Assembly: GCA_902526825.1 (NCBI GenBank)
Contig: CABZMN010000005.1
Location: 5,032-69,031, forward strand
Reading direction: 5' to 3'
DNA: 64,000 nt
Source of the DNA: an uncultured Candidatus Actinomarina sp.
GTDB taxonomy: Bacteria > Actinomycetota > Acidimicrobiia > Actinomarinales > Actinomarinaceae
The notes under the pieces are model-generated. The model made no database searches and was not told the DNA's origin. It saw nothing but the letters and a program-made list of their open reading frames with translations. The translations under genes were made by a program, and so were the position numbers. Position 1 is the stretch's first letter, and each line of letters begins with the position of its first letter. This document shows, one piece after another, positions 1-64,000 of this stretch.

Positions 1-13
1 ATAATTACTTATT

Positions 14-271
14 ATGAATCACAAAAAAGCAACAAGATTTATAGTTGTTCTTGGTATAGTTTGTGTAATTTCTTTGTCATTAATGACAACTCTATTTTCA
101 GATTTAGCATACGATCTTTTTGATATCTATCCAGGTACACAAGTTGGTGAAATGAATATTGTATTTTACTCAAATGTTATTTACATATTTCTTGGTATAT
201 TGGGTTTTTCATCTTTTGTTTTCTACGGGTTTCTACATAATTCTTACCTAAAATTATTTTTCCAGATCTAA
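14..271 (+). CDS. hypothetical small membrane protein
   Basis: 85-aa ATG ORF with two long hydrophobic stretches (IVVLGIVCVISLSLM; IYIFLGILGFSSFVFYGF). Its 3' end overlaps convergent ORF 177..587 by 95 nt, so one of the two is doubtful. Confidence 0.3.
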   Translation: MNHKKATRFIVVLGIVCVISLSLMTTLFSDLAYDLFDIYPGTQVGEMNIVFYSNVIYIFLGILGFSSFVFYGFLHNSYLKLFFQI

Positions 272-587
272 TAAGAACGGCTTGGCATGAACCTTCTTTC
301 GAAGTTAAAAAATAAAGACTGATGTTTGAACCATAAGTTTTAAGAACCATTACATGAGGTGGACCGAGAGGTAGAGATATTGGTATTTTTCTGTTTAGCT
401 GATTCGCTAGTGACATTTCGTCAGCTTTGGCAGTTCCAAAGGCTTCAGTTTCGGTAATCATAATTTCAGTAAATTTATTTTTATACTTTGTTGATATCCT
501 CATACCTAAAATATCAACAGCAGCTTTTTGTGAGTTTTGTGAAAGAATTTGATAAACTCTATTGTTTAATCCTAAATTATCAGTCAT
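177..587 (-). CDS. hypothetical protein downstream of pheT
   Basis: 136-aa ORF whose ATG overlaps the pheT stop by 8 nt, the same coupling pattern used along this array. No motif recognised. The last ~30 aa overlap ORF 14..271. Confidence 0.4.
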   Translation of the reverse strand: MTDNLGLNNRVYQILSQNSQKAAVDILGMRISTKYKNKFTEIMITETEAFGTAKADEMSLANQLNRKIPISLPLGPPHVMVLKTYGSNISLYFLTSKEGSCQAVLIRSGKIILGKNYVETRRKQKMKNPIYQEICK

Positions 588-2946
588 TTTTACTTGAGTT
601 GAGTTTTATGTTAAATTTAGACTCCAAAGATTGTGATATATTCATTAGTATCTCTCTTGTTTCATTATCATCGTAAGTTTTGTCATAGCTTCTTGTAATT
701 ATTCTAATTCCTAAATTTCTTGAATTCTCTTGTTGAAAATCATCAAAAATTTCGATTGAATTTTCATTGTCTTTAAGTAAGTCATTAATTTCATCAACTA
801 GAAGATTTGCAGATAAATCAATTGGTACAGAAAAAGACAAATCAAATTTTACAAATGGATATTGAGAAAGTGGCACATAATTAATTTCTTTAAGGTTATT
901 TAAATTTAGTTTATTAATATAAATCTCACCCAAATATATTTCATTATTAAATTCGAGTGTCATTTGTGTTTCTGTAGCAAGTTGTCCAAAATGTCCGATA
1001 ATTTGACCACTTTTAAGAATCGCAAATGAATAATTTTGATGAAATCCAGGTTTTGTAATCGGTTCTAGATCATATGAGCTTAATAATTGAGTTAATATAT
1101 TTTTTACATAGTAAAGATCTAATTCTTGATCATTTAATCTAGTATCCGTATTTGATAAGGTAGAAGATGTCAGGAATCCTAAAACAATATTTTGATTAGG
1201 TACATCCTCATAGATTTTATTTTTAGAGGTATCAAAAATAGTATTTATTTCAAAATAACTATTTGATAAATTATTTTGTTCGTAATTTAATTTGTATACA
1301 TCTATCAAACTAGACATTAGGTTTGATCTCATAAATCTACTTGATTGATCGATTGCATTAAATACCTGAACATATTTTTTTTCCGGATTGAATAAAAAAT
1401 TCTTGTCTTTATTTACAAAGCTTAATGTTTGGACTTCTTGAAAATTGTTGGAAGTTAGAACACTTGATAAGTAACTCTTAAGATCCCAATAACTTCCTTT
1501 ATTATTTTTGTGAACTCCCTGAGGTAGAGTTGATTCAAAATTATTAAAACCATAATGTTTTGCTAATTCTTCTATAAGGTCCACTGGTCTATCTAGATCA
1601 TATCGCCATGAGGGTGGTGTGAATTTCACACTCTCTTTGTTAACTTCAGATTCGATCATTAAAAATTTTAGAACTTTCTTAATAAATGATTCTTTTAAAT
1701 CAATACCAAGCAGTTTTTTTATTTCAGAATATTCAAGAATTACCTTCTTGTTTTTCAAGTTGCCTTTATCATCTACATTTATTTCTGAATAATTAATAGC
1801 TTGATTATCTTTTAATTCCATTAAAAAACGTTCTAAGCCATATCTTTGAATTTTATAATCAATACCTCTTTCAAACCGTATGGATGCGTCAGATATCAAA
1901 TTCAATTTCCTTGAAGTTTTCATAATGGATACTTTGTCAAAATAAGCACTTTCAATAAGAAGATTTGTGGTGGTCTCTGATACTTCTGTTTCTAATCCCC
2001 CCATTACTCCGGCTAAAGCAATTGGCTTATCATCATCAGTAATAACAAGATCATTTGAATCTAATTTTCTCACTTGTGAGTCAAGTGTTGTAATTTGTTC
2101 GTTATTTTTAGCTTTTCTTACAGATATTTTTCCAAATAATTTATCTCTATCAAAAGCATGTAATGGTTGACCGATGTCATATAAAATGTAATTGGTTATG
2201 TCGACCACATTATTAATAATCCTTGTTCCAACCTGTGTGAGCCTGTATCTCATTTCAAAAGAAGAGTTAGTTACATTAAAGTTTTCTATTTCTACTGAAC
2301 CATAAGAGTTACATTCTTTAATTTTTCCACTGCCTGCATTCAAAATATTTGCAATCGTTGGTTTCAGATTTGATTTTTTGTGTTTTAGTTTTTTATTGAA
2401 ATATTTCGAAAGTTCCCTTGCAATACCTAAATAAGACATACAGTCTCCTCTATTTGGTGTAACACCAACTTCCCATATGAAATCATTACTTGAATAGATT
2501 GTAGAAAAATCAGTTCCTGGAAGTAGCTTGTCATCCAATAAAAGTATTCCATCATGGTCATCCCAAAGATCAAGTTCTGCAGCTGAACAAATCATTCCAT
2601 TTGATTGAATTCCCCTAATGTCACGTTTGTCGATTTTAAAATTATCTTTTATCTTTGAATTTGGTAACGCAACGGGAACGACTGCTCCTACGTCAAAATT
2701 CCAAGCTCCACAAACAATTTCATAAATATTATTACCAACATCAGTTTTTGTAATACGAACTTTGTCAGCATTAGGATGTTCATATACCTCAAGTACTTTA
2801 CCTACAACGATGTTTTCATAATTAGGGTTTAGTTCCTTTTTGTTTTCTATTTCAAAACCTAAACTTTCTAAAGCCTCAGAAATTTCAGAATTAGATATAT
2901 TTTCAATATCTAACCAATCGTTAAGCCAAGATTTCAATATCTTCAT
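580..2946 (-). CDS. pheT: phenylalanine--tRNA ligase beta subunit
   Basis: 788 aa. N-terminal OB/tRNA-binding domain (VVGKVLEVYEHPNADKVRITKTDVG), then B3/4 and B5 regions and a C-terminal ferredoxin-fold domain. Start shares 1 nt with the pheS stop. Confidence 0.95.
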   Translation of the reverse strand: MKILKSWLNDWLDIENISNSEISEALESLGFEIENKKELNPNYENIVVGKVLEVYEHPNADKVRITKTDVGNNIYEIVCGAWNFDVGAVVPVALPNSKIKDNFKIDKRDIRGIQSNGMICSAAELDLWDDHDGILLLDDKLLPGTDFSTIYSSNDFIWEVGVTPNRGDCMSYLGIARELSKYFNKKLKHKKSNLKPTIANILNAGSGKIKECNSYGSVEIENFNVTNSSFEMRYRLTQVGTRIINNVVDITNYILYDIGQPLHAFDRDKLFGKISVRKAKNNEQITTLDSQVRKLDSNDLVITDDDKPIALAGVMGGLETEVSETTTNLLIESAYFDKVSIMKTSRKLNLISDASIRFERGIDYKIQRYGLERFLMELKDNQAINYSEINVDDKGNLKNKKVILEYSEIKKLLGIDLKESFIKKVLKFLMIESEVNKESVKFTPPSWRYDLDRPVDLIEELAKHYGFNNFESTLPQGVHKNNKGSYWDLKSYLSSVLTSNNFQEVQTLSFVNKDKNFLFNPEKKYVQVFNAIDQSSRFMRSNLMSSLIDVYKLNYEQNNLSNSYFEINTIFDTSKNKIYEDVPNQNIVLGFLTSSTLSNTDTRLNDQELDLYYVKNILTQLLSSYDLEPITKPGFHQNYSFAILKSGQIIGHFGQLATETQMTLEFNNEIYLGEIYINKLNLNNLKEINYVPLSQYPFVKFDLSFSVPIDLSANLLVDEINDLLKDNENSIEIFDDFQQENSRNLGIRIITRSYDKTYDDNETREILMNISQSLESKFNIKLNSSKND

Positions 2947-3938
2947 TAAAACTGCCTTAAAAACCTTAAATCATTTTCATAAAAGTTTTTTATATGATCA
3001 ATACCATATCTAATCATTGCTAATCTTTCAACCCCTACACCAAACGCGAATCCCTGGGAATCTGTGTCATACCCAACATGTTTGAAAACGTTAGGATCTA
3101 CCATTCCACATCCCAGAATTTCAAGCCATTCTCCATCTTTCCAACTAACTAAAACTTCAGCTGATGGTTCAGTGAATGGAAAAAAATGAGGAATAAACTT
3201 TGTCTTTAGGTCTTTTCCAAAAAATTCTTTAACAAAATACTCCAATGTTCCTTTTAAATCAGAAAACGTTAAGTTTTCATCTACTGCTAAACCTTCAATC
3301 TGATGAAAAATCGGTGAGTGAGTAGCATCAAGTTGGTCTGATCTGTAAACTCTCCCTGGAGCAACAATATAAACAGGCGGTTCATTGTTTTGCATATGCC
3401 TTACTTGAACAGTACTTGTTTGTGTCCTTAGTAATTTTTCAAGTTTGTTGTCTAAATATAATGTATCTGATTCATATCTTGCAGGATGCCAGTCTGGTGT
3501 ATTTAATGCATCAAAATTATGCCAGGATGTTTCTGCTTCAGGTCCAGTTGAAACTGTATATCCAATAGCTGCAAAAATATCAACTACTTCATTCATTACA
3601 TTTGTTAAAACATGATTTTTGTTACCTAAGTTTTTATACCAATCTATGGAAATATCATTATTATCATTTAATTCTCTTTGAATAAAAAATTTAGATTTGA
3701 ATTTAGTCTTCTCTTCATCTAATTTATAGGTGATATTATTTGAAAGATCTTGAAGCAATTTTCCATATTTTTTTCTAGATACTTCATTTAATGAAGATAA
3801 TGATTTTCTTTCTTCTGACAATAAGGAATTTTTACCAAGGAATTCTTTCTCAATGTCATCGAAATCTTCGATTAGAGCAACTTCTTCAAGTCTTAATAAA
3901 AAAGCGGCAAATATTTTATCGGTATTAACCTCAGGCAT
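2946..3938 (-). CDS. pheS: phenylalanine--tRNA ligase alpha subunit
   Basis: 330 aa with class II aaRS core strings RVYRSDQLDATHSPIFHQIEG, FFPFTEPSAEV and GFAFGVGVERLAMI. Confidence 0.95.
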   Translation of the reverse strand: MPEVNTDKIFAAFLLRLEEVALIEDFDDIEKEFLGKNSLLSEERKSLSSLNEVSRKKYGKLLQDLSNNITYKLDEEKTKFKSKFFIQRELNDNNDISIDWYKNLGNKNHVLTNVMNEVVDIFAAIGYTVSTGPEAETSWHNFDALNTPDWHPARYESDTLYLDNKLEKLLRTQTSTVQVRHMQNNEPPVYIVAPGRVYRSDQLDATHSPIFHQIEGLAVDENLTFSDLKGTLEYFVKEFFGKDLKTKFIPHFFPFTEPSAEVLVSWKDGEWLEILGCGMVDPNVFKHVGYDTDSQGFAFGVGVERLAMIRYGIDHIKNFYENDLRFLRQF

Positions 3939-4290
3939 TTATATTTTTTTTAGCTAAATCTACAAGTTTTTTAAATCCATCAGGATCATTGATAGCTAAA
4001 TCAGCCAATATTTTTCTATCAACTTTGACTTGAGCGTTTGTTAGACCGTTAATAAATTTTGAATATGACAAACCATGTTGTCTTGATGCTGCATTAATTC
4101 TAGAAATCCATATTTTTCTATATGTTGCTTTCTTGTCTTTACGATGAGCAAAGGCGTCATTACCTGCATGCATCACTTGTTCTTTAGCTGTCCTTAAACG
4201 TTTGCTTCTAGCTCCTGTGTAACCTTTAGCTTGTTTAAGAATCTTTTTTCTTGATTTTCTACTACTTACTGACCTTCTTACTCTTACCAT
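3931..4290 (-). CDS. rplT: 50S ribosomal protein bL20
   Basis: 119 aa. N-terminus MVRVRRSVSSRKSRKKILKQAKGYTGARS is typical of bL20. Lies in the infC-rpmI-rplT order. Confidence 0.95.
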   Translation of the reverse strand: MVRVRRSVSSRKSRKKILKQAKGYTGARSKRLRTAKEQVMHAGNDAFAHRKDKKATYRKIWISRINAASRQHGLSYSKFINGLTNAQVKVDRKILADLAINDPDGFKKLVDLAKKNINA

Positions 4291-4479
4291 TTAACTCAAC
4301 AACTTTCTTATTTTTTTTGAATCACCCTTAGAAGATTCAACATCTCTTTTTAGTCTTGACCAAGAGTTGCTACCTTTAGCCAATTTATAATGTGATCTAT
4401 GAGCACGCCTTCGCATAAATTTTCCAGTACCACTAACTCTTATTCTTTTTTTCATTCCTTTATGAGTTTTATGTTTCAT
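4291..4479 (-). CDS. rpmI: 50S ribosomal protein bL35
   Basis: 62 aa, highly basic, with MKHKTHKGMKKRIRVSGTGK. Lies between infC and rplT. Confidence 0.9.
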   Translation of the reverse strand: MKHKTHKGMKKRIRVSGTGKFMRRRAHRSHYKLAKGSNSWSRLKRDVESSKGDSKKIRKLLS

Positions 4480-5006
4480 TTTTTACCTCCGTTAGGCGCT
4501 AGTACCATTGTCAATGATCTACCATCTGGTCTAGAAGTAGACTCTACCATTGCTAAATCAACAAGTTCATCTCTAAAATTATCTAAGATTTTTTGTCCTA
4601 ATTCAGGATATTCAGCTTCCCTACCTCTAAATCTCATAGTAAATTTCACTTTATCTCCATCTTCTAAAAACTTTTTTGATTGATTTAATTTAATTTTGTA
4701 ATCGTGTGTATCAATCTTTGGTTTCAGTTGTATTTCCTTTACATTAATTTTTACTTGTTTTTTTCTTGACTCTCTTGCTTTTTGATTAAGCTCATATTTA
4801 TATTTACCATAATCCATTAATCGCGCAACAGGTGGCTTACTTTCCGGAGAGACTTCAACAAGATCAAGTTCAAGTTCTTCAGCTAATATTAGGGCTTTTT
4901 TAAGTTCTAATTCTCCAACTTGAACACCATCTGGCGCAATTACCAATAGTTTCTTCGATTTTATCTCTTCGTTCACATTTAATTCTGCTATTTGGTTCCC
5001 TTTCAT
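4476..5006 (-). CDS. infC: translation initiation factor IF-3
   Basis: 176 aa. IF-3 N-domain (NVNEEIKSKKLLVIAPDGVQVG), Lys-rich linker and C-domain (VKEIQLKPKIDTHDYKIK...VKFTMRFRGRE). ATG start with no Shine-Dalgarno sequence. Confidence 0.92.
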   Translation of the reverse strand: MKGNQIAELNVNEEIKSKKLLVIAPDGVQVGELELKKALILAEELELDLVEVSPESKPPVARLMDYGKYKYELNQKARESRKKQVKINVKEIQLKPKIDTHDYKIKLNQSKKFLEDGDKVKFTMRFRGREAEYPELGQKILDNFRDELVDLAMVESTSRPDGRSLTMVLAPNGGKK

Positions 5007-5032
5007 AAAAAAAACAGCACGAAGCTGTTTTT
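5007..5032 (-). terminator. terminator-like hairpin between ribH and infC
   Basis: Minus strand reads AAAAACAGC-uucgu-GCUGUUUUUUUU. The 9-bp stem (4 G:C pairs plus A:U extension) is followed by a U8 tract that runs directly into the infC ATG. Confidence 0.45.
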
Positions 5033-5103
5033 ACTTACCATACTATTTTTCACAGCAGGTGGAACATCGTTCGCTTAGGATTAATTATATAACTTAATTT
5101 TTA

Positions 5104-5502
5104 TTATGTAACGAAAAGATTATTTAAAGCTAATGCAGATTCAGAACCCTTATTATTTTCAGACCCAGCTCTTTCAGTTGCTTGTTCAATATCAAGTACG
5201 TTTAAGATACAGTTTGAAATATATACATTTTTTATTGTTGTTAGATTTAATAATTGATTAGCAATACTTGAAGATAAAAATTCATAATGATCTGTTTCAC
5301 CTTTAACAATGACTCCAATAGCTACAAACTTATCGTATTCGTCTATAAGTGAATTAATTTTGTATATAATTTCCCAGCTACCATTTACCTTATACTCATC
5401 ACATTCAAAAGTTGTATCAATTGAATCATTGAATCCATCTAATAAACCATTAGTGACATCTTTGTAATAATCTGAATAAACTATTGCTACTTTATTCTTC
5501 AT
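5104..5502 (-). CDS. ribH: 6,7-dimethyl-8-ribityllumazine synthase
   Basis: Strings VAIVYSDYY...VAIGVIVKGETDHYEFLSS...IEQATERAGSENNKGSESALA match the lumazine synthase pattern. I start at MKNKVAIV (5502). The track ORF extends to 5538, inside ribBA. Confidence 0.85.
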   Translation of the reverse strand: MKNKVAIVYSDYYKDVTNGLLDGFNDSIDTTFECDEYKVNGSWEIIYKINSLIDEYDKFVAIGVIVKGETDHYEFLSSSIANQLLNLTTIKNVYISNCILNVLDIEQATERAGSENNKGSESALALNNLFVT

Positions 5503-6694
5503 TAAAATTATGACCCATCTTGTTTTCTTTTGTCTCAAGATATGAAGTATTCTCTGGTGTTGTTTTTCCCTTAATTGGTGTTCTTTTTACAATATTTAAA
5601 CCAAAACCTTCCAAACCTGCTCTTTTGCTTGGATTATTTGAGAGTAAATTCATATTCGTAATTCCTAAATCTCTAAGTATCAGGGCACCAGTTCCATAAT
5701 CTCTTTGATCCATTTCAAAACCAAGTTGTATGTTTGCTTCAACCGTATCTGCACCTTCATCTTGTAATGAGTATGCTTTAATCTTATTTCCTAAACCTAT
5801 TCCCCTTCCTTCATGTCCTCTCATGTACAATAGAACACCGGAACCATTATTTACAATAGTTTCTAATGCACTATCTAACTGGTATCCACAATCACATTTA
5901 TTTGAACTAAATACATCACCTGTTAAACACTCTGAGTGCACTCTTACCATTGAAGAGTCACCTTCTAAGTAATTTTCATAAGTCAGTGCTATATGCTCAG
6001 TATTATCATTATTGTCTTTGTAAACATGCGCAGTAAATTCACCAAATTCTGTAGGCACTTTTGCTTTAGATACAAAAGATACAGGATTTGTTAATTTCAA
6101 CTTGTACTCGATTAAGTCTTTTATTGTTCCAATAGCTACGTCGTGTTTTTTCGAAAAATTTACTAGATCGTCAATGCGTGCCATTGAACCATCATCATTT
6201 ATAATTTCACAAATAACAGCTACCGGATAATGATCTGCGAGTAAACATAAGTCTACAGCTGCTTCAGTATGACCAGCACGTCTTAATACTCCTCCATCCA
6301 TTGCCTGCAAAGGGAAGACGTGACCTGGAACTTTAAAATCTTGTCTGGTAGCATTTGGATCGCTAAGGCCTTTTATTGTTTTAAATCTATCATCTGCTGA
6401 AATTCCTGTTGAAACCCCATCTCCCATTAGATCAACTGAAGTTGTAAATTGTGTATCTTCTTCATTATCAATACCCTGCATTAATGAAAGTTTTAACTTC
6501 GTTGCTACATCTTTTGCGATTGGTGCACACACAAGACCTTTTGCATAAGTTATCATAAAGTTAATGTGTTCAGGTGTTAAGTACTGTGAAGAAACAATTA
6601 AATCACCCTCATTCTCTCTGTCTTCATCGTCAACGAGAATGACCATCTCACCTTTTTTAAATTTTTCTATAATAACTTCTATGTCACTTATCAT
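5492..6694 (-). CDS. ribBA: bifunctional 3,4-dihydroxy-2-butanone-4-phosphate synthase / GTP cyclohydrolase II
   Basis: 400 aa. DHBP synthase motifs (DDEDRENEGDLI, HTEAAVDL) are followed by GCH II motifs (RVHSECLTGDVF, CDCGYQL, GRGIGL). Confidence 0.93.
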   Translation of the reverse strand: MISDIEVIIEKFKKGEMVILVDDEDRENEGDLIVSSQYLTPEHINFMITYAKGLVCAPIAKDVATKLKLSLMQGIDNEEDTQFTTSVDLMGDGVSTGISADDRFKTIKGLSDPNATRQDFKVPGHVFPLQAMDGGVLRRAGHTEAAVDLCLLADHYPVAVICEIINDDGSMARIDDLVNFSKKHDVAIGTIKDLIEYKLKLTNPVSFVSKAKVPTEFGEFTAHVYKDNNDNTEHIALTYENYLEGDSSMVRVHSECLTGDVFSSNKCDCGYQLDSALETIVNNGSGVLLYMRGHEGRGIGLGNKIKAYSLQDEGADTVEANIQLGFEMDQRDYGTGALILRDLGITNMNLLSNNPSKRAGLEGFGLNIVKRTPIKGKTTPENTSYLETKENKMGHNFNEE

Positions 6695-7262
6695 TTATCA
6701 TTCTTTCCATATATTTAGCAAGTATGTCATATTCAATGTTAACTATCGATCCGGTTTTAAGGTACTTTAAATTTGTCCTTTGATATGTCTCGTTTATAAC
6801 TGCTACACTAAATTCGTTTTTATTGGGATTAACAATAGTTAAAGATATTCCATTTATAGTTACAGAACCTTTATCAACTATATATCTTGTATCCGTATTT
6901 TTAAAATGATACGTCCAAAGATTATTATCGTTTTCAACAATGTTTGTTACAACAGATGTATTATCAACATGGCCTTGTACTATATGTCCACTTAAGAAAG
7001 TAGTTAAAGTAGCAGGAAGTTCTAAATTTGTTTTAACATCCTTTTTATATTCTTTAGCCACAGTTCTACTGAATGTTTCTTCAGATACTTGGAAATTTAA
7101 GAAATTATTATTGTAATCTCTTAATGTAAGACACGTGCCATCTACGGAAATACTTGTACCTGATTCCAATCCATGATATGAATCATTATCGGTACTTATT
7201 TGTATTTCATCAATATTTCTTGATTCAATATTTCCAATCGAATTAATAATTCCAGTAAACAT
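6684..7262 (-). CDS. ribE: riboflavin synthase alpha chain
   Basis: 192 aa. MFTGIINSIGNI N-terminus and duplicated lumazine-binding repeats (SVDGTCLT / TINGISLT). Confidence 0.9.
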   Translation of the reverse strand: MFTGIINSIGNIESRNIDEIQISTDNDSYHGLESGTSISVDGTCLTLRDYNNNFLNFQVSEETFSRTVAKEYKKDVKTNLELPATLTTFLSGHIVQGHVDNTSVVTNIVENDNNLWTYHFKNTDTRYIVDKGSVTINGISLTIVNPNKNEFSVAVINETYQRTNLKYLKTGSIVNIEYDILAKYMERMINDK

Positions 7263-8245
7263 TACTTATTAGTATAAGTAGTTAATAGATTATCAATAAT
7301 GGGATATTCTTGAATAGAATTAAAGTTATTATTGATATATTCCTCAATTGTTTTATCAATTTTTAATCCACTTTCAAGGGTGTCTGATGACTTGAAATAA
7401 TAAAATTCATCAATCATATCTTCATTTAAAAAATAAGACAAAATAGAATTACCACCTTCAACTAATCCACTTTTTATAGAATGTCTCTCTAAAAAGCTAC
7501 TAAATGAATCTTCGTCATTCTCAACATAAAATATAAAATTATTAAATGAACTAGAATATTTTTTAAGCTCTTTAGTGTCATTTCCCCACAAAACAACTGG
7601 TTGAGGATTTTTATATTCATAATCTAGACGTACATTCAACTTTGGTTTGTCAATTTTTAATGTATTTTTTCCAATTATGACGGAATCAACGGTTGCTCTT
7701 AGATAATGAGTAATTTCTAATGAATTTTTATTGGTAATATACTTCTTTTTTTCATTGTATATAATATGATCTCCTGAAGTGGCTACTTTACCAATGAGAT
7801 ATGGTTTATCATTATTGATTTTGTATCCAGGATTTAAAAAATCATTTACACCATTTTCAATAGATACATTTAAATTTTTGTTCTTTAAAAGTTCGATACC
7901 TTTACCATTGGTTCTTTCATCACGATCTATATCCCCAACAACTATATTTTGTACATTTGCTTCCAAAACAGCATTTGCGCAAGATGGTGAGGTATCATCA
8001 TGAAAACAAGGTTCTAATGTAACATACAAAGTATCATTTTCTAATATATCTGAATTTTTAAATAGATTATATTCAGCATGGTCCTTATTTTTTTCTTTAT
8101 GTGCAGTTATCTTTTTTATTTTATTATTTTTATCAACCAGCACAGCACCGACTCTTGGATTTGGAGATGGATCATATCTAAGTGCAAATTTAATTGCTTC
8201 AATCATATACTCAGAAAAATTGAGATATTTAAGGCTATTTAGCAA
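7262..8245 (-). CDS. ribD: riboflavin biosynthesis deaminase/reductase
   Basis: 327 aa. CMP/dCMP-type deaminase zinc motif (HAE...LEPCFHDDTSPSCANA) plus a C-terminal RibD reductase-like domain. Located in the rib cluster. Confidence 0.88.
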   Translation of the reverse strand: MLNSLKYLNFSEYMIEAIKFALRYDPSPNPRVGAVLVDKNNKIKKITAHKEKNKDHAEYNLFKNSDILENDTLYVTLEPCFHDDTSPSCANAVLEANVQNIVVGDIDRDERTNGKGIELLKNKNLNVSIENGVNDFLNPGYKINNDKPYLIGKVATSGDHIIYNEKKKYITNKNSLEITHYLRATVDSVIIGKNTLKIDKPKLNVRLDYEYKNPQPVVLWGNDTKELKKYSSSFNNFIFYVENDEDSFSSFLERHSIKSGLVEGGNSILSYFLNEDMIDEFYYFKSSDTLESGLKIDKTIEEYINNNFNSIQEYPIIDNLLTTYTNK

Positions 8246-8825
8246 ATATAGCTCCTCCCTGAACAGCTATATCAACTTTTAAATCCCTCAAGGTTTGTAG
8301 TTCTTCATTTTTAACCCCTCCATCAACAATTAATAAATTAGTGTAGTTAGGGTAGGTATTCTTAAATTCAGTAATTCTATCTAATAAATTAACTGCTTTG
8401 CTTTGATTAGAGAATCCCGGATTTACTGTAAGCAACAATACGCTATGTGCATTATCAATATAATCAGATAAAACATTTATATCTGTACTCGGCAATATAC
8501 CTATTCCAACATTATTGTATTTGTTTACTAGTGAACTAAATAATTCAGGTGGTGTTGTTTCACAATGTACCGTTACTATATCTGAGCCAAATTCAAACGC
8601 TTTGCTAGTAAATAACTCGTTGTTATTTAACATCAAATGTGTATCTACAACATATTCTGTGTTAGTTTTGATGTACTTAATAATTGCTACTGGTAGTGAA
8701 ATATTATCTGTGAAATTACCGTCTGTAATATCTACATGTAATTGATCAAAACTATCTTTGTAGTTTTCTAATTCATCAAGAAGATTATATATATTAGATG
8801 CTTGAATACTTGCTGATATTTTCAT
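8235..8825 (-). CDS. rpe: ribulose-phosphate 3-epimerase
   Basis: 196 aa. Strings LHVDITDGNFTDN, VDTHLM and VNPGFSNQ match the rpe TIM-barrel pattern. The fmt-rpe-ribD order is as in Actinobacteria. Confidence 0.8.
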   Translation of the reverse strand: MKISASIQASNIYNLLDELENYKDSFDQLHVDITDGNFTDNISLPVAIIKYIKTNTEYVVDTHLMLNNNELFTSKAFEFGSDIVTVHCETTPPELFSSLVNKYNNVGIGILPSTDINVLSDYIDNAHSVLLLTVNPGFSNQSKAVNLLDRITEFKNTYPNYTNLLIVDGGVKNEELQTLRDLKVDIAVQGGAIFAK

Positions 8826-9649
8826 TGAAGCCCCCGCATATAATCATTTGCTTTCATTCTTTTTTTCCCTTCAGGTGTTATTTCATCTAAATATAAAAGT
8901 CCATCTTTTAATTCATATGTAAAATTTGAATTATTTTCAGTATATTTATGGATTTTAATTATTTTTGAATCGTATTTTATAAAAGCAGGACCTAAAACAT
9001 CAAAAGCTTTTATTTTATTTTTTGCATTGATTAGTGAATCTTCTTTAGTTATTAAATAATCATTTTTGGTGAATTTATAACTTCTAGTTTCTTCACCGAC
9101 TTGATCTTTCAATGAAGAATTAAAATCGATGCTGTCAAAATTTATTTTAAAATCTTCAGATAATTCTTCATATACATTTGATGAATAATTGTTAACAATA
9201 TCAATTTTGTTTTTAAAAAGAATTGGACCTTTATCAACCTCATTAATGATTTTAAAAATCGTATATCCAAATAGTGTTTCTCCATTTAATATTGTAGTTT
9301 CAACTGGGGATGGACCGACTAGATTAGGTAATATACTTAAATGAATATTGAAAATTGAAGGATGTTTAATTAGAAAATCGTTTGAAAAAATAGATCCAAA
9401 ACTTACGCAGATACCATAATCCATATCATCATAATATTTTGAATTAGAAAAATAAGTATATTCAACATTATTACTTATGCAATAATCTTCAACTGGATTA
9501 TTTAAAATCTTCCTACCACGGCCAGTATTCCGTGGCTCTGTTGTAACGACTTTTATTGAATCGTAATTTTCTATTAAAGTATTTAAGTAAGGAATACTCC
9601 TATTGTCAGTACCAAAAAAATATTTATAAGTCATTTCCTGGAAACCCAT
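8822..9649 (-). CDS. fmt: methionyl-tRNA formyltransferase
   Basis: 275 aa. YFFGTD...VVTTEPRNTGRGRK...NIHLSILPNLVGPSPV matches the Fmt formyltransferase core. An alternative ATG at 9634 (MTYKYFFG) is equally possible. Confidence 0.8.
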   Translation of the reverse strand: MGFQEMTYKYFFGTDNRSIPYLNTLIENYDSIKVVTTEPRNTGRGRKILNNPVEDYCISNNVEYTYFSNSKYYDDMDYGICVSFGSIFSNDFLIKHPSIFNIHLSILPNLVGPSPVETTILNGETLFGYTIFKIINEVDKGPILFKNKIDIVNNYSSNVYEELSEDFKINFDSIDFNSSLKDQVGEETRSYKFTKNDYLITKEDSLINAKNKIKAFDVLGPAFIKYDSKIIKIHKYTENNSNFTYELKDGLLYLDEITPEGKKRMKANDYMRGLQ

Positions 9650-10121
9650 TTAGTGCAATTTTTTTAATTGCTTCTTTTCTTTCTTTTCTAGTTAAAGATG
9701 ATAGTAAAAGCTTGCCTTTTAAATGGTCATATTCATGTTGGAGAACTCTACCCATAAGCTCCTCCCCTTCATATGTAATATCTTCACCGTTTATATTTTG
9801 ACAGTAGATTTTTGAATATTCTGGTCTTTCAATTTCCCAATAATAACCAGGTAATGAAAGACATCCCTCTAAAAATACTGCAGAACCCTCAACTTCGATT
9901 TTCTTTGGATTGACCGCTACGTTCGGACCTTCTCCAGCATCAAAAACAAATATATTTTTATTTATACCAATTTGAGGAGCTGCTAAACCTACTCCAGGTG
10001 CCTCATACATAATTTTGATCATTCTTTGTGATAATTTTTTTAATTCTTCATCAAATTCAAGAATATTTACTGATTTAGATTTAAGGGATGGGTGACCAAA
10101 AGTTACAATTTCATTCATCAT
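9624..10121 (-). CDS. def: peptide deformylase
   Basis: 165 aa with the three PDF motifs GVGLAAPQIG, EGCLSLPG and QHEYDHLKG. Confidence 0.93.
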   Translation of the reverse strand: MMNEIVTFGHPSLKSKSVNILEFDEELKKLSQRMIKIMYEAPGVGLAAPQIGINKNIFVFDAGEGPNVAVNPKKIEVEGSAVFLEGCLSLPGYYWEIERPEYSKIYCQNINGEDITYEGEELMGRVLQHEYDHLKGKLLLSSLTRKERKEAIKKIALNGFPGNDL

Positions 10122-11473
10122 ATAGAAATAACTTTTCTTGGCTCATACTGTAATAGTTTTGAATACATATTTGTAATTTCATTGTAATTAGTATCTTTTG
10201 ATAAATTTATATTGATTTCGTATTCGTATGAATTATTAACTTTTTTAGGTCCTAAAATATATTTATTTTCATATTTAATTATTGAATCAGAAGAAAATTT
10301 AAAAACTTTATGATTAAGGTTTGGTCCCCATTTATTTCTAGATACTAGCTCTTCTTTGCTCCATTTTGTTATATTTGAATTCTTTAAAGATTCTTTTAAG
10401 TTTATATTTTTTGTTGTAAGTATGATCGTTAGACTATTATTTCGATTCGATCTTTCTATTTGTCGTAACAGAAAAATTAAACGTTCAGAATTTAATTTAC
10501 CTTTAAAAGATATTGTTGGGTTTACTAATAAATTTAAATCGTATAAATCATTCTCACTTTTTACAATTTTGAAATCATTAAGTAATTCATTTAAAATATC
10601 GTCGTGAAAAAATAATTTTAAATTTTTATCAGTATGCTTTGTTTTAAATAATTCAACACAATCTTGTAAAGAGTTTCCATGATAAATTTCTACATTACTT
10701 AGATCAGGAGTTTTATAATTTTCAATTTTTTTGAAGTAATTTAGAGATGGATACTCATTGTAATAATGATAATTTCCTCCAAAGTACTTATTTTTAAGTA
10801 CTGATAATTCAATAATGTTTAAAGAATTAAATCTTGGTAAATTGTAAGAATAATCATTGGTATCAAAAAAATGGTAATTTGAAGTTGGATGTGGCTTTAT
10901 TTTCATAAAATTATTCGCAAGTAGTATGCAATTGTTAAATTTATTAACTGTACTTAATGCTTTTTGGATTTCATCTTTGCCACCAGTTTTTTGATAAAAA
11001 TTTATTTTTATTCCTTTTTCTAATAGATATTTATATAAATTTTTAGTTGTTTTTAAAGAAGGAGTAAAGATTATATTTTTAGAATTAGTGGATAACACTT
11101 TGTCTATTTCTGTATTGTTATAAATACTTAATGAACTATTTTTAAACTTTCTATCAAATATAAAATTCATATCCTTATATAGATTGAATATTAAAAAACC
11201 AATATTTAAATAATAAGTAACTGCAAGGTGTTTTAAAAAAAGTAACTGATCTTGATCTAACTTACTAATAATCCTTTCAACAGATTTTAAAGTTTTAATT
11301 TTTAAATCTTTATTATGTATATTTACAACAACAGCAGTTTTCTTTCTATTTCTAAAATTCACAGAAACTATTGAACCAATATCAATTTTATTAGATAAAT
11401 TTTTAGGTACTGAATAAGTAAAAAGTTGAAACTTATATGTGTTATTTGAGATTATTTCTACATCAGCAAACAA
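10118..11473 (-). CDS. priA: primosomal protein N' (PriA)-like, degenerate helicase motifs
   Basis: The N-terminal ~100 aa match the PriA 3'-DNA-binding/winged-helix region (FADVEI...YSVPKNLSNKIDIGSIVSVNFRNRKKTAVVV...LKSV...FLKHLAVTYY). The Walker A and DEEH positions read TPSLKTT and DTNDYSY. Only 2 Cys in 451 aa. Confidence 0.6.
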   Translation of the reverse strand: MFADVEIISNNTYKFQLFTYSVPKNLSNKIDIGSIVSVNFRNRKKTAVVVNIHNKDLKIKTLKSVERIISKLDQDQLLFLKHLAVTYYLNIGFLIFNLYKDMNFIFDRKFKNSSLSIYNNTEIDKVLSTNSKNIIFTPSLKTTKNLYKYLLEKGIKINFYQKTGGKDEIQKALSTVNKFNNCILLANNFMKIKPHPTSNYHFFDTNDYSYNLPRFNSLNIIELSVLKNKYFGGNYHYYNEYPSLNYFKKIENYKTPDLSNVEIYHGNSLQDCVELFKTKHTDKNLKLFFHDDILNELLNDFKIVKSENDLYDLNLLVNPTISFKGKLNSERLIFLLRQIERSNRNNSLTIILTTKNINLKESLKNSNITKWSKEELVSRNKWGPNLNHKVFKFSSDSIIKYENKYILGPKKVNNSYEYEININLSKDTNYNEITNMYSKLLQYEPRKVISI

Positions 11474-11474
11474 T

Positions 11475-12587
11475 TTAAATCAAAGTATTTTTAATGATCT
11501 CTTGTGCAATGATGTGTTTATTTTTTTCTTCTGATTCAAACACTTTGTCTTTTTTATTAATGATGGTTACTTTGTTAGTGTCTGAACCAAATGAAATATC
11601 ATTAATATTATTAATAACTAAAAAATCAGAATTTTTTTCATTAATCTTTTCAAAATTAAGGTCATAATTTGTTTGAGCTGAAAAACTTATTACATTTATC
11701 ATTTTATATTTTTCTTTGTACTCTTTTACTATATCAACGTTTGGTGACAGATTTAATGTCATATTGCCTTCAGTTCTATTCATCTTTCCTTCTACTTTTT
11801 CTAGTATAAAATCAGATACAGCAGCAACCATGTACAAATGCTTTGTACCATTTGATTCAATATTCATTGCTTCCTGTAATTCCTTTGAAGTATCAAATGA
11901 AATATTTTTAGCTCCAGCAACAGGAGGTATTGTTTTTGAATGTATGTAAACAACATCATATCCTATACTCATCAATTCTATAGCAACTGCCCTTCCTTGC
12001 TTTCCAGACGATTTGTTTGTTATCGCTCTAACGTCATCAAGATATTCAGAAGTTGGACCTGATGTTACTATAACCTTTTCTTTTTTATTAAATAAAATAT
12101 CAAACATTTCTGTTGGTTCGATAAGCCTACCTAAACCTTTATCTCCAATATCAAGATTTCCATATCTAGGACCACAGAATATTACATTATCGTTTAAACC
12201 AATAATGTTTGACTGAATTTTATTGTCCATGAACATTTCTTCATGCATTGCAGGAGCAAAATAAATATCTTTATCAAACATCAATAAAGTAGAAAGTAAT
12301 AAATTGTCAGCCAAACCATTTGCATATTTACTAATAAAATTTGCTGTTGCAGGATAGATAACGATACTATCAGCCCATCTTGCATATTCTATATGAGGAG
12401 ATCCATCTAATTGATCCCAACTATGAAAGATATCATTTTTGTTTTGAAATTCTTCTGAAATATACTTTAATCCTTCATTGGTTGAAAAAACTACAGTTTC
12501 GTTATTTTTTGTAAGTAACGAATGTAGCTTTTCAGACTTTGAAGCAGCAATACTACCAGTAATACCAAGTAGTATTTTTTTGCTCAT
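11475..12587 (-). CDS. coaBC: bifunctional phosphopantothenoylcysteine decarboxylase / phosphopantothenate--cysteine ligase
   Basis: 370 aa. Flavoprotein N-domain (KKILLGITGSIAASK...PAMHEEM) and CoaB domain (VTSGPTSEYLDDVRAITNKSSGKQG). Confidence 0.9.
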   Translation of the reverse strand: MSKKILLGITGSIAASKSEKLHSLLTKNNETVVFSTNEGLKYISEEFQNKNDIFHSWDQLDGSPHIEYARWADSIVIYPATANFISKYANGLADNLLLSTLLMFDKDIYFAPAMHEEMFMDNKIQSNIIGLNDNVIFCGPRYGNLDIGDKGLGRLIEPTEMFDILFNKKEKVIVTSGPTSEYLDDVRAITNKSSGKQGRAVAIELMSIGYDVVYIHSKTIPPVAGAKNISFDTSKELQEAMNIESNGTKHLYMVAAVSDFILEKVEGKMNRTEGNMTLNLSPNVDIVKEYKEKYKMINVISFSAQTNYDLNFEKINEKNSDFLVINNINDISFGSDTNKVTIINKKDKVFESEEKNKHIIAQEIIKNTLI

Positions 12588-12591
12588 GGGG

Positions 12592-12819
12592 TTATTCTTT
12601 TTCGCTAACCTCTACTTTTCCAGATGCAATTTCTTCAAAAGCAACGGTAAGTGGTTTTCTACTAAGACTTTGTACTTGAGGTGGTGTATATGCACCAATA
12701 CCTTCACCTAATTGGTTAAAGTATGAGTTTATATCTTTTGCTCTTCTTGCTGACGTTATAACAAGAGCAAATCTACCAGGTGAGTTTTCTAAAAGTTCTT
12801 CAATAGGTGGTTTTATCAT
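12592..12819 (-). CDS. rpoZ: DNA-directed RNA polymerase subunit omega
   Basis: 75 aa. IEELLENSPGRFALVITSARRAKDIN matches the omega core. Lies between gmk and coaBC as in Actinobacteria. Confidence 0.85.
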   Translation of the reverse strand: MIKPPIEELLENSPGRFALVITSARRAKDINSYFNQLGEGIGAYTPPQVQSLSRKPLTVAFEEIASGKVEVSEKE

Positions 12820-13346
12820 TTTTTCTCCAGGTCATATAATATATCTAATATTTCTTTAATAGTAGTGTTTAAATCTATATTTTTAATTATATAGTCAAAG
12901 TTATCCATAGATTGGCGTTGTTCTTTTGCTAAATTCATTCTTTCTTCTATGAACTGGTCATCATGACCTCGTTCATTTAATCTTTCAATCAAAACATTGT
13001 CATCAATATCTATAAAAATTCCTATATATGAATCATTTGATGTTAATAATTTTGTTGCACCGTTTACTTCAAGATCGAGGACAATAAAATCATCTTGTTC
13101 TAACTCTTTCTTTGAAGTTCCGTAATAATAGCTACCGTATCTTTCATATTCTAAAAATTCATCATTACTTATCATTGTATTAAATTCGTCTTCAGATATG
13201 AAATAATAATCCTTACCTTCTATCTCTGATTCTCTTCTTGGTCTTGTTGTATGTGAAGTAGAAAAATAAAAATTAAAATCATTTGATAAATTGTTGATAA
13301 TTGTTGATTTACCAACACCGGAGGGTCCACTAAAAATAATTATCAT
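12816..13346 (-). CDS. gmk: guanylate kinase
   Basis: 176 aa. P-loop GPSGVGKST, then SHTTRPRRESEIEGKDYYF. Confidence 0.92.
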   Translation of the reverse strand: MIIIFSGPSGVGKSTIINNLSNDFNFYFSTSHTTRPRRESEIEGKDYYFISEDEFNTMISNDEFLEYERYGSYYYGTSKKELEQDDFIVLDLEVNGATKLLTSNDSYIGIFIDIDDNVLIERLNERGHDDQFIEERMNLAKEQRQSMDNFDYIIKNIDLNTTIKEILDILYDLEKK

Positions 13347-13624
13347 GAGTTTTTCACATAGTAAGTAATTGATTCAATGTAATTATCGTTTAGGTCAGAA
13401 AATTTTGATTTTTCATTAAGTCCTATTTCATCTAAAAAACGAGCAGTCTTAACTTTTCCAAGTACACCAGTTTCTGTAAGATATTTATGTATTCTTATTG
13501 AATTTAATTGATTATCGTTACAAGCTCTTATAAGTTCATTATCTATGTTCTCAATATTTTTTTCAAATGAGTTGATAAATTCTTTCCTTTTATTTTTAAT
13601 CTCTAATATAAATGAGTCACTCAT
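13343..13624 (-). CDS. mihF: integration host factor, actinobacterial type (mIHF)
   Basis: 93 aa. C-terminal GVLGKVKTARFLDEIGLNEKSKFSDLNDN aligns by eye with the mycobacterial mIHF helix-hairpin-helix region. Immediately upstream of gmk, as in Mycobacterium. Confidence 0.6.
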   Translation of the reverse strand: MSDSFILEIKNKRKEFINSFEKNIENIDNELIRACNDNQLNSIRIHKYLTETGVLGKVKTARFLDEIGLNEKSKFSDLNDNYIESITYYVKNS

Positions 13625-14001
13625 TAAATCTCCTGTGATAATTTATCAAGTATTCCGTTAACAAATTTTGCTGACTGAGAAGAGGAATGTTTATCTGCAA
13701 GCTTTACCCATTCTGAGATAATAATTTTTGTTGGAGTTAAATCCATAATTAATTCTGAAATGCCTAATGTTAAAATAATTAATTCTACTTTACCTATTCT
13801 TTCGTAACTCCAATTATCAGAATAAGTCCGGATTGAATTTTCAATTCTCTCACTGTTTATTTTTGTATTATTAAATAACTGGTTTGCTCTAAGATTCTGA
13901 TTTTCACTCAATGAAGTTATATTGAAATCTTTTTCCTTTAAACTCGGTAAGCCATCTTCAAATAATGTTTCAAATGTTATTTGCCTAAAATCTTTCATCA
14001 A
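13624..14001 (-). CDS. nusB: transcription antitermination factor NusB
   Basis: 125 aa, all-helical. ERIGKVELIILTLGISEL...KFVNGILDKL matches the NusB pattern. Follows efp. Confidence 0.8.
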   Translation of the reverse strand: MMKDFRQITFETLFEDGLPSLKEKDFNITSLSENQNLRANQLFNNTKINSERIENSIRTYSDNWSYERIGKVELIILTLGISELIMDLTPTKIIISEWVKLADKHSSSQSAKFVNGILDKLSQEI

Positions 14002-14555
14002 ACCCTTGTCATGTATGAATTATCTTTTGTATCAATTTTAATTATTTCACCTTCTTCAATGAACATAGGTACAACAACTTCTAAACCAGTTTCACAAGTG
14101 ACTGTTTTAGTAGATGATGTTACAGTGTCTCCTTTAACTGCTGGTTCTGCTTTTGTCACTTTTAATTCAACACTTGAAGGTAACAAAACATTTAATGGCT
14201 TATTCTCATACATTTGTATAGTTACTTCATTATTCGGTATTAATAAAAGTTCTATATCTGCAATGAGATTTGCATCTAATGATACTTGTTCATAATTCTC
14301 AGTGTTCATAAATATGAAATTTCCAGATTCATTATATAAATATTGAAAATCTTGTTTTTCTATAAAAGCTTGATCAACATTTTCATCAGCTCTAAATGTT
14401 TTTTCTATAAATCCTCCATCAATAAGATTTTTAAGCTTTGTTTTAACAAAAGCCTTTCCTTTTCCAGGTTTAACATGGGCATAATCCATTATCTGATATA
14501 TCGTTCCATCAAGCAATATAGATTGTCCTGGCCTCATATCGTTCGTAGATACCAT
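13998..14555 (-). CDS. efp: elongation factor P
   Basis: 185 aa with MRPGQSILLDGTIYQIMDYAHVKPGKGKAFVKTKLKNL. Confidence 0.95.
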   Translation of the reverse strand: MVSTNDMRPGQSILLDGTIYQIMDYAHVKPGKGKAFVKTKLKNLIDGGFIEKTFRADENVDQAFIEKQDFQYLYNESGNFIFMNTENYEQVSLDANLIADIELLLIPNNEVTIQMYENKPLNVLLPSSVELKVTKAEPAVKGDTVTSSTKTVTCETGLEVVVPMFIEEGEIIKIDTKDNSYMTRV

Positions 14556-15628
14556 TAGGGAATTACACCTTCCTCTTTTGCTTTATTTTTCATATTAATA
14601 AATTCTGTGTAGTCATTTGTAAATGACATTTTTCCATTTTTATCTGTCAATAAATAGTATATAAAATCAGTCTCTGGCGTTTCAAATACAGCAATTAATG
14701 ATCGCTCACCGAATCCAGAAATAGGTGTTGGTGGTAAACCTGTATATTTATATGAATTATATGGTGATTCAACTTCCAAATCTACAAGTAACACTTGAGA
14801 CTTTCGCTCTTGTAGAGCATACAATATCATCGCATCAATTTGAAGTAACATTTCATCATACAATCTGTTTTTAATAACAGACGAAACAAGTGATCTGTCT
14901 TCTTGTAGTTTCGATTCGGCTTCAACAAGACTAGCTACTGCAAAAAGTTCACTCGTAGAATTTATCCAATTTGGTGTTGAGTAGGTGACTAATAATCTAT
15001 CAATTACAGTCTCGAGTTCATTAACTAATATTTGTAGAATTTCTTCACCAGATGCATCCAAAGCTATTTGATATGTGTTTGGATATAGAAGTCCTTCCCA
15101 ATTTTGTAACTTTGATATATCACCTAAATAAACATATTTACTTTCTACATTTCCAGATAAAAGTGAATTAGTAAGCAAATCTACATCGTAACCAGTTTGA
15201 GAAGAGATAGATTCAATTGTTTCAGTTATCCAAAGACCTTCAGGAATAGTAATTGTGTAAGTTTTTAACGGAGGGCCCTTTAATAATACATTACTTATCT
15301 CTTCGAACTCTAATTTATTTGAAATTTCATATTCACCAGCTCGTAATTTATCGCCAAGATTTTCATTCCTTAGATAAATTTCAAAAGCTAATGAAGACGA
15401 TATAATTCCTTCTTGTGCAAGTATTGAAGAAATTTGTGCCGCTGAGGAACCTTGTGGAATATTAATTAAAATAATTGATTCTTCTATATCGTCATTATTT
15501 GAAACGATACTTGCTGTTTGGTCTATTGATGTAGCAATATTTGAGGCAAAATTAATTGCAACAAATACAGCAAATATCGTAAATACAACAGATATTACAA
15601 GTCGATTTTTAAAGTAATAATTAATCAT
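14555..15628 (-). CDS. mltG: endolytic murein transglycosylase MltG (YceG family)
   Basis: 357 aa. N-terminal TM anchor, LRAGEYE, ASLVEAESKLQEDRSLVSSVIKNRL and LLQIDAMILY. Confidence 0.85.
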   Translation of the reverse strand: MINYYFKNRLVISVVFTIFAVFVAINFASNIATSIDQTASIVSNNDDIEESIILINIPQGSSAAQISSILAQEGIISSSLAFEIYLRNENLGDKLRAGEYEISNKLEFEEISNVLLKGPPLKTYTITIPEGLWITETIESISSQTGYDVDLLTNSLLSGNVESKYVYLGDISKLQNWEGLLYPNTYQIALDASGEEILQILVNELETVIDRLLVTYSTPNWINSTSELFAVASLVEAESKLQEDRSLVSSVIKNRLYDEMLLQIDAMILYALQERKSQVLLVDLEVESPYNSYKYTGLPPTPISGFGERSLIAVFETPETDFIYYLLTDKNGKMSFTNDYTEFINMKNKAKEEGVIP

Positions 15629-15998
15629 TATTTAAATGTGAAATTAGTATTTCTAATGCCGCTAAGTCATCATTTCTTATTGAATTATCATTTGTTAACT
15701 TTGAAGTCATTCGTTCATCAATTTTATGTATTGGAACATTTGTTATAGATTTTAAATCATTTTCTATAAATTCATCTACAACATTACTCATACGTGTTTG
15801 ATGAGAATTTAATCCTATTGGATATCCAATTACAATCTCATCTATTTCGTGATCAATTAATGCTTGTTTAATTTCATCTAAAACATCCAAAGATTTACTA
15901 TCTAGAACCTTATATGCATAACCCGAATTTATTGATTGCTTTTTTAATGCAAGACCAACATAACGTTCACCATAATCAATAGCTATTATATTTTTCAC
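15621..15998 (-). CDS. ruvX: pre-16S rRNA nuclease / putative Holliday junction resolvase YqgF
   Basis: 125 aa. IIAIDYGERYVGLAL N-terminus and DERMTS motif. Follows alaS as in Actinobacteria. Confidence 0.85.
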   Translation of the reverse strand: MKNIIAIDYGERYVGLALKKQSINSGYAYKVLDSKSLDVLDEIKQALIDHEIDEIVIGYPIGLNSHQTRMSNVVDEFIENDLKSITNVPIHKIDERMTSKLTNDNSIRNDDLAALEILISHLNND

Positions 15999-18529
15999 TT
16001 GAGATTATCAACAATAGATTCTTTAACATATTTAAGGGTTTCATCTACTGAGTAATCATTAGGACCCCCTCCTACTGATAAAACCCCATCCTTTGATGCT
16101 CCACCACCAAAATTTTTAGAAGTTTCAATAACAAGTTCAGATACATTCATTTCTTTAATAACCTTCTCATTTTTCATAGCAACTATGACAAATTTTGAAT
16201 CTATTTGTGAAATTAAATATATGTAATCAACAACTCCATTATTGATCGAATTAATAGCTACGTTTCTTATATCATCAACTGTATCCATTGAAACTTGATT
16301 TATGAATACTCTATAGTCACCAACAGTTTCAAATTTATTTGATATCTGATGAACCATTTCGTTGTTTCGAATTTGTTTAAATTGATCAACCTGTGATTTA
16401 AGTTCCTCGTAAGAATTAAAGAATGATTCGAGTTTTGTTGGAACATTTTCTATATTTGTATTTAAAAGATTGCTCACACTTTTATATGAATTGTAAGCAT
16501 TAGTCATAAAATCATAAGCTTCAAATCCTGAAAGCATCTCTACTCTTCTTAGATTTGAGCCAATAGACGACTCATTTAATAAAACTATTAATCCTATTTC
16601 ATTTGAATTAGATACATGAGTACCTCCACAAAGTTCTTTAGAGAAATTCCCAATATTTACTACTCTTACATCGTCATCATATTTATCTCCAAAAAATGCC
16701 AATGCACCTTCTTTTTTTGCTTCGTCAATATTCATTATTTTTGTATCTACTTTTAAATCAGAAAACACGTTTTTATTACTTAATGTGAATATCTCATTAA
16801 GTTCTTCTTGTGTGACCTTTTCTGAATGACTAAAGTCAAATCTAAATCTTCCAGGAGCAACATATGACCCTGCCTGAGCAACATGATCACCAAGAATATT
16901 TCTTAAAGATGAGTGAACTATATGTGCAGATGTATGACTTTTAGATACAGATCTTCTAAATGATTCGTTTACTTTAGATTCAATCTTTTCTCCTGATTGT
17001 ATTTCTATATCTTCATTTATAACTAAGCCTGTAGCACCAGAGCTAGATTGAACGATATCAGCTACCGTATATTCTTTATCTTCAAATACTATTGAGCCTT
17101 GGTCAGATATTTGACCTCCAGCTTCATAATAAAATGGCGTAGTTTCTGTAAATATTGTTGTTGTACCATTTTCATTCAGCACTAGTGTTACATCACTTAT
17201 AGTTTTTGTATCTTCATAACCAGTAAAAACGTTACAATCTACATCAAATTCACTCATATCTGACACCTCTTTATTAAAAGAACTAGATTTAGCCTGATGT
17301 TCTTGAAACTTTTTCATATATTTATCATCGTTTAACTTAATATTATTTTCAAATGCAATCTCTTTTGTAAGTTCATATGGAAAACCAAAAGTTTCAAATA
17401 GATAAAATGCTTTTTCTTCATCAAATGAATCTTTATCTTGTATGAGCTTATTTATTTCGACTGTTCCTTTTTCCAGTGTCTTATGAAAGAGATTTTCTTC
17501 AGTAGTGTAAAGTTTCTTAATTTTATCAATATTTTCATATAAGTCTGGATAGTGATCTTTGTAAATTTCAACAATTGGAGATATTAAAAATTCAATAGTA
17601 TCAATTTCATTTGTTAAACCATAGTATGCCCTGATTGCTCTTCTAATTAGCCTCCTTAAAATATATCCTCTACCCTCGTTTGTTGGTACAACACCATCTG
17701 AAATCATAAACGTTGATGCTTTCATATGATCCAATATGATTCTTTCGTATTTCTTATTCGGATTTTTAATTTTTGGCTTTAATTGTTCGTAAATAGAATC
17801 AAAAGTATCAATTTCAAATGGAGATTCTTTATCCTGAAGAACCATAGCAATACGTTCAAGTCCCATACCTGTATCAATATTTTTTGCAGGTAATTCACCT
17901 ACGACATTGTAAGGTTCGTCTTGTATTGATTCCATAAAAACTAAATTCCAAATTTCTATGAATCTATCTTCCCCACCACTAATTGGACCCCCTTCTTCTC
18001 CATAGTCTGGTCCTCTGTCTATAAATATTTCAGAGCACGGTCCACAAGGTCCAGGAATATTCATTTGCCAAAAATTGTCTTTATCACCTCTCTGTATTCT
18101 TTCTTCAGGAACACCTATTACATTTTTCCAAATATTGAATGATTCTTCGTCATCTTTATAGACTGTAAACCATAGATCACTTGAATTAATTCCTAGATTT
18201 TTAGTTATAAATTCATATGCATGTTTTATAGCTTGTTCTTTAAAATATTCTCCAATACTAAAATTTCCAAGCATTTCAAAAAAAGTAAGATGACGATCTG
18301 TGTCACCGATAATATCAATATCAACTGTTCTTATGCATTTTTGTGATGAAACAAGATTTGTATGTGGTGGTTTATTGTTACCTAGAAAATAATCTTTAAA
18401 AGGAACCATTCCAGCGGCAGTAAATAGTAATGTTTCATCTATAGGTATCAATGAAGCTGATGGCATAATCTTGTGATTATTTTTTTCAAAGAATTTTAAA
18501 AACTCTTCTCTTATTTCATTACTATTCAT
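15995..18529 (-). CDS. alaS: alanine--tRNA ligase
   Basis: 844 aa. FTAAGMVPFKDYF, GNFSIGEYFK, editing-domain HTSAH...CGGTH, and a C-terminal DHHA1-like domain. Confidence 0.96.
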   Translation of the reverse strand: MNSNEIREEFLKFFEKNNHKIMPSASLIPIDETLLFTAAGMVPFKDYFLGNNKPPHTNLVSSQKCIRTVDIDIIGDTDRHLTFFEMLGNFSIGEYFKEQAIKHAYEFITKNLGINSSDLWFTVYKDDEESFNIWKNVIGVPEERIQRGDKDNFWQMNIPGPCGPCSEIFIDRGPDYGEEGGPISGGEDRFIEIWNLVFMESIQDEPYNVVGELPAKNIDTGMGLERIAMVLQDKESPFEIDTFDSIYEQLKPKIKNPNKKYERIILDHMKASTFMISDGVVPTNEGRGYILRRLIRRAIRAYYGLTNEIDTIEFLISPIVEIYKDHYPDLYENIDKIKKLYTTEENLFHKTLEKGTVEINKLIQDKDSFDEEKAFYLFETFGFPYELTKEIAFENNIKLNDDKYMKKFQEHQAKSSSFNKEVSDMSEFDVDCNVFTGYEDTKTISDVTLVLNENGTTTIFTETTPFYYEAGGQISDQGSIVFEDKEYTVADIVQSSSGATGLVINEDIEIQSGEKIESKVNESFRRSVSKSHTSAHIVHSSLRNILGDHVAQAGSYVAPGRFRFDFSHSEKVTQEELNEIFTLSNKNVFSDLKVDTKIMNIDEAKKEGALAFFGDKYDDDVRVVNIGNFSKELCGGTHVSNSNEIGLIVLLNESSIGSNLRRVEMLSGFEAYDFMTNAYNSYKSVSNLLNTNIENVPTKLESFFNSYEELKSQVDQFKQIRNNEMVHQISNKFETVGDYRVFINQVSMDTVDDIRNVAINSINNGVVDYIYLISQIDSKFVIVAMKNEKVIKEMNVSELVIETSKNFGGGASKDGVLSVGGGPNDYSVDETLKYVKESIVDNLK

Positions 18530-20219
18530 CAGTTACCTCAATGTATTTAAGGTTATAATCCTCTAATTCATTTTCATCAATAATAGTTGGCGCGTTTGTT
18601 AAAGGGTCAAGTCCAGATTGTGTTTTAGGAAAAGGTATAACATCTCTTATTGAATCAACATTGAGCATTACAGCAATAATCCTATCTATACCTAAAGCTA
18701 TTCCTGCATGTTGTGGTGTTCCATAAGACAAAGCTTCAATAAACCATCCAAATCGATTTTCAATGTCATCATCTGAAAGACCCCACATTTCTAATACTTT
18801 TCTTTGGATATCTGGAGAATTAATTCTTTGTGATCCTGAACCCAACTCTGATCCATTAAGAACCAGATCATAATGTAGAGCAGTTGAATTATTAGGATCT
18901 TCAATAAAATTCTCAGTATCTTTTGGTGATGTAAAAGGATGATGAGAGGGTTGTATTTCTCCATTTTCAACTTCAAAATAAGGAAAATCATAAATCCAAG
19001 TGAAACTGTAGTTATCAACCGGGATAAAAATTTCTCGACGAATAATATCTAATACTGGATATATCTCCATATTTCCTGATTGAAATAAGAGCATTCCATC
19101 ACCAAGTTTTAGTATTTCTTCATTCTCTTTGTCAGATGTAATTTTAGATAATGGTCCAGATATTGTGGAGTTTTCAATTTTAAACCATCCAAGACCGTTA
19201 CTTCCGTTGTCTTTAACTAACTCATCTAAAGCATCTATCTCTGATCTAGTCATTATTTTTGATGTATGAAAACCCTTGACAAAACCTGAATTTTTTAATG
19301 ATGATTTTATAAAATTTATTTCTGTATTTTTAAATATATTACTTAAATCTTCAATAGCTTCTTTAATTCGTAAATCTGGTTTATCAGTACCATAGTTTTC
19401 TATTGCTTCTTTGTAAGTCATATCTTGAAAAGGTACATCAACTTTAATAGAAAATACATTATCTAATAATTCTTTAACTATTGTTTCAGTTGTTTTCCTT
19501 ACTTCATCTGGTGAACCATTTAATATTTCTAAATCTAGTTGTGTAAATTCTGGTTGTCTGTCTTTTCTTGAATCTTCATCTCGATAACATTTAGCAATCT
19601 GATAATATTTGTTAAATCCTGAAATCATAAATAATTGTTTATACATCTGAGGTGATTGAGGTAAAGCATAAAATGAACCGCTTTGTTTTCTTGATGGGAC
19701 TAAAAAGTCTTTTGCACCTTCAGGTGTAGATTTTGTTAACGTTGGTGTATCTAATTCTAAAAAAGATAAACTATCCATTGAATTTCTTATGGATTTAAAT
19801 GTGTTTGAACGAGCGAGGATATTTCTTTTCATATCATCTCGTCTCAAATCCAAATATCTGTACTTCAATCTTATATTTTCATCAGTATCAGTAGAATCCT
19901 CTATTTGGAACGGTAGAGATTTGCTTTTTGAGATTATTGAGTAACTGTCAGCACTAATCTCGTACTCACCGAATTGTTGAGATTTATTAATCATTGACTT
20001 ATCTCTTTTTATATATGTTCCGTTAACACTAATGTAATATTCAGATTTAAAAGTATCGATATCGACATTTTCAGAATCTAAAACGATTTGTATTTTTGAA
20101 CTTGAGTCTCTTAGTTCAATGAAAACAAGACCTCCGTGGTCTCGAATACTACTTACCCAACCTCTTAAATCAAAAACTTCACTATTTACTTTTGACTTTA
20201 TTAAATCTTCTATTTTCAT
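18522..20219 (-). CDS. aspS: aspartate--tRNA ligase
   Basis: 565 aa with GWVSSIRDHGGLVFIELRD, FYALPQSPQMYKQL, CYRDEDSRKDRQPEFTQLDLE and GIALGIDR. Confidence 0.96.
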   Translation of the reverse strand: MKIEDLIKSKVNSEVFDLRGWVSSIRDHGGLVFIELRDSSSKIQIVLDSENVDIDTFKSEYYISVNGTYIKRDKSMINKSQQFGEYEISADSYSIISKSKSLPFQIEDSTDTDENIRLKYRYLDLRRDDMKRNILARSNTFKSIRNSMDSLSFLELDTPTLTKSTPEGAKDFLVPSRKQSGSFYALPQSPQMYKQLFMISGFNKYYQIAKCYRDEDSRKDRQPEFTQLDLEILNGSPDEVRKTTETIVKELLDNVFSIKVDVPFQDMTYKEAIENYGTDKPDLRIKEAIEDLSNIFKNTEINFIKSSLKNSGFVKGFHTSKIMTRSEIDALDELVKDNGSNGLGWFKIENSTISGPLSKITSDKENEEILKLGDGMLLFQSGNMEIYPVLDIIRREIFIPVDNYSFTWIYDFPYFEVENGEIQPSHHPFTSPKDTENFIEDPNNSTALHYDLVLNGSELGSGSQRINSPDIQRKVLEMWGLSDDDIENRFGWFIEALSYGTPQHAGIALGIDRIIAVMLNVDSIRDVIPFPKTQSGLDPLTNAPTIIDENELEDYNLKYIEVTDE

Positions 20220-21388
20220 ATTAACTTCTTCAAGTTTCGTATATTAAATTCAAATGATTCACTATTTTTTGGATTCTTAATGGTCTTTTCAGTACAGTTT
20301 ATAACATAGTCAACATTGTTTTTTATAGCCTCTTTATACTGTGTGTTCTCTTTACTTTTTCTTATTGGTAAAAGATATTTAATTCCACTCTTATCTAATT
20401 TTTTAGTAACCGAATGAATATCATCAAAATTTTGACCTATCAACATGATTTTTTTTGAAGAAGGTACATAATTTATACAATTAATTATTCTGTCAACACC
20501 AAAAGCAACACCTACTCCTGCAGAATTACCTAGTTTCAAAGATTCAGCAAGCTTATCATACCTACCACCACCACCAAGAACTGTAGCTTTATATACGAAC
20601 TCAAATGTTAAGTCATTGTAGTAATCAAGTCCTCTAACTAATTTTGAGTTTTCTACATATTCGATATTTTCATTGTTTAAGTTAAGTTTTAAATTTTCAT
20701 ATTTATCTAAAGTATCTTCATCTAAATATTGATAAATTACAGGTGCAAGATCAATTATTTCTGAATCTAATGGGTCATTAGAATCCAAAATTCGTAAAGT
20801 ATTTTTACCAATCTTTTCATTACTTTCTTTTGATAGATTATTTTTATTCTTTTTAAAGTAACTTTCTAGTTCTTTTATATAAAGATTTCTTTCTTCAATA
20901 GATCCGATAGTGTTTATATTAAGTTTTGCTTTTATATTTAATTTTTCTAAAAAATTGATTGAGGATTTAATTATCTGTAAATCAGAAAAATCATCAATCG
21001 TACCAATTAATTCGGCTCCTGCTTGAATAAACTCCCTATACCGATTTTTCTGAGGACTTTCATATCGATACATTTTTCCAAAATATGAATACTTTTTTGA
21101 TTCATTTTTAAAAAACTCGTTATGAAATCTAACTACACTAGCAGTTGCTTCGGGCCTTAATACAAGTGATCTATCACCCTTATCTTTAAATTCATACATT
21201 TGTTTTGTAACAATTTCCGAATTCTCTCCAATAGATTTTATAAACAATTCTTTATGTTCAAGAATGGGTAACTCAACTAATTCATACCCATAATCAACAA
21301 ATGCATCACAAAAAGTGTTAAAAATATGTATGTATTTTTCTGATTCTGCACCAAATAAATTTCTAGTGCCTTTTACTTGTTCAATCAT
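20216..21388 (-). CDS. hisS: histidine--tRNA ligase
   Basis: 390 aa with VLRPEATASVVR, MYRYESPQKNRYREF, GGGRYD and GVAFGVDR. Confidence 0.9.
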   Translation of the reverse strand: MIEQVKGTRNLFGAESEKYIHIFNTFCDAFVDYGYELVELPILEHKELFIKSIGENSEIVTKQMYEFKDKGDRSLVLRPEATASVVRFHNEFFKNESKKYSYFGKMYRYESPQKNRYREFIQAGAELIGTIDDFSDLQIIKSSINFLEKLNIKAKLNINTIGSIEERNLYIKELESYFKKNKNNLSKESNEKIGKNTLRILDSNDPLDSEIIDLAPVIYQYLDEDTLDKYENLKLNLNNENIEYVENSKLVRGLDYYNDLTFEFVYKATVLGGGGRYDKLAESLKLGNSAGVGVAFGVDRIINCINYVPSSKKIMLIGQNFDDIHSVTKKLDKSGIKYLLPIRKSKENTQYKEAIKNNVDYVINCTEKTIKNPKNSESFEFNIRNLKKLI

Positions 21389-22007
21389 TCAAATATTCCC
21401 TTACTAGAATATTGTTGTTTTTTATTGATTTTACAGTGTCTTTATCTCCGTGTCCCGGATAGAGAATATAATCATCATGAAATTCTGTAAACACATTATT
21501 TATTGAATGGATCATCTCTTTTGTGTCACCAGTTAATAAATCAGTTCTACCAATTCCATCTTTAAATATAAAATCACCTGTAAAAACTACTCCCAAATTT
21601 GGAAACTCAAATGAACTACTCCCTTTTGTGTGACCAGGATTACTATGTACAAATAATTCCTCATTATTTATATCTTTAACTTCATTCAATTCACCTTGAA
21701 ATGCAATCGATTCGAGATTTAATCCCATAAATGATTTAAGTTGTTCTTCTGGGTTTCTTGCTAATTGTTCGTCATTCAAATCTATATAAATGGATCCATC
21801 AAAACTACTCATACCTAAGGCGTGATCAAAATGTCCGTGAGTTAATAATGCTCCTCCAATACTCAGATTTTCTTTTTTAATATAATCCAGTACAGGATCA
21901 AGATCAGGTGGTAAATCAATGACATAAGATATACCATCAGAAAGACTAGGCGTAACTACGTAACAATTAGAAGTCGTAAAACTTGTGAAAACAAATAAAT
22001 CATCCAC
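21381..22007 (-). CDS. MBL-fold metallo-hydrolase (glyoxalase II-like)
   Basis: 208 aa. THGHFDH metal motif, later HTKGS and GDF. Same position between hisS and rel as mycobacterial Rv2581c. Confidence 0.8.
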   Translation of the reverse strand: MDDLFVFTSFTTSNCYVVTPSLSDGISYVIDLPPDLDPVLDYIKKENLSIGGALLTHGHFDHALGMSSFDGSIYIDLNDEQLARNPEEQLKSFMGLNLESIAFQGELNEVKDINNEELFVHSNPGHTKGSSSFEFPNLGVVFTGDFIFKDGIGRTDLLTGDTKEMIHSINNVFTEFHDDYILYPGHGDKDTVKSIKNNNILVREYLND

Positions 22008-22009
22008 AA

Positions 22010-24169
22010 TTAGTTTCCTGGGTTTGCACGTTGAACGTCAAAAACATTTTCTATATTTTTAGCATCTCTAATTATTGAATCAAGTTGTTCATTTCCACTT
22101 ATTTCAACTTGGAATAATAAAGTCACTATTCTCTTGCTATTAGTAAGTGATTTTGCAACAAGGATATTGCCACCATTGTCTGATATCGCTATTGTTGCAT
22201 CTCTTAATAAGTAAGGTCTATCAATAGCTTCTATTTCTAACCACACAATTGATCCAGTCTGTGCATTGAACCCCCATGAAACATCAATGATTCTCTCACC
22301 TTTAGAACTATCTATTTTAATGTTCAGACAATCAGATCGATGTATTGATATTCCATTTGAAATCGTGATAAAACCTAATATGTCATCACCAGGAACAGGT
22401 ACGCAACATCTTGCCATCCTTACCTTAATATCATCATATCCTTCTACAATTACAAGTTGATCATCGTTTGTTTGATATTTATCTGGTGATAAAATATCTT
22501 CTTCTTCAGAAATCTCTTCAGGAAATACGAATTTTCTAATCTTGTTTCCAACATTGTTTATTTTTATATTTCCATTACCTAAATTTTGATAAATCGATTC
22601 ATTATTAGGATATTTAAGAATGTTTAAAAGTTCATTCAAAATATTATCTTTACTTGAATAATTAAAAATCTCATCATTTTCTTCTAACCAGGAATTTAAT
22701 ATCTGCTTACCCTTTTGTATATCCTCATCCTTAAGCTGTTTTTGATACCATTGCTTAATTTTAGAACGTGCTCGTGACGTCTTTACAAATGTTAACCAGT
22801 CACGACTTGGTCCTTTATTTTTTTCATTTGTAGTTAGTACTTCAACTGTATCACCAGTTGTTAGTCTCGTACTTAAATTTACTAATTTTCCGTTTATTTT
22901 TGCACCAATTAATTTTTCTCCTACTTGTGTATGGACTGAAAAAGCAAAGTCAACAGGTGTTGCACCCTGAGGTAAAGTAATTACGTCTCCCTTTGGTGTT
23001 AAACAAAATACTTCATCTTCATAAAGATCTAATTTCATATGATTTAGAAATTCATTCGGATCAGGATATTCATCTGATAATTCAGATAATGCATTTGTCC
23101 ATTGCTGTGTATCATTTTGTGGCTTTTCTTTATATTTCCAATGAGCAGCTACACCGTATTCAGCTCTATAATGCATATCGTGAGTTCTTATCTGTATCTC
23201 CATTTTTTGACCTGTTTCCGATAGAACTGTTGTATGTAAGCTTTGGTACAGATTGAATTTTGGCATTGAAATAAAGTCTTTGAATCTACCAAGTACTGGT
23301 TGAAAGTTTGCGTGGATTAAACCAAGAATTGTATAACAATTTTTTACATCATCAGTTAAAATTCTTAGACCTATAAGATCATTTATCTCATTAAACGTTA
23401 AACCATTATTGATAATTTTTTTATATATCGAATAATTATGTTTTGGTCTTCCAACGACTTCTGCAGATAAAGAATTCGCAGACAAAAGATCTTCAATTAC
23501 CTTTAATGACTTATTTATATTTTTGTCTCTATTAGGAGCAGTTTTCTCAATTAAATTTTCTATTTCAGAATTTTGATTTTTAAATATCAAACTAAATGAT
23601 ATATCTTCAAGTATGTGTTTTATATTTTGAAGGCCCAACCTATGTGCGAGTGGAGCATATACATATAATGTCTCATTAGCTATTTTCTCTTGTTTGTAAT
23701 CTGCTAGATACTGAATAGTTTGTATGTTGTGGAGTCTATCGGCAAGTTTTAATATTAAGACTCTTATATCTTTAGACATAGCAATAACCATTTTCCTTAT
23801 TGCATCTGCTTGTGCTTCCTCATTTGAGTTATATTGGATTTTATCTAATTTCGTTACACCATCAACTATATTTGCTATTTCACTTCCGAATTCTTTTTTT
23901 ATATCTTTAAAAGTAACATCTGTATCTTCAATTAAATCATGCAAAATAGCTGATACAACTGTTTCAATATCCATACTTAAATCAGCTAAATAGGTAGCAA
24001 CCTGTAAAGGATGTGTGATATATGGTTCTCCAGAAGCTCTTTTTTGATTTAAATGTCCTTCGGACGCATATAAATATGCTTTTTTTAGTATTTCTTCATC
24101 ATTTTTAAATTTAGAATACAAGTTTTTAATAAGCTCATCTGCATCAAGTAAATCAAGATTTTTAACCAT
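22010..24169 (-). CDS. rel: bifunctional (p)ppGpp synthetase/hydrolase (RSH)
   Basis: 719 aa. HD hydrolase domain (HPLQVA...LHDLIEDT), synthetase domain (GRPKHNYSIYKK...EIQIRT), and TGS and ACT-like C-terminal domains. Confidence 0.93.
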   Translation of the reverse strand: MVKNLDLLDADELIKNLYSKFKNDEEILKKAYLYASEGHLNQKRASGEPYITHPLQVATYLADLSMDIETVVSAILHDLIEDTDVTFKDIKKEFGSEIANIVDGVTKLDKIQYNSNEEAQADAIRKMVIAMSKDIRVLILKLADRLHNIQTIQYLADYKQEKIANETLYVYAPLAHRLGLQNIKHILEDISFSLIFKNQNSEIENLIEKTAPNRDKNINKSLKVIEDLLSANSLSAEVVGRPKHNYSIYKKIINNGLTFNEINDLIGLRILTDDVKNCYTILGLIHANFQPVLGRFKDFISMPKFNLYQSLHTTVLSETGQKMEIQIRTHDMHYRAEYGVAAHWKYKEKPQNDTQQWTNALSELSDEYPDPNEFLNHMKLDLYEDEVFCLTPKGDVITLPQGATPVDFAFSVHTQVGEKLIGAKINGKLVNLSTRLTTGDTVEVLTTNEKNKGPSRDWLTFVKTSRARSKIKQWYQKQLKDEDIQKGKQILNSWLEENDEIFNYSSKDNILNELLNILKYPNNESIYQNLGNGNIKINNVGNKIRKFVFPEEISEEEDILSPDKYQTNDDQLVIVEGYDDIKVRMARCCVPVPGDDILGFITISNGISIHRSDCLNIKIDSSKGERIIDVSWGFNAQTGSIVWLEIEAIDRPYLLRDATIAISDNGGNILVAKSLTNSKRIVTLLFQVEISGNEQLDSIIRDAKNIENVFDVQRANPGN

Positions 24170-24190
24170 AAATTAATGGTACTAGTTTTT

Positions 24191-25096
24191 TTATTTATTA
24201 ATTATCCTTGATAAAAATGGAATAGTTACAAATATTGAGCTGTACGTTCCAGATATTATTCCAATAAATAGAGGTAAAGCAAAATCAGTTAGGGTTCCGG
24301 ATAAACCAATTATATTACCAAGAAACAATATAGAAGCTATTGGCACAGCTGATGTAATTGATGTATTGATACTTCTCATTAATATCTCATTAAACGTTTT
24401 GTTTAAAGTTTTTATAGATAAATTACTTTCTTTATTCATTCTCTGACTATCTCTTAATTTATCAAAAAGTATTACAGTATCGTAAAGTGAATAACCAAGA
24501 ATAGTTAAAAGTGCAATGACTGTTGATGGTGTTATTTCAAAATTCAACAATAAATAAATCGTTGTACAAATTAATAGATCATGAATCAAAGCTATTAATG
24601 CAACTATAGAAAATCTAAACTGGAATCTAATTGATATAAGTAAAACTATAAAAGATAAGAATATTACAAGCGCTCGTATTCCCTTAGTTGTAATTTCTTG
24701 TCCAAATGTTGGTCCTACACGTTGGAACTCGATTTCATTACTGTTGACATTAAACTTATTTGCAAGATAATTTAAGAATTCAGTTTCTTGGGATTGTGAT
24801 CCCTCAACAGCTCTGAATAAAACAGTATTTGAATTTTCATATGTTTGATATCTTGAAACTTCTAATATGTTATTGGTTAGTACTTCATCTATATCAGATT
24901 TTGAATACTCACTTGTCAATTGATAAGTTGTACCACCTGTAAAATCGATTGAGAAATTTAAATTTAATATACCTATAGCAGCACAAATTAATACAGTAAG
25001 AAAAATAACAATTTCAACAATAAATATTTTCTGAAGTAATTTACGTTTATTGTAAAAATCGATATTTGTATTGCCTAGAAATAAATTTTTAAACAT
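24191..25096 (-). CDS. secF: protein translocase subunit SecF
   Basis: The SecF pattern begins at MFKNLFLGNTNIDFYNKRK (ATG at 25096, overlapping the secD stop by 8 nt). The track ORF extension to 25222 lies inside secD and is not credible. Confidence 0.9.
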   Translation of the reverse strand: MFKNLFLGNTNIDFYNKRKLLQKIFIVEIVIFLTVLICAAIGILNLNFSIDFTGGTTYQLTSEYSKSDIDEVLTNNILEVSRYQTYENSNTVLFRAVEGSQSQETEFLNYLANKFNVNSNEIEFQRVGPTFGQEITTKGIRALVIFLSFIVLLISIRFQFRFSIVALIALIHDLLICTTIYLLLNFEITPSTVIALLTILGYSLYDTVILFDKLRDSQRMNKESNLSIKTLNKTFNEILMRSINTSITSAVPIASILFLGNIIGLSGTLTDFALPLFIGIISGTYSSIFVTIPFLSRIINK

Positions 25097-26534
25097 TGGT
25101 AATATCCTTATTTTTAATAGGAAACATGAATCTAGAGTTTGTAATATTTGAAACAACAACAGGTACAACATTCCTTGTATAAAGACGCGTGAATAATAAA
25201 TCAAAAATTGTTGCAATACCAAGTACTAATGCAAAACCACGTATTGGACCTACAGCTAAAATATAAAGTAAAAAAGCTGCAGATAATGATACAAAATCAG
25301 CAGTTAATATTGTTTTCCATGATTCGTCTACAGCTTTATTTGCTGCAAATTCGAAAGATCTTCCAACTTTAATTTCATCTTTTAGTTTTTCAAAAGTAAC
25401 AATATAAGAATCCGCAGCTAGACCAATTGAAACAATAATTCCAGCAATACCTGCAAGTGTTAATGTAAATCCTTGTAAATTTCCTAAAACTGAAATTACT
25501 GAATAAAACAAAAGCCCAAACATTGATAAACCAAATACGGATATGAAACCTAGAAAACGGTAATAAAGAATGATTATTATCGAAATTACAATTAGACCAA
25601 TTAATCCAGCTTGCAACCCAAGATTTAATGTGTCCTCTCCTAAACTTGCGGAAACTTTCTGAATGGAAGATCTTTCAAAAGATACTGGCAATGCACCATA
25701 TCTCAAAATTACAGCAAGATTATTTGCTGACTCCCCTGTGTCCGTATTTCCCATCGATATTGCTGCTGTTCCACCTGTTATACCTATATCAGGATTGACA
25801 TCTAGAGCTATACCTGGTGCTGAGACTATTTCACCATCTAAGACAATAGCTAATCGTCTTTTATCACCAGTTTCTCTTGCTAATTGTTTTGTTAAATCTG
25901 TAAATTTAACAGCTGAAGAGTCTTTAAATTCTAAAGATACTATCCATTCATTCTCAGGGTATGCTGCAATTGCATCTTCAATATCATTACCAGTTAAGAC
26001 TGCTGGACCTAATTTATAAATTACAGGGTAACTTGATGTTATAGATAAAAGATATGATTCAGTATTTGGGTTATCAACTAAAGTAATTCCAATTTCTTCA
26101 TCAACACCAGGCGCTGATACTTTAATAGGATTCTCTGGATCATCGGGATTAAGAAGATATTCAAAAGCAGGTGAATATCCAGTATCAAAAGAGGAAGCTA
26201 GTACTGGTCTAAACGTCAATAAGCCAGTTGCACCTAGAGCTTCAATTGCGCGTTCTTGATCTGTAACTCCTGGAAGTTGAACTAGAACAGCATTATTTCC
26301 ACTTATAGATATTTCTGGTTCTTGTACGTCACCAAATGCCTCAATTCTTGTTCTCATAATTTCAACAGACTTCTCTAAAACTTCTGGATCAGTATCCTGA
26401 TCAGCTGTAAGTATTACAGAGATCCCACCTTGTAAATCTAAACCAAGTTTTGGTGATAAAGATGATTGATATACGTAAACAAATAAACCAATTGCGAGGA
26501 TAGGTAGAAAAAGAAATTTAAGGGTTCGTCTCAT
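25089..26534 (-). CDS. secD: protein translocase subunit SecD
   Basis: 481 aa. LGLDLQGGISV, a periplasmic-type loop and six C-terminal TM segments. yajC-secD-secF order. Confidence 0.9.
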   Translation of the reverse strand: MRRTLKFLFLPILAIGLFVYVYQSSLSPKLGLDLQGGISVILTADQDTDPEVLEKSVEIMRTRIEAFGDVQEPEISISGNNAVLVQLPGVTDQERAIEALGATGLLTFRPVLASSFDTGYSPAFEYLLNPDDPENPIKVSAPGVDEEIGITLVDNPNTESYLLSITSSYPVIYKLGPAVLTGNDIEDAIAAYPENEWIVSLEFKDSSAVKFTDLTKQLARETGDKRRLAIVLDGEIVSAPGIALDVNPDIGITGGTAAISMGNTDTGESANNLAVILRYGALPVSFERSSIQKVSASLGEDTLNLGLQAGLIGLIVISIIIILYYRFLGFISVFGLSMFGLLFYSVISVLGNLQGFTLTLAGIAGIIVSIGLAADSYIVTFEKLKDEIKVGRSFEFAANKAVDESWKTILTADFVSLSAAFLLYILAVGPIRGFALVLGIATIFDLLFTRLYTRNVVPVVVSNITNSRFMFPIKNKDITNV

Positions 26535-26782
26535 GAAATACTATTAATAAATGATGTCTTAATTTTTATTTCACCATTTTTAAGAACTAATGTAACCGTA
26601 TCATCACTTATAGATGTAACTCTTCCATAAATACCAGAATCTGTAATTACATCCTCACCAATTTTTAGGTTTTCTACAAATTCTTTGTGTTTCTTATTTC
26701 GTCTTCGTTGAGGTAGGTATAAAACTGCATAAAATATTACAAATACAAAAACTAAAGGTAATAAAGATACAACGTCACTCAT
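26531..26782 (-). CDS. yajC: preprotein translocase subunit YajC
   Basis: 83 aa. Single TM segment followed by PQRRRNKKHKEFVENLKIGEDVIT.GIYG.V. Confidence 0.8.
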   Translation of the reverse strand: MSDVVSLLPLVFVFVIFYAVLYLPQRRRNKKHKEFVENLKIGEDVITDSGIYGRVTSISDDTVTLVLKNGEIKIKTSFINSIS

Positions 26783-27851
26783 TTATAAATTCCTTTTTAA
26801 AACTTTCAAAACTTGAGTTTAATATACTTTCTCTTGCTTCTTCAATAATTTGTTCTGTTTGAATTATATTATGAACAGTTAAATATAACCAAGAAGTTGT
26901 ATTTTCATTTTGAAAAAGATGACGTAAGTAAGCTTTTGAATAATTTAAACAGGTAAAGCAATTGCAATTAATATCTATAGGATTTTCATCATTCTTAAAT
27001 TTTTGATTTTTTATATTGATGTATGAATTACGAGTTATTAATTTTCCATGCCTTGCAAGTCTTGCAGGCCAAACACAATCAAACATGTCAACACCAGAAT
27101 CAATCAAATCAATTAAACCTACGGTGTCACCTAAACCCATAACATATCTTGGCTTATCTATTGGAAGTATTGAATTTAAATGTTCTACGACCGTTTTTCT
27201 TTCATTACTTGTTTCGCCGATTGCTAATCCACCTATTGCATATCCGTCAAAATTTAATTCAATCATTGATTTTGCTGAAGTTTCTCTTAAATCAAGATTT
27301 AGACCTCCTTGGACTATGCCAAACAAATCTTGTTTATTGTTTTTATGCACACTTTTTGCTTTTTCAGCCCACTGACTTGTTATTTCTATTGCTTTCATTT
27401 GATCATCATATGATCTGTCATAATCAATTAAATAATCAAATATCATTGCAATATTGCTGCCTAAAAGATTTTGTGTGTTTATTGATTCTTCAGGAGTCAT
27501 TTTAAAAAAGGATCCATCATAAATATTTTTAAATTCAATACCATCATTTAATAATTTTGTTGGTAATGACCAAGCTTGAAAACCTCCAGAGTCAGTAAGT
27601 ATTAATTTATCCCAGTTCATAAATTTATGTAATCCACCTAAATCATTTATTGACTGGGCCCCTGGTCTTAGATGAAGATGGTATGCATTAGCTAGAAGTA
27701 TTGATGTCTTATCTAGATATTGATGAGGAGTAGATTTAATTGCACCTCTTGTAGCAACAGGCATAAATGTAGGAGTCTGTACTTCAATATTATTTATAGA
27801 CAATGTCCCAGCTCGAGCATTTTTGTCATTTGAAATTAATTTATATGCCAT
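26775..27851 (-). CDS. tgt: tRNA-guanine transglycosylase
   Basis: 358 aa. TPTFMPVATRGAIKS, LTDSGGFQ, GLAIGE and zinc site CNCFTC...YLRHL. Confidence 0.93.
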   Translation of the reverse strand: MAYKLISNDKNARAGTLSINNIEVQTPTFMPVATRGAIKSTPHQYLDKTSILLANAYHLHLRPGAQSINDLGGLHKFMNWDKLILTDSGGFQAWSLPTKLLNDGIEFKNIYDGSFFKMTPEESINTQNLLGSNIAMIFDYLIDYDRSYDDQMKAIEITSQWAEKAKSVHKNNKQDLFGIVQGGLNLDLRETSAKSMIELNFDGYAIGGLAIGETSNERKTVVEHLNSILPIDKPRYVMGLGDTVGLIDLIDSGVDMFDCVWPARLARHGKLITRNSYINIKNQKFKNDENPIDINCNCFTCLNYSKAYLRHLFQNENTTSWLYLTVHNIIQTEQIIEEARESILNSSFESFKKEFINE

Positions 27852-28851
27852 TGATTTTTATTTTAAACATTACTGCATCACCAAAACTTAGGAACTTCAT
27901 ATTATTTTCTAAAGCAAAAGCATAAAGATTTTTCCAGGAGTCGCCATAAATAGCTTGAACAATTGACAGTAATGAACTCTTAGGAGCATGAAAGTTTGTT
28001 ATTAGATAGTCTGCAACATTAAATTTGAATCCTTTTGTTATAAACAAATTTGTATTCCCTTTAAACGTAGAAGTTTTATATACATGCTCTAAAGTTCTTA
28101 ATGTTGTCGTACCAACACAAACAATATTATATCCATTCTTTTTTTTGGCAATTATTTCATTGTAAGTTGCCTCATTAATCTCATAATCTTCAGAATGTAT
28201 ATCATAATCTTCTACGTATTCAGTACTAATAGGTTTGAATGTACCGAGGCCAATATCGAGATTAAGGAATTTTATATAAGTATCATTTTTTTCCAATTGT
28301 TGAAATAAATTTGGAGTGAAATGAAGAGCAGCTGTAGATGCAGCCACTGAAAATCCATTCTCACTAAAAAAAGTCTTGTAGTGTTCATATTTATAATCCA
28401 TATCATCAATGTATGGTGGCAAAGGAGTTGATCCATATTTATTGATTATTTGTTCTAAGGGTAAAGAAAATTTTATTCTGAATCCATCGTTTACATTTTT
28501 GATAATATTTATTGAGAAATTTTCAAGATCAATTTGTTCTCCAATTATCTTTTTTCCATTAAATTTAAGTAAACAATCTGCTGAATATTCATCAACTATC
28601 TTAAGTATGAATATTTCAACGTTTCCATGGGTATGTTTTTTAATCGTTTTGACTCTTACATCTATAACTTGAGAGTTGTTAAAGACAAGTAATGAACGGT
28701 TTGGAACTATATTATCTATATTTTCAAATTTATGAATTATCATACTTTCAGCATCAAGAATTTTCGAATCCTCTGGATTTGTGTATGGGTCTTGGGCTAT
28801 AGAAGATTTTGGTAGATGATAATCTAAATTAGAAATATGGGTTTTGTTCAA
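27841..28851 (-). CDS. queA: S-adenosylmethionine:tRNA ribosyltransferase-isomerase
   Basis: 336 aa. LDYHLPKSSIAQDP, AASTAALHFT, VGTTTLRTLE and FLSFGDAM-like C-terminus. Confidence 0.9.
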   Translation of the reverse strand: MNKTHISNLDYHLPKSSIAQDPYTNPEDSKILDAESMIIHKFENIDNIVPNRSLLVFNNSQVIDVRVKTIKKHTHGNVEIFILKIVDEYSADCLLKFNGKKIIGEQIDLENFSINIIKNVNDGFRIKFSLPLEQIINKYGSTPLPPYIDDMDYKYEHYKTFFSENGFSVAASTAALHFTPNLFQQLEKNDTYIKFLNLDIGLGTFKPISTEYVEDYDIHSEDYEINEATYNEIIAKKKNGYNIVCVGTTTLRTLEHVYKTSTFKGNTNLFITKGFKFNVADYLITNFHAPKSSLLSIVQAIYGDSWKNLYAFALENNMKFLSFGDAVMFKIKINGI

Positions 28852-29205
28852 TTACTTATTTAAAAGTTTAATAAAAAGTTCATATGACATTGATACAACT
28901 TCTGGCATTCCATCATTTGTTCGTCTTTTGTTGTCACCCTGTCTCTTAAGTTTTTTCCAAAATAAGACCGTATTTTCATCGGTTGACTTTTCAATTGCTT
29001 TACCAAGTGACTGATGTAAATTTAGATTTTGTCGTGATTTTGCTTCAATAAAATACTCTTCTCCGTCAACAAACAATTGTATGTCACCCAAATCATTAGA
29101 ACCACCTTCAGCAAAACGTTGAGCTTTCATATTTGAATTTTCATTCAATCTTTTTACGATATTTGATTCGTATGTAGTTCCCTGTTTTTTTGCTTTATTA
29201 ACCAC
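28852..29205 (-). CDS. small PD-(D/E)xK nuclease, Hjc/YraN-like (candidate Holliday junction resolvase)
   Basis: 117 aa. G9-TTY-E13...R30-FAEGGS36-N-D38-LG-D41-IQL...I-E54-A-K56 reproduces the E / D / ExK pattern and spacing of archaeal Hjc-type resolvases. Abuts queA with 0 nt spacing and lies 19 nt after yebC. Confidence 0.55.
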   Translation of the reverse strand: MVNKAKKQGTTYESNIVKRLNENSNMKAQRFAEGGSNDLGDIQLFVDGEEYFIEAKSRQNLNLHQSLGKAIEKSTDENTVLFWKKLKRQGDNKRRTNDGMPEVVSMSYELFIKLLNK

Positions 29206-29224
29206 ACAATAATTGTAGCTAAAA

Positions 29225-29974
29225 TTATTCTGTTATTGCTTTTTCTAATAGTTTGTTATCAATGTCAAAATTTGCATATACGTTTTGAACATCATCTAAA
29301 TCTTCTAATGCTTCTATCAACTTCGACAATAAGTTAAATTTTTCAATATCTAAATTTACAGAACTGGATGGTAAATAAGCGATCTCGGAATTTACTAAGT
29401 TAAAACCTGAATTTCTAAATAATTGATCTACTTTCTGAAATTCAGAAGGTTGAAATTCAAACGTTACACCGGCTTCATTTTCTTGAATATCCATACAATT
29501 ATTTTCTATTGCAAGATCTATTATCTCTTCTTTATATTCATCAAATTGAAATATTGCTTTTCTTGAAAATAAGTAATTAACACTTCCAGGAGATCCGGTA
29601 TTCCCTTCATATTTATTAAAAGTTGCTTTTACATCTGATGAAGTTCTATTTCTATTGTCAGTGACGCATTCAACTAATATTGCAACACCATTTGGTCCAT
29701 AACCTTCATATGTAATCTCATCAAATGATTCAGTTGATGAATCACCTGACATTCTTTTTAACGCATTGTCAATATTTGAATTGGGTACTGAATTTGATTT
29801 GGCTTTACTAATCGCTTGATAAAGTGCAGCATTATTATTTGGATCAGCTCCACCATTTTTGGCTGCAACTTCGATACCCCTAATTAGTTTGGCAAATAAT
29901 TTTCCTCTTTTAGCATCATTTGCACCTTTTTTTCTTTTTATCGTTGACCACTTAGAGTGACCTGACATTAACAC
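29225..29974 (-). CDS. yebC: YebC/PmpR family transcriptional regulator
   Basis: 249 aa with MSGHSKWSTIKRKKGANDAKRGKLF. The likely start is the third codon (29968). Confidence 0.93.
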   Translation of the reverse strand: MLMSGHSKWSTIKRKKGANDAKRGKLFAKLIRGIEVAAKNGGADPNNNAALYQAISKAKSNSVPNSNIDNALKRMSGDSSTESFDEITYEGYGPNGVAILVECVTDNRNRTSSDVKATFNKYEGNTGSPGSVNYLFSRKAIFQFDEYKEEIIDLAIENNCMDIQENEAGVTFEFQPSEFQKVDQLFRNSGFNLVNSEIAYLPSSSVNLDIEKFNLLSKLIEALEDLDDVQNVYANFDIDNKLLEKAITE

Positions 29975-30530
29975 CGTCCTTTAGAAAACTTCTTAACCAA
30001 TCTAAATAAACTTTATCATTGGTTAATTCTGGATGAAAAGAGAGACCAACAATATTATTTTCTATTACGCCGACAACTTCATTTTCAATTGTTGCTATCG
30101 GTGTAACTGAATCTTCATAAGACAGAATTTTAGGAGCTCTTATGAAACAATACATTTCTTTATTACCTAGTAAGTTAACGAGTCCCTCAAATGATTGATT
30201 TTGACGCCCGTATGCATTTCTTTCAACTACTGTATTTAAAACTCCCAATGAGGTTTCGCCATCAATTACGTCTTTTGCTAATAGAATTAATCCAGCACAT
30301 GTTCCTAATGTTGGAATACCACTTTCTATTAATTTCTTTATTGCAGAAAATAAATTATTGTTTTTTTGAATTTTTATCATGGATGTAGATTCTCCGCCTG
30401 GAAGAATTAAGGAATTAACATTAGATAGATCTGAAGTATCTTTAATTAAAACGTAATCTTGATCTATAAATTCTAAAGATTGTACATGATCATAAAAAGA
30501 ACCTTGAAGTGCTAAAACACCAGTTTTCAT
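29952..30530 (-). CDS. pdxT: pyridoxal 5'-phosphate synthase glutaminase subunit PdxT
   Basis: [12 protein letters not shown]..., catalytic GTCAG and FHPE. ATG at 30530 forms a TAATG overlap with the pdxS stop. The track uses a TTG start 6 nt upstream. Confidence 0.9.
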   Translation of the reverse strand: MKTGVLALQGSFYDHVQSLEFIDQDYVLIKDTSDLSNVNSLILPGGESTSMIKIQKNNNLFSAIKKLIESGIPTLGTCAGLILLAKDVIDGETSLGVLNTVVERNAYGRQNQSFEGLVNLLGNKEMYCFIRAPKILSYEDSVTPIATIENEVVGVIENNIVGLSFHPELTNDKVYLDWLRSFLKDGVNVRSL

Positions 30531-31414
30531 TACCAACCTCTTTTAGCTAATTTCTCCGCTTCATCTAAATCATCTATATTTATTCCTACCATTGGTTCAC
30601 CAAGGTTTTTAGAAACTTCTATGAGTTTTTCTGGATCGTTGTAGTTTGTTGTTGCAATTACAATTGCTTCTGCTCTTTCTTTTGGATCACCGCTTTTAAA
30701 AATTCCTGATCCAACAAATACACCATCGCAACCGAGTTGCATCATCAATGCAGCATCAGCTGGTGTTGCTATACCTCCAGCAGCAAAATTAACTACTGGA
30801 AGTTTACCAAGCTCATGAATCTCTTTAACAACATCAAATGGTGCCTTTATTTCTTTTGCCAATGACATCAATTCATTTTGATCAGATGTTTTAATTTTAT
30901 TTATACCATCAGTCATACTTCTCATATGTTTTACGGCTTCAATAACGTTCCCAGTACCAGCTTCTCCTTTAGTTCGAATCATAGCTGCACCCTCGCCAAT
31001 TCTTCTGCATGCTTCACCTATGTCGGTTGCACCATTAACAAATGGAGTCTTTATATCATGTTTATATATATGATTTTTATCATCAGCTGGTGTTAATACT
31101 TCACTTTCATCAATAAAATCAATCCCTAGGGATTCTAACATTTGCGCTTCAACAAAATGACCAATACGAGCTTTTGCCATAACTGGTATTGAAACTGAAT
31201 CTATAACTTCTTGAATTGTTTCAACTGATGACATTCTTGCAACACCACCTTCTGCACGAATATCAGCGGGTATTCTCTCTAATGCCATAACAGCTACTGC
31301 ACCTGATTTTTCTGCTACAACTGCTTGTTCTGCATTGACGACGTCCATTATTACGCCACCTTTTAACATTTCAGCTAAACCTTTTTTTATTTTAAAAGTT
31401 GATTCGATTTTCAT
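30530..31414 (-). CDS. pdxS: pyridoxal 5'-phosphate synthase lyase subunit PdxS
   Basis: 294 aa with [36 protein letters not shown] and FVGSGIFKS. Confidence 0.96.
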
Positions 31415-31428
31415 ATATTTAATATTAA

Positions 31429-32415
31429 CTACAAATTGTTATAGACATAAATCCAATCATCTAATACTTTTTGTAAATTGTAATTTTTATTTATATGGTC
31501 GTATTGTTTATTCCATATTTTGTCTAAATCTGCATTATTTAATTTATTTAATACGTTCAGTAATGATTTGAGATTATCTGTCTTAAAATAGATACCACTA
31601 TCCCCTAAAAGATCGATAAACGCAGTTAAATTCGAACAAATTGCAATATTACCAGCATTTATAGCTTCTAATATTGTTATACCAAAGCTTTCAGAATGTG
31701 TTTGTGGTGCGATATAAAAACCAACATTTTTAATAATTGAATTTTTCTCATCATCTGAAATATCAATTAGAAAGTTTATTAAACCGTCCTTTGAAGTTTT
31801 ATTTGTTATTGCAATAAACTCTCTTGTCTCATCTATAGTCTTTGATAAATCTATGAACAATTTTAAGTTTTTTCTACTTTCATTTCTTCCTATGAATAGA
31901 AAATTATTATTTGGAATAAAAGAAATATTTTCATTTATATCAATGAAATTCGGAATTACTCTTGTTTTTTTTGATAACGTTAAAGCGTTAGCTTTTGCCT
32001 CATCACTTACAGCAGTAGAATAAAAATTTTTATTTTTTAAAGTTAAGTACAATAATTTAAGTCCAATAAATATAAACTTACTTATTTTTGCATGGTGTGT
32101 AACAACAATCCTTTTTGATGTTTTTAATCTCCATAAAAATAAAGGTATAAATGGTTCATGTATATGAACAATATCTGCCCATTCCGTTGCTTCATTTAAA
32201 ACTTCTTTATCAGGTATAAGTGATATTGGATTGTTTGAACCATTGAAAGGAATTTTGAATGATTTACCAATGTTATAATCAGATGAATCTGGAGCTAATA
32301 TACGAACATTAAAATTAGAGCTATCCAAGCCATACTTAAAAAGATTAACTTGATTTTGTACCCCACCATAAAAATTAACGTTATATGGTGAAACTAATAA
32401 TAAATTAGTACTCAC
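31429..32415 (-). CDS. pimA: GT4 glycosyltransferase, PimA-like (phosphatidylinositol mannosyltransferase)
   Basis: 328 aa. N-terminal [15 protein letters not shown] and C-terminal [24 protein letters not shown] motif. Conserved position after the PIM acyltransferase gene. Confidence 0.65.
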
Positions 32416-33271
32416 TTGTCCAAACGGGTTGAATTGAATGCCAATCGTTTATATCTAAGGCCAATAATTCTTCAAAACTTTTAGATAGAGTCTTTAAACC
32501 GTGTTGTATACTTGTTGCTTCATTTTCAAAATAAGGTACATAAAAGGGTTTGTTAAATCTTAACTTGTATCCACGTTTTGTTTTTATCATCGCAGTTGGG
32601 ATAATTGGTACCTCAGTTTTTAAAGAAAGTGCAACGGGACCTTTTGGAAATGCAGCAAGTTGACCAAAAAATTCAGTTGCAACACCTGATTTTTTGATAC
32701 TTCTCTCGGATAGAAGACAAATATCTTTACCTGATTTTAATTTATTAACAAGTAAATCAAATGTATTTTGACCTTTGCCTCCGATAATGATTTCTATCCC
32801 AAGTGATTCTCGTAATGATTTAAACCAATTTAACACATAACTGTTATTTAATGGTTCTGCTACTGCTAAAAGATTTAATTTTATTGAATTACCTATAGGG
32901 ATTGCAAATTCCCAATTACCAAGATGTGGAAGTGCGAATATTAAACCTGGATATTGTTTCTTTAACTTTTGAACATATTCTTGATTTTCGATTTCAACAT
33001 GGGGTGAAATATGTTTTGAAAAATTTTTATTTGTAAGCCATAAAGTTTCTAACCAATATCGTGTGTAATTAATTTTTACTATTAATGGTTTGTAATCTAT
33101 ATTGAAATTTTTAAATATTTCTTTTCGTTTAAATAGCTTTACTGACGATCTGAATGTCAAAAGAAAATAAAGAGTACCGATTGGGACAGACAATAGTCTA
33201 ATCAATGTATACGGTAAGATTTTTAATATCTTATGACTCAAACTAATAAAAAGATATTGTAAAATTTTCAT
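32405..33271 (-). CDS. LpxL/HtrB-family lipid acyltransferase (PIM acyltransferase-like)
   Basis: 288 aa. N-terminal TM segment and the HX4(D/E) motif as PHLGNWEF. Lies between pgsA and pimA as in Mycobacterium (Rv2611c position). Confidence 0.7.
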   Translation of the reverse strand: MKILQYLFISLSHKILKILPYTLIRLLSVPIGTLYFLLTFRSSVKLFKRKEIFKNFNIDYKPLIVKINYTRYWLETLWLTNKNFSKHISPHVEIENQEYVQKLKKQYPGLIFALPHLGNWEFAIPIGNSIKLNLLAVAEPLNNSYVLNWFKSLRESLGIEIIIGGKGQNTFDLLVNKLKSGKDICLLSERSIKKSGVATEFFGQLAAFPKGPVALSLKTEVPIIPTAMIKTKRGYKLRFNKPFYVPYFENEATSIQHGLKTLSKSFEELLALDINDWHSIQPVWTSEY

Positions 33272-33840
33272 TTAAGATTCTTATATAGAATATTAAATCT
33301 TTGATAAACAGTAATCCACAAAATAAATGTGAAGATATAAATACTGTAAAAAGGCAAGTTAAAAAGCATGAATAGTACTCCAAAAATTACTCGTTCTGGA
33401 CGAGCAGCTACACCAACTTTGTTATCTATACCCAGCAACTCACCACGAGATCGTAAATACGGAATTAAATTTGACCCAGTAACAATTGATAATATAACAA
33501 ATAATTCAAAATCTGTTGAAGTAAACTTAATAGCAACTACGCTCCATATGAAAAGCTCACCAACTCTGTCAATAAAAGAATCAAGTAAAGCCCCTTTTTT
33601 TGAAATCATATTGGTTGTTCTTGCTAAAGGTCCATCTAAACCGTCTATGGCGCTACCAATAAAAATTGTTATGGCACCTATTGTTTTAGTATCATTTAAA
33701 AACAAATAACATCCAATAATTACTATCAATAATCCACAAGAAGATAGTACATTTGGCTTGATACCAAGTTTTATACAAATATTAATAAATGGAATGGCAA
33801 ATTTTTCAGAAGCAGATTTAAAATACTTTTCAAGCATCAA
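33268..33840 (-). CDS. pgsA: CDP-alcohol phosphatidyltransferase (phosphatidylinositol-phosphate synthase-like)
   Basis: 190 aa, polytopic. Signature DGLDGPLAR-x8-G-x3-D-x3-D, seen as AIDGLDGPLARTTNMISKKGALLDSFIDRVGE. Confidence 0.8.
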   Translation of the reverse strand: MMLEKYFKSASEKFAIPFINICIKLGIKPNVLSSCGLLIVIIGCYLFLNDTKTIGAITIFIGSAIDGLDGPLARTTNMISKKGALLDSFIDRVGELFIWSVVAIKFTSTDFELFVILSIVTGSNLIPYLRSRGELLGIDNKVGVAARPERVIFGVLFMLFNLPFYSIYIFTFILWITVYQRFNILYKNLK

Positions 33841-34321
33841 TTATTTCTTCAGTATATATATCACCTATAAGAACGAGATTGAAAGCATCAATTTCTAAGA
33901 TAGTTTTTAAAGTTGGAGGATTTTTATGATCATATACAATGACTGTCCAAACTGGATTTAAGAGTCTTAATTTGAATTTGAATTGAAATGTTAAAGCTAT
34001 GGAGTAATACCCTATTGAATGATTGATTTTATCTGTTAAAAATTCAAGAATTTCATTCTGATTTAAAGAGATTTTGTTATCAATAGCATATATAAAAATA
34101 CTTGTTATTCCCAAAATTATTGAGGATGGTAATAAATTACTTAAGTCTAATGTAAAGTTTAGACCTAAAGCAATTATGGATGATAATAAAACTAGATGTG
34201 CAAACTTTCTTCTTCTAAGAGGGTTAGGAATAACGTAGCTTCCTACTGCCAGAGAGTTTAAATCATCAGGCACGTTTTCTTTCTGAACGTCCTTTTCATC
34301 AATGTTTATGCCTTCAGCCAT
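33830..34321 (-). CDS. hypothetical membrane protein
   Basis: 163 aa. Acidic N-terminus and two TM segments (LVLLSSIIALGLNF, SSIILGITSIFIYAI). Start shares 1 nt with the thrS stop. No motif recognised. Confidence 0.5.
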   Translation of the reverse strand: MAEGINIDEKDVQKENVPDDLNSLAVGSYVIPNPLRRRKFAHLVLLSSIIALGLNFTLDLSNLLPSSIILGITSIFIYAIDNKISLNQNEILEFLTDKINHSIGYYSIALTFQFKFKLRLLNPVWTVIVYDHKNPPTLKTILEIDAFNLVLIGDIYTEEIIDA

Positions 34322-36249
34322 TATATTTTAAAAATCGGGGTCTTAAGATTAGCTTTAATTTGTTTAATAGCATCTTCATACTTCACATTTTGCTGGTTAT
34401 CTTGCGAACGTATATTTATAGCTAATGTATTTGATAATTCGTCTTTTTCTCCAACAATTAGAGTGATAGGAACTTTATCTTTTGATGCATCATGTAATTT
34501 TTCACCAAGTCGTAAATTTCGATCATCAACTTCATACCTAAAAGCTTTTAGTGATTTACTTATTTTTTTTAGATAATTTTTTACGTCACCAATAGTAAGT
34601 ACTTTTATCTGCACTGGTGATAACCATCCTGGAAATTCACCTGCATAATTTTCTATAAGAATTCCGGTAAATCTCTCAATAGATCCAAGTAATGCACGAT
34701 GGATCATGACTGGTTTCACCCTTTTATTATTACGGTCCACAAACTGTAGATCAAAATTGTCTGGTTGTGCAAAATCAACTTGAATTGTCGATAATTGCCA
34801 TCTCCTACCAATTGCATCTTTTACATGTAAATCAATCTTTGGACCGTAAAATGCACCTTCTCCATGTGCTGTTACATAAGAAATATTTTGATTCTCAAGT
34901 GCAGACTTAAGACTATTTGTTGCTTTCACCCAATCATCACTATTTCCGATTGACTTTTCAGGTCTTGTAGAAAGATCTGCTTCAATCGAGTCAAATCCAA
35001 AAGAATTCAATAGTTTTATTGAAAATGTTAATAAGTTAAGTATCTCTTCCTCAATTTGGTCTGTTGTACAAAATATATGAGCATCATCTTGTGTAAAACC
35101 TCTAGCTCTTAATAGACCATGCAAAACACCAGATTTTTCATATCTATATACTGAACCTAACTCAAAATATCTAAGAGGTAGCTCTTTGTACGACCGAATA
35201 TCACTCTTATATATAAGAATATGAAACGGACAATTCATCGGTTTGAGATAATACTCTTCATCGTTTTCATGATTCTTTAATGGAGGAAACATCCCCTCTT
35301 TGTAGTAATCTAAATGGCCGGATGTTTCCCATAAGACTGATCTACCAATATGTGGAGTGTAAGCATAGTCATAACCATTTTCAGAGTGTGCTTTTTTTGA
35401 GTAGTCTTCTATGATTTGCCTTAATATAGCTCCTTTTGGTTTCCACAAAAATTGTCCAGGACCAGTTTCTTCAGTACTAATAAATAAATCTAATTCGTTT
35501 CCTAATTTTCTATGATCACGCTTCTCAGCTTCTTCTTGTCTTTTTAAATAACTATCTAAATCATCTTTGGTAAACCAAGCTGTACCATAAATTCTTTGCA
35601 ACTGTGGATTTGTTTCTATACCTCTCCAATAAGCTCCGGCAAGCTTAGTTAATTTGAAATGATTTATTAAACTAGTATTTTGAACATGTGGACCTCTACA
35701 TAAATCATTAAATTTATCATTTGTATAAATTGAAATATTTTCTTCGGAAACACCTTCACTTTTGTCAGCTGAATTAATTAGTTCTTGTTTAAATGATTGT
35801 TTACTAAACATTTTATGTGCTTGATCTTTCGTAATTTCCTTTCTGACAAAATCTTGTTGAGATTTACTGATTCTTCTCATTTCGTTTTCAATTTTGATTA
35901 AGTCAGACTCTTTAATATTTTCTTTAAAGAGGAAATCGTAGTAAAAACCATCGTCAATGGATGGTCCAACTGCAAACTCAGTGCCTGGATAAAGATTTAA
36001 GACAGCTTGTGCCAATACATGTGCAGTTGAATGACGTAATGTATCAAGGGAATATTGATCATCTTTAGTAAAAACTTTACAAACTGAATCATTATCAATT
36101 ACAAATGAAAGGTCTCTCAATTCACCGTTAATTTCAATACAAATAGCATTTTTCGCAAGACTATTGCTAATTGATTTAGCTAAATCATGACCAGTGATAC
36201 TTGAATCATATTTTCTAACTGATTTATCAGGAAATGTTATATTTATCAT
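34321..36249 (-). CDS. thrS: threonine--tRNA ligase
   Basis: 642 aa. TGS domain, editing-site HSTAHVLAQAV, class II core (MNCPFH, YRYEKSG, FTQDDAHIF) and anticodon-binding domain. Confidence 0.96.
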   Translation of the reverse strand: MINITFPDKSVRKYDSSITGHDLAKSISNSLAKNAICIEINGELRDLSFVIDNDSVCKVFTKDDQYSLDTLRHSTAHVLAQAVLNLYPGTEFAVGPSIDDGFYYDFLFKENIKESDLIKIENEMRRISKSQQDFVRKEITKDQAHKMFSKQSFKQELINSADKSEGVSEENISIYTNDKFNDLCRGPHVQNTSLINHFKLTKLAGAYWRGIETNPQLQRIYGTAWFTKDDLDSYLKRQEEAEKRDHRKLGNELDLFISTEETGPGQFLWKPKGAILRQIIEDYSKKAHSENGYDYAYTPHIGRSVLWETSGHLDYYKEGMFPPLKNHENDEEYYLKPMNCPFHILIYKSDIRSYKELPLRYFELGSVYRYEKSGVLHGLLRARGFTQDDAHIFCTTDQIEEEILNLLTFSIKLLNSFGFDSIEADLSTRPEKSIGNSDDWVKATNSLKSALENQNISYVTAHGEGAFYGPKIDLHVKDAIGRRWQLSTIQVDFAQPDNFDLQFVDRNNKRVKPVMIHRALLGSIERFTGILIENYAGEFPGWLSPVQIKVLTIGDVKNYLKKISKSLKAFRYEVDDRNLRLGEKLHDASKDKVPITLIVGEKDELSNTLAINIRSQDNQQNVKYEDAIKQIKANLKTPIFKI

Positions 36250-36325
36250 TACTTTTGTATATTAATTATTTATTTATTCTACCTAAGAAACTATAAATTA
36301 ATTAAACATCTGTTTTAATAAATAT

Positions 36326-36892
36326 ATGAATAAAACTACAGATGTAATATTTGAACAAAACAAGATTGTAGTTTCTTTTAAAAAATTAATAAAAAACCAG
36401 ATTGTAAATCTTGAATTTATACCAATAAATCAATATCAGCTGACATGTAATAAAATAGTTATTGAAAATAAAGAGAAATCCACCAATATTAATTCAACAG
36501 ATTTAAGGAAAATAAATATCCACAATTTGGTAAAAACAAGTATTAAATTAATAGATAAAAATATTGATTTAGATAAAAAAACATATAAAAAAAGCTCACC
36601 GATTTACGATCCAATACTTAAATCAAAGGATTTAATAAAAAGAATAAATAAGAAGGAATACAATAAAAGATCAGATTTGTTAGCTATCTATTCTTTATTG
36701 TACTTAAACACTGAAAGAGAATATGGTGAAAATATATCAAGAAAAATTAGTGAGAAAATTATATATAAAGAATCTTATGTCAAAAATCTTACAAAAGAAT
36801 GTTTCACAAAAGGATATCTTAAAGGTTCAAAAAAAGGTTTAGCTGGAGGAATATTAACTAAAAAATCTTTAAAATTTCTTAATTCTCATTAA
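36326..36892 (+). CDS. hypothetical Lys/Asn-rich protein
   Basis: A 188-aa stop-free ORF is unlikely by chance in AT-rich DNA. No motif recognised. The C-terminal ~50 aa (GYLKGSKKGLAGGILTKKSLKFL) weakly resemble a winged-helix wing. Its 3' end overlaps the convergent PPIase gene by 14 nt. Confidence 0.5.
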   Translation: MNKTTDVIFEQNKIVVSFKKLIKNQIVNLEFIPINQYQLTCNKIVIENKEKSTNINSTDLRKINIHNLVKTSIKLIDKNIDLDKKTYKKSSPIYDPILKSKDLIKRINKKEYNKRSDLLAIYSLLYLNTEREYGENISRKISEKIIYKESYVKNLTKECFTKGYLKGSKKGLAGGILTKKSLKFLNSH

Positions 36893-37502
36893 TTTCAATC
36901 GAATTTATTACTATATCATCCAAAGGTTTATCAGAAGTATCTGTTTCAACACTTGCAATGGAATCAATAACATCAAACCCATCTGTTACCTTACCAAATA
37001 TTGTATATTGATACGGCAAAGGATAATCAGCATGCATTATGAAGAATTGACTACCGTTAGTATTAGGCCCCCGATTTGCCATTGCTAAAATTCCTTTCTC
37101 ATAAGGAATCGGATTATTCAGTTCATCTTCGAATTCATAACCTGGATACTTGCCCATTTGTCCATGTCCAGTACCACTAGGATCTCCACCCTGTATCATA
37201 AAATCCTTGATAACGCGATGAAATATAACATTGTTGAAATATCCATCCTGTGATAATGAAATAAAATTATTAACGGTATTAGGCGCAGTCTCAGTAAATA
37301 ACTCAATTATCATGTCACCAGAGGAAGTTTTTATTTCTGCTGTATATTGCTTACTAGTATCTATCGTAAATTCAGGTTTACTATCGTATGTTTTATCGTA
37401 TGTCATTATTGTCTCCTCTGTTTCAATCACACTATTCTCTTGAATACTTTCGTCATCACCACAAAAAGTAATTAACAAAAATAATATCAAGTACTTTTTC
37501 AT
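36879..37502 (-). CDS. peptidyl-prolyl cis-trans isomerase (cyclophilin type), probable lipoprotein
   Basis: 207 aa. Signal peptide with Cys (LLITFCGDD), FHRVIKDFMIQGGDP, GILAMANRGPNTNGSQFFI. Confidence 0.9.
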   Translation of the reverse strand: MKKYLILFLLITFCGDDESIQENSVIETEETIMTYDKTYDSKPEFTIDTSKQYTAEIKTSSGDMIIELFTETAPNTVNNFISLSQDGYFNNVIFHRVIKDFMIQGGDPSGTGHGQMGKYPGYEFEDELNNPIPYEKGILAMANRGPNTNGSQFFIMHADYPLPYQYTIFGKVTDGFDVIDSIASVETDTSDKPLDDIVINSIEINEN

Positions 37503-37891
37503 TATTTATCTATGTTAGTCAATCTTACAGTTGACCTTGCACACACTTCGTCATTATTACTTAGTATTGCTTCCCAAATCTGAGATCTTTTACCTAACTT
37601 AATTGGAGTAGCTTCACAAATAATCGTACCTTCAGTAACTGCTTTGATAAAGTCAGTATTGTTATTAACTCCAACCCATGTTCCTTCTTGGGTGTAGTAT
37701 GCAGCATAAGAAATTGAAGCTTCTGCCATAGTATCAATAACACCACCATGAACCATTCCCATTGGTTGTTTATGATAATCTTCAACGACTAAAGAACTCT
37801 TTATATAATTTTCACTAATCTCTAATATTTCATGATTTATGAAATCATCAAAAGTGCCTTCTAAAAAATTTTTATTTTCCATACTTCTCAA
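37502..37891 (-). CDS. PaaI-family hotdog-fold thioesterase
   Basis: 129 aa. GMVHGGVIDTMAEAS followed by the hotdog core (GKRSQIWEAIL). The likely start is MENKNF at 37882. Confidence 0.75.
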   Translation of the reverse strand: MRSMENKNFLEGTFDDFINHEILEISENYIKSSLVVEDYHKQPMGMVHGGVIDTMAEASISYAAYYTQEGTWVGVNNNTDFIKAVTEGTIICEATPIKLGKRSQIWEAILSNNDEVCARSTVRLTNIDK

Positions 37892-38450
37892 AAATCTTGT
37901 TTAATCTTTTTTCACCAGTACCGGATACAAACCACCAAATACCGATAGTAATAGTCACAATTAAAACAATAATAATTAAAACAAGAAAAGTGAAATTTAA
38001 AGATTTTGAATAAATTTGATAAATAGAATAAAAAAAAGTTCCAAGGCCATAACCTGTTATAAAAAATGTTACAAAACTAAACCATGTAAATCCTCTTCCT
38101 AATACTGCAACTACAATCTTTTTATCATTAATCGGAAAGAAGTAATCATTTTCAAGTTTATGTCCAATTAAAACATCTTCACCTAATTCATTATTTATTT
38201 TTAATTCAATGTATTCACTGTATTGTCTAGAAAATATCAAAAAATATGCATGAAAACTTAATAATACTGAACCGAATAGTGAAATTAATGGAAGTACATA
38301 TAGAGCGTAAATATTCTGTAATGAAATAAATATAAATACTGTATTTAATATAAATAATATTCTGACATCTAATAAAAATTGATCATGATAATACCTATTC
38401 ATTGACCTCATTCTTTTTAATTGATCTAGATAAACGGTTAATTTTTCCAT
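37872..38450 (-). CDS. hypothetical polytopic membrane protein
   Basis: 192 aa with about 4-5 hydrophobic segments. No motif recognised. Confidence 0.5.
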   Translation of the reverse strand: MEKLTVYLDQLKRMRSMNRYYHDQFLLDVRILFILNTVFIFISLQNIYALYVLPLISLFGSVLLSFHAYFLIFSRQYSEYIELKINNELGEDVLIGHKLENDYFFPINDKKIVVAVLGRGFTWFSFVTFFITGYGLGTFFYSIYQIYSKSLNFTFLVLIIIVLIVTITIGIWWFVSGTGEKRLNKIFEKYGK

Positions 38451-38840
38451 TTGTTAAAGTTTATATTGATAATGTTTAATATAAAATTTCCTATAGGAAT
38501 AATAATTCTTCTCATTATTACGGTGATAGTTAACGTTTTTTCGAATATAACTATTGAATATTTTGGTATTTCTTATGAAATTTTCAGAACCTATGAAGTT
38601 CAATGTGGAAATATATATGAAGTTATTAACACAGTAGATATTGCCGATTTTACCCAAGAAAAAAGAGTAAATTGGAAGTATTGCCAACAAAAAGCTTATA
38701 TAGTACTAATAACTTCTGGAATTAGCCTAATTTTTCTGGCTACTGTTTTGATCTTTTTGATATATTTATATAAGAATAAACCAAAACAAGAAGATTTAAC
38801 TGACTTATTATCAATACTAAAAAGGATGAATAAAAAATGA
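38451..38840 (+). CDS. hypothetical membrane protein
   Basis: The track ORF starts at TTG 38451. The first ATG is at 38472 (MFNIKFPIGIIILLIITVIV). Two TM segments flank a Cys-containing loop. The stop overlaps the start of the next gene (ATGA). Confidence 0.45.
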   Translation: MLKFILIMFNIKFPIGIIILLIITVIVNVFSNITIEYFGISYEIFRTYEVQCGNIYEVINTVDIADFTQEKRVNWKYCQQKAYIVLITSGISLIFLATVLIFLIYLYKNKPKQEDLTDLLSILKRMNKK

Positions 38841-39778
38841 AAATTGGAGCTATGGTACCACAAGGTTGGCGGATGGATTTAAATGGTATTAAACCAGAAA
38901 AACAATGGGATGCAATTCTTGAAGCATCAACAAAAATTGAAAAACTAAAATTTGAGTCTGTATGGGTTTATGATCATTTCCATACTGTACCGTCTCCAAC
39001 TCAAGATCCTACATTCGAATGTTGGTCATTAATGGCTGCATTGTCCCAAGTTACTAGTGAAGTAAGAATTGGACAGATGTGTACTTGTAATTCTTATAGA
39101 AATCCTGCATATTTAACTAAGGTAGCTTCAAGTATCGATGCTATGTCTGGAGGAAGATTAGAATTTGCAATCGGTGCTGGATGGTATGATCAAGAATATA
39201 AAGCATACGGATATGAGTACCCATCTGCTGGTGTTAGATTAAAAATGCTTGAAGAAGCACTACAAATCTATTTAGCTATGACTACTCAAGATAAAGCAAC
39301 TTTTGAAGGTGAGTACTATCAAATTAATCAAGCAATTAATCAACCTAAACCATTACAAAAACCATATCCTCCACTTTGGGTTTGTGGCGGTGGTGAAAAA
39401 GTAACTTTGAAATTATTGGCAAAATATGGTGACTATGGAAATTGGGATGTTGACGTAGATGGATTTATTCATAAATCTAAAATACTTAAAGAACACTGTA
39501 ATGTTCAACAACGTGAGTATTCGGAAATTAAAAAGACACTTCATACAAATGTCATTATTGGGGATAATCAAAAAGATTTAGATAACAAATTAAAAAAAAT
39601 TATCGAAATTACGGGTATACCAGAAGAAATGTATACCAGTAAACCACTTGTAGGAGTTAAAGAAAAAGTTTTTGAAACAATTGACGAATTTGAATCTGTT
39701 GAATGTGATTACCTTATTGCATACGTCCCAGATATAGTTTGGGGTGATACGTTAGATATTCTAAAAAATAAGCTCTAA
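38837..39778 (+). CDS. LLM-class (luciferase-like) F420-dependent oxidoreductase
   Basis: 313 aa. FESVWVYDHF, SIDAMSGGRLEFAIGAGW and PPLWVCGGGEK match the luciferase-like monooxygenase TIM-barrel pattern. Confidence 0.8.
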   Translation: MKIGAMVPQGWRMDLNGIKPEKQWDAILEASTKIEKLKFESVWVYDHFHTVPSPTQDPTFECWSLMAALSQVTSEVRIGQMCTCNSYRNPAYLTKVASSIDAMSGGRLEFAIGAGWYDQEYKAYGYEYPSAGVRLKMLEEALQIYLAMTTQDKATFEGEYYQINQAINQPKPLQKPYPPLWVCGGGEKVTLKLLAKYGDYGNWDVDVDGFIHKSKILKEHCNVQQREYSEIKKTLHTNVIIGDNQKDLDNKLKKIIEITGIPEEMYTSKPLVGVKEKVFETIDEFESVECDYLIAYVPDIVWGDTLDILKNKL

Positions 39779-39782
39779 AAAC

Positions 39783-39807
39783 GGAAGCCCCCAAAAAGGA
39801 GGCTTCC
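39783..39807. terminator. GC-rich intrinsic terminator hairpin between convergent genes
   Basis: GGAAGCCCCC-aaaaa-GGAGGCTTCC gives 9 of 10 pairs. On the minus strand it is followed by GUUUUUA. It is the only strongly GC-rich hairpin I saw in the window. Confidence 0.7.
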
Positions 39808-39882
39808 CAACAGGGCTGCGTATCACACTTAATTGAAACGCACTCTTAGGTTACCATGAACATTTATAAAAAGTAAAGTTAT

Positions 39883-41511
39883 TTAGCCAAAAGAAGGAGA
39901 TTTGGTATTAGGAACGAGTGAAATCCAAACTTTTCCTTTAGGAACATACAATATATTGTTGTTGCTATCAATAATATGAAATGGATCTTCATTTGATCCT
40001 CTTTTCCATCTTGCATCTATAAGCTTTCCACCATGTGCGATAATTGCTCTACCTTCTCCCACAGTTTTAACTGATGGAAGCTGCAATGGATGTAAATATG
40101 GTTCACAAAACAAAGCTATGACTGTATCTGTGGAAATTTGACTACTGTTGCCATTGATATCAATTGTCGTATGCACATTATCTGAACTTTTATTTTTATA
40201 TGCGTCATAATAAGTTCTGGTATATTTATTTCCATTCCATGTCCAAGTAGTACGAGTATATCCTGAAAAAGAAAGAGTTAAATAACTATTAGAAGTCCAT
40301 TCGGAAAAAGTGGGATCTCCCCATGGGAAAAGAGGTTGAGGCGTTTCAACTTTTTTGTACCCTCTTGATAAAGCATGTTCCTTTAATTTATTAGTGTCAG
40401 CATATAAGTTATGAGGTGCTCTTCTGGAAGATATTCTAAAAAATTCTGGTCTTCTGTCAGTAATCACAGGAACACCCATTGCTTCGATTTGTGGGATTAA
40501 ACCTCCTGTTGCACCACTTACAACAAGTACTCCCCCTAACGGTTTTAAAACAGTTGGGTCTGTTGGTCTTGCTGATCTTATTGGTCCATGATAAGTAGTA
40601 TCGCTTTGGTAAAAGATGTTTATGAATCTTGTCATACCACCTTCAACTAAAACTTCAACAACAGCATCAGCATTTTGTGGACCAGACTGTGGTCTAGCAT
40701 TAACATTATTATCATTTTTAACACCAATAACTATTGAATTATTTGCACCACCAGGCATCGGTAAACCATTTACTGGAGAATTAACCCCATCTGAATAATT
40801 TTGTGTTGGGACTCTCCCGATTGATGCATAAGAAGTTTCTACAGGAATAGTTGTAGTTGTTGTTGAATCCGAAGTACCTTCACCAATTTCAATGTAAGAT
40901 GCTTCGCCTTTTTCTAAAGCGGCTTTTGTTATTGGACCAAGTATACCGTCAACAACAAGACCTGATAATCGTTGAAATTCACGAATGGCATTTTTAGTAC
41001 CAATACCATTTATGCCATCAATATCCTTAGTGTATAAATTCAATTCTTTTAATTTTCTTTGAGCATCCTCTATTTCAGCAGAATATACAACAGTTTCAAC
41101 AGTATCAACATCACCTTCACCAATTGCAATATATGATGCTTCGCCTTTTTCTAAAGCGGCTTTTGTTAATGGACCAAGTATACCGTCAACAACAAGACCT
41201 GATAATCGTTGAAATTCACGAATGGCATTTTTAGTTTCAGAATTATTTATGCCATTTATATCGCCATTGTATAAATTTAATTCTTTTAATTTACTTTGAG
41301 CATCTTCAATATTTTCAATAGTTTTAGAAAATATTGTCGTTGTTGTAGTGGTAGTACTTGTAGTTGTAGAAATTATTGTACTTGTTGTAGCTTCGATTTG
41401 TGTTGACGTTGTAGATGTACTTGTATCTACTGTTTCTACATCTAGTGAAGAACAACCTGTAAATGTAGTTAAGAATAAAATTAAGAGAATTAATTTAAAA
41501 TTTTTATTCAC
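39883..41511 (-). CDS. lipoprotein with two peptidoglycan-binding (PG_binding_1-like) repeats and a DUF3048 domain
   Basis: 542 aa. Lipobox LTTFTGCSS and a Thr/Ser-rich linker. Two 79-aa repeats with LKELNLY..DI.GI...TKNAIREFQRLSGLVVDGILGP.TKAAL. C-terminal ARPQSGPQNADAVVEVLVEGGMTRF...IRSARPTD matches the YerB/DUF3048 pattern. Confidence 0.75.
   Translation of the reverse strand: MNKNFKLILLILFLTTFTGCSSLDVETVDTSTSTTSTQIEATTSTIISTTTSTTTTTTTIFSKTIENIEDAQSKLKELNLYNGDINGINNSETKNAIREFQRLSGLVVDGILGPLTKAALEKGEASYIAIGEGDVDTVETVVYSAEIEDAQRKLKELNLYTKDIDGINGIGTKNAIREFQRLSGLVVDGILGPITKAALEKGEASYIEIGEGTSDSTTTTTIPVETSYASIGRVPTQNYSDGVNSPVNGLPMPGGANNSIVIGVKNDNNVNARPQSGPQNADAVVEVLVEGGMTRFINIFYQSDTTYHGPIRSARPTDPTVLKPLGGVLVVSGATGGLIPQIEAMGVPVITDRRPEFFRISSRRAPHNLYADTNKLKEHALSRGYKKVETPQPLFPWGDPTFSEWTSNSYLTLSFSGYTRTTWTWNGNKYTRTYYDAYKNKSSDNVHTTIDINGNSSQISTDTVIALFCEPYLHPLQLPSVKTVGEGRAIIAHGGKLIDARWKRGSNEDPFHIIDSNNNILYVPKGKVWISLVPNTKSPSFG
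40876..41349 (-). repeat. in-frame tandem duplication, 2 x 237 bp
   Basis: Copy 1 begins at 40876 and copy 2 at 41113 (accttcaccaatt...). The core includes a 66-nt run with no differences (tggaccaagtataccgtcaacaacaagacctgataatcgttgaaattcacgaatggcatttttagt). Outer boundaries are approximate. Confidence 0.85.
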
Positions 41512-41554
41512 ACTAAAACTTTAGTAGAAAATTTTAATATTTTACTTCAAATAT

Positions 41555-42670
41555 TTAATCTTTATCCCAAGAAATACTTCCATCTAATGGCATCACATGA
41601 ATCCATTGTTTACTTGGTGGTACCTCAATAATATTTTGATTTGAATCTAAAAATTCAAACTGATTTGCAATATCGTTTCTTCGCCAAGTACCTTCAATGT
41701 ATTTACCATTATGAAATATTGTTAAAGGACCAACACCAACAGTTAGTACGCTTGGTAAAGTTGTTTTTTCATCGTTGTAAAGAGGACCTTGAATTACTAC
41801 AATTGTTGGAGATTTTATAATGTCTGTATAACCATCCCTAGTGATAAAATTATGAGCAACGGCATCATTATCAGGTGAATATGCATCAACAATGAATCTA
41901 TTATATTGTTCATTATCTTTTTTCCAAATAATAGTAGTAAATTCACTATATTTAATTGTTACTCTGTTCGCACCGTCTTGCCAAGATGTTTGATCATTAC
42001 CAAAGCTGTATAGTGGTTTTACATCTTGATTAAATAAAAAACCTCTTTTTTCTACATACTCTCTTACAAGTTCTGTATCGGCATACAAATTATGAGGTGC
42101 TTTTCTACTTCCAATTCTAAACATAGTAGGTGAAGACACTTCTTCAAGTACGGGAACGCCTAACTCTCTAATTGTTGGAATTAATCCATCAGTAGCTCCA
42201 GATACAACAAGAATTCCACCATATGGTCGTATTAAAGTTGGATCCGTAGGTCTTGCTGACCTAACAGGACCAACATAAGAACTAGAACTATCCATAAAGA
42301 ATGCTAGAAATCTAGTCATTCCACCTTCAACTAGAATTTCCATAACACTATCCGCTTGTTGAAGTCCAGACTGGGGGCGTGCATTTAAATTATTATCTAT
42401 TTTAAATGCAAGTACTCTTCTTGGTCTTTTAAGCCATAATTCTGGTGAAATCTCAAGTCCAGTAAATGGTGACATCTTTTCACTGTCATATATATAACTT
42501 TCTATAATTTCTTTTTCTGCGTTATTATCATTTATCGAATTTTCAGTTGTCTCTTGCTCAGCTTGAGCAACAGATGTTGAAGTAGTTGTATCTAGAGTTT
42601 CGGTCGTTTCATTTGAAGCAGAACATAAAACTAAAAATAAGGTCAGTAAAATTAAACCGAGTTTTTTCAT
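41555..42670 (-). CDS. DUF3048-domain lipoprotein (YerB-like)
   Basis: 371 aa. Lipobox LVLCSAS and a Thr/Glu-rich linker. ARPQSGLQQADSVMEILVEGGMTRFLAFF, VRSARPTDP and KAPHNLYADT are paralogous to the C-terminal half of 39883..41511. Confidence 0.75.
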   Translation of the reverse strand: MKKLGLILLTLFLVLCSASNETTETLDTTTSTSVAQAEQETTENSINDNNAEKEIIESYIYDSEKMSPFTGLEISPELWLKRPRRVLAFKIDNNLNARPQSGLQQADSVMEILVEGGMTRFLAFFMDSSSSYVGPVRSARPTDPTLIRPYGGILVVSGATDGLIPTIRELGVPVLEEVSSPTMFRIGSRKAPHNLYADTELVREYVEKRGFLFNQDVKPLYSFGNDQTSWQDGANRVTIKYSEFTTIIWKKDNEQYNRFIVDAYSPDNDAVAHNFITRDGYTDIIKSPTIVVIQGPLYNDEKTTLPSVLTVGVGPLTIFHNGKYIEGTWRRNDIANQFEFLDSNQNIIEVPPSKQWIHVMPLDGSISWDKD

Positions 42671-42674
42671 ATGT

Positions 42675-44321
42675 TTATATTAGTGCTGAGAAAATTAATT
42701 TTATAAGATTTATTTTTGTATTATTTATTTGAAAATATGTAAGGTTCATGAATAATCTTCTTGATTTTTTGTTAGTGATGAACCATGGTGGATCAATTAA
42801 TCTTGATATTCTAAATTTTGTTTCTACTATGCCTTTTAAAGGCGATTCAAAAAGCATAGAGTTGTGCACAAATGATTGTCCACTTTGTATGTCATTATCT
42901 TTATTACCCGGAAAGCCTCCCCAAGGCAGTTGTGGAATAATATATCCAATAGCTGCCCACTCATTAATAGCTATAGTTCCGTATCTTAGATTTTCTATAT
43001 AAGAATTAGTAATATGTTTGTTAAATTTATTGTTATGATCTTTTATAATTACCGAAACACCAAGATTACCCCAAAGCTCATTATTACAATAATCTGTTGC
43101 TTTTTTAACATAATCTTCAGCACTAGAATATCCGATTTTCCTAAAATAAATCGTTGAAGACCAGACCTCGTCTAATTCATATTTATTATATGCCTTAATT
43201 TCGCGTGTTAAATGTGGCGTAGAACAACTAAGAGAATTTACCCTTTCATAGCTTTTATCTTTTTCAAGTTTTGTTAAACGCTCAATACTATCTGGATAAT
43301 AAGCTTTTCTATCTTTTACTTTATTCATATAATATTTAACATACTTAATCAAGGTATCTGTATGACCCCACCCATCTGGTAATACAACTACTTGAGCGGC
43401 GATACAATTAAAACCATTATTATTTAATTTTCCAGTAACAATCTTTCTTGCTTGATATTTTATATCTGAAGTAGACCATTTACCTGGATGAATGATAATT
43501 GGTGTTACATTTCCAAGCTCTGAAGTAATCGTTTTAGAATTAATTTTTGTGACTGTTTTAATGCTACGTTCATTACCAGTTAACTCTTTTCCATAAACAA
43601 TATCTTCATAAGTTTTATCTGATCCAGTTAGATGTATATGATTTATACCTGGGTGTGTAGCCATATACTTTGATTCATTAATATTTCCATTTGTAACAAT
43701 AATGTATCCTCTTTCAATAAAATTTTTAAATACTTTTTCAAATACAGGTTTAAGATATTCGTTAACTGGATTAAGCTTTAATAAAATTACAGACCTTCTA
43801 GTAATTAGATGATATAAGACATCTAAGTATGGTATTGATGAAAAATTACCAGCGCCTAAAACTAATGTTATCGATGGTTCAATATCGTATCTTTTTGAAA
43901 ATCCCCTAAATTTATTTATTTCATCAAATGACATAGATTTATTAAAAAAAACTTTTGCACTAATAAATGGAAATGTAATACTTTCAATAAAATTATTTGG
44001 AAAAACTTTATAACTGTTTTCAGAATTATTAAAATTTTCGTCATTTAAATCATCATCATTTGTAAGACTTTTTATATAATATTGGGTTGCTAGTACCGAA
44101 GCGAAAGGTCCACCTAACCATTCTTCACCTTCAGCAGGTGTTTTAGTAGTTCCTTTGTTGTCAGAGCAAATCGTTGCCCAAAAATAAGAAACTTCTTTTA
44201 TATTTGATATAGTTTCATCTAGCATTGATGCTAACTGGACGTTATTAATGGAATTAAATTCTTTAGATTTTGTTCTTAGAGTACTTATAAATCGATCAAT
44301 ATCTAACTTTGTAAGGGACAT
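42675..44321 (-). CDS. aldehyde dehydrogenase superfamily protein (atypical, long)
   Basis: 548 aa. ALDH-like landmarks by eye are LGAGNFSS (for PWNFP), LKLNP (for KPSE), HLTGSDKTY (for FTGS), SELGNVTP (for ELGG) and NNGFNCIAAQ (catalytic Cys region). Divergent from canonical ALDHs. Confidence 0.55.
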   Translation of the reverse strand: MSLTKLDIDRFISTLRTKSKEFNSINNVQLASMLDETISNIKEVSYFWATICSDNKGTTKTPAEGEEWLGGPFASVLATQYYIKSLTNDDDLNDENFNNSENSYKVFPNNFIESITFPFISAKVFFNKSMSFDEINKFRGFSKRYDIEPSITLVLGAGNFSSIPYLDVLYHLITRRSVILLKLNPVNEYLKPVFEKVFKNFIERGYIIVTNGNINESKYMATHPGINHIHLTGSDKTYEDIVYGKELTGNERSIKTVTKINSKTITSELGNVTPIIIHPGKWSTSDIKYQARKIVTGKLNNNGFNCIAAQVVVLPDGWGHTDTLIKYVKYYMNKVKDRKAYYPDSIERLTKLEKDKSYERVNSLSCSTPHLTREIKAYNKYELDEVWSSTIYFRKIGYSSAEDYVKKATDYCNNELWGNLGVSVIIKDHNNKFNKHITNSYIENLRYGTIAINEWAAIGYIIPQLPWGGFPGNKDNDIQSGQSFVHNSMLFESPLKGIVETKFRISRLIDPPWFITNKKSRRLFMNLTYFQINNTKINLIKLIFSALI

Positions 44322-44330
44322 AGTTACATA

Positions 44331-45842
44331 TTATTCAGTTATTTCAAGAAGTTCAAAATCTCCCCAATTAACGGTTAAATACTTTGCAGGAATAAGCTCA
44401 TTGGGTCTTCCTACAGGTAAATTCTTAGGATAATCTTCTAAGACAGTATCATCTTGTTGTAAATCATCTACTATCAACTTTAAGTTACTTGCTAAATCAT
44501 CAAGCGTTTCTTTAGATTGTGTTTCGGTTGGTTCAAACATTAAAGCTTCTTCAACAATCAAAGGAAAATAAATTGTTGGTGAATGAAAACCTTTATCAAG
44601 AAGTGCTTTACCAACATCATATGCTTTAATTTTATGTGATTTTTTCAAATCTTTTACAGATGCTACAAACTCATGCATACATGGTTCATCATATGCAAGA
44701 GGAATGATTTGAGATACTTTAGAACTAAGATATCGTGCATTTAAAACCGCATATGCACCGAGTTGATCTAATCCTTCTTTTCCAAGTAGTTTCATATAGA
44801 CTAACGCTCTCAAGGTAACTAAAAAGTTTCCATGATATCCATGCATTCTACCAATGCTGTTTTCAGGTTGGTACCAGTTGTATTTACGATCCTTATTCTC
44901 AGCTATAGGACCTGGTAAATATTCTCTTAAAAAACTTTTAACAGCAACAGGACCAGAACCAGGACCACCACCCCCGTGAGGTGTAGCAAAAGTTTTATGT
45001 AAATTTGAGTGAACAATATCAAAACCCATATCTCCTGGTCTTGATGCTCCAACTATCGCATTGAGATTTGCTCCATCATAATAAAGAAGTCCTCCTGCAT
45101 TATGTATAATTTGGGATATTGATAATATTTCCTCTTCAAAAAGGCCTCCGGTATTGGGATTTGTCAACATCAAGCCAGCAGTGTTATCGTTCACAATCTC
45201 TTTTAATTTTTCAATATCTACCATGCCACGTGAATCAGTTTCAACTTCTACAACAGTGAATCCTGCCATTCTTGCAGAAGCTGGATTGGTTCCATGGGCT
45301 GAATCAGGAACAATAATTTCATTTTTATGATTCATATTATTTACTTCTAAATATTTTTTGATAATTAATAATCCAGTTAGTTCTCCAGACGCGCCAGCAG
45401 GTGGTTGAAAGCTAGCATCATCCATACCAGTAATTTCACACAGATAGTTTCCAATTTCGTAATAAACCTTTAAACAGCCCTGGGTAAATTCTTCAGGCAT
45501 AGACGGATGCATATTTGCAAATCTAGAATCAGAGGCAATAGAATCTGCAAACCGTGGATTATATTTCATTGTGCAAGATCCAAGTGGATAAAAACCAAGG
45601 TCAACAGCGAAGTTCCTATGAGCTAGCCTTGAATAATGCATAACCAAATCATGTTCAGATACTTCAGGAAGTCTAGCTTTCTCTTTTTTAAGTGACTCAT
45701 GGTTGATTTTTACTTCAGGTACATCTAACTTTGGAAATTTTGATGCACGGCGCCCAGGACTTGACAATTCCTTTATAGTAGGTTCTGGTTTACCACCAAC
45801 TAATGGTAATGAACTTGCGTTTCCTCCACTAACCATTATCAA
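44331..45842 (-). CDS. gcvPB: glycine dehydrogenase (decarboxylating) subunit 2
   Basis: 503 aa with LPEVSEHDLVMHYSRLA, YPLGSCTMKYNP and PLP-Lys context SNLHKTFATPHGGGGPG. Confidence 0.93.
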   Translation of the reverse strand: MIMVSGGNASSLPLVGGKPEPTIKELSSPGRRASKFPKLDVPEVKINHESLKKEKARLPEVSEHDLVMHYSRLAHRNFAVDLGFYPLGSCTMKYNPRFADSIASDSRFANMHPSMPEEFTQGCLKVYYEIGNYLCEITGMDDASFQPPAGASGELTGLLIIKKYLEVNNMNHKNEIIVPDSAHGTNPASARMAGFTVVEVETDSRGMVDIEKLKEIVNDNTAGLMLTNPNTGGLFEEEILSISQIIHNAGGLLYYDGANLNAIVGASRPGDMGFDIVHSNLHKTFATPHGGGGPGSGPVAVKSFLREYLPGPIAENKDRKYNWYQPENSIGRMHGYHGNFLVTLRALVYMKLLGKEGLDQLGAYAVLNARYLSSKVSQIIPLAYDEPCMHEFVASVKDLKKSHKIKAYDVGKALLDKGFHSPTIYFPLIVEEALMFEPTETQSKETLDDLASNLKLIVDDLQQDDTVLEDYPKNLPVGRPNELIPAKYLTVNWGDFELLEITE

Positions 45843-47136
45843 CCTCCATAAGTGATTCTATATAATTATCGATCTCAATTTTTTTGCGTTTTTCAGTAAC
45901 AGCAACAAGTATGTGTTTTTCATCATATAAAATTCCTGCGAGAAAACCTTTATCACCCATATCTTGAATAACTTCTGCCGCGTCAGACTTTACTTCAAGC
46001 AGGAACTCTCTCAAACTTGAATCATCATTAGGAATTACATAACCATTTTTTATGAGCTGTTTTCTCATATAATTAGCTTTTTGAATAGCATGGTATCCCA
46101 TTTCATAGATACCCTCAGGCCCAAGCCACGAAAGATGAATTGCTGAACCAATTGCATTAAGAGTTTGATTAGTACATATATTAGATGAAGCTTTTTCTCT
46201 TCGGATGTCCTGTTCCCTAGCTCTTAAAGTCATAACATAAGATTTATTTCCATCTTTATCTCTAGACTCACCTATTAATCTTCCTGGAACTAATCGGGCA
46301 AATTCTTTCTTTGTAGCAAACCAACCAACTGTTGGACCTCCAAAAGATAGCGGGGTTCCTAATGATTGTCCCTCCGCTACAATAATGTCAAAACCCATTT
46401 GTCCGGGTGTAGTAAGTACACCCAACATTGAAGGGTCAACATAACAAATAGTTACAAGACCTTTTTCTTTTGCACGTTCAACTATTGAAGTTAAATCCTG
46501 ACATGAACCTTCGTAATGTGGGTAAGAAACTACAAATGCAGCCTGGGATTCATCAAATTCAAAATTTGTCGGAAATAAAAAGTTATTTAGTTCTACATAA
46601 TCTAAATTGAATTTATTTCTATCAATTAATGTATTGATAACTTCTTTACTGTTTGGATTTAAACCCGATGATATAACAACTCTATCACGTTTAGTTTTAT
46701 TAATTGCAACTGAGATCGCTTCAGCTATAGAGGTTGCACCATCATACAAAGAAGCATTAGCTAACTCCATATCAGTTAAATCGCAAACTAATGATTGGAA
46801 TTCAAATAAAACTTGAAGAATTCCCTGTGATATTTCTGCTTGATATGGAGTATATGATGTCATAAATTCAGGTCTCATAGTTAACGATTTGACTGTTTGT
46901 GGAAGATAGACGTCGTAATGACCTCCACCAGCAAAGCAAACTAAATCTGATTTATTACGAGCAGCAATATCATCAAAATAATCAATGGATTCAAGTTCTG
47001 ATAATGATTCAGGTAAATCAAGACCATTTTCTAGCAACAATGCGTCAGGAATATGAGTAAATAGATCATCTAGCGAGTTAATTTTTAACTCATCGAACAT
47101 TTTTTTTAAATCTAATTCAGAATGTGGTACAAACAT
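45829..47136 (-). CDS. gcvPA: glycine dehydrogenase (decarboxylating) subunit 1
   Basis: 435 aa with FAGGGHYDVYLP, YTPYQAEISQG and EQDIRREKASSNICTNQ. Confidence 0.93.
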   Translation of the reverse strand: MFVPHSELDLKKMFDELKINSLDDLFTHIPDALLLENGLDLPESLSELESIDYFDDIAARNKSDLVCFAGGGHYDVYLPQTVKSLTMRPEFMTSYTPYQAEISQGILQVLFEFQSLVCDLTDMELANASLYDGATSIAEAISVAINKTKRDRVVISSGLNPNSKEVINTLIDRNKFNLDYVELNNFLFPTNFEFDESQAAFVVSYPHYEGSCQDLTSIVERAKEKGLVTICYVDPSMLGVLTTPGQMGFDIIVAEGQSLGTPLSFGGPTVGWFATKKEFARLVPGRLIGESRDKDGNKSYVMTLRAREQDIRREKASSNICTNQTLNAIGSAIHLSWLGPEGIYEMGYHAIQKANYMRKQLIKNGYVIPNDDSSLREFLLEVKSDAAEVIQDMGDKGFLAGILYDEKHILVAVTEKRKKIEIDNYIESLMEVDNG

Positions 47137-48155
47137 TAACTTAAAAACCTTTTATTAACTATATTGCCTTCTATTAAATTACCACGAATATCAAACTCTA
47201 TTAAATCGTGAGAGGGCATATTTTCAAATAATATAAAGCCAATACTCTTATTTAATACTGGGGAGAAGTTGCCAGAAGTAACTAAACCCTTAGTTTCTCC
47301 AGCAATACCAACAGTTTCTGTTCTTGCTATCTTTCTTGAATTAATTATAAATTTCTTTAAAACTTTATGGCTTTCACCCGACAATTGATCATTTATTCTA
47401 TCTGAACCCAAATACTCATTTTTATTAGTAATTGTCCAATTTAGAGATGCTTCAACAGGTGTAATATCTTCTGTCAATTCAAAACCATACAATGGAAGTG
47501 ATGCCTCTAGCCTGAGTGTATCTCTAGAACCTAATCCACAAGGTTTTACACCTTTTTCAGTTAAGAATATTAATAATGACTCTGCGTCCTCATTATTTGC
47601 CATAATTTCGACTCCATCCTCTCCCGTATAACCTGTTCGAGCGTAAAGAAAGCTTTCTGTCATATTTGTTGAAAACTTATCTGGAATCTCAAATCTATCT
47701 TGAATTAATTCAATAGTATCTGGTCCTTGTACCGCTATAAGAACAGTGTCTGGTGATTTATCAATAAACTCAACATTGTGTGAAACTAAGTGAGATTTAA
47801 TCTTTTCTAAATTAGATGCATTCGGAATCAGTATTATCTTGTCATCAAATTTCCAAAAAATAACATCATCAAGAGCATTCCCATCTGTGTTTGTAAAAAT
47901 AGAATAAAGAGCCTTATTAGTCGGAATATCAATGATTTCAGAACAAATTAATTTAGTTATTTTTTCAATTTGAGAATATTGGATCTCTAGACGACCCATA
48001 TGAGATACGTCAAAAAAACCTGATGATGATCTAACAATATCATGTTCTTTTAAAGTACCTTCATAGGAAAAAGGCATTGACCAATCACCAAAATCAATAA
48101 ATTTAGCTTTTTGAGATAAATGGTATTTGTGAAGTTGAGTAGTTTTTTTATCCAT
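47136..48155 (-). CDS. gcvT: glycine cleavage system aminomethyltransferase T
   Basis: 339 aa with FGDWSMPFSY, FDVSHMGRLEI, ARTGYTGEDGVEI and RDTLRLEA. Confidence 0.92.
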   Translation of the reverse strand: MDKKTTQLHKYHLSQKAKFIDFGDWSMPFSYEGTLKEHDIVRSSSGFFDVSHMGRLEIQYSQIEKITKLICSEIIDIPTNKALYSIFTNTDGNALDDVIFWKFDDKIILIPNASNLEKIKSHLVSHNVEFIDKSPDTVLIAVQGPDTIELIQDRFEIPDKFSTNMTESFLYARTGYTGEDGVEIMANNEDAESLLIFLTEKGVKPCGLGSRDTLRLEASLPLYGFELTEDITPVEASLNWTITNKNEYLGSDRINDQLSGESHKVLKKFIINSRKIARTETVGIAGETKGLVTSGNFSPVLNKSIGFILFENMPSHDLIEFDIRGNLIEGNIVNKRFLS

Positions 48156-48517
48156 TAAGATACAAAAGTTTCATACTCTTGATAAGACATTCCTGAATCA
48201 TCAACAGTATTTACTTTTGCTTTAAACATCCACCCATCACCGCATGGATCATTGTTAATGGTCTCAGGCTCATTTTCAAGTCGTGAGTTTACAGCCGTAA
48301 TTATGCAATCCATAGGTGCATATGCATCTGCAACAGTTTTAGTAGCTTCAACTTCAACTACTGCAGTACCCTTTTCAAACTCTTGTCCAACTTCAGGCAA
48401 TGTTACATAAACAATATCCCCTAACTCATTTTGAGCAAAATCAGAAATACCAACTGTTATTTCATCATCTTTCATGAGATACCACTCATGAGTTTCTAAA
48501 TATTTTATATCTGACAT
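48155..48517 (-). CDS. gcvH: glycine cleavage system H protein
   Basis: 120 aa. THEWY, GISDFAQNELGDIVYV, and lipoyl-lysine context VEVEATKTVADAYAP. Confidence 0.93.
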   Translation of the reverse strand: MSDIKYLETHEWYLMKDDEITVGISDFAQNELGDIVYVTLPEVGQEFEKGTAVVEVEATKTVADAYAPMDCIITAVNSRLENEPETINNDPCGDGWMFKAKVNTVDDSGMSYQEYETFVS

Positions 48518-48523
48518 ACTCTC

Positions 48524-49237
48524 CTATCTCGGCTTAACCGTTGATAGACCCCCATCAACATGTATAGTTTGACCAGTAACCCATTTTGAGTCTTCTGATA
48601 ACAACCATTTTACAACAGGAAGTATATCATTAAAATCACCAATTTTTTGTATTGGATACATTGATTTTGATAATTCTCTGGCTTGTTCTGTTGCAAGTAA
48701 TCGTTGACTCATGTTCGTATCCATAAGTCCCGGTGCAATAACGTTTACTCGGAGATTATCTTTTGCATAAGATGCCGCAGCTGATCTTGCCATACCTTCT
48801 AATCCAGCTTTAGCAGCTGCAATAGCTTCGTGATTAGAAAGACCTTTAGTGCCTGCAACAGATGAGAAAAAAATAGCAGATCCATTTTTCATACGCCTAG
48901 CAAATGAGCTTAAGAGATAGTAACTTGAAAAAAGGTTTACTCTAAGAACTTCTTCAAACTCTTCAGTCTTAGTTCCGTGTAAAGGTTTTATCAAAATTGA
49001 ACCTATGCAATTTACAAGACCTTTTATTTCTTTATCGTCAGGAATTATTTTAGAAAATTCACGTTGTTCTATAGTGTTAGTTAAGTCAATAAGTGAATAC
49101 TGGGCATCGATTTCTTTACTTAATGAAGAAAGTTTTTCTTCATCTCTTCCAATTAGATGAACTTCGTTTTCTTTGGCTAATTCTTTTGAAATAGCACTAC
49201 CTACAACTCCTGTAGCTCCTGCAATGATATAGACCAT
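48524..49237 (-). CDS. short-chain dehydrogenase/reductase (SDR)
   Basis: 237 aa. GATGVVGSAISKEL Rossmann motif, SSVAG and Y-x3-K as YAKDNLRVNVIAPG context. Confidence 0.85.
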   Translation of the reverse strand: MVYIIAGATGVVGSAISKELAKENEVHLIGRDEEKLSSLSKEIDAQYSLIDLTNTIEQREFSKIIPDDKEIKGLVNCIGSILIKPLHGTKTEEFEEVLRVNLFSSYYLLSSFARRMKNGSAIFFSSVAGTKGLSNHEAIAAAKAGLEGMARSAAASYAKDNLRVNVIAPGLMDTNMSQRLLATEQARELSKSMYPIQKIGDFNDILPVVKWLLSEDSKWVTGQTIHVDGGLSTVKPR

Positions 49238-49258
49238 AAATAGTAGTTTAAAAGAAAA

Positions 49259-50530
49259 TTATTTAATAGATAAAACGTTTGAAGATGAAATATTGCCAAA
49301 CCAAGATGCTGATTTATGAGGAATTCGTTCATATGTTTCCTTATTAACCTCTACTAAACCAAAGTTCATTTGATACCCAAGATCCCATTCAAAATTATCT
49401 AACAATGACCAGTACAGATAACCAATTACATTGTTATGTTCAGCTTGAAATCTGTGCACATCCTGTAATACAGTAGTTACAAACTCGATTCTCTCATCGT
49501 CATTGTCTGTTGCTATTCCATTTTCAGTAATAAAAATATCTTTATCAGGAAATATTTTATTTAATCTCCTTAAGTTATATAGAACTGCTTCTGGTCTATA
49601 TTCATACCCCATTTTTGTTGTACGGGTTTCGCTTGTTATTGCACCATTTCTTCCTGCAAAAATTTGAATAATACGAGGTAATATAAATTTTCTCATAAAT
49701 CCAATATTTAAAAGTAAAGAATTAAAAATCTTTAAGAAAATGCTTTTTGGATATCTTACGATTGTATAAGTTTGTAAGCCAATGAAATCGTCATCTATTG
49801 AAGCATCTAAAAATTTATCCTCAAGATGGTATTTTAAATATTCCTTTAATTTATTATTATCTTCATCTTCCCATTCTTGTAAAGCATGGGTCATACCAAC
49901 TTTTGCATTTTGATTATATTTTTTGATTGTCTTTAATGCTTTTTTGTGAGCAGACATAATATTATCTGAAGCTTGTATAAATTTTGTCTCATTAGCTATA
50001 CCTGGAGGGAATTTGTTAGTTGAAAAATATCCAAAAAATGAAAATATCCCTGGCTCATTAATTGTATTAAAAAATTCAATTTCATTTGGTAAGCTCTGCA
50101 TTAATTTTTCAACATAATTATCAAAATAATTATCAGCATTTGGGTTGAGCCAAGAATCTTTCTTGTATAGCCATTCAGGGGTAGTGAAATGATGAAAAGT
50201 AATTATAGGAGTAATACCGTTAGCAATTAATTTTTTTGCTTTTTTTACGTAATGTTTAATTGCGTCAGTATCGTAATTTCCTTCTGAAGGCTCGACCCTG
50301 CTCCATTCTATTGAGTATCTAAAAGCTTTTATACCAAGTTCTTTAAGAAGCTCAATGTCTTGATCAAGCATTTCATAATGCTTACATGCTTCATTACATG
50401 GTTCTATACAAACAGAATTTGGCTTATTTTCCCATATAGTCCAATCATTGTTGTAGATACCACCTTCAACTTGATATGATGCAACAGCAGTTCCAAACAA
50501 AAAATTTTTAGGAAAATTAAGTATAGCCAT
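49259..50530 (-). CDS. glycoside hydrolase family 1 beta-glucosidase
   Basis: 423 aa. FLFGTAVASYQVEGG, acid/base TINEPG, nucleophile ITENG and WSLLDNFEW. Confidence 0.9.
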   Translation of the reverse strand: MAILNFPKNFLFGTAVASYQVEGGIYNNDWTIWENKPNSVCIEPCNEACKHYEMLDQDIELLKELGIKAFRYSIEWSRVEPSEGNYDTDAIKHYVKKAKKLIANGITPIITFHHFTTPEWLYKKDSWLNPNADNYFDNYVEKLMQSLPNEIEFFNTINEPGIFSFFGYFSTNKFPPGIANETKFIQASDNIMSAHKKALKTIKKYNQNAKVGMTHALQEWEDEDNNKLKEYLKYHLEDKFLDASIDDDFIGLQTYTIVRYPKSIFLKIFNSLLLNIGFMRKFILPRIIQIFAGRNGAITSETRTTKMGYEYRPEAVLYNLRRLNKIFPDKDIFITENGIATDNDDERIEFVTTVLQDVHRFQAEHNNVIGYLYWSLLDNFEWDLGYQMNFGLVEVNKETYERIPHKSASWFGNISSSNVLSIK

Positions 50531-50536
50531 CTAGTT

Positions 50537-51955
50537 TTATGGTAACTCTATAAACATAAGATCACCTGATAGCGTACTAATAATAATTTCGTCATTAAAT
50601 AGTATTAAAGATGTTATACCCCATGTGTCACTTACTGGATATAAGCTTACCTCAGCATTTAATATGTTATAAGACATGATTTCTTCTGAAATAAAATCAG
50701 TAAAAAAAATGTTGTAATTGTATTTACTATCAAAATCATCTACAACATCTCCACCAATGATAGCGCTTCTTGGTCCCGGCATATGTGTATATGTAAATTT
50801 AGGAAAATTAGATTCAATTTCAATGAAGTCTTTTAGGTTGTTATATTTTGAATCAGAAACAATGTCAATAGAAAGAGAATAATTATCAACATTATAAATA
50901 TCGGAAGTTTGCATTATTCCTTCGTAAAATGGCCATCCAAAATAAGCTGGAGAATTTTCATATTTTAAAATATTCAATTCTTCATAAACATTCATTCCAA
51001 CGTCAAAGACAATTATTCTATTTTTATACTCAAGTATTCTCCATGGATTCCTAAATCCATAAGCAATAATATTAGACTTAGGCGGTATATCTTTATCAGC
51101 AGTATGGATTATATTTGACGAAACATTAGCATCATCATTCAACAAAATTACTTTGCCAGGAAAAATTGTTGTGTTGATAGGATTAGTATTAAAAATTGCT
51201 GATGAAGAAGCTGCTGTAAAGTCACCAATAGAAGCAATATAATCTTCATAGTACTTAGACCAAATTACACTTCCTGCATAATGAACATCAGCAAGGTTTT
51301 GTTGAGAAAATAATATTTCTGATTTTGTTACATTTGATAATTCTCCCTCGTATGTAAATTTTTCAAATATAAGATTTCTAGAGGAATCGGTGTAAGAAAT
51401 TACATATGTGCTTTCAGTTGGAGAAGCGGCAAAACTTAGTAAACCACCTTCATTATTAATCGATAACATACCAAGTTTGTTAAACAATTCATTTTTCGAT
51501 CCTGTAACAGGATCATATTCAATTAATAAACCCTTTTTAATGGACACATACAATTTATTATTAAATTTAGAAACAGAACTTATTGTATCTTCCCCAAAAG
51601 AAACGACTGATTTAACTCGAGCACCTGTTTTGCACGTAATTTTAACATTAGAAGCATTCATATCAGGGCAATTAGCAAAAGTATGAGTTATATTTAAAAG
51701 GTCACCAAAAGTAGTTTCAGGGACTGTAGTCGTAGTTTCAGGCGCTGTAGTCGTAGTTTCAGGGACTGTAGTCGTAGTTTCAGGCTCTGTAGTCGTAGTT
51801 TCAGGGACTGTAGTCGTAGTTTCAAGCGCTGTAGTCGTAGTTTCAAGCGCTGTAGTCGTAGTTTCAGGGACTGTAGTCGTAGTTTCAGGGACTGTAGTCG
51901 TTGAAGAACTACAAGCTACAAAGATAAAAATACTTAGATACTTTAAATTTTTCAT
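50537..51955 (-). CDS. lipoprotein, PQQ-dependent sugar (sorbosone/glucose) dehydrogenase-like beta-propeller with ETTTTxP repeat linker
   Basis: 472 aa. Lipobox IFVACSSS and nine ETTTT[VAE][PL] repeats. The propeller landmarks GGLLSFAASP, HYAGS...IGDF, GKVILLNDD, AYGFRNPWR and YFGWPFYEG match the soluble PQQ sugar dehydrogenase pattern. Confidence 0.65.
   Translation of the reverse strand: MKNLKYLSIFIFVACSSSTTTVPETTTTVPETTTTALETTTTALETTTTVPETTTTEPETTTTVPETTTTAPETTTTVPETTFGDLLNITHTFANCPDMNASNVKITCKTGARVKSVVSFGEDTISSVSKFNNKLYVSIKKGLLIEYDPVTGSKNELFNKLGMLSINNEGGLLSFAASPTESTYVISYTDSSRNLIFEKFTYEGELSNVTKSEILFSQQNLADVHYAGSVIWSKYYEDYIASIGDFTAASSSAIFNTNPINTTIFPGKVILLNDDANVSSNIIHTADKDIPPKSNIIAYGFRNPWRILEYKNRIIVFDVGMNVYEELNILKYENSPAYFGWPFYEGIMQTSDIYNVDNYSLSIDIVSDSKYNNLKDFIEIESNFPKFTYTHMPGPRSAIIGGDVVDDFDSKYNYNIFFTDFISEEIMSYNILNAEVSLYPVSDTWGITSLILFNDEIIISTLSGDLMFIELP
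51711..51899 (-). repeat. 9 x 21-bp perfect-period in-frame tandem repeat
   Basis: The plus-strand unit is gtagtttcagggactgtagtc. All differences fall in the four positions reading ggga in the commonest unit (variants ggga/ggcg/ggct/agcg), which cover the V/A/E and P/L codons. The flanking 17 nt are identical in all nine units. Confidence 0.95.
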
Positions 51956-51986
51956 AAGTAATTAAAGCATAGAAATAGAAAAATAA

Positions 51987-52352
51987 TTAATCGAAAAGGT
52001 AAATAATATAAGCTATACCGATATAAAAAAGCTGCAAAAGCATTCTTAAGAAATGTTGATAATTTGAAAAATACCGATTTCCGTAAGGTAGGTCATTTAT
52101 CCATACATTTAAATTCCCAATATAAATAACAACAAGGAAAATTATCATCAAAATAGCCGCTTCTTTTCTAAATCTTGTAAAAAAGAATAATGGAAGAATT
52201 ATTTCGATTACACCTGTTGCCAAATGAACAAAACGAGGAAATGGAATAAAATCAGGTACAATTTTGTCGTAAAAAATTGGATTAATAAAATGGTTTATTC
52301 CAGCAACAACGAAAAAACCTACATACCCAAGTGTTATAAACTTTATAACCAA
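51987..52352 (-). CDS. DoxX-like small membrane protein
   Basis: 121 aa with four TM segments. N-terminal GFFVVAGINHFINPIFYDKIVP...ATGVIEIILP resembles DoxX-like family proteins. This is a weak by-eye call. Confidence 0.45.
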   Translation of the reverse strand: MVIKFITLGYVGFFVVAGINHFINPIFYDKIVPDFIPFPRFVHLATGVIEIILPLFFFTRFRKEAAILMIIFLVVIYIGNLNVWINDLPYGNRYFSNYQHFLRMLLQLFYIGIAYIIYLFD

Positions 52353-53806
52353 TTTTTAGATTTTTCTATAGCTTTGTACCACGATTCAAGTGAATTAATT
52401 CTTGTCTCATTACTCATATTAGGATTCCAAGTAATTGAAGACGTTATATAATTACCCATTGATGAAAGTGGTAAATCCATTACATAAAGATAACTAGCTA
52501 CACCAACCCCAAGAGCAGTAATCTCATTAATTTCTTGAGAATGAATAGACTTATTTAGTAAATCTGATTGAAACTGCATTAATAAATTGTTTGCAACCAT
52601 TCCCCCATCAACTTTGAGGCTTTCAAATTGAGTATCAAGATCTTTCTCCATACTTTCAAGTAACTCGTATGTTTGAAATGCTACAGATTCAAGCACCGCT
52701 CTTGCCATATGTGATTTATTTGAAAATCTTGTTAACCCAAATAAAGAACCTCTTGCTGTCTCGTCCCAGTGAGGAGAAAATAATCCAGAGAAAGCAGGTA
52801 CAAAATATACATCACCGTTATCTTTTTCCAGCATCGCTAATGATTCAATATCTTCACTTTTATCGATAATATTTAGATTATCTCTTAACCATTGGACTGC
52901 AGCACCAGCAATTGGAACTGACCCTTCCAATGCAAACATTGGATCTTCTCCTTCTTTTTGGTAAGCAATAGTTGTTAACAAACCATTGTTTGATTTAACA
53001 ATTTCTTTTCCTGTGTTTGTGAGTGCAAAACAACCAGTTCCATATGTATTTTTAACATCACCTTTGTTAATACAGTTTTGTCCGAATAATGCAGCTTGTT
53101 GATCTCCTAAAATGGCAGTAACAGGAACACCAGGTATTATCTCTTTCATCTCTCCAAAATTTGAGAAAGATGGTTTTACCTGTGGTAAAGAGTTGATAGG
53201 TATATTTAATTTTTCTAGTAGATCATTGCACCATTCCATATCATATAAGTCATATAAAAGAGTTCTGGATGCGTTTGTTACATCTGTATAAAAATTTCCG
53301 GTTAAATTATAAATCAACCAACTATCAATCGTTCCAAAACAAACATCATCTTCTAAAGAATTTTTAATATCATGAACATTGCGTATAAGCCATAAAATCT
53401 TAGATAAAGAGAAATAAGTAGCAACAGGTAGTCCGGTTTTTTCAAAAAGACTTGAAAGACTCTTATCAGAAATTAATTCATCACATATATCCTGTGTTCG
53501 TGTATCTTGCCAAACAATAGCGTTATAAAGAGGTTTACCAGTCGATTTACTCCAAGCAACAGTAGTTTCTCGTTGATTTGTTATACCAATACTTTTAATA
53601 CTCTCTATCTCTGTATCTTTTATGACATGTTGAATGCAAGTTTTTACTGTTTCTAATATTTCATTAGCATCGTGTTCAACTGATTTATTATCTGGAAAAA
53701 TCTGTTTAAATTCAACTTGATGAGTTCCCATTATGTTACTATCTTGATCGAACAAGATACACCGTGTACTGGTTGTTCCTTGATCAATTGATAAAAAATA
53801 ATCCAT
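52343..53806 (-). CDS. glpK: glycerol kinase
   Basis: 487 aa with LSIDQGTTSTRCILFD, GITNQRETTVAW, GDQQAALFGQ and DGGMVANNLLMQFQSD. Confidence 0.95.
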   Translation of the reverse strand: MDYFLSIDQGTTSTRCILFDQDSNIMGTHQVEFKQIFPDNKSVEHDANEILETVKTCIQHVIKDTEIESIKSIGITNQRETTVAWSKSTGKPLYNAIVWQDTRTQDICDELISDKSLSSLFEKTGLPVATYFSLSKILWLIRNVHDIKNSLEDDVCFGTIDSWLIYNLTGNFYTDVTNASRTLLYDLYDMEWCNDLLEKLNIPINSLPQVKPSFSNFGEMKEIIPGVPVTAILGDQQAALFGQNCINKGDVKNTYGTGCFALTNTGKEIVKSNNGLLTTIAYQKEGEDPMFALEGSVPIAGAAVQWLRDNLNIIDKSEDIESLAMLEKDNGDVYFVPAFSGLFSPHWDETARGSLFGLTRFSNKSHMARAVLESVAFQTYELLESMEKDLDTQFESLKVDGGMVANNLLMQFQSDLLNKSIHSQEINEITALGVGVASYLYVMDLPLSSMGNYITSSITWNPNMSNETRINSLESWYKAIEKSKNWL

Positions 53807-53827
53807 AATTAAATAATATAAAAAATG

Positions 53828-54352
53828 TTATGAGTACGCGTCTATATTTATCAATTTAACACTTCTGTAAGTATCGCTGTCGTCTTGAATAATTCTCAAA
53901 TATTCAATGTCTATATTTTCTTCAAATTCAATATATATAGATTCATTAATACACGTAAAGGTTTTTGAAATGATAGTTATTGGATCTTGATAATCAACTC
54001 GAGAGTAATTTTCACTTTCTATTTCGTTTGTGACCTTTAAACCACTACTCACATCAACATCTTGAATTCTTAAACGAACAAACCTGTTAAATGAAGGAAG
54101 TGAGCCAAATATATATATTTCTTCAAATTTACATAACTTGTCATCTGGAGTTGTATAGGTATCAATAATTTCTATTTCTAATTCACGAATATTAAAAATA
54201 TTTAAATTGACTTTCGTCTCATTGTATTTTTCCAACTCATAAACTCCAAGTTGAACACGTTCAGACTGTTGTGGTCTAATAAATAAAAATGTATACAAAA
54301 GAAAAAAAATATAAACACAAAAAAGAATATATTTAGGGGGTTTGTATTTCAC
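53828..54352 (-). CDS. hypothetical membrane-anchored protein
   Basis: 174 aa. Single N-terminal TM segment (ILFCVYIFFLLYTFLFI) and an acidic beta-rich ectodomain. Start shares 1 nt with the stop of the upstream ORF. Confidence 0.45.
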   Translation of the reverse strand: MKYKPPKYILFCVYIFFLLYTFLFIRPQQSERVQLGVYELEKYNETKVNLNIFNIRELEIEIIDTYTTPDDKLCKFEEIYIFGSLPSFNRFVRLRIQDVDVSSGLKVTNEIESENYSRVDYQDPITIISKTFTCINESIYIEFEENIDIEYLRIIQDDSDTYRSVKLINIDAYS

Positions 54353-54612
54353 TAAATACCTAAGACAGCACCAAATGGACCAATTACGGTACCTACAATT
54401 GCACCGTAAAGAAACCCATATATAAGTCCTTTTCTTAGATATTTAATAGTTTCAATTTTGAATAGTTCTTCACCAAACTCAGATATTTTAAATGTTTTTC
54501 GATATTTATCATTAAAAATATGTTTCATAACTGGATATAAATAGAAAAGTGCACCAACACCTATGCCTGATAGGAATCCTTGTGCTATTCTTTCTGAAAC
54601 TATTGTCAACAT
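54352..54612 (-). CDS. hypothetical small membrane protein (Gly-zipper-like)
   Basis: 86 aa. Two hydrophobic Gly-rich segments (GFLSGIGVGALFYL; GFLYGAIVGTVIGPFGAVLGI). Confidence 0.4.
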   Translation of the reverse strand: MLTIVSERIAQGFLSGIGVGALFYLYPVMKHIFNDKYRKTFKISEFGEELFKIETIKYLRKGLIYGFLYGAIVGTVIGPFGAVLGI

Positions 54613-54670
54613 TATTAAAAATCTAGTTGTATTATCAAATAAACAAGAACGATTTCAAAAATTTTTTTTT

Positions 54671-55417
54671 ATGGACATTACACAAGACACTAACACGGTA
54701 TATTTATTTCTTTTTGGGGTTTCAATTCTTGCCTCGTTTATAGACTCAATTGCAGGGGGGGGGGGGTTATTAACTACACCATCAATGTTGTTGGTAGGAA
54801 TAAATCCATTGACTGTGTTGGGTACAAATAAATTTCAATCCTCATTTAGTACTTTTACATCATCAAGTAATTACTACGTTAATGGATATCTAACAGATAT
54901 AAATAAAAATAAATATTTTATCTTGTCTTTTATTGGATCATCAGCTGGAACGCTAATGGTTAGTAGGCTTTCAGATGACATATTAAGAACATTGATTCCA
55001 ATCCTATTAATATTAGTTTCTATATTTTTTGTCCTTAATAGACAGGTCAAAACAGACTTAAGTAATTATATAGTTTTATTAACACCATTAATTTTTCTTA
55101 TTGGTTTTTATGATGGTTTTTTTGGTCCGGGAACAGGCTCATTTTTTGTAATGTTATTTCTTTTTTTTAAAAATCAAACTTTACTTGAATCAACAGCGAC
55201 CTCAAAATTATTGAACTTTGCTTCTAACTTTGCTGCATTTGTCATCTTTGCGGTGCAAGGTTACGTGATCTGGGAACTTGGATTAATTATGGCCGTAGGT
55301 GGAATTAGTGGTGCTTATTTAGGTTCAAAATCTGCAATAAAGATTGGTGATAAATTAATTAGACCGATACTTGTTATTGTGTCAATTTTGTTATCTCTTA
55401 GAATCTTAACTAGCTAG
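54671..55417 (+). CDS. TauE/SafE (DUF81) family anion permease
   Basis: Starts at ATG 54671 (MDITQDT...). Duplicated halves each carry a Gly-rich motif (SIAGGGGLLTTP; FFGPGTGSFF) and there are about 7-8 TM segments. The track ORF start at 54563 lies inside the divergent neighbour. Confidence 0.8.
   Translation: MDITQDTNTVYLFLFGVSILASFIDSIAGGGGLLTTPSMLLVGINPLTVLGTNKFQSSFSTFTSSSNYYVNGYLTDINKNKYFILSFIGSSAGTLMVSRLSDDILRTLIPILLILVSIFFVLNRQVKTDLSNYIVLLTPLIFLIGFYDGFFGPGTGSFFVMLFLFFKNQTLLESTATSKLLNFASNFAAFVIFAVQGYVIWELGLIMAVGGISGAYLGSKSAIKIGDKLIRPILVIVSILLSLRILTS
54755..54766 (+). repeat. G12 homopolymer inside the permease CDS
   Basis: Twelve consecutive G encode GGGG with four GGG codons. Glycines elsewhere in the window are mostly GGT/GGA. 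Confidence 0.95.
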
Positions 55418-56359
55418 TTCTACAGCTTTCCTAATGACTTCAATATCGTTTTCTCTTTTATTTTTATCTAAATCAAGCAGCTGTAAATATACAGATTGAA
55501 TACCAGCATCCCTCCACATCCCAATTGTTTCAGCGATTTCTTCAGGAGTACCGTATAAATAACTTCTATCTTTCCAATTCTTAGCAATTTCATCTTTAGG
55601 TTGGATGAGAGATTTAGCAGCATCAACTAAAGATTGATCAACTTCATCTTTAGTAAATCCAACAACAGGTGGACAGGCAGTCGAGACTTCAAGTTTTTCT
55701 ACATCTCTATTATTTTGACTAGCCACATCATAGAAAAGGGCAATATTGTTTTTTAATACATCTTCAGGTCCTGCATAGATATTAAATTCATCAGCATATT
55801 TACCAGCAAGTGTAGGAGTTTTCTTTTTTCCACCACCACCAATAATTATTGGGACTTCATCTTTAGCGCTTGGAAGTATTGGAACATTATCAAGTTGATA
55901 ATATTTACCATCCATCCCGTAATTTTCTCCATACATTCCTTGCGTAATATACTCAAGTGCTTCTTCTAACATTTCAAACCTTGTTTTAAGATCGGGAAAA
56001 TTGATACCGAATACTTCGTGTTCAATTTCTAACCAACCAGTGCCTACACCTAATCTGAATCTTTTTTTAGCCATTTCATTTATAGTCGTAGCCATTTTAA
56101 GAAGAACACTTGGGTGTCTAAAGGTAATTGGAGATACTAATACGGAATATATCATTGATTCTGTATCGCGTACTAAGCCAGCAATTGCGGTTAATAAATC
56201 TAATGCTGGTGCTGAGTCATCTTTATCTTTTCGTTGCTTACCCACGATGTAATGATCTGGTAATCCGATACGTTCTATGTTGTTACTTTCGCACCATGTT
56301 GATAAATCCAGTAATGTTTGATAGCTACCTCTTGCCTGTAAGTAAATCTGCATAAACAT
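55406..56359 (-). CDS. LLM-class (luciferase-like) F420-dependent oxidoreductase
   Basis: 317 aa. PDHY, RFRLGVGTGW and PIIIGGGGKKKT. Paralogous in pattern to 38837..39778. Confidence 0.8.
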   Translation of the reverse strand: MFMQIYLQARGSYQTLLDLSTWCESNNIERIGLPDHYIVGKQRKDKDDSAPALDLLTAIAGLVRDTESMIYSVLVSPITFRHPSVLLKMATTINEMAKKRFRLGVGTGWLEIEHEVFGINFPDLKTRFEMLEEALEYITQGMYGENYGMDGKYYQLDNVPILPSAKDEVPIIIGGGGKKKTPTLAGKYADEFNIYAGPEDVLKNNIALFYDVASQNNRDVEKLEVSTACPPVVGFTKDEVDQSLVDAAKSLIQPKDEIAKNWKDRSYLYGTPEEIAETIGMWRDAGIQSVYLQLLDLDKNKRENDIEVIRKAVELAS

Positions 56360-56424
56360 ATGTTATCACTATGATTTATGTTTTAAATTTGAACCTCAAG
56401 ATAGCTTGAATCTACAATGTAGCT

Positions 56425-57255
56425 ATGAAAAGAATATACACCTATGGTCATGAACAGGTTCAAAGAAATATAACTATTGGGGACATCATAGAAAATAAAA
56501 CGAATGGTTTAAAAATGACACAGGTGACTGCACAAAATAAAGAAGAAGCAGAGATCCTATCTGACCAAAATATTGACATGATTATCACTGGAAGTGATTC
56601 ATATGAGGATGTAAGAAGTGGTGCTCCAAATACATTCATTACAGCAGCTTTATTTGCAGGAAGATTCATAACAAAAGAAGATATTTTAAAAGGTGCAATT
56701 GAAGTAGCAATGAAAGGTGCTGATTCAGTATTAACACCACGTAGTCTAGAAATAGTTGAGATGTTAGCAAATGAAGGTATGCATGTACAAGGTCATGTAG
56801 GTATGGTTCCATCAAACGCTACAAAATTTGGTGGAATAAGGACTGTTGGGAAAACAGTAGATGAAGCACTTAAAATACTACAAGATTTAAAAGATCTTGA
56901 GAATGCAGGAGCATTTGGAGCTGAAGTTGAATGTGTTGCAGAAAACGCTTTGATTGAAATTAGTAAACATACAGATCTTGTATTAAATTCACTTGGTTCA
57001 GGTTCTGGTGGTGATGTTATATTTTTATTCTTTGAAGACATTGTTGGTGAAACAAAAAATATAAAGATGCCTAGACATGCCAAATCATGGGGTGATGGGA
57101 ATAAAATTTTAAATGAACTAAATCAAGAAAGAAATAAAGCAATCAATGCATTTAAGAAAGATGTAGAAAATAGTAAATACCCAAATTCTAAACACACTAT
57201 ATCTATGGATGATGGTGAATTAGATAAGTTAATTATTGAGCTAAATAAAGAATGA
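56425..57255 (+). CDS. PanB (ketopantoate hydroxymethyltransferase)-fold protein, divergent
   Basis: 276 aa. Aligns by eye to E. coli PanB: IDMIITGSDS / VMLVGDS, VRSGAPNTFI / VRRGAPNCLL, VQGHVGMVPS / VCGHLGLTPQS, AGAFGAEVECVA / AGAQLLVLECVP. The ADLPF Asp and the K-I-E-G-G residues are replaced (AALF; LTPRS). Confidence 0.6.
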   Translation: MKRIYTYGHEQVQRNITIGDIIENKTNGLKMTQVTAQNKEEAEILSDQNIDMIITGSDSYEDVRSGAPNTFITAALFAGRFITKEDILKGAIEVAMKGADSVLTPRSLEIVEMLANEGMHVQGHVGMVPSNATKFGGIRTVGKTVDEALKILQDLKDLENAGAFGAEVECVAENALIEISKHTDLVLNSLGSGSGGDVIFLFFEDIVGETKNIKMPRHAKSWGDGNKILNELNQERNKAINAFKKDVENSKYPNSKHTISMDDGELDKLIIELNKE

Positions 57256-57389
57256 GCACAATCCTAAAAAAATTCTTTTTATTATTTGGATTTCACAAAT
57301 CATACGGAAGACTCTGGTTTTCAAAACGATTTGAAAAAATAATTTGGGGGTCATTTATTGTTTTAGCATTTTATAGATACTTTAACTAA
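57252..57389 (+). CDS. unannotated 45-codon small ORF (hydrophobic/basic peptide)
   Basis: Encodes MSTILKKFFLLFGFHKSYGRLWFSKRFEKIIWGSFIVLAFYRYFN. Its ATG overlaps the PanB-like stop (ATGA) and its TAA overlaps the GGT start (TAATG), so it fills the 133-nt gap exactly. It is below the 60-aa cutoff of the ORF track. Confidence 0.4.
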   Translation: MSTILKKFFLLFGFHKSYGRLWFSKRFEKIIWGSFIVLAFYRYFN

Positions 57390-58918
57390 TGTCTCGTATC
57401 GTAGTTTCTCCACATAATCTTTCAACTAAAACAGGAATAAAAATTCTTAAAAATGGTGGGAACGCTGTTGATGCTGCGATAAGTACCAATATTGTTCAAG
57501 GTGTTGTAGCTCCTGAGACTTGTGGAATAGGAGGTGATTTATTTTCATTAATCTGGATTGATGGTGAGAACACTCCTTATTGTTTAGATTCATCAGGATA
57601 TGCTGGATCAAATGTAGATATCTTAAAACTATCATCTCAAGAAAGTATTCCTTTAGATCATCCTATGTCAGTAACTGTGCCAGGAGCGGTTAAAGGATGG
57701 TTTGATATGCATGAACAATTTGGGAAATTAAGTATTGATGAGATTTTTAAACATGCGATTGAGATATGTGATAAAGGTTTTGAAGTATCAACTGAATTAC
57801 ATCATTCTCTATCATTACATAAAGATACTTTAATTAAACAAGAGTCAGGTGCGGAATTATTTCCTGATGGTAAAACACCAGAAATAGGTGAAATTATTAA
57901 AAGAACCTTGCTTGGTAAAACTTTAAAACGTTTAAGTATTGATGGTCCTGAATATTTTTACACAGGGTTAGTTGCTAAGAAAATTTCGGAATCTCTTAAT
58001 AATGTAGTTACTGAAAACGATTTAAGATCTTTTGAATCAAAGTGGATAAAACCATTATCAATTGATGTTTACGGTAAAACAGGCTGGGTTACTCCTCCTC
58101 ACACACAAAGTTATCTAACACTTGGAACTTTAAAAATTTATGAACTTCTAGATGATGGATCAGATAATATTGATCTTCACACACTTATTGAGTCATATAG
58201 AGCAATTGCATCTGAAAGAGATGACATTACTTATGATTATGCAGAAAATATAGATCAATTTATTGGTCTTAATCTTGGATATCTTAAAAATCTTTCAAAT
58301 CAAATACATAAAGATAAAACTTCAATATTTGCAAAACCAGAAAAACTAGGTGGTGGTACGGCATACATGTGCACTAAAGATAAAGATGGAAATGCAGTAT
58401 CACTAATACAATCTAATTATTACGGAGTTGGAAGCACAATTGGTGTAGGTGATTATGGTTTTTTTCTACACAACAGAGGAGCTGGTTTTAATTTATTACA
58501 AAATCATCCAAATTCATTAAAGCCAGGAAGAAAACCACTTCATACATTATCTCCAACCATGTGGAGTGTAGATGGAAATCTAGATATGGTCATAGGTACA
58601 AGAGGTGGAAGATATCAACCACAATTATTAAGTCATTTTATTTTAAAAATTCTTAAAGATGAAAATATAGAAAATGCAATGATGTCACCAAGATGGAATA
58701 TTGATGAATTTGGAAAAGAAACTGTATCTGAAATAAATATTGAACCTGGGTTAGATAAAAAAATTACTGATGAATTAGTTAATAAAGGGCATAAAGTTAA
58801 TCAACTTGCAGAATTACAAAATAGCTATGGACCTATATCGGCAATAGTTAAAACTAAAGATAGTTGGAAAGCTACACATGACCCAAGAGTTGATACTGCT
58901 AGTTCTATAATTGATTAG
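57389..58918 (+). CDS. ggt: gamma-glutamyltransferase family protein (no signal peptide)
   Basis: 509 aa. NAVDAAIS...GIGGD and the autoprocessing site GGG-TAYMCTKDKDGNAV (compare E. coli GGT ...TTHYSVVDKDGNAV). The N-terminus is not signal-like. Confidence 0.88.
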   Translation: MSRIVVSPHNLSTKTGIKILKNGGNAVDAAISTNIVQGVVAPETCGIGGDLFSLIWIDGENTPYCLDSSGYAGSNVDILKLSSQESIPLDHPMSVTVPGAVKGWFDMHEQFGKLSIDEIFKHAIEICDKGFEVSTELHHSLSLHKDTLIKQESGAELFPDGKTPEIGEIIKRTLLGKTLKRLSIDGPEYFYTGLVAKKISESLNNVVTENDLRSFESKWIKPLSIDVYGKTGWVTPPHTQSYLTLGTLKIYELLDDGSDNIDLHTLIESYRAIASERDDITYDYAENIDQFIGLNLGYLKNLSNQIHKDKTSIFAKPEKLGGGTAYMCTKDKDGNAVSLIQSNYYGVGSTIGVGDYGFFLHNRGAGFNLLQNHPNSLKPGRKPLHTLSPTMWSVDGNLDMVIGTRGGRYQPQLLSHFILKILKDENIENAMMSPRWNIDEFGKETVSEINIEPGLDKKITDELVNKGHKVNQLAELQNSYGPISAIVKTKDSWKATHDPRVDTASSIID

Positions 58919-58934
58919 ATAACGAAGGAGAAAA

Positions 58935-59309
58935 ATGCAATTACATAATAACAGTGGAAACATAACAGTAATTATTGATGTGTCATTCGATGACAAAGAT
59001 ATGTTTATGGATTTCATATTAAATGAACAATGCCAGTTTATTGATAGTGTGGATCCCGAAGGATTGATTAAGTTTGAATGGTTTCTTGATGAAGATTCCA
59101 ACACAGGAACTTTGGTTGAGGTTTTTGAGAAATCAGATAATTTTCAAGGGTTAGCTGGAAAAGTAATGGGCACACCGGTTAATTTGAAATTCCGCGAAAT
59201 TGCAAATATTGAAAAAATGACAGTTCTTGGTGATGTATCAAGTGAGTTGATGGAAAACCTTGCACCCATGAATCCAGTATCAAAAAGATACAAAGGTGGG
59301 CTTAGTTAG
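58935..59309 (+). CDS. hypothetical protein, possibly ABM/dimeric alpha-beta-barrel fold
   Basis: 124 aa, preceded by a good SD (gaaggag). The pattern ITVIIDVSF...GLIKFEWFLDEDSNTGTLVEVFEKSDNF loosely resembles ABM-domain proteins. Weak call. Confidence 0.4.
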   Translation: MQLHNNSGNITVIIDVSFDDKDMFMDFILNEQCQFIDSVDPEGLIKFEWFLDEDSNTGTLVEVFEKSDNFQGLAGKVMGTPVNLKFREIANIEKMTVLGDVSSELMENLAPMNPVSKRYKGGLS

Positions 59310-59565
59310 TTTTTGATTTCTCTTTAACTATTAAAAACAAAATTAAACCGGTAAAAAAAGTAGTGAGAAAATTAGTAACAATTAAAGGAACATCAGATAA
59401 TACTATTCCATAACTAAACCAAGATAGCGACCCAAGAAACAAGAATAAATAAGTAAGAGCTGACAATCCGTTTACTTCACGTGTTTTTAAGGTTTTAATT
59501 GCTTGTGGCAAAAAAGATACAACAGTAAAAAAAACAGCAAAATATCCAATGAATAAAAAATTCAT
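59302..59565 (-). CDS. SemiSWEET (PQ-loop) transporter
   Basis: 87 aa with three TM helices. The PQ motif lies in the first helix (VVSFLPQAIKTLKT). Size and topology are typical of bacterial SemiSWEETs. Confidence 0.7.
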   Translation of the reverse strand: MNFLFIGYFAVFFTVVSFLPQAIKTLKTREVNGLSALTYLFLFLGSLSWFSYGIVLSDVPLIVTNFLTTFFTGLILFLIVKEKSKTN

Positions 59566-59612
59566 TTTTTAATTTTATTAACAAAAACGAATGCAAGTAT
59601 GGAAAAAATTTT

Positions 59613-60980
59613 TTATTTATTTTTAAAATTTACTAATTTTGAAAGTGGTTCAGTTGGAAAGAATCCAGGTGGTGGTGGGTCGTCAACATTGCCTTCTCTC
59701 ATAAAATTATTAAAATCAGTATAAAAATCATCTAGAGTCATTCCTACATTTTTTTCAAATGATTCAGGAAAACTAGTCTCATAAGAATCTTCTAGTATTT
59801 CAAAAAACATTGTTTCGAATGATGTTATGTAGGCGAGATACATATTTACAATAAAACCACCCGCTACACCACAAGACCACGTAGATCTACTATCTTCAAG
59901 ACTACTCATTTCACGACATTTAACATCGCCTTTATCATATGTACCTTGCCCCATAATATGTCGTTTTACTTCGTAATATTCACCTTCCCAATCGCATTGA
60001 ACATTGCTGCAGATTTCATCTGGAAGGCTTTGATCATGACCTCTTCTTTCAGGTTGTGGGTAATTGTTATCAATAGTTAAAGATAAATCATCATACACCT
60101 CTCTCAAGAGGAGTTTTGGAAATATATTTGCAGCACCTTCTGTATGCCATGCACCTACATTTATATGTTTGTAACCATCCCAACTATCTGTATCCATGCC
60201 CATAGTGCGATCATATGTGAATTTTCTCTGATAATGATGAAAATATTCATGTGCCCAACCAAACATTAAATCGTAATATGAAAGGGTTTTATCTTTATCA
60301 TTTGCAATCCAGGGTGTATATAAAAAGGGATCAGGTTGGTTACAAAATGAATATTCATTTATTCCCGAATCTAAATTATTAAACAAGAAGAAACCACTCA
60401 AACAACTTCGATCATCGAAAAAGTCTTCGACAGTGTTTGTTGTTCTTCCATAAACACCTATTTGATTTAATATTTCGAGTGCATCTGTGTTTTCTTCATC
60501 ATTTTTTGAATATACATAATGTACATAACGATCATAAGCTCCGAGATAATCAAATAAAATATTATGAAATTCACTATGTTGTTTTATAAATTCATCAGAA
60601 ATACCATCTGAAAAAAGAAAACAAATTTCTGCATCTTCAAAACTTTTAGGCTTATCCCAACCAATCTCTTCGAAATGCTGTTTTACCGGTATATCTATAG
60701 ATTGAATATATTCTCTAATTTTGCAATTGGCGTTTCTTTTATTTTCATTAACCTGAAATGGCAAATTAGAATATTCAATTGCATTTACTTCATTTGATTC
60801 TTGAGATTGCGTAGTGGTTGTTGAAGGTGCAACAGTAGTAGTTGTTGAAGGTGCAACAGTAGTAGTTGTTGTTGTAGTGTCTTGAGATTCCGTAATAGTT
60901 GTAGTGCTTTCATCCTCTATTGTTACTAAATTACCTCCACAGAAAGAGATTAATAAAATTAATATAATTGATTTTTTCAT
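59613..60980 (-). CDS. lipoprotein, putative gluzincin metallopeptidase (unrecognised family), paralog of 62304..63503
   Basis: 455 aa. Lipobox LLISFCGGN and a Thr-rich linker with 2 x VAPSTTTT. GWAHEYFHHYQ (HExxH) followed about 30 aa later by AWHTEGAANIF. Conserved C-terminal DDPPPPGFFPTEPLSKLVNF. Confidence 0.6.
   Translation of the reverse strand: MKKSIILILLISFCGGNLVTIEDESTTTITESQDTTTTTTTVAPSTTTTVAPSTTTTQSQESNEVNAIEYSNLPFQVNENKRNANCKIREYIQSIDIPVKQHFEEIGWDKPKSFEDAEICFLFSDGISDEFIKQHSEFHNILFDYLGAYDRYVHYVYSKNDEENTDALEILNQIGVYGRTTNTVEDFFDDRSCLSGFFLFNNLDSGINEYSFCNQPDPFLYTPWIANDKDKTLSYYDLMFGWAHEYFHHYQRKFTYDRTMGMDTDSWDGYKHINVGAWHTEGAANIFPKLLLREVYDDLSLTIDNNYPQPERRGHDQSLPDEICSNVQCDWEGEYYEVKRHIMGQGTYDKGDVKCREMSSLEDSRSTWSCGVAGGFIVNMYLAYITSFETMFFEILEDSYETSFPESFEKNVGMTLDDFYTDFNNFMREGNVDDPPPPGFFPTEPLSKLVNFKNK
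60817..60864 (-). repeat. 2 x 24-bp in-frame tandem repeat
   Basis: gttgttgaaggtgcaacagtagta occurs twice in perfect tandem and encodes VAPSTTTT twice in the linker. Confidence 0.9.
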
Positions 60981-61027
60981 TAAATTTATTTTATATAAAT
61001 ATATTTAATTTATGTGATTCAAAATAT

Positions 61028-61059
61028 AAAAAAGAGTCCAGTTTCCTGAACTCTTTTTT
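61028..61059. terminator. bidirectional intrinsic terminator-like hairpin
   Basis: AAAAA-AGAGTCCAG-tttc-CTGAACTCT-TTTTT gives 8 of 9 stem pairs flanked by A5 and T5. Lies about 80 nt downstream of the 61141..62304 stop. Confidence 0.6.
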
Positions 61060-61140
61060 GAGGTAACAGGCTTATTACCTAATCAAATCTTACACTAAAT
61101 TTTTATAAATTAGGACTAAAATATCTAAAATATCTAAAAT

Positions 61141-62304
61141 TTAAGATTTAAAAAGATTTGTAATAACCATACTTACATATTCTGCGAAGATAGGTTTTGC
61201 GTCATTCCATGATATGTCGTAAATAATCTCGAAAGCTTCTTCAAACTCTTTACCATTTGCCATTATGGAATACATATGCATACCAGAATCAGCACCAGAC
61301 ATAGCATTCATAGCTTCAACAGTTAGGTAACCAATTGAATACCCAAGAACATAGTCAGGATTTTTAATACAAAGTCCAGGAATACTCTTGTTGTAATAAT
61401 CTAAAACTGCAGAAGCTGAGTAGTCATTAAATGGAGCTTGAATATGCCTAACCCTTACTTGTGCTGATCTCATGTCTAAATATTCAACATAACTATCAAC
61501 TCCAAGAGATATTCCAGCTGCATGAGCAATTCCTTCATTTAACCAACAAGGTGAAGCATCATTTGCACTCTGTTGTGGATTTCTAGCGTTACCAATCCAT
61601 TGAGATGCAACAACTGAATGTGTTACTTCATGAATATGTAGAGGACCGTATCTATATATATCTATAGAATCTCCATCACTAATTCCAAATACACCAACTC
61701 CGAAATGAGGTGGTCTTTGATAAATACCTGAATTAGCTCCGGTACAAATATCATCACGACATGGAGCTCTAGCCATACCTCCTTCAAAACCTGAAGAATT
61801 TAATTCATTAACAGCCCAATCTAGGTCGTCATAGTTATAGAAGAATCCGTAATACTTTTCTGGCAGATTAAAGTTTTGCCAAAAACTAATACCTTTTTGA
61901 ATATATTGCTCATTATCTAAAAAGTACAGAGAAGTAGAAGGACCAACATTTAATATGATTTCAAAAGAATTATTTTCAAATATATTATTTTCAGTAACTA
62001 TTCTTTGGTAATCATTCCATGCAAATTTTGGGATGTTATCAAGATTTGATATCAATTCAGTAATAGTTACATACTCACAGTCATCACATTTGTTCTTTAC
62101 AACATTGCTTGCTGACGAGCCTGCAATAGTTGTTGTTGTGTCTGCAATAGTGGTTGTTGTGTCTTCAATAGTTGTTGTTGTGTCCTGTTCGTTATTATTT
62201 GATGTGTCCTGAACTACAGACACTTGATCCTGAGAATTACCACAACCAAAAATAAAAAATGGAAAAATTAAATAACAAAGTTTTTTATATTGTTTTATAA
62301 ACAC
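61141..62304 (-). CDS. lipoprotein, putative gluzincin metallopeptidase (M1-like HExxH...WLNEG motif)
   Basis: 387 aa. Lipobox FIFGCGN and 3 x DTTTTI[EA] linker. LHIHEVTHSVV, then CWLNEGIAHAAG about 30 aa downstream, resembles the HExxH-WLNEGFA arrangement of MA(E) peptidases. Confidence 0.6.
   Translation of the reverse strand: MFIKQYKKLCYLIFPFFIFGCGNSQDQVSVVQDTSNNNEQDTTTTIEDTTTTIADTTTTIAGSSASNVVKNKCDDCEYVTITELISNLDNIPKFAWNDYQRIVTENNIFENNSFEIILNVGPSTSLYFLDNEQYIQKGISFWQNFNLPEKYYGFFYNYDDLDWAVNELNSSGFEGGMARAPCRDDICTGANSGIYQRPPHFGVGVFGISDGDSIDIYRYGPLHIHEVTHSVVASQWIGNARNPQQSANDASPCWLNEGIAHAAGISLGVDSYVEYLDMRSAQVRVRHIQAPFNDYSASAVLDYYNKSIPGLCIKNPDYVLGYSIGYLTVEAMNAMSGADSGMHMYSIMANGKEFEEAFEIIYDISWNDAKPIFAEYVSMVITNLFKS
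62122..62184 (-). repeat. 3 x 21-bp in-frame tandem repeat
   Basis: Units are tgcaatagttgttgttgtgtc / tgcaatagtggttgttgtgtc / ttcaatagttgttgttgtgtc, encoding DTTTTI[A/E]. Confidence 0.9.
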
Positions 62305-63503
62305 TAGGCATCAGCATACTTAAAAAAATTAACTACTTCAGAAATTGGTTTATCAGGAAAAAAGCCATCGGGTGGTGGATCATTTGGGTCACCCTCCCTC
62401 ATGAATGAATTAAATTTATCAAAAAATTCATCAGTTGTCATATTTGTATGTTTTTTAAAAGAACCTTCAAAACTAAGTTCATAAATATCTTTTGGAATAT
62501 CTACCCAAACAACTTCATAAGAAGTCAGATATGCGAGATATGCATTTGCTATTCCTATAAAACAAAATCCAGAAGTATCATAGCTAATATCTAATTTAGA
62601 AAACATATAATTATTACAACGGTCATCTGGATGCGATTGACCCTGAGCAGCTTTTTTTGCATTTTTATACCACTCATCCAAATTAATTCCTTCTACGTTG
62701 ACGTCATCAAATGATGATCCTTCAAAAAGAGTGATGTTTTGCCAAGATTGGTTTAACCATATATTTGGAAATACTATTGCAGCTCCTTCAATCCACCAAA
62801 CTGGTGTATCGACAGAATCTAGATTTCCCATATTTAATTCATAATGAAATGCTCTCTGATATCGATGAAAATACTCATGAGCCCATCCATGATAAATTAC
62901 TGCTCTTCTTTCTAGAAGTGGGCTACCCCATTCTCTTGTTTCATGTGGATACTCTATGAATTCATAATCCATTATGCAGAGTGAATATGGATCTGGAGGA
63001 AATACTTGCCACATACCTGAACCTGTAAGACATCCTGCACCGACTAAATAACCGTCTATAATGTTTAATTCCTGATCCCAATGTATCTCTTTTAATTTAT
63101 CAAACACTGGCTGTGAAAATTCATTTGTAGTAGTTACAACTGTCACGTATCTATTATATGCTCCAATGATGTCATTTAGCATTGAGTGAATTTCATAATA
63201 TTCATCGATAACTGTTTGTGGAACATCAGTAGCTACAACAATTTCTTGTGAGAAGTCTTTTTGAGGTTTGTCATATTCAACAGCAATGTAATGACATTTA
63301 TGTACTTCTGTTTTAGCTGAACAACTATCTGAAGATTTTGTATTTTCTGATTCATTATCCTCAGTCGCATCAGTTGGAGTAACTTCAGCAACAATTGTAT
63401 CTTTTACAATATTGTCAGATGAATCTTGCGAATCCACAATCTCATCTTGTGCTCCGCTACATGTAATTAACAAAAGAAATAAAAATAATGAAGTTTTTTT
63501 CAT
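62304..63503 (-). CDS. lipoprotein, putative gluzincin metallopeptidase (unrecognised family), paralog of 59613..60980
   Basis: 399 aa. Lipobox LLLITCSGA and an acidic linker. GWAHEYFHRYQ, WWIEGAAIVF and C-terminal NDPPPDGFFPDKPISEVVNF. Its stop shares 1 nt with the start of the next gene. Confidence 0.6.
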   Translation of the reverse strand: MKKTSLFLFLLLITCSGAQDEIVDSQDSSDNIVKDTIVAEVTPTDATEDNESENTKSSDSCSAKTEVHKCHYIAVEYDKPQKDFSQEIVVATDVPQTVIDEYYEIHSMLNDIIGAYNRYVTVVTTTNEFSQPVFDKLKEIHWDQELNIIDGYLVGAGCLTGSGMWQVFPPDPYSLCIMDYEFIEYPHETREWGSPLLERRAVIYHGWAHEYFHRYQRAFHYELNMGNLDSVDTPVWWIEGAAIVFPNIWLNQSWQNITLFEGSSFDDVNVEGINLDEWYKNAKKAAQGQSHPDDRCNNYMFSKLDISYDTSGFCFIGIANAYLAYLTSYEVVWVDIPKDIYELSFEGSFKKHTNMTTDEFFDKFNSFMREGDPNDPPPDGFFPDKPISEVVNFFKYADA

Positions 63504-63509
63504 ATTGAG

Positions 63510-63929
63510 TTAATTATACTCACCATTTTTAAATCTCTCGACAGGTGTAATATCTAGATCTCTTTGAAATTGAACATAACTTACAATCTCTGGATTTTCA
63601 AATTCATATACAGTGTTATCTTTAGTAAATAAATTTGTCATCAGTCTTAAAAATCCATTTAATTCTGATGCGGTTATATCTCCATCTGAAATTTTCTTGT
63701 AATATGCATTAATTACTTTTGCAGCCAAATTATGCATTCTTGCTATAAGTGAATTGTGATAAATATTTCTTATCTCATTGATAACGCCTTTACATTGGGG
63801 AGTTTGAAGTCTTCTATAAACAGTAGATCTATTTAGCCCTAATGCTTTGGCAATTTGTGGATTGGATAAGCCTTCTACGTGTAGTTCAGCTATTCTAAAG
63901 TCTTTATTATCTGGTTTAATCTCTTCCAT
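63510..63929 (-). CDS. small helix-turn-helix protein (resolvase/terminase-small-subunit-like HTH)
   Basis: 139 aa. N-terminal FRIAELHVEGLSNPQIAKALGLNRSTVYRRL is a clear HTH of the HTH_7/HTH_23/LuxR-like kind. The remainder is helical. Ends 6 nt before the first peptidase gene. Confidence 0.55.
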   Translation of the reverse strand: MEEIKPDNKDFRIAELHVEGLSNPQIAKALGLNRSTVYRRLQTPQCKGVINEIRNIYHNSLIARMHNLAAKVINAYYKKISDGDITASELNGFLRLMTNLFTKDNTVYEFENPEIVSYVQFQRDLDITPVERFKNGEYN

Positions 63930-64000
63930 ATAGATAATTTTAACAGTTGAAATCGTCGTTGGTTTTAGTGGTATGTATGGGGTGAAAGATAAGAGGGTTC

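What the first reader, a model, noticed from the sequence alone, without database searches (positions are those of the whole stretch)
28852..29205. Hjc/YraN-like PD-(D/E)xK nuclease occupies the slot where actinobacterial ruvC-ruvA-ruvB normally sits
The minus-strand order thrS, pgsA, acyltransferase, pimA, pdxS, pdxT, yebC ... yajC, secD, secF, rel, hisS, aspS, alaS matches the conserved actinobacterial arrangement. In Mycobacterium tuberculosis this is roughly Rv2614c down to Rv2555c, and there yebC is followed by ruvC, ruvA and ruvB. No RuvA, RuvB or RuvC ORF exists anywhere in this 64-kb window. Instead, a 117-aa ORF lies 19 nt after yebC and abuts queA with no spacer. Its sequence reads G9-TTY-E13 ... 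R30-F-A-E-G-G-S36 ... D38-L-G-D41-I-Q-L ... I-E54-A-K56. That is the E / D / E-x-K catalytic pattern, spacing and size of archaeal Holliday junction resolvase Hjc and related mini-nucleases (RecU core, YraN/UPF0102). This suggests non-orthologous displacement of the RuvABC resolvasome in a streamlined bacterium, which I am not aware has been described for this lineage.
Basis: partly seen in the sequence, partly recalled or inferred. Interest (0 to 1): 0.7.

Follow-up and report, generated by a model that had tools for sequence, protein, structure and literature searches.

The report
Phage-type Hjc resolvase replaces ruvCAB
In the tiny, very abundant marine actinobacteria of the order Actinomarinales, a strictly conserved 117-residue nuclease lies exactly where relatives keep ruvC-ruvA-ruvB; it has the fold and catalytic residues of archaeal and phage Hjc Holliday-junction resolvases and most likely took over junction resolution, though it is untested whether RuvAB is missing from the whole genome.

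Summary
The ORF at 28852-29205 (-) is real. It starts 19 nt after yebC and its stop codon abuts the queA start. A model built on a deep alignment (pLDDT 93.8) has a PD-(D/E)xK core whose best solved matches are archaeal Hjc resolvases. The E13/D41/E54/K56 tetrad aligns with the Hjc catalytic residues and is invariant in 41 orthologues (median dN/dS 0.09).

About 40 Actinomarinales species carry pdxS-pdxT-yebC-X-queA-tgt-yajC-secD. Acidimicrobiia outgroups and unrelated bacteria carry yebC-ruvC-ruvA-ruvB(-queA...) at the same place. By gene index, X appears in the published list of 227 single-copy core genes of 84 closed Actinomarina genomes, named only as a fosmid ORF.

The nearest non-Actinomarinales relatives (42-51% identity) sit in phage recombination modules (ERF or Rad52-like, SSB, WhiB), so X looks like a domesticated actinophage resolvase. 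RecU and YraN are poor comparisons.

Not shown: that RuvA, RuvB and RuvC are absent from the whole genome. I found none in the window or in 49 related loci, but could not read complete genomes. Cleavage activity is also unshown. Verdict: a new variant of a known kind, moderately high interest.

The parts
28852..29205 (-). X: 117-aa Hjc-like PD-(D/E)xK nuclease, the putative Holliday-junction resolvase (GTG start, TAA stop)
   Evidence: ORF. AF2 model pLDDT 93.8 with alpha-beta-beta-beta-alpha-beta order. Foldseek PDB top hits are Hjc 1gef, 1ob9, 4tkd, 2wj0 and 2eo0, probability about 1.0. Family profile against PDB: Hjc at E=1.3e-3. phrog_244 at E=1e-11. Median dN/dS 0.09.
29167..29169 (-). 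Codon for E13 (motif I glutamate, helix 1)
   Evidence: Aligns with Hjc E12 (S. solfataricus) and E9 (P. furiosus). E in 68 of 71 family members and in 41 of 41 orthologues.
29083..29085 (-). Codon for D41 (motif II aspartate, start of strand 2)
   Evidence: Aligns with Hjc D42. Invariant in 71 of 71 and 41 of 41.
29038..29046 (-). Codons for E54-A55-K56 (motif III, E-x-K, strand 3)
   Evidence: Aligns with Hjc E55-x-K57. E in 69 of 71. K in 59 and R in 12 of 71. Invariant E and K in the 41 orthologues.
29206..29224 (-). 19-nt spacer between the yebC stop and the X start
   Evidence: Sequence read. No terminator-like site at either boundary of X.
29225..29974 (-). yebC (TACO1/YebC family), the gene that precedes ruvC in most bacteria
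   Evidence: Pfam PF20772 and PF01709. 40% identity to E. coli YebC. yebC is followed by ruvC-ruvA-ruvB in outgroups.
27841..28851 (-). queA, whose start codon abuts the X stop
   Evidence: Pfam PF02547 at E=4e-87. queA follows ruvB in unrelated bacteria (L107, L170, L179, L196).
25089..27851 (-). tgt, yajC and secD, the rest of the tightly packed downstream block
   Evidence: Pfam tables of the equivalent loci. ORFs overlap or abut.
15621..15998 (-). ruvX/yqgF (RNase H-fold nuclease), the only other junction-nuclease-type gene in the window and a rival candidate
   Evidence: Pfam PF03652 at E=7.5e-19.

Best explanation
X is a cellular Holliday-junction (branched-DNA) resolvase of the Hjc type, that is, the archaeal and phage type of PD-(D/E)xK nuclease.

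Its family lives mainly in actinophage recombination modules. One copy was captured at the base of the order Actinomarinales. It was inserted between yebC and queA in place of ruvC-ruvA-ruvB and has since been kept as a single-copy core gene, co-transcribed with yebC and queA-tgt-yajC-secDF.

Inferred mechanism, by analogy with Hjc: a homodimer binds four-way junctions by their structure rather than their sequence. The metal site formed by E13, D41, E54 and K56 makes two symmetrical nicks, giving ligatable duplexes. An Hjc-type enzyme does not need to scan for a cognate sequence as RuvC does, so it could work without the RuvAB motor, which may have allowed all three ruv genes to be lost together.

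Shown here: the fold, the aligned and conserved catalytic residues, purifying selection, core status, the syntenic replacement, and the phage-module relatives.

Inferred only: dimerisation, junction cleavage, and loss of RuvAB and RuvC from the whole genome.
For: Fold and active site:
- The deep-alignment AF2 model has pLDDT 93.8 and pTM 0.85.
- Foldseek against PDB puts Hjc or Hje structures at ranks 1-3 and at 15 of the top 19 places, with probability 0.93-1.0 and TM about 0.5. All other hits are PD-(D/E)xK nucleases.
- Foldseek against BFVD puts phage 'Holliday junction resolvases' on top, at TM 0.63-0.71.
- The family HMM against PDB gives seven top hits that are all Hjc-type resolvases (E from 1.3e-3 to 1.7e-2). 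They include the biochemically active Thermus phage Hjc_15-6 (7bgs), and E/D/ExK are in register (PMC8805305).
- phrog_244 matches at E=1e-11 over residues 1-116.
- The catalytic residues are conserved across 71 family members and invariant in 41 orthologues. Median dN/dS is 0.09.

Synteny:
- All Actinomarinales loci that extend past yebC show pdxS-pdxT-yebC-X-queA-tgt-(yajC)-secD. This covers about 40 GTDB species plus metagenome contigs, with X identity down to 65%.
- Acidimicrobiia outgroups L080 and L052 have pdxS-pdxT-yebC-ruvC-ruvA(-ruvB).
- Unrelated bacteria have yebC-ruvC-ruvA-ruvB-queA-tgt-yajC-secD.
- The sister order UBA5794 has ruvA, ruvB and ruvC (PMC12008989 Table S7).

Core status:
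- Gene 2S_u16243665_587 in the 227-gene single-copy core list of 84 closed genomes lies at the index expected for X, between relA (_581) and pdxS (_590).

Origin:
- Actinomarinales X is monophyletic (NJ bootstrap 181 of 200).
- Its nearest relatives (42-51% identity) lie in phage-like contigs. These carry ERF+SSB+WhiB (L094), endolysin+PDDEXK_1+methylase+Prim-Pol (L092), Rad52-like+MT-A70 (L008) or SSB (L009), and two are IMG/VR viral genomes.
- Cultured Microbacterium and Arthrobacter phage 'Holliday junction resolvase' genes match the N-terminal catalytic half.

Absence of Ruv where I could look:
- No RuvA, RuvB or RuvC was found in the window or in 49 related loci.

Published background:
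- An archaeal Hjc complements E. coli ruvC (cited in PMC10956419).
- Population genomics points to strong homologous recombination in Actinomarinales (PMC7771536), so some resolvase is needed.
Against: - There is no biochemical evidence for this family. The phage annotations are themselves homology-based.
- X does not reach the curated threshold of any Pfam or NCBIfam model. PF24608 scores 23 bits against a cut-off of 27. PF01870 (Hjc) gives no hit for X and weak hits for 2 of 71 relatives.
- Structural similarity to solved Hjc is moderate (TM about 0.5, E about 1e-3), and the C-terminal half differs.
- The position of P. furiosus R10, which is essential in Hjc, holds S or T in X.
- Genome-wide absence of RuvABC was not tested. 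In some Acidimicrobiia (L056, L066, L079) ruvCAB is not next to yebC, so relocation does occur.
- RuvX is present and has been reported to cut junctions in mycobacteria.
- Fewer than 2% of bacteria, mostly parasites, lack RuvAB (PMC3403352), so the prior for complete loss is low.
Confidence: 0.68

Rival explanations
1. X is an accessory or back-up structure-specific nuclease. Actinomarinales still carry ruvAB, and perhaps ruvC, elsewhere in the about 1.1-Mb genome. The ruv genes simply moved, and X does an additional job or replaces only RuvC, as RecU does in Firmicutes where RuvAB is kept.
For: - Absence of Ruv was shown only for this locus, which is 64 kb of about 1.1 Mb.
- In Acidimicrobiia L056, L066 and L079, ruvCAB is not adjacent to yebC.
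- More than 98% of bacteria keep RuvAB, and every known RuvC-to-RecU replacement kept RuvAB (PMC3403352).
Against: - The exact in-place substitution between yebC and queA is explained most simply by one replacement event.
- No ruv or Holliday term appears in any table of the closed-genome study, including the 227-gene core list that does contain X. This is weak evidence, because recA is not in that list either.
- Closed genomes score only 90-96% 'completeness', which fits truly missing universal markers but is not specific.
Confidence: 0.22
2. X is a PD-(D/E)xK nuclease with a role unrelated to recombination. It could be a restriction-like or defence nuclease, a nicking repair endonuclease, or a domesticated selfish phage gene. 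Junctions would then be handled by RuvX/YqgF or left to other pathways.
For: - PD-(D/E)xK folds serve many functions.
- A few family members give weak hits to Mrr_cat, Vsr and a pPIWI-associated REase.
- RuvX is present at 15621-15998.
Against: - PADLOC gives no hit, and there is no adjacent methylase or partner gene.
- X is a strict single-copy core gene under strong purifying selection in a housekeeping operon, unlike variable defence islands.
- Its phage relatives sit beside recombinases and SSB.
- The best structural and profile matches are specifically junction resolvases.
- RuvX is near-universal even in bacteria that have RuvC, and in E. coli it is mainly an rRNA-processing nuclease (general knowledge).
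Confidence: 0.08
3. The ORF is spurious or a decaying pseudogene left by a phage insertion.
For: It is split by frameshifts in two long-read MAGs (L021, L051).
Against: - Intact orthologues of 117-121 aa occur in 41 distinct sequences with dN/dS of 0.09.
- The N-terminus MVNK and all catalytic residues are invariant.
- The two frameshifts fall in A-homopolymers of long-read assemblies, so they are probably assembly errors.
Confidence: 0.01

Closest known systems
Archaeal Hjc (P. furiosus 1GEF/1IPI, S. solfataricus 1HH1, A. fulgidus 2WCW; Pfam PF01870)
   Same: Similar size (117 aa against about 120-143 aa) and the same alpha-beta-beta-beta-alpha-beta PD-(D/E)xK core. The N-terminal K-x-K-G-(S/T)-x-x-E helix matches. 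The E / D / E-x-K tetrad is in register, and so is an arginine equivalent to Pfu R25 (R30). Hjc gives the best solved-structure and profile matches.
   Different: X is bacterial, not archaeal. Sequence similarity is confined to the first 60 or so residues, and TM is only about 0.5. X does not reach the PF01870 threshold. The essential R10 position holds S or T. X has its own conserved C-terminal motifs (K73, W83-K84-K/R85, R95, G99) and no known PCNA-binding tail.
Hjc_15-6 of Thermus phage Tth15-6 (PDB 7BGS/7BNX; PMC8805305)
   Same: A bacteriophage-encoded archaeal-type resolvase with the E-(S)D-E-V-K motif and demonstrated cleavage of X-shaped DNA. The family profile hits it at E=0.01.
   Different: It is 163 aa, comes from a thermophilic phage, is only distantly related, and is a phage gene rather than a fixed chromosomal core gene.
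Actinophage 'Holliday junction resolvase' genes (phrog_244; Microbacterium phages Caron gp47 and Cen1621 gp40, Arthrobacter phage Yang gp36, Gordonia phage Gustav; near Pfam PF24608 PDDEXK_15)
   Same: These are the closest sequence and structure relatives (phrog_244 E=1e-11; BFVD TM 0.63-0.71). Uncultured relatives at 42-51% identity lie in ERF or Rad52-like plus SSB modules.
   Different: They are mobile phage genes, and their function is annotated by homology only. X is a monophyletic cellular lineage in a housekeeping operon.
RecU of Firmicutes and Mollicutes
   Same: RecU is the textbook case of non-orthologous displacement of RuvC by a PD-(D/E)xK resolvase (PMC3403352).
   Different: It belongs to a different PD-(D/E)xK family. 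X gives no Pfam RecU hit, and RecU-like proteins appear only at ranks 16 and 28 in BFVD. recU lies far from ruvAB, and RuvAB is retained. Here the new gene sits in the ruv slot, and ruvA and ruvB are gone from it as well.
RuvC (with RuvAB)
   Same: The same genomic position directly downstream of yebC, and the same presumed task.
   Different: RuvC has an RNase H/integrase fold, cuts at a sequence consensus, and is coupled to the RuvAB motor.
RusA of the E. coli cryptic prophage DLP12
   Same: It is a precedent, from general knowledge, that a phage-derived resolvase can substitute for RuvABC in a cell.
   Different: RusA has a different fold and is normally silent. It is a suppressor, not a fixed core gene.

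Membership tests
Hjc-type Holliday junction resolvase (PD-(D/E)xK; Pfam PF01870) | PD-(D/E)xK alpha-beta-beta-beta-alpha-beta core fold, with the closest structural neighbours being Hjc | tested here: met
   AF2 model pLDDT 93.8 with H4-21, E26-30, E42-46, E49-57, H63-74, E79-84. Foldseek PDB ranks 1-3 and most of the top 19 are Hjc or Hje, probability 0.93-1.0, TM about 0.5.
Hjc-type Holliday junction resolvase (PD-(D/E)xK; Pfam PF01870) | Catalytic tetrad E ... (P/V/S)D ... E-x-K at the equivalent positions | tested here: met
   E13, D41, E54 and K56 align with Sso Hjc E12, D42, E55 and K57. They are conserved in 68, 71, 69 and 71 (59 K plus 12 R) of 71 family members, and invariant in 41 orthologues.
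Hjc-type Holliday junction resolvase (PD-(D/E)xK; Pfam PF01870) | Match to the curated family model above its gathering score | tested here: not met
   X gives no PF01870 hit at E<=10. Only 2 of 71 relatives give weak hits, the best at E=0.0044. The family profile against Hjc sequences reaches only E=1.3e-3.
Hjc-type Holliday junction resolvase (PD-(D/E)xK; Pfam PF01870) | Basic residues essential for junction binding and cleavage in P. furiosus Hjc (R10, R25, K81) | tested here: inconclusive
   R30 aligns with the R25-equivalent and is conserved in 67 of 71. The R10 position holds S or T. K84/K85 may correspond to K81, but the C-terminal halves do not align reliably (residue list from PMC10956419).
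Hjc-type Holliday junction resolvase (PD-(D/E)xK; Pfam PF01870) | Homodimer that makes paired, structure-selective nicks in four-way junctions | not testable with these tools
   No multimer prediction or biochemistry was available.
Pfam PF24608 PDDEXK_15 (phage putative PDDEXK endonuclease) | Score above the curated cut-off over the whole domain | tested here: not met
   23 bits against a cut-off of 27, E=8e-5, covering only model positions 1-73 of 164. 11 of 71 relatives match at E<0.01.
PHROG phrog_244 ('RusA-like Holliday junction resolvase', phage DNA metabolism) | Significant full-length match to the family profile | tested here: met
   E=1e-11, 46.5 bits, residues 1-116. The word 'RusA-like' in the PHROG name refers to function, not fold, because the predicted fold is PD-(D/E)xK.
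RecU (PF03838) | Sequence or structural match to RecU | tested here: not met
   No Pfam or NCBIfam hit. No RecU in the top 50 PDB Foldseek hits. RecU-like phage proteins appear only at BFVD ranks 16 and 28.
YraN/UPF0102 (PF02021) and VRR-NUC (PF08774) | Sequence or structural match | tested here: not met
   No Pfam hit. The only VRR-NUC signal is 4qbn at E=0.099 with the family profile.
Non-orthologous displacement of the RuvABC resolvasome | The new resolvase-type gene occupies the ancestral ruvC-ruvA-ruvB position and is fixed in the clade | tested here: met
   yebC-X-queA in about 45 Actinomarinales loci, against yebC-ruvC-ruvA-ruvB(-queA) in outgroups. X is in the 227-gene core list of 84 closed genomes by gene index.
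Non-orthologous displacement of the RuvABC resolvasome | RuvC, and RuvA and RuvB, absent from the complete genome | not testable with these tools
   They are absent from the window and from 49 loci, 902 kb in total but highly redundant. Complete genomes could not be fetched.
Anti-phage defence nucleases (PADLOC) | Match to any defence-system model | tested here: not met
   0 families at E<=1.

The most novel reading that the evidence does not exclude
Actinomarinales, among the most abundant free-living bacteria of the surface ocean, may have lost the entire RuvABC machinery, including the near-universal RuvAB branch-migration motor. They would then resolve recombination intermediates with a single 117-residue, phage-derived, sequence-independent Hjc-type nuclease. 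That would be an archaeal-style solution fixed in a bacterium by in-place replacement of the ruv operon. Any branch migration would be left to other helicases such as RecG or RadA, or dispensed with.
Probability: 0.5. Interest if true: 0.78.

Novelty: new variant of a known kind. Interest (0 to 1): 0.62.

Why it matters
RuvAB is present in more than 98% of sequenced bacteria, and the exceptions are mostly parasites (PMC3403352). The only well-known replacement of RuvC, by RecU, keeps RuvAB.

Here a free-living, globally abundant lineage shows a clean in-place swap of ruvC-ruvA-ruvB for one small phage-type Hjc nuclease. Its populations appear to recombine intensively (PMC7771536).

If the whole-genome loss is confirmed, four things follow:
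- It would set the minimal recombination toolkit of a free-living cell.
- It would be a natural example of a phage gene domesticated into core DNA metabolism.
- It would be a bacterial counterpart of the archaeal Hjc system.
- It would explain part of the 'missing' universal markers in closed Actinomarina genomes, which affects completeness estimates.

It also assigns a function to a strictly core 'hypothetical' gene of this order, and gives an experimentally tractable 117-aa resolvase.

Tried and rejected
- The first AF2 run, on a shallow alignment of close orthologues, gave pLDDT 64 and meaningless Foldseek hits such as kinases. I discarded it in favour of the 71-sequence alignment.
- NCBIfam and PADLOC gave no hits.
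- The search for related loci on viral contigs with alignment A2 failed because no stretch was conserved enough. A single-protein query worked.
- I searched three Actinomarinales and UBA5794 papers and their supplements for ruv, Holliday or recG. Only UBA5794 tables list them. None of the tables I could read annotates Actinomarinales gene content, and Table S9 carries no names.
- The attempt to find an Actinomarinales RuvB used an AT-codon Walker-A pattern in metagenome contigs. The scan stopped at 120 rows. 119 were RuvB genes from assorted habitats, and none had Actinomarinales-like neighbours, so the result is inconclusive.
- I did not run a RuvB query through the search for homologous proteins. 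Only the 120 best hits are listed, and they would all be close relatives of whatever query was used.
- I considered and rejected RecU, YraN and VRR-NUC membership, a defence nuclease, and a spurious ORF (see the membership tests and rivals).
- Promoter and terminator scans showed nothing above chance.
Full report
**1. The observation**

The window is about 30% G+C. It comes from a member of Candidatus Actinomarinales: the nearest genome loci are Actinomarina single-cell and metagenome assemblies with up to 98-100% protein identity.

The ORF at 28852-29205 on the minus strand encodes 117 aa from a GTG start. The nucleotide read shows the yebC stop ending at 29225 and a 19-nt spacer. It also shows the X stop codon TAA followed at once by the TTG start of queA.

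Pfam scans and the gene tables of equivalent contigs confirm the minus-strand order. It runs thrS, (163-aa ORF), pgsA, acyltransferase, GT4 glycosyltransferase, pdxS, pdxT, yebC, X, queA, tgt, yajC, secD, secF, rel, metallo-beta-lactamase, hisS, aspS, alaS, ruvX, mltG/yceG, efp, nusB.

No RuvA, RuvB or RuvC is encoded in the 64 kb:
- tblastn with the E. coli proteins found nothing better than E=0.5, while E. coli YebC found its orthologue at 7e-55.
- HMMs that I built from 76 RuvA, 123 RuvB and 50 RuvC sequences gave no hit at E<=10 among all ORFs of 40 aa or more.

**2. What the protein is**

On its own, X gives only sub-threshold matches. These are Pfam PF24608 'phage putative PDDEXK endonuclease' (23 bits against a cut-off of 27), nothing in NCBIfam, and weak phmmer hits to Sulfolobus Hjc (E about 0.7). 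Those weak hits nevertheless put E13, D41, E54 and K56 opposite Hjc E12, D42, E55 and K57. PHROGs gives phrog_244, a phage 'Holliday junction resolvase' family, at E=1e-11 over the full length.

An exhaustive profile search found 251 family representatives at the 50% identity level. I aligned 71 full-length members (alignment A2). Using that alignment:
- The family profile hits only Hjc-type resolvases at the top of the PDB list. These are S. solfataricus Hjc (1.3e-3), ST1444 (5.8e-3), Thermus phage Hjc_15-6 7BGS (0.01) and A. fulgidus Hjc (0.017). The catalytic motifs are in register.
- AlphaFold2 gives a confident model (pLDDT 93.8, pTM 0.85) with the canonical helix, three strands, helix, strand order. 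A first model from close orthologues only was poor (pLDDT 64) and I discarded it.
- Foldseek against PDB puts P. furiosus Hjc, S. solfataricus Hje and Hjc, A. fulgidus Hjc and ST1444 on top, with probability about 1.0, TM about 0.5 and a best E of 8.5e-4. Everything else in the list is a PD-(D/E)xK nuclease.
- Foldseek against predicted viral structures puts phage 'Holliday junction resolvases' on top with better TM scores of 0.63-0.71.

Across the 71 family members, E13 is E in 68, D41 in 71, and E54 in 69. K56 is K in 59 and R in 12. Further near-invariant positions are K6, G9, T10, R30, E33, G35, D38, G40, K73, W83, K84, R95 and G99.

RecU, YraN/UPF0102 and VRR-NUC are not supported. They gave no Pfam hits and only low-ranked structural hits. 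PADLOC finds no defence-system relation.

**3. It is a conserved, selected, core gene**

A word-indexed search found 173 homologues of 66-93% identity, all from marine assemblies. NCBI names them hypothetical proteins of Actinomarinales MAGs, and JGI already calls several of them 'Holliday junction resolvase'.

From 41 distinct orthologous coding sequences:
- The median pairwise dN/dS is 0.09 (maximum 0.30) over 220 pairs with 0.05 < dS < 1.5.
- All sixteen residues I checked in the 41 orthologues are invariant: the catalytic tetrad plus twelve conserved family positions.
- Two long-read MAGs show frameshifts at A-homopolymers, which are most likely assembly errors.

The preprint 'Actinomarina, resolved' lists 227 single-copy clusters present in all 84 closed genomes. 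Entry 2S_u16243665_587 ('MedDCM-OCT-S43-C55-cds16', UniRef90_S5DYB0) lies six genes after relA (_581) and three genes before pdxS (_590). That is exactly the index expected for X from the gene order seen here. This identification rests on gene order, not on a sequence comparison.

**4. The slot**

A scan of one genome per GTDB species with the window's YebC returned about 42 Actinomarinales loci and many outgroups. tblastn on these loci gave the following:
- Every Actinomarinales locus that extends past yebC has pdxS-pdxT-yebC-X-queA-tgt-yajC-secD. X identity goes down to 65%.
- One deep lineage (L004-L007) lacks yajC but keeps X.
- None of these loci contains a Ruv gene.

The outgroups show the ancestral arrangement:
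- Acidimicrobiia L080 has pdxS-pdxT-yebC-ruvC-ruvA-ruvB. L052 has the same order up to its contig end.
- Actinobacteria-like metagenome contigs at 43-47% G+C have the same order (L111, L113, L124, L155).
- Unrelated bacteria carry yebC-ruvC-ruvA-ruvB-queA-tgt-yajC-secD or large parts of it (L170, L179, L107, L196).

So X stands precisely where ruvC-ruvA-ruvB stands elsewhere, between the same two neighbours.

The sister order UBA5794 has ruvA, ruvB and ruvC in nearly all genomes, according to the KEGG table of PMC12008989.

Three Acidimicrobiia (L056, L066, L079) have yebC without adjacent ruv genes, so the ruv genes can relocate.

Tight spacing, start-stop abutment, and the lack of terminator-like sites at the boundaries of X are compatible with co-transcription.

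**5. Origin**

The non-Actinomarinales relatives that I could place on contigs are all in phage-like neighbourhoods:

| Protein (identity to X) | Locus | Neighbourhood |
|---|---|---|
| P0127 (51%) | L094 | ERF recombinase, SSB and WhiB |
| P0272, from the P0130 cluster (49%) | L092 | endolysin amidase, PDDEXK_1 exonuclease, DNA methylase, Prim-Pol/AAA_25 primase |
| P0300, from the P0135 cluster (42%; cluster representative 45%) | L008 | Rad52-like annealase and MT-A70 methylase |
| P0283, from the P0131 cluster (45%) | L009, L010 | many small ORFs and SSB |

Identities are those of the cluster representatives; the sequences on the marine contigs themselves read 42-45% by tblastn.

Two IMG/VR viral genomes encode proteins 82% identical to P0135. 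These contigs range from 35% to 61% G+C.

Annotated 'Holliday junction resolvase' genes of Microbacterium and Arthrobacter phages match the N-terminal catalytic half.

In a neighbour-joining tree, the Actinomarinales sequences are monophyletic in 181 of 200 bootstraps, and P0127 is among their nearest neighbours.

The simplest history is a single capture of an actinophage resolvase at the base of the order. The composition of X is now indistinguishable from the host's, so the event is old.

**6. Mechanism (inferred)**

By analogy with Hjc, X should form a homodimer that recognises four-way junctions by their structure. It should cut two opposed strands through a metal site formed by E13, D41 and E54, with K56 assisting.

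Hjc enzymes cut independently of sequence. Archaeal Hjc can replace RuvC in E. coli (both summarised in PMC10956419). A phage Hjc-type enzyme cleaves X-DNA in vitro (PMC8805305).

RuvC needs RuvAB-driven branch migration to find its consensus. An Hjc-type enzyme does not, which offers a rationale for losing all three ruv genes at once. This last step is speculation.

Homologous recombination appears important in Actinomarinales populations (PMC7771536), so a resolvase is expected.

**7. What remains open**

I could not read whole Actinomarinales genomes. The negative Ruv result covers the window and 49 loci. That is 902 kb in total, but it is the same region many times over.

None had Actinomarinales-like neighbours, so it is uninformative.

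No paper or supplement on Actinomarinales that I searched mentions ruv genes or Holliday junctions.

RuvAB is missing from fewer than 2% of bacteria (PMC3403352). I therefore put complete loss at roughly even odds. The replacement of RuvC at this locus is much more likely than that.

RuvX/YqgF is present and is a minor rival for junction cleavage.

**8. Comparison and novelty**

X works like Hjc and belongs to the Hjc-like branch of the PD-(D/E)xK superfamily. It fails the curated thresholds of PF01870 and PF24608, and it differs from Hjc in its C-terminal half. It is best described as a member of an actinophage resolvase family (phrog_244) that has become a cellular core gene.

Displacement of RuvC by an unrelated resolvase is known from RecU, and so is substitution by a prophage resolvase (RusA). 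Three things appear to be undescribed:
- a phage Hjc-type enzyme fixed in a free-living bacterium;
- its position exactly in the ruvCAB slot;
- ruvA and ruvB also gone from that slot.

I rate it a new variant of a known kind, with interest 0.62. The interest would rise if genome-wide loss of RuvAB is confirmed.

Noticed in passing
window 15621-15998 (-): A RuvX/YqgF homologue (PF03652, E=7.5e-19) lies directly downstream of alaS, as in mycobacteria. It is the only other junction-nuclease-type gene in the window.
   Followed up: partly
window 10118-11473 (-): This 451-aa protein matches only the PriA 3'-DNA-binding domain, with no helicase domain detected at E<=1e-5. It may be a shortened PriA in this streamlined genome.
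   Followed up: no
window 33830-34321 (-); L001 4886-5377; L004 2878-3351: A 155-163-aa ORF between thrS and pgsA is conserved across Actinomarinales lineages but has no Pfam hit.
   Followed up: no
L004-L007 (for example L004 9366-11890): In one deep-branching Actinomarinales lineage, yajC is missing between tgt and secD, while X and the rest of the block are kept.
   Followed up: partly
L021 10698-11049; L051 about 10760-11112: X is interrupted by frameshifts in two MAGs built from long reads (LRMED-050 and SD3109). The breaks fall at A-homopolymers, so they are probably assembly errors rather than pseudogenes.
   Followed up: partly
L056, L066, L079 (Acidimicrobiia, 64-67% G+C): In these relatives yebC is not followed by ruvC-ruvA-ruvB. 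In L056 the next genes are on the opposite strand and resemble arsA or ParA-type ATPases by their P-loop (not scanned). The ruv genes can therefore relocate within the class.
   Followed up: partly
L170, L179, L107, L196, L138 (metagenome contigs): The order (yebC-)ruvC-ruvA-ruvB-queA-tgt-yajC-secD recurs in unrelated bacteria. The neighbours of X on both sides are therefore the ancestral neighbours of the ruv operon.
   Followed up: yes
L094 3557-6413; L092 558-10335; L008 8001-12030: Uncultured actinophage-like contigs carry compact recombination modules that include the X-type nuclease. The modules combine ERF or a Rad52-like protein with SSB and WhiB, or a PDDEXK_1 exonuclease with a methylase and Prim-Pol. 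The contigs at 35-38% G+C may be phages of low-GC marine actinobacteria.
   Followed up: partly
window 39883-42670 (-): Two adjacent DUF3048 paralogues lie here, and the first also has peptidoglycan-binding repeats.
   Followed up: no
window 50537-51955 (-), 61141-63503 (-), 59613-60980 (-): Several large ORFs have no Pfam match at E<=1e-5 (472, 387 and 399 aa), or only a weak 'New_glue' match (455 aa). They may belong to the flexible or envelope-related gene pool.
   Followed up: no
Supplementary Table 1 of bioRxiv 10.64898/2026.04.03.716425: Closed circular Actinomarina genomes score only 90-96% 'completeness'. Some supposedly universal marker genes are therefore truly absent from this lineage. 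Loss of RuvA and RuvB would contribute, but this was not checked.
   Followed up: no

What the first reader, a model, noticed from the sequence alone, without database searches (positions are those of the whole stretch)
59613..63503. Three tandem lipoprotein HExxH...E (gluzincin) peptidases of unrecognised family, two sharing a conserved Pro-rich C-terminal tail
All three ORFs have a signal peptide plus lipobox Cys and a Thr-rich or acidic linker. Each carries an HExxH motif followed about 30 residues later by a Glu-containing motif:
- GWAHEYFHHYQ ... AWHTEGAA (59613..60980)
- GWAHEYFHRYQ ... WWIEGAA (62304..63503)
- HIHEVTHSV ... CWLNEGIAHA (61141..62304), which is M1-like (WLNEGFA)

The outer two are clear paralogs. 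They share GAY[DN]RYV, AYLAY[IL]TS[FY]E, FN[NS]FMREG and a near-identical C-terminal D-P-P-P-x-G-F-F-P-x-x-P-x-S-x-x-V-N-F, which looks like a sorting or anchoring tag. They also carry multiple Cys, consistent with extracytoplasmic disulfides. I do not recognise the family. Three secreted peptidases in a row is conspicuous in such a small, tightly packed genome, and the block sits at the end of the accessory half of the window. It may be a nutrient-scavenging or cell-surface-remodelling module and possibly a flexible island.
Basis: partly seen in the sequence, partly recalled or inferred. Interest (0 to 1): 0.65.

Follow-up and report, generated by a model that had tools for sequence, protein, structure and literature searches.

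The report
Surface zinc-peptidase lipoprotein cassettes in Actinomarina
The three genes are real, membrane-tethered, probably zinc-dependent peptidases of undescribed families remotely related to M61/M9 enzymes; they belong to a ~14-copy expansion in a tiny marine actinobacterium, and two of them are accessory cassettes recently swapped between species.

Summary
There are three minus-strand ORFs: A 59613-60980, B 61141-62304 and C 62304-63503. Each has a signal peptide with a lipobox Cys, a Thr-rich or acidic linker, and an HExxH motif followed by a Glu 26-33 residues later.

The organism is a Candidatus Actinomarina single-cell genome. A and C are paralogs (29% identity, E 2e-51) of a small family with no Pfam or NCBIfam model. 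H-E-x-x-H and the distal E-G are invariant in 44 relatives down to 16% identity. The family links to the Pfam M61 catalytic core through bridging proteins (hhalign 99.2%). It also links to a second local family (98.6%), which in turn links to B (97.5%).

A confident AlphaFold model of C (pTM 0.80) has no significant Foldseek neighbour, so the zincin fold rests on sequence and topology only.

The conserved Pro-rich tail is modelled as ordered and lies internally in multidomain relatives. It is a structural element, not a sorting tag.

The genome holds about 14 such lipoproteins, including another array of six. B is the resident gene at this locus in about 15 of 65 species. A and C are insertions found only here and in one other species. 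In that species the block is 97-100% identical against a 70-80% background.

Peptidase activity and physiological role are inferred.

The parts
62304..63503 (-). Gene C: 399-aa lipoprotein of family 1. Signal peptide with Cys15, an acidic linker to about residue 60, then a catalytic domain with H209-E-Y-F-H213 and E239.
   Evidence: The AF2 model has pTM 0.80. Its 5' end is colinear with the 5' end of B orthologs in other species.
61141..62304 (-). Gene B: 387-aa lipoprotein with a GTG start. Cys21, a Thr-rich linker, HEVTH at 225-229 and E257 in the motif CWLNEGIAHA. It is the resident gene of this locus.
   Evidence: Orthologs of 72-88% identity lie at HTH-B-...-GGT in other species.
59613..60980 (-). 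Gene A: 455-aa lipoprotein of family 1. Cys14, a (VAPSTTTT)n linker, HEYFH at 244-248 and E281.
   Evidence: It is a separate transcription unit downstream of a terminator-like hairpin.
62865..62879 (-). HEYFH zinc-binding and catalytic motif of C. The distal Glu239 codon is at 62787-62789.
   Evidence: Invariant in alignments A1 and A5. It lies in predicted helix 196-220, and E239 lies at the start of helix 235-256.
60237..60251 (-). HEYFH motif of A. The distal Glu281 codon is at 60138-60140.
61618..61632 (-). HEVTH motif of B. The distal Glu257 codon is at 61534-61536.
   Evidence: Invariant in 19 B orthologs. It aligns with the family-2 motifs HEMFH and W.EG in hhalign.
62325..62390 (-). 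C-terminal Pro-rich strap of C (DPNDPPPDGFFPDKPISEVVNF, residues 372-393).
   Evidence: P378, G380 and F393 are invariant. pLDDT is 95-98. The strap is internal in multidomain relatives.
59625..59684 (-). C-terminal Pro-rich strap of A (DDPPPPGFFPTEPLSKLVNF, residues 433-452).
61028..61059 (-). Intrinsic-terminator-like hairpin (14-bp stem plus a T run) between B and A.
63510..63929 (-). 139-aa HTH protein whose stop lies 6 nt upstream of C. It is the conserved upstream neighbour of B in other species.
   Evidence: HTH_23, E 5.5e-8. (84-94% identical orthologs directly upstream of B).
58406..64000 (.). Block that is 97-100% nucleotide-identical to a different Actinomarina species (G025 = SAG AG-333-G05). 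It continues past the window end to at least 64402. The left flank is 69-81% identical, and the breakpoint lies in the 3' end of the GGT gene.

Best explanation
A, B and C are extracytoplasmic zinc metallopeptidases (gluzincin type: HExxH plus a distal Glu) of a marine monoderm actinobacterium, Candidatus Actinomarina.

How each protein is probably built (inferred)
- It is exported and lipid-anchored through its lipobox Cys to the outer face of the cell membrane.
- A 40-70-residue Thr-rich or acidic linker holds it away from the membrane.
- The two His residues and the distal Glu bind one zinc ion, and the motif Glu acts as the general base.

Family relationships
- A and C belong to a small, undescribed family. 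Its catalytic half is homologous to the Pfam M61 core and, more weakly, to M9 and DUF5700.
- B belongs to a sister family, linked to A and C through a third local family.
- The conserved Pro-rich C-terminus is an ordered structural strap that ends the domain. It is not a sorting signal.

Genomic behaviour
- The genes are accessory cassettes.
- B is the resident gene at an HTH-B-(variable cargo)-GGT hotspot.
- C was recombined into B's own leader sequence, and A was added downstream.
- The whole block of at least 6 kb was recently exchanged between two species.
- The shared signal-peptide and Thr-linker DNA probably serves as the recombination handle.

Most likely role (inferred): degrading dissolved or particle-bound peptides and proteins at the cell surface to feed amino-acid and peptide uptake. 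The different paralogs would give different specificities.
For: Shown
- The ORFs, leaders and motifs are present.
- H209, E210, H213, E239 and G240 are invariant in 44 relatives down to 16% identity.
- 14 of 44 relatives hit Pfam Peptidase_M61, 9 hit M9 and 7 hit DUF5700.
- Bridging proteins pass the M61 gathering score: P0331 at 39.6 bits and P0311 at 32.2 bits, against a cut-off of 22.
- hhalign of family 1 against these bridges gives 99.2%, E 7.8e-20.
- hhalign of family 1 against family 2 gives 98.6%. Family 2 against B gives 97.5% with the motifs aligned.
- The AF2 model of C has pTM 0.80. HExxH and the distal Glu lie on consecutive long helices after a beta/alpha sheet, and the tail has pLDDT about 95.
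- Lgt is present. LspA is present in 11 of 13 congeners.
- The genome holds about 14 lipoprotein HExxH ORFs, six of them in tandem on contig C14.
- The distribution is patchy: strong family-1 matches in about 11 of 65 species genomes, and B in 15 of 65.
- None of 400 other Actinomycetota genomes has a family-1 match.
- The locus shows a variable slot.
- Identity to G025 steps from 69-81% to 97-100%.
- C's 5' end is colinear with the 5' end of B orthologs.
- Leader and linker DNA is 93% identical between paralogs of different families.
Against: - No enzymatic evidence exists.
- Foldseek found no significant neighbour for the confident C model. The best PDB hit has E 0.65 and the best viral hit E 0.42. 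Only weak hits to HExxH proteins (YbeY, archaemetzincin, DPP III) appeared.
- The window proteins themselves do not reach any Pfam peptidase threshold.
- The model of B failed (pLDDT 31), and B's direct profile link to the M61-positive bridge is not significant.
- LspA was not found in G000 or G025. No PMT was found, so linker glycosylation is unsupported.
- The nutrient-scavenging role rests only on localisation, paralog diversity and the GGT and PQ-loop neighbours.
Confidence: 0.65

Rival explanations
1. The proteins are surface-anchored zincins that act on the cell's own envelope. They could trim or remodel peptidoglycan stem peptides, or mature or shed other surface proteins, rather than acquire nutrients.
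For: They have a lipoprotein tether and a stalk in a monoderm cell. Neighbouring flexible regions encode surface proteins, such as the beta-propeller-repeat protein at the contig end. One distant relative carries PG_binding_1.
Against: Known peptidoglycan peptidases belong to other families (M15, M23, M14, NlpC/P60; general knowledge). No wall-binding domain is present in A, B or C. About 14 diverged copies and species-variable presence fit substrate diversification better than a housekeeping wall function.
Confidence: 0.15
2. The proteins are mainly variable surface antigens or decoys under phage or grazer pressure. Their value would lie in surface diversity, and catalysis would be secondary or lost.
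For: They sit in flexible regions and are exchanged between species. Contigs break at these genes. The Thr-rich stalks are repetitive and homogenised. The literature describes Actinomarina islands as dominated by envelope-related genes (PMC7771536; bioRxiv 10.64898/2026.04.03.716425).
Against: Strict invariance of the metal-ligand and catalytic residues across relatives down to 16% identity argues for retained catalysis. The catalytic domains of orthologs are well conserved: B is 72-88% identical across species.
Confidence: 0.1
3. The HTH gene and the adjacent HExxH gene form an intracellular regulator-protease pair of the ImmR/ImmA type on a mobile element.
For: An HTH gene lies 6 nt upstream and is conserved next to B. 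The HTH resembles HTH domains of IS elements, resolvases and small terminases.
Against: All three HExxH proteins carry signal peptides with a lipobox, so they are exported. None matches an M78/ImmA model or any PADLOC model. No integrase or other mobile-element gene was seen in the block.
Confidence: 0.03
4. The near-identity of the block between G000 and G025 is an artefact, such as cross-contamination or a chimeric assembly of single-cell libraries, rather than gene transfer.
For: Both are amplified single-cell assemblies. The block sits at contig ends in both.
Against: Both contigs join the block to their own divergent flank at the same position, inside GGT. An 88-91% transition zone lies between the two identity levels. 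Two further zincin loci show the same pattern at lower identity, 92-97% against a 77% background. This is not what contamination would give.
Confidence: 0.07

Closest known systems
MEROPS family M61 (glycyl aminopeptidase; Pfam PF05299 Peptidase_M61), clan MA gluzincins
   Same: The family has HExxH plus a distal Glu on the following helix. Distant family-1 relatives pass the PF05299 gathering score and align with family 1 at 99.2% hhalign probability, from the HExxH motif to the C-terminal helical domain.
   Different: A, B and C give no PF05299 hit themselves. No M61 N-terminal domain or PDZ domain was detected. These proteins instead have a lipoprotein leader, a Thr-rich stalk, a different N-terminal beta/alpha subdomain with a conserved Cys pair, and a Pro-rich C-terminal strap. 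No exopeptidase motif is recognisable, so aminopeptidase specificity cannot be assumed.
MEROPS family M9 (microbial collagenases; Pfam PF01752)
   Same: Both share the motif style HE[YF]xHxxQ followed by a W/F..EG.AE-type Glu helix. Sub-threshold Pfam hits occur in 9 of 44 relatives (best E 4.2e-5) and in the genome's own family-2 member on contig C12 (E 3.9e-4).
   Different: All scores fall below the gathering score of 26 bits. No activator domain or collagen-binding/PKD domains are present. Foldseek did not retrieve collagenase structures.
Pfam Peptidase_MA_2 (PF13485) and M1-type 'WLNEG' gluzincins
   Same: B has HEVTH followed by CWLNEGIAHA and a weak PF13485 match over residues 224-304 (E 3e-4).
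   Different: The score of 21 bits is below the cut-off of 32.4. There is no M1 hit. B's structure prediction failed.
Pfam DUF5700 (putative zinc-dependent peptidase)
   Same: Weak hits occur in 7 of 44 family-1 relatives (best E 0.0011).
   Different: The hits are below threshold, and DUF5700 is itself uncharacterised.

Membership tests
Clan MA(E) gluzincin metallopeptidases | An HExxH motif whose two His residues bind zinc and whose Glu is catalytic. | tested here: met
   The motif is present in A, B and C. H, E and H are invariant in 44 diverse family-1 relatives and in 19 B orthologs.
Clan MA(E) gluzincin metallopeptidases | A third zinc ligand that is a Glu on the next helix, about 18-35 residues after the motif. 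| tested here: met
   E239 (C), E281 (A) and E257 (B) lie 26, 33 and 28 residues after the second His. E239 and G240 are invariant. In the model, E239 begins helix 235-256, directly after the motif helix 196-220.
Clan MA(E) gluzincin metallopeptidases | The zincin fold: a mixed beta-sheet N-subdomain, the active-site helix, and a helical C-subdomain. | tested here: inconclusive
   The order of secondary-structure elements fits. Foldseek gave no significant PDB or BFVD match, and model coordinates could not be inspected.
Clan MA(E) gluzincin metallopeptidases | Zinc-dependent peptide-bond hydrolysis. | not testable with these tools
   This needs biochemistry.
MEROPS M61 / Pfam PF05299 | The protein scores above the PF05299 gathering threshold of 22 bits. 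| tested here: not met
   A, B and C give no PF05299 hit at E<=1. Only distant relatives pass.
MEROPS M61 / Pfam PF05299 | Homology of the catalytic core to M61 members. | tested here: met
   hhalign of A1 against the M61-positive bridge alignment A6 gives 99.2%, E 7.8e-20. This is shown for A and C only. For B the comparison is not significant.
MEROPS M9 / Pfam PF01752 | The protein scores above the PF01752 gathering threshold of 26 bits. | tested here: not met
   The best score among relatives is 23.4 bits. The window proteins give no hit.
Bacterial lipoproteins (Lgt/LspA pathway) | An N-terminal signal peptide ending in a lipobox with an invariant Cys. | tested here: met
   The leaders are A LISFC|GG, B IFGC|GN and C LITC|SG. 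Homologs have canonical lipoboxes at the aligned Cys. No SignalP or LipoP program was available.
Bacterial lipoproteins (Lgt/LspA pathway) | The genome encodes Lgt and LspA. | tested here: inconclusive
   Lgt was found at 88 bits. LspA was not found in G000, which is 74.6% complete, nor in G025. It is present in 11 of 13 congeners.
C-terminal sorting signals (LPXTG, PEP-CTERM, GlyGly-CTERM types) | A short motif at the extreme C-terminus followed by a hydrophobic helix and basic residues. | tested here: not met
   Only 6-21 polar residues follow the tail, with no hydrophobic stretch. The tail is internal in multidomain relatives such as P0064, which has TPR repeats after it. It is modelled as ordered with pLDDT about 95.

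The most novel reading that the evidence does not exclude
Actinomarina carries an undescribed, modular surface-protease system. Diverged gluzincin catalytic cassettes would make up at least three new peptidase families, whose overall fold has no solved structural neighbour. These cassettes would be shuffled between paralogs, loci and species by recombination in a shared module of signal peptide plus Thr-linker DNA. This would give one of the smallest free-living cells a rapidly exchangeable extracellular proteolytic repertoire tuned to the local pool of dissolved protein.
Probability: 0.3. Interest if true: 0.65.

Novelty: new variant of a known kind. Interest (0 to 1): 0.45.

Why it matters
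Actinomarina is among the most abundant and smallest photoheterotrophs of the surface ocean, and it has never been cultured. How it obtains organic nitrogen and carbon is inferred from genomes alone.

This roughly 1-Mb genome devotes about 14 genes to tethered, diverged zinc peptidases of unannotated families. These genes lie in flexible regions and move between species. That points to cell-surface proteolysis as a variable ecological trait in this lineage.

The two main comparative-genomics papers on the group do not mention peptidases or lipoproteins in their main text.

The families could be registered as new clan-MA families. The shared leader-linker module suggests a simple recombination mechanism for building lipoprotein gene arrays.

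Tried and rejected
- Direct Pfam, NCBIfam and PADLOC scans of A, B and C gave no peptidase family above threshold.
- PDB sequence searches found nothing, with either single proteins or the family profile.
- Foldseek of the confident C model against PDB and BFVD found nothing significant.
- AlphaFold of B with 19 close orthologs failed (pLDDT 31), so it was not used for fold search. The alignment was too shallow.
- The direct profile comparison of A/C with B matched only the signal peptide. B against the M61-positive bridge was not significant.
- Synteny comparison with three more distant species (G002, G018, G019) was uninformative, because only GGT is shared there.
- The PMT search, meant to support linker O-glycosylation, found nothing, so that idea was dropped.
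Expression and read recruitment were therefore not tested.
- The sorting-tag idea and the ImmR/ImmA-like pairing were considered and rejected, as explained under the rival explanations and the membership test.


Full report
**Observation.** B starts with a GTG that overlaps C's stop codon by one base.

Each ORF begins with a short basic n-region, a hydrophobic core and a Cys:
- A: MKKSIILILLISFC|GG
- B: ...YLIFPFFIFGC|GN
- C: MKKTSLFLFLLLITC|SG

A Thr-rich linker (A, B) or an acidic linker (C) follows. Each protein has HExxH and a Glu 26-33 residues later: A H244/H248/E281, B H225/H229/E257 and C H209/H213/E239.

A and C are clear paralogs (BLASTP 29% identity, E 2e-51). B has no direct BLAST similarity to them.

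**Organism.** Named homologs come from Candidatus Actinomarina and Actinomarinales. The window is C5:5032-69031 of an 879-kb, 24-contig assembly that is 74.6% complete. GC content is about 30%. This is a monoderm actinobacterium, so a lipoprotein would sit on the outer face of the cell membrane. Lgt is present. LspA was not found in this assembly or in G025, but it is present in 11 of 13 congeners.

**Are they zincins?**

What gave no answer:
- A and C hit no Pfam or NCBIfam peptidase model.
- B gives only a sub-threshold Peptidase_MA_2 hit (E 3e-4).
- No PDB sequence matches, even with the family profile.

Evidence from conservation:
- In 19 family members, HEYFH, Q216, W236, E239, G240, A242, P378, G380 and F393 are invariant.
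- A profile search of 1.84 billion representative proteins found only 257 relatives at E<=1e-3, so the family is small.
- In 44 of these, down to 16% identity, the invariant columns are C158, H209, E210, H213, E239 and G240. These include exactly the residues expected to bind zinc and to act as general base.

Evidence from bridging proteins:
- Of those 44, 14 hit Pfam Peptidase_M61, 9 hit Peptidase_M9 and 7 hit DUF5700.
- Several pass the M61 gathering score: P0331 at 39.6 bits, P0311 at 32.2 and P0293 at 29.7, against a cut-off of 22.
- A profile-profile comparison of the A/C family with these M61-positive proteins gives 99.2% probability (E 7.8e-20). The alignment runs from the HExxH helix to the end of the helical C-terminal domain.

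Homology of A and C to a recognised gluzincin core is therefore well supported. Membership of M61 proper is not.

**Structure.** AlphaFold2 modelled C with confidence (mean pLDDT 80, pTM 0.80; 227 residues at or above 90).
- The first 59 residues (leader and linker) are disordered.
- Next comes a beta-alpha-beta-alpha-beta-beta-beta unit.
- A long helix at 196-220 carries HEYFH.
- A second long helix at 235-256 starts at E239.
- A helical C-terminal domain follows.

This order is what a gluzincin should show. However, Foldseek found no significant neighbour in PDB (best E 0.65) or BFVD. Only weak matches to other HExxH proteins (YbeY, archaemetzincin, DPP III) appeared. Coordinates could not be inspected, so the fold test is inconclusive. 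The second prediction, for B, failed (pLDDT 31) because its available homologs are all 72-88% identical.

**The tail.** The element PP.G[FW].P...[IL]....[VA][DN]F occurs in nearly every complete family-1 member, in variant forms such as PPAGWTPPEGPISAYADF and APEGWNIPD...VDF. Three points argue against a sorting tag:
- It is modelled as ordered, with pLDDT 95-98.
- Only 6-21 polar residues follow it, with no hydrophobic anchor.
- It is internal in relatives that carry further C-terminal domains, for example P0064 with TPR repeats.

It is best read as the structural end of the domain.

**A larger expansion.** The same genome encodes five family-1 members: two on C5, two on C14 and one on C17. 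It also encodes a second family (HE[MT]FHIFQ ... WW.EG.AV ... FGKDYRTY) with five members, plus four more lipoprotein HExxH ORFs. B is one of these four; the other three are on C3, C6 and C7. That makes about 14 in 0.88 Mb.

Contig C14 (7,012 bp) consists entirely of six such genes in tandem on one strand. Family 1 and family 2 are homologous (hhalign 98.6%, E 9e-16). Family 2 and B are homologous over their full length with the motifs aligned (97.5%, E 8.6e-12). A family-2 member gives a weak M9 hit (E 3.9e-4). The three window genes therefore belong to one diverged superfamily.

**Distribution.**
- Among 65 species-level Actinomarinales genomes, strong family-1 matches occur in about 11, with 4-5 copies only in G000, G025 and G049.
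- Family 2 occurs in 39 of 65 genomes and in 11 of 12 high-quality genomes. It usually has one copy, but 6-8 matches (a few of them partial) in the same three species.
- B occurs once in each of 15 of the 65 genomes.
- None of 400 other Actinomycetota genomes has a family-1 match at E<=1e-8.

**The locus.** In other species the arrangement is HTH - B - variable cargo - 124-aa gene - GGT. The cargo includes a luciferase-like monooxygenase, a multi-pass membrane protein and a PQ-loop protein. Only G000 and G025 (SAG AG-333-G05) have C between HTH and B, and A after B.

C's first ~35 codons (signal peptide and the start of the linker), together with the upstream HTH end, are colinear with the 5' end of B orthologs in other species. 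B in G000 carries a different leader. So C was recombined into the resident B leader.

A 14-bp-stem terminator-like hairpin separates B from A. This suggests two transcription units: HTH-C-B, and A with or without the PQ-loop gene.

**Recent exchange.** Between G000 and G025, nucleotide identity is 69-81% left of window ~58,100. It is 88-91% across 58,400-59,000, inside the 3' end of GGT. It is then 97-100% from there to at least 64,402.

Two other zincin loci show the same contrast: C14 at 94.5-97% identity, and C12 at 92-94% next to a 77% background.

Leader-plus-linker DNA is 93% identical over 160 nt between a family-1 gene and a family-2 gene on C14, although their catalytic domains share almost no similarity. 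This fits recombination or gene conversion through a shared leader-linker module.

**Mechanism and role.**
- Shown: the export signals, the conserved metal-site residues, the homology to an M61-type core, the accessory and exchanged status, and the expansion.
- Inferred: zinc binding, peptidase activity, surface display on a stalk, and a role in harvesting extracellular peptides. The last fits the diversity of paralogs and the GGT and PQ-loop neighbours.
- Rivals considered: envelope remodelling, surface variation under phage pressure, an ImmA-like pair, and an assembly artefact. All are judged less likely.

**Literature.** The two main Actinomarinales genome papers describe flexible islands and a hypervariable region. 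Their main text contains no occurrence of peptidase, protease, lipoprotein or metallo- (PMC7771536; bioRxiv 10.64898/2026.04.03.716425). Earlier notes of this scan on the same genome did not cover these families.

**Verdict.** These are new families within a known clan, with an interesting cassette-like population genetics. Interest is moderate.

Noticed in passing
G000 contig C14 (7,012 bp; outside the window), loci L007/L008: The whole contig is six tandem minus-strand lipoprotein HExxH genes, four of family 2 and two of family 1. The contig ends fall inside these genes, so the paralogs break the assembly. In G049 the equivalent array is followed directly by the sequence of G000 contig C13.
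   Followed up: partly
G000 C14 genes 1164-2537 and 3727-4929; window 60800-60980: Signal-peptide plus Thr-linker DNA is 93% identical over 160 nt between genes whose catalytic domains belong to different families. A's (VAPSTTTT)n linker DNA is 89-92% identical to linkers on C14. This suggests gene conversion or a recombination handle.
   Followed up: partly
window 58406-59005 (3' end of the GGT gene 57389-58918): A recombination breakpoint lies here. Identity to G025 rises from about 70% to 88-91% and then to 97-100%, so the GGT gene is itself a mosaic.
   Followed up: yes
window 63510-63929: The 139-aa HTH protein (HTH_23/HTH_38-like) is the conserved upstream neighbour of B in several species (84-94% identity), with a 3-6 nt spacer. 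It may regulate the downstream lipoprotein gene, or it may just be co-transcribed with it.
   Followed up: partly
beyond the window end: C5 69490-69826 (window-equivalent 64459-64795) and L011 1-1340: The contig ends in a repeat of about 183 bp. It encodes a beta-propeller-like repeat protein (GIAVDSSGNSYITGYF..TVDFGGG..DIFVLKLNSSG.FQW). In G025 a small TM2-domain-like membrane protein lies beside it. Both lie next to the exchanged block.
   Followed up: no
whole genome G000 and G025: No LspA (PF01252) match was found in the two genomes with the largest lipoprotein-zincin expansion. 11 of 13 congeners have one. G025 is about 90% complete. The cause could be an assembly gap or a divergent signal peptidase II, and it is not resolved.
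   Followed up: partly
L013 91-1257 (G002), L012 1-840 (G019), L014 3-503 (G018): In more distant Actinomarina species another HExxH ORF lies a few kb upstream of GGT. In G002 it has an N-terminal hydrophobic leader. Its relation to the superfamily was not tested.
   Followed up: no
window 59302-59565 and 58935-59309: An 87-aa PQ-loop/SWEET-like half-transporter (PF04193, E 5e-13) and a 124-aa protein with no Pfam hit lie between A and GGT. The 124-aa protein is 90-96% conserved across species.
   Followed up: no
L001-L003 (JGI sample 3300066022): The same family-1 protein (P0026) sits on three contigs of one metagenome. The downstream genes are identical, but one contig has different upstream genes and an insertion further downstream. 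This is a further sign of a variable neighbourhood.
   Followed up: no
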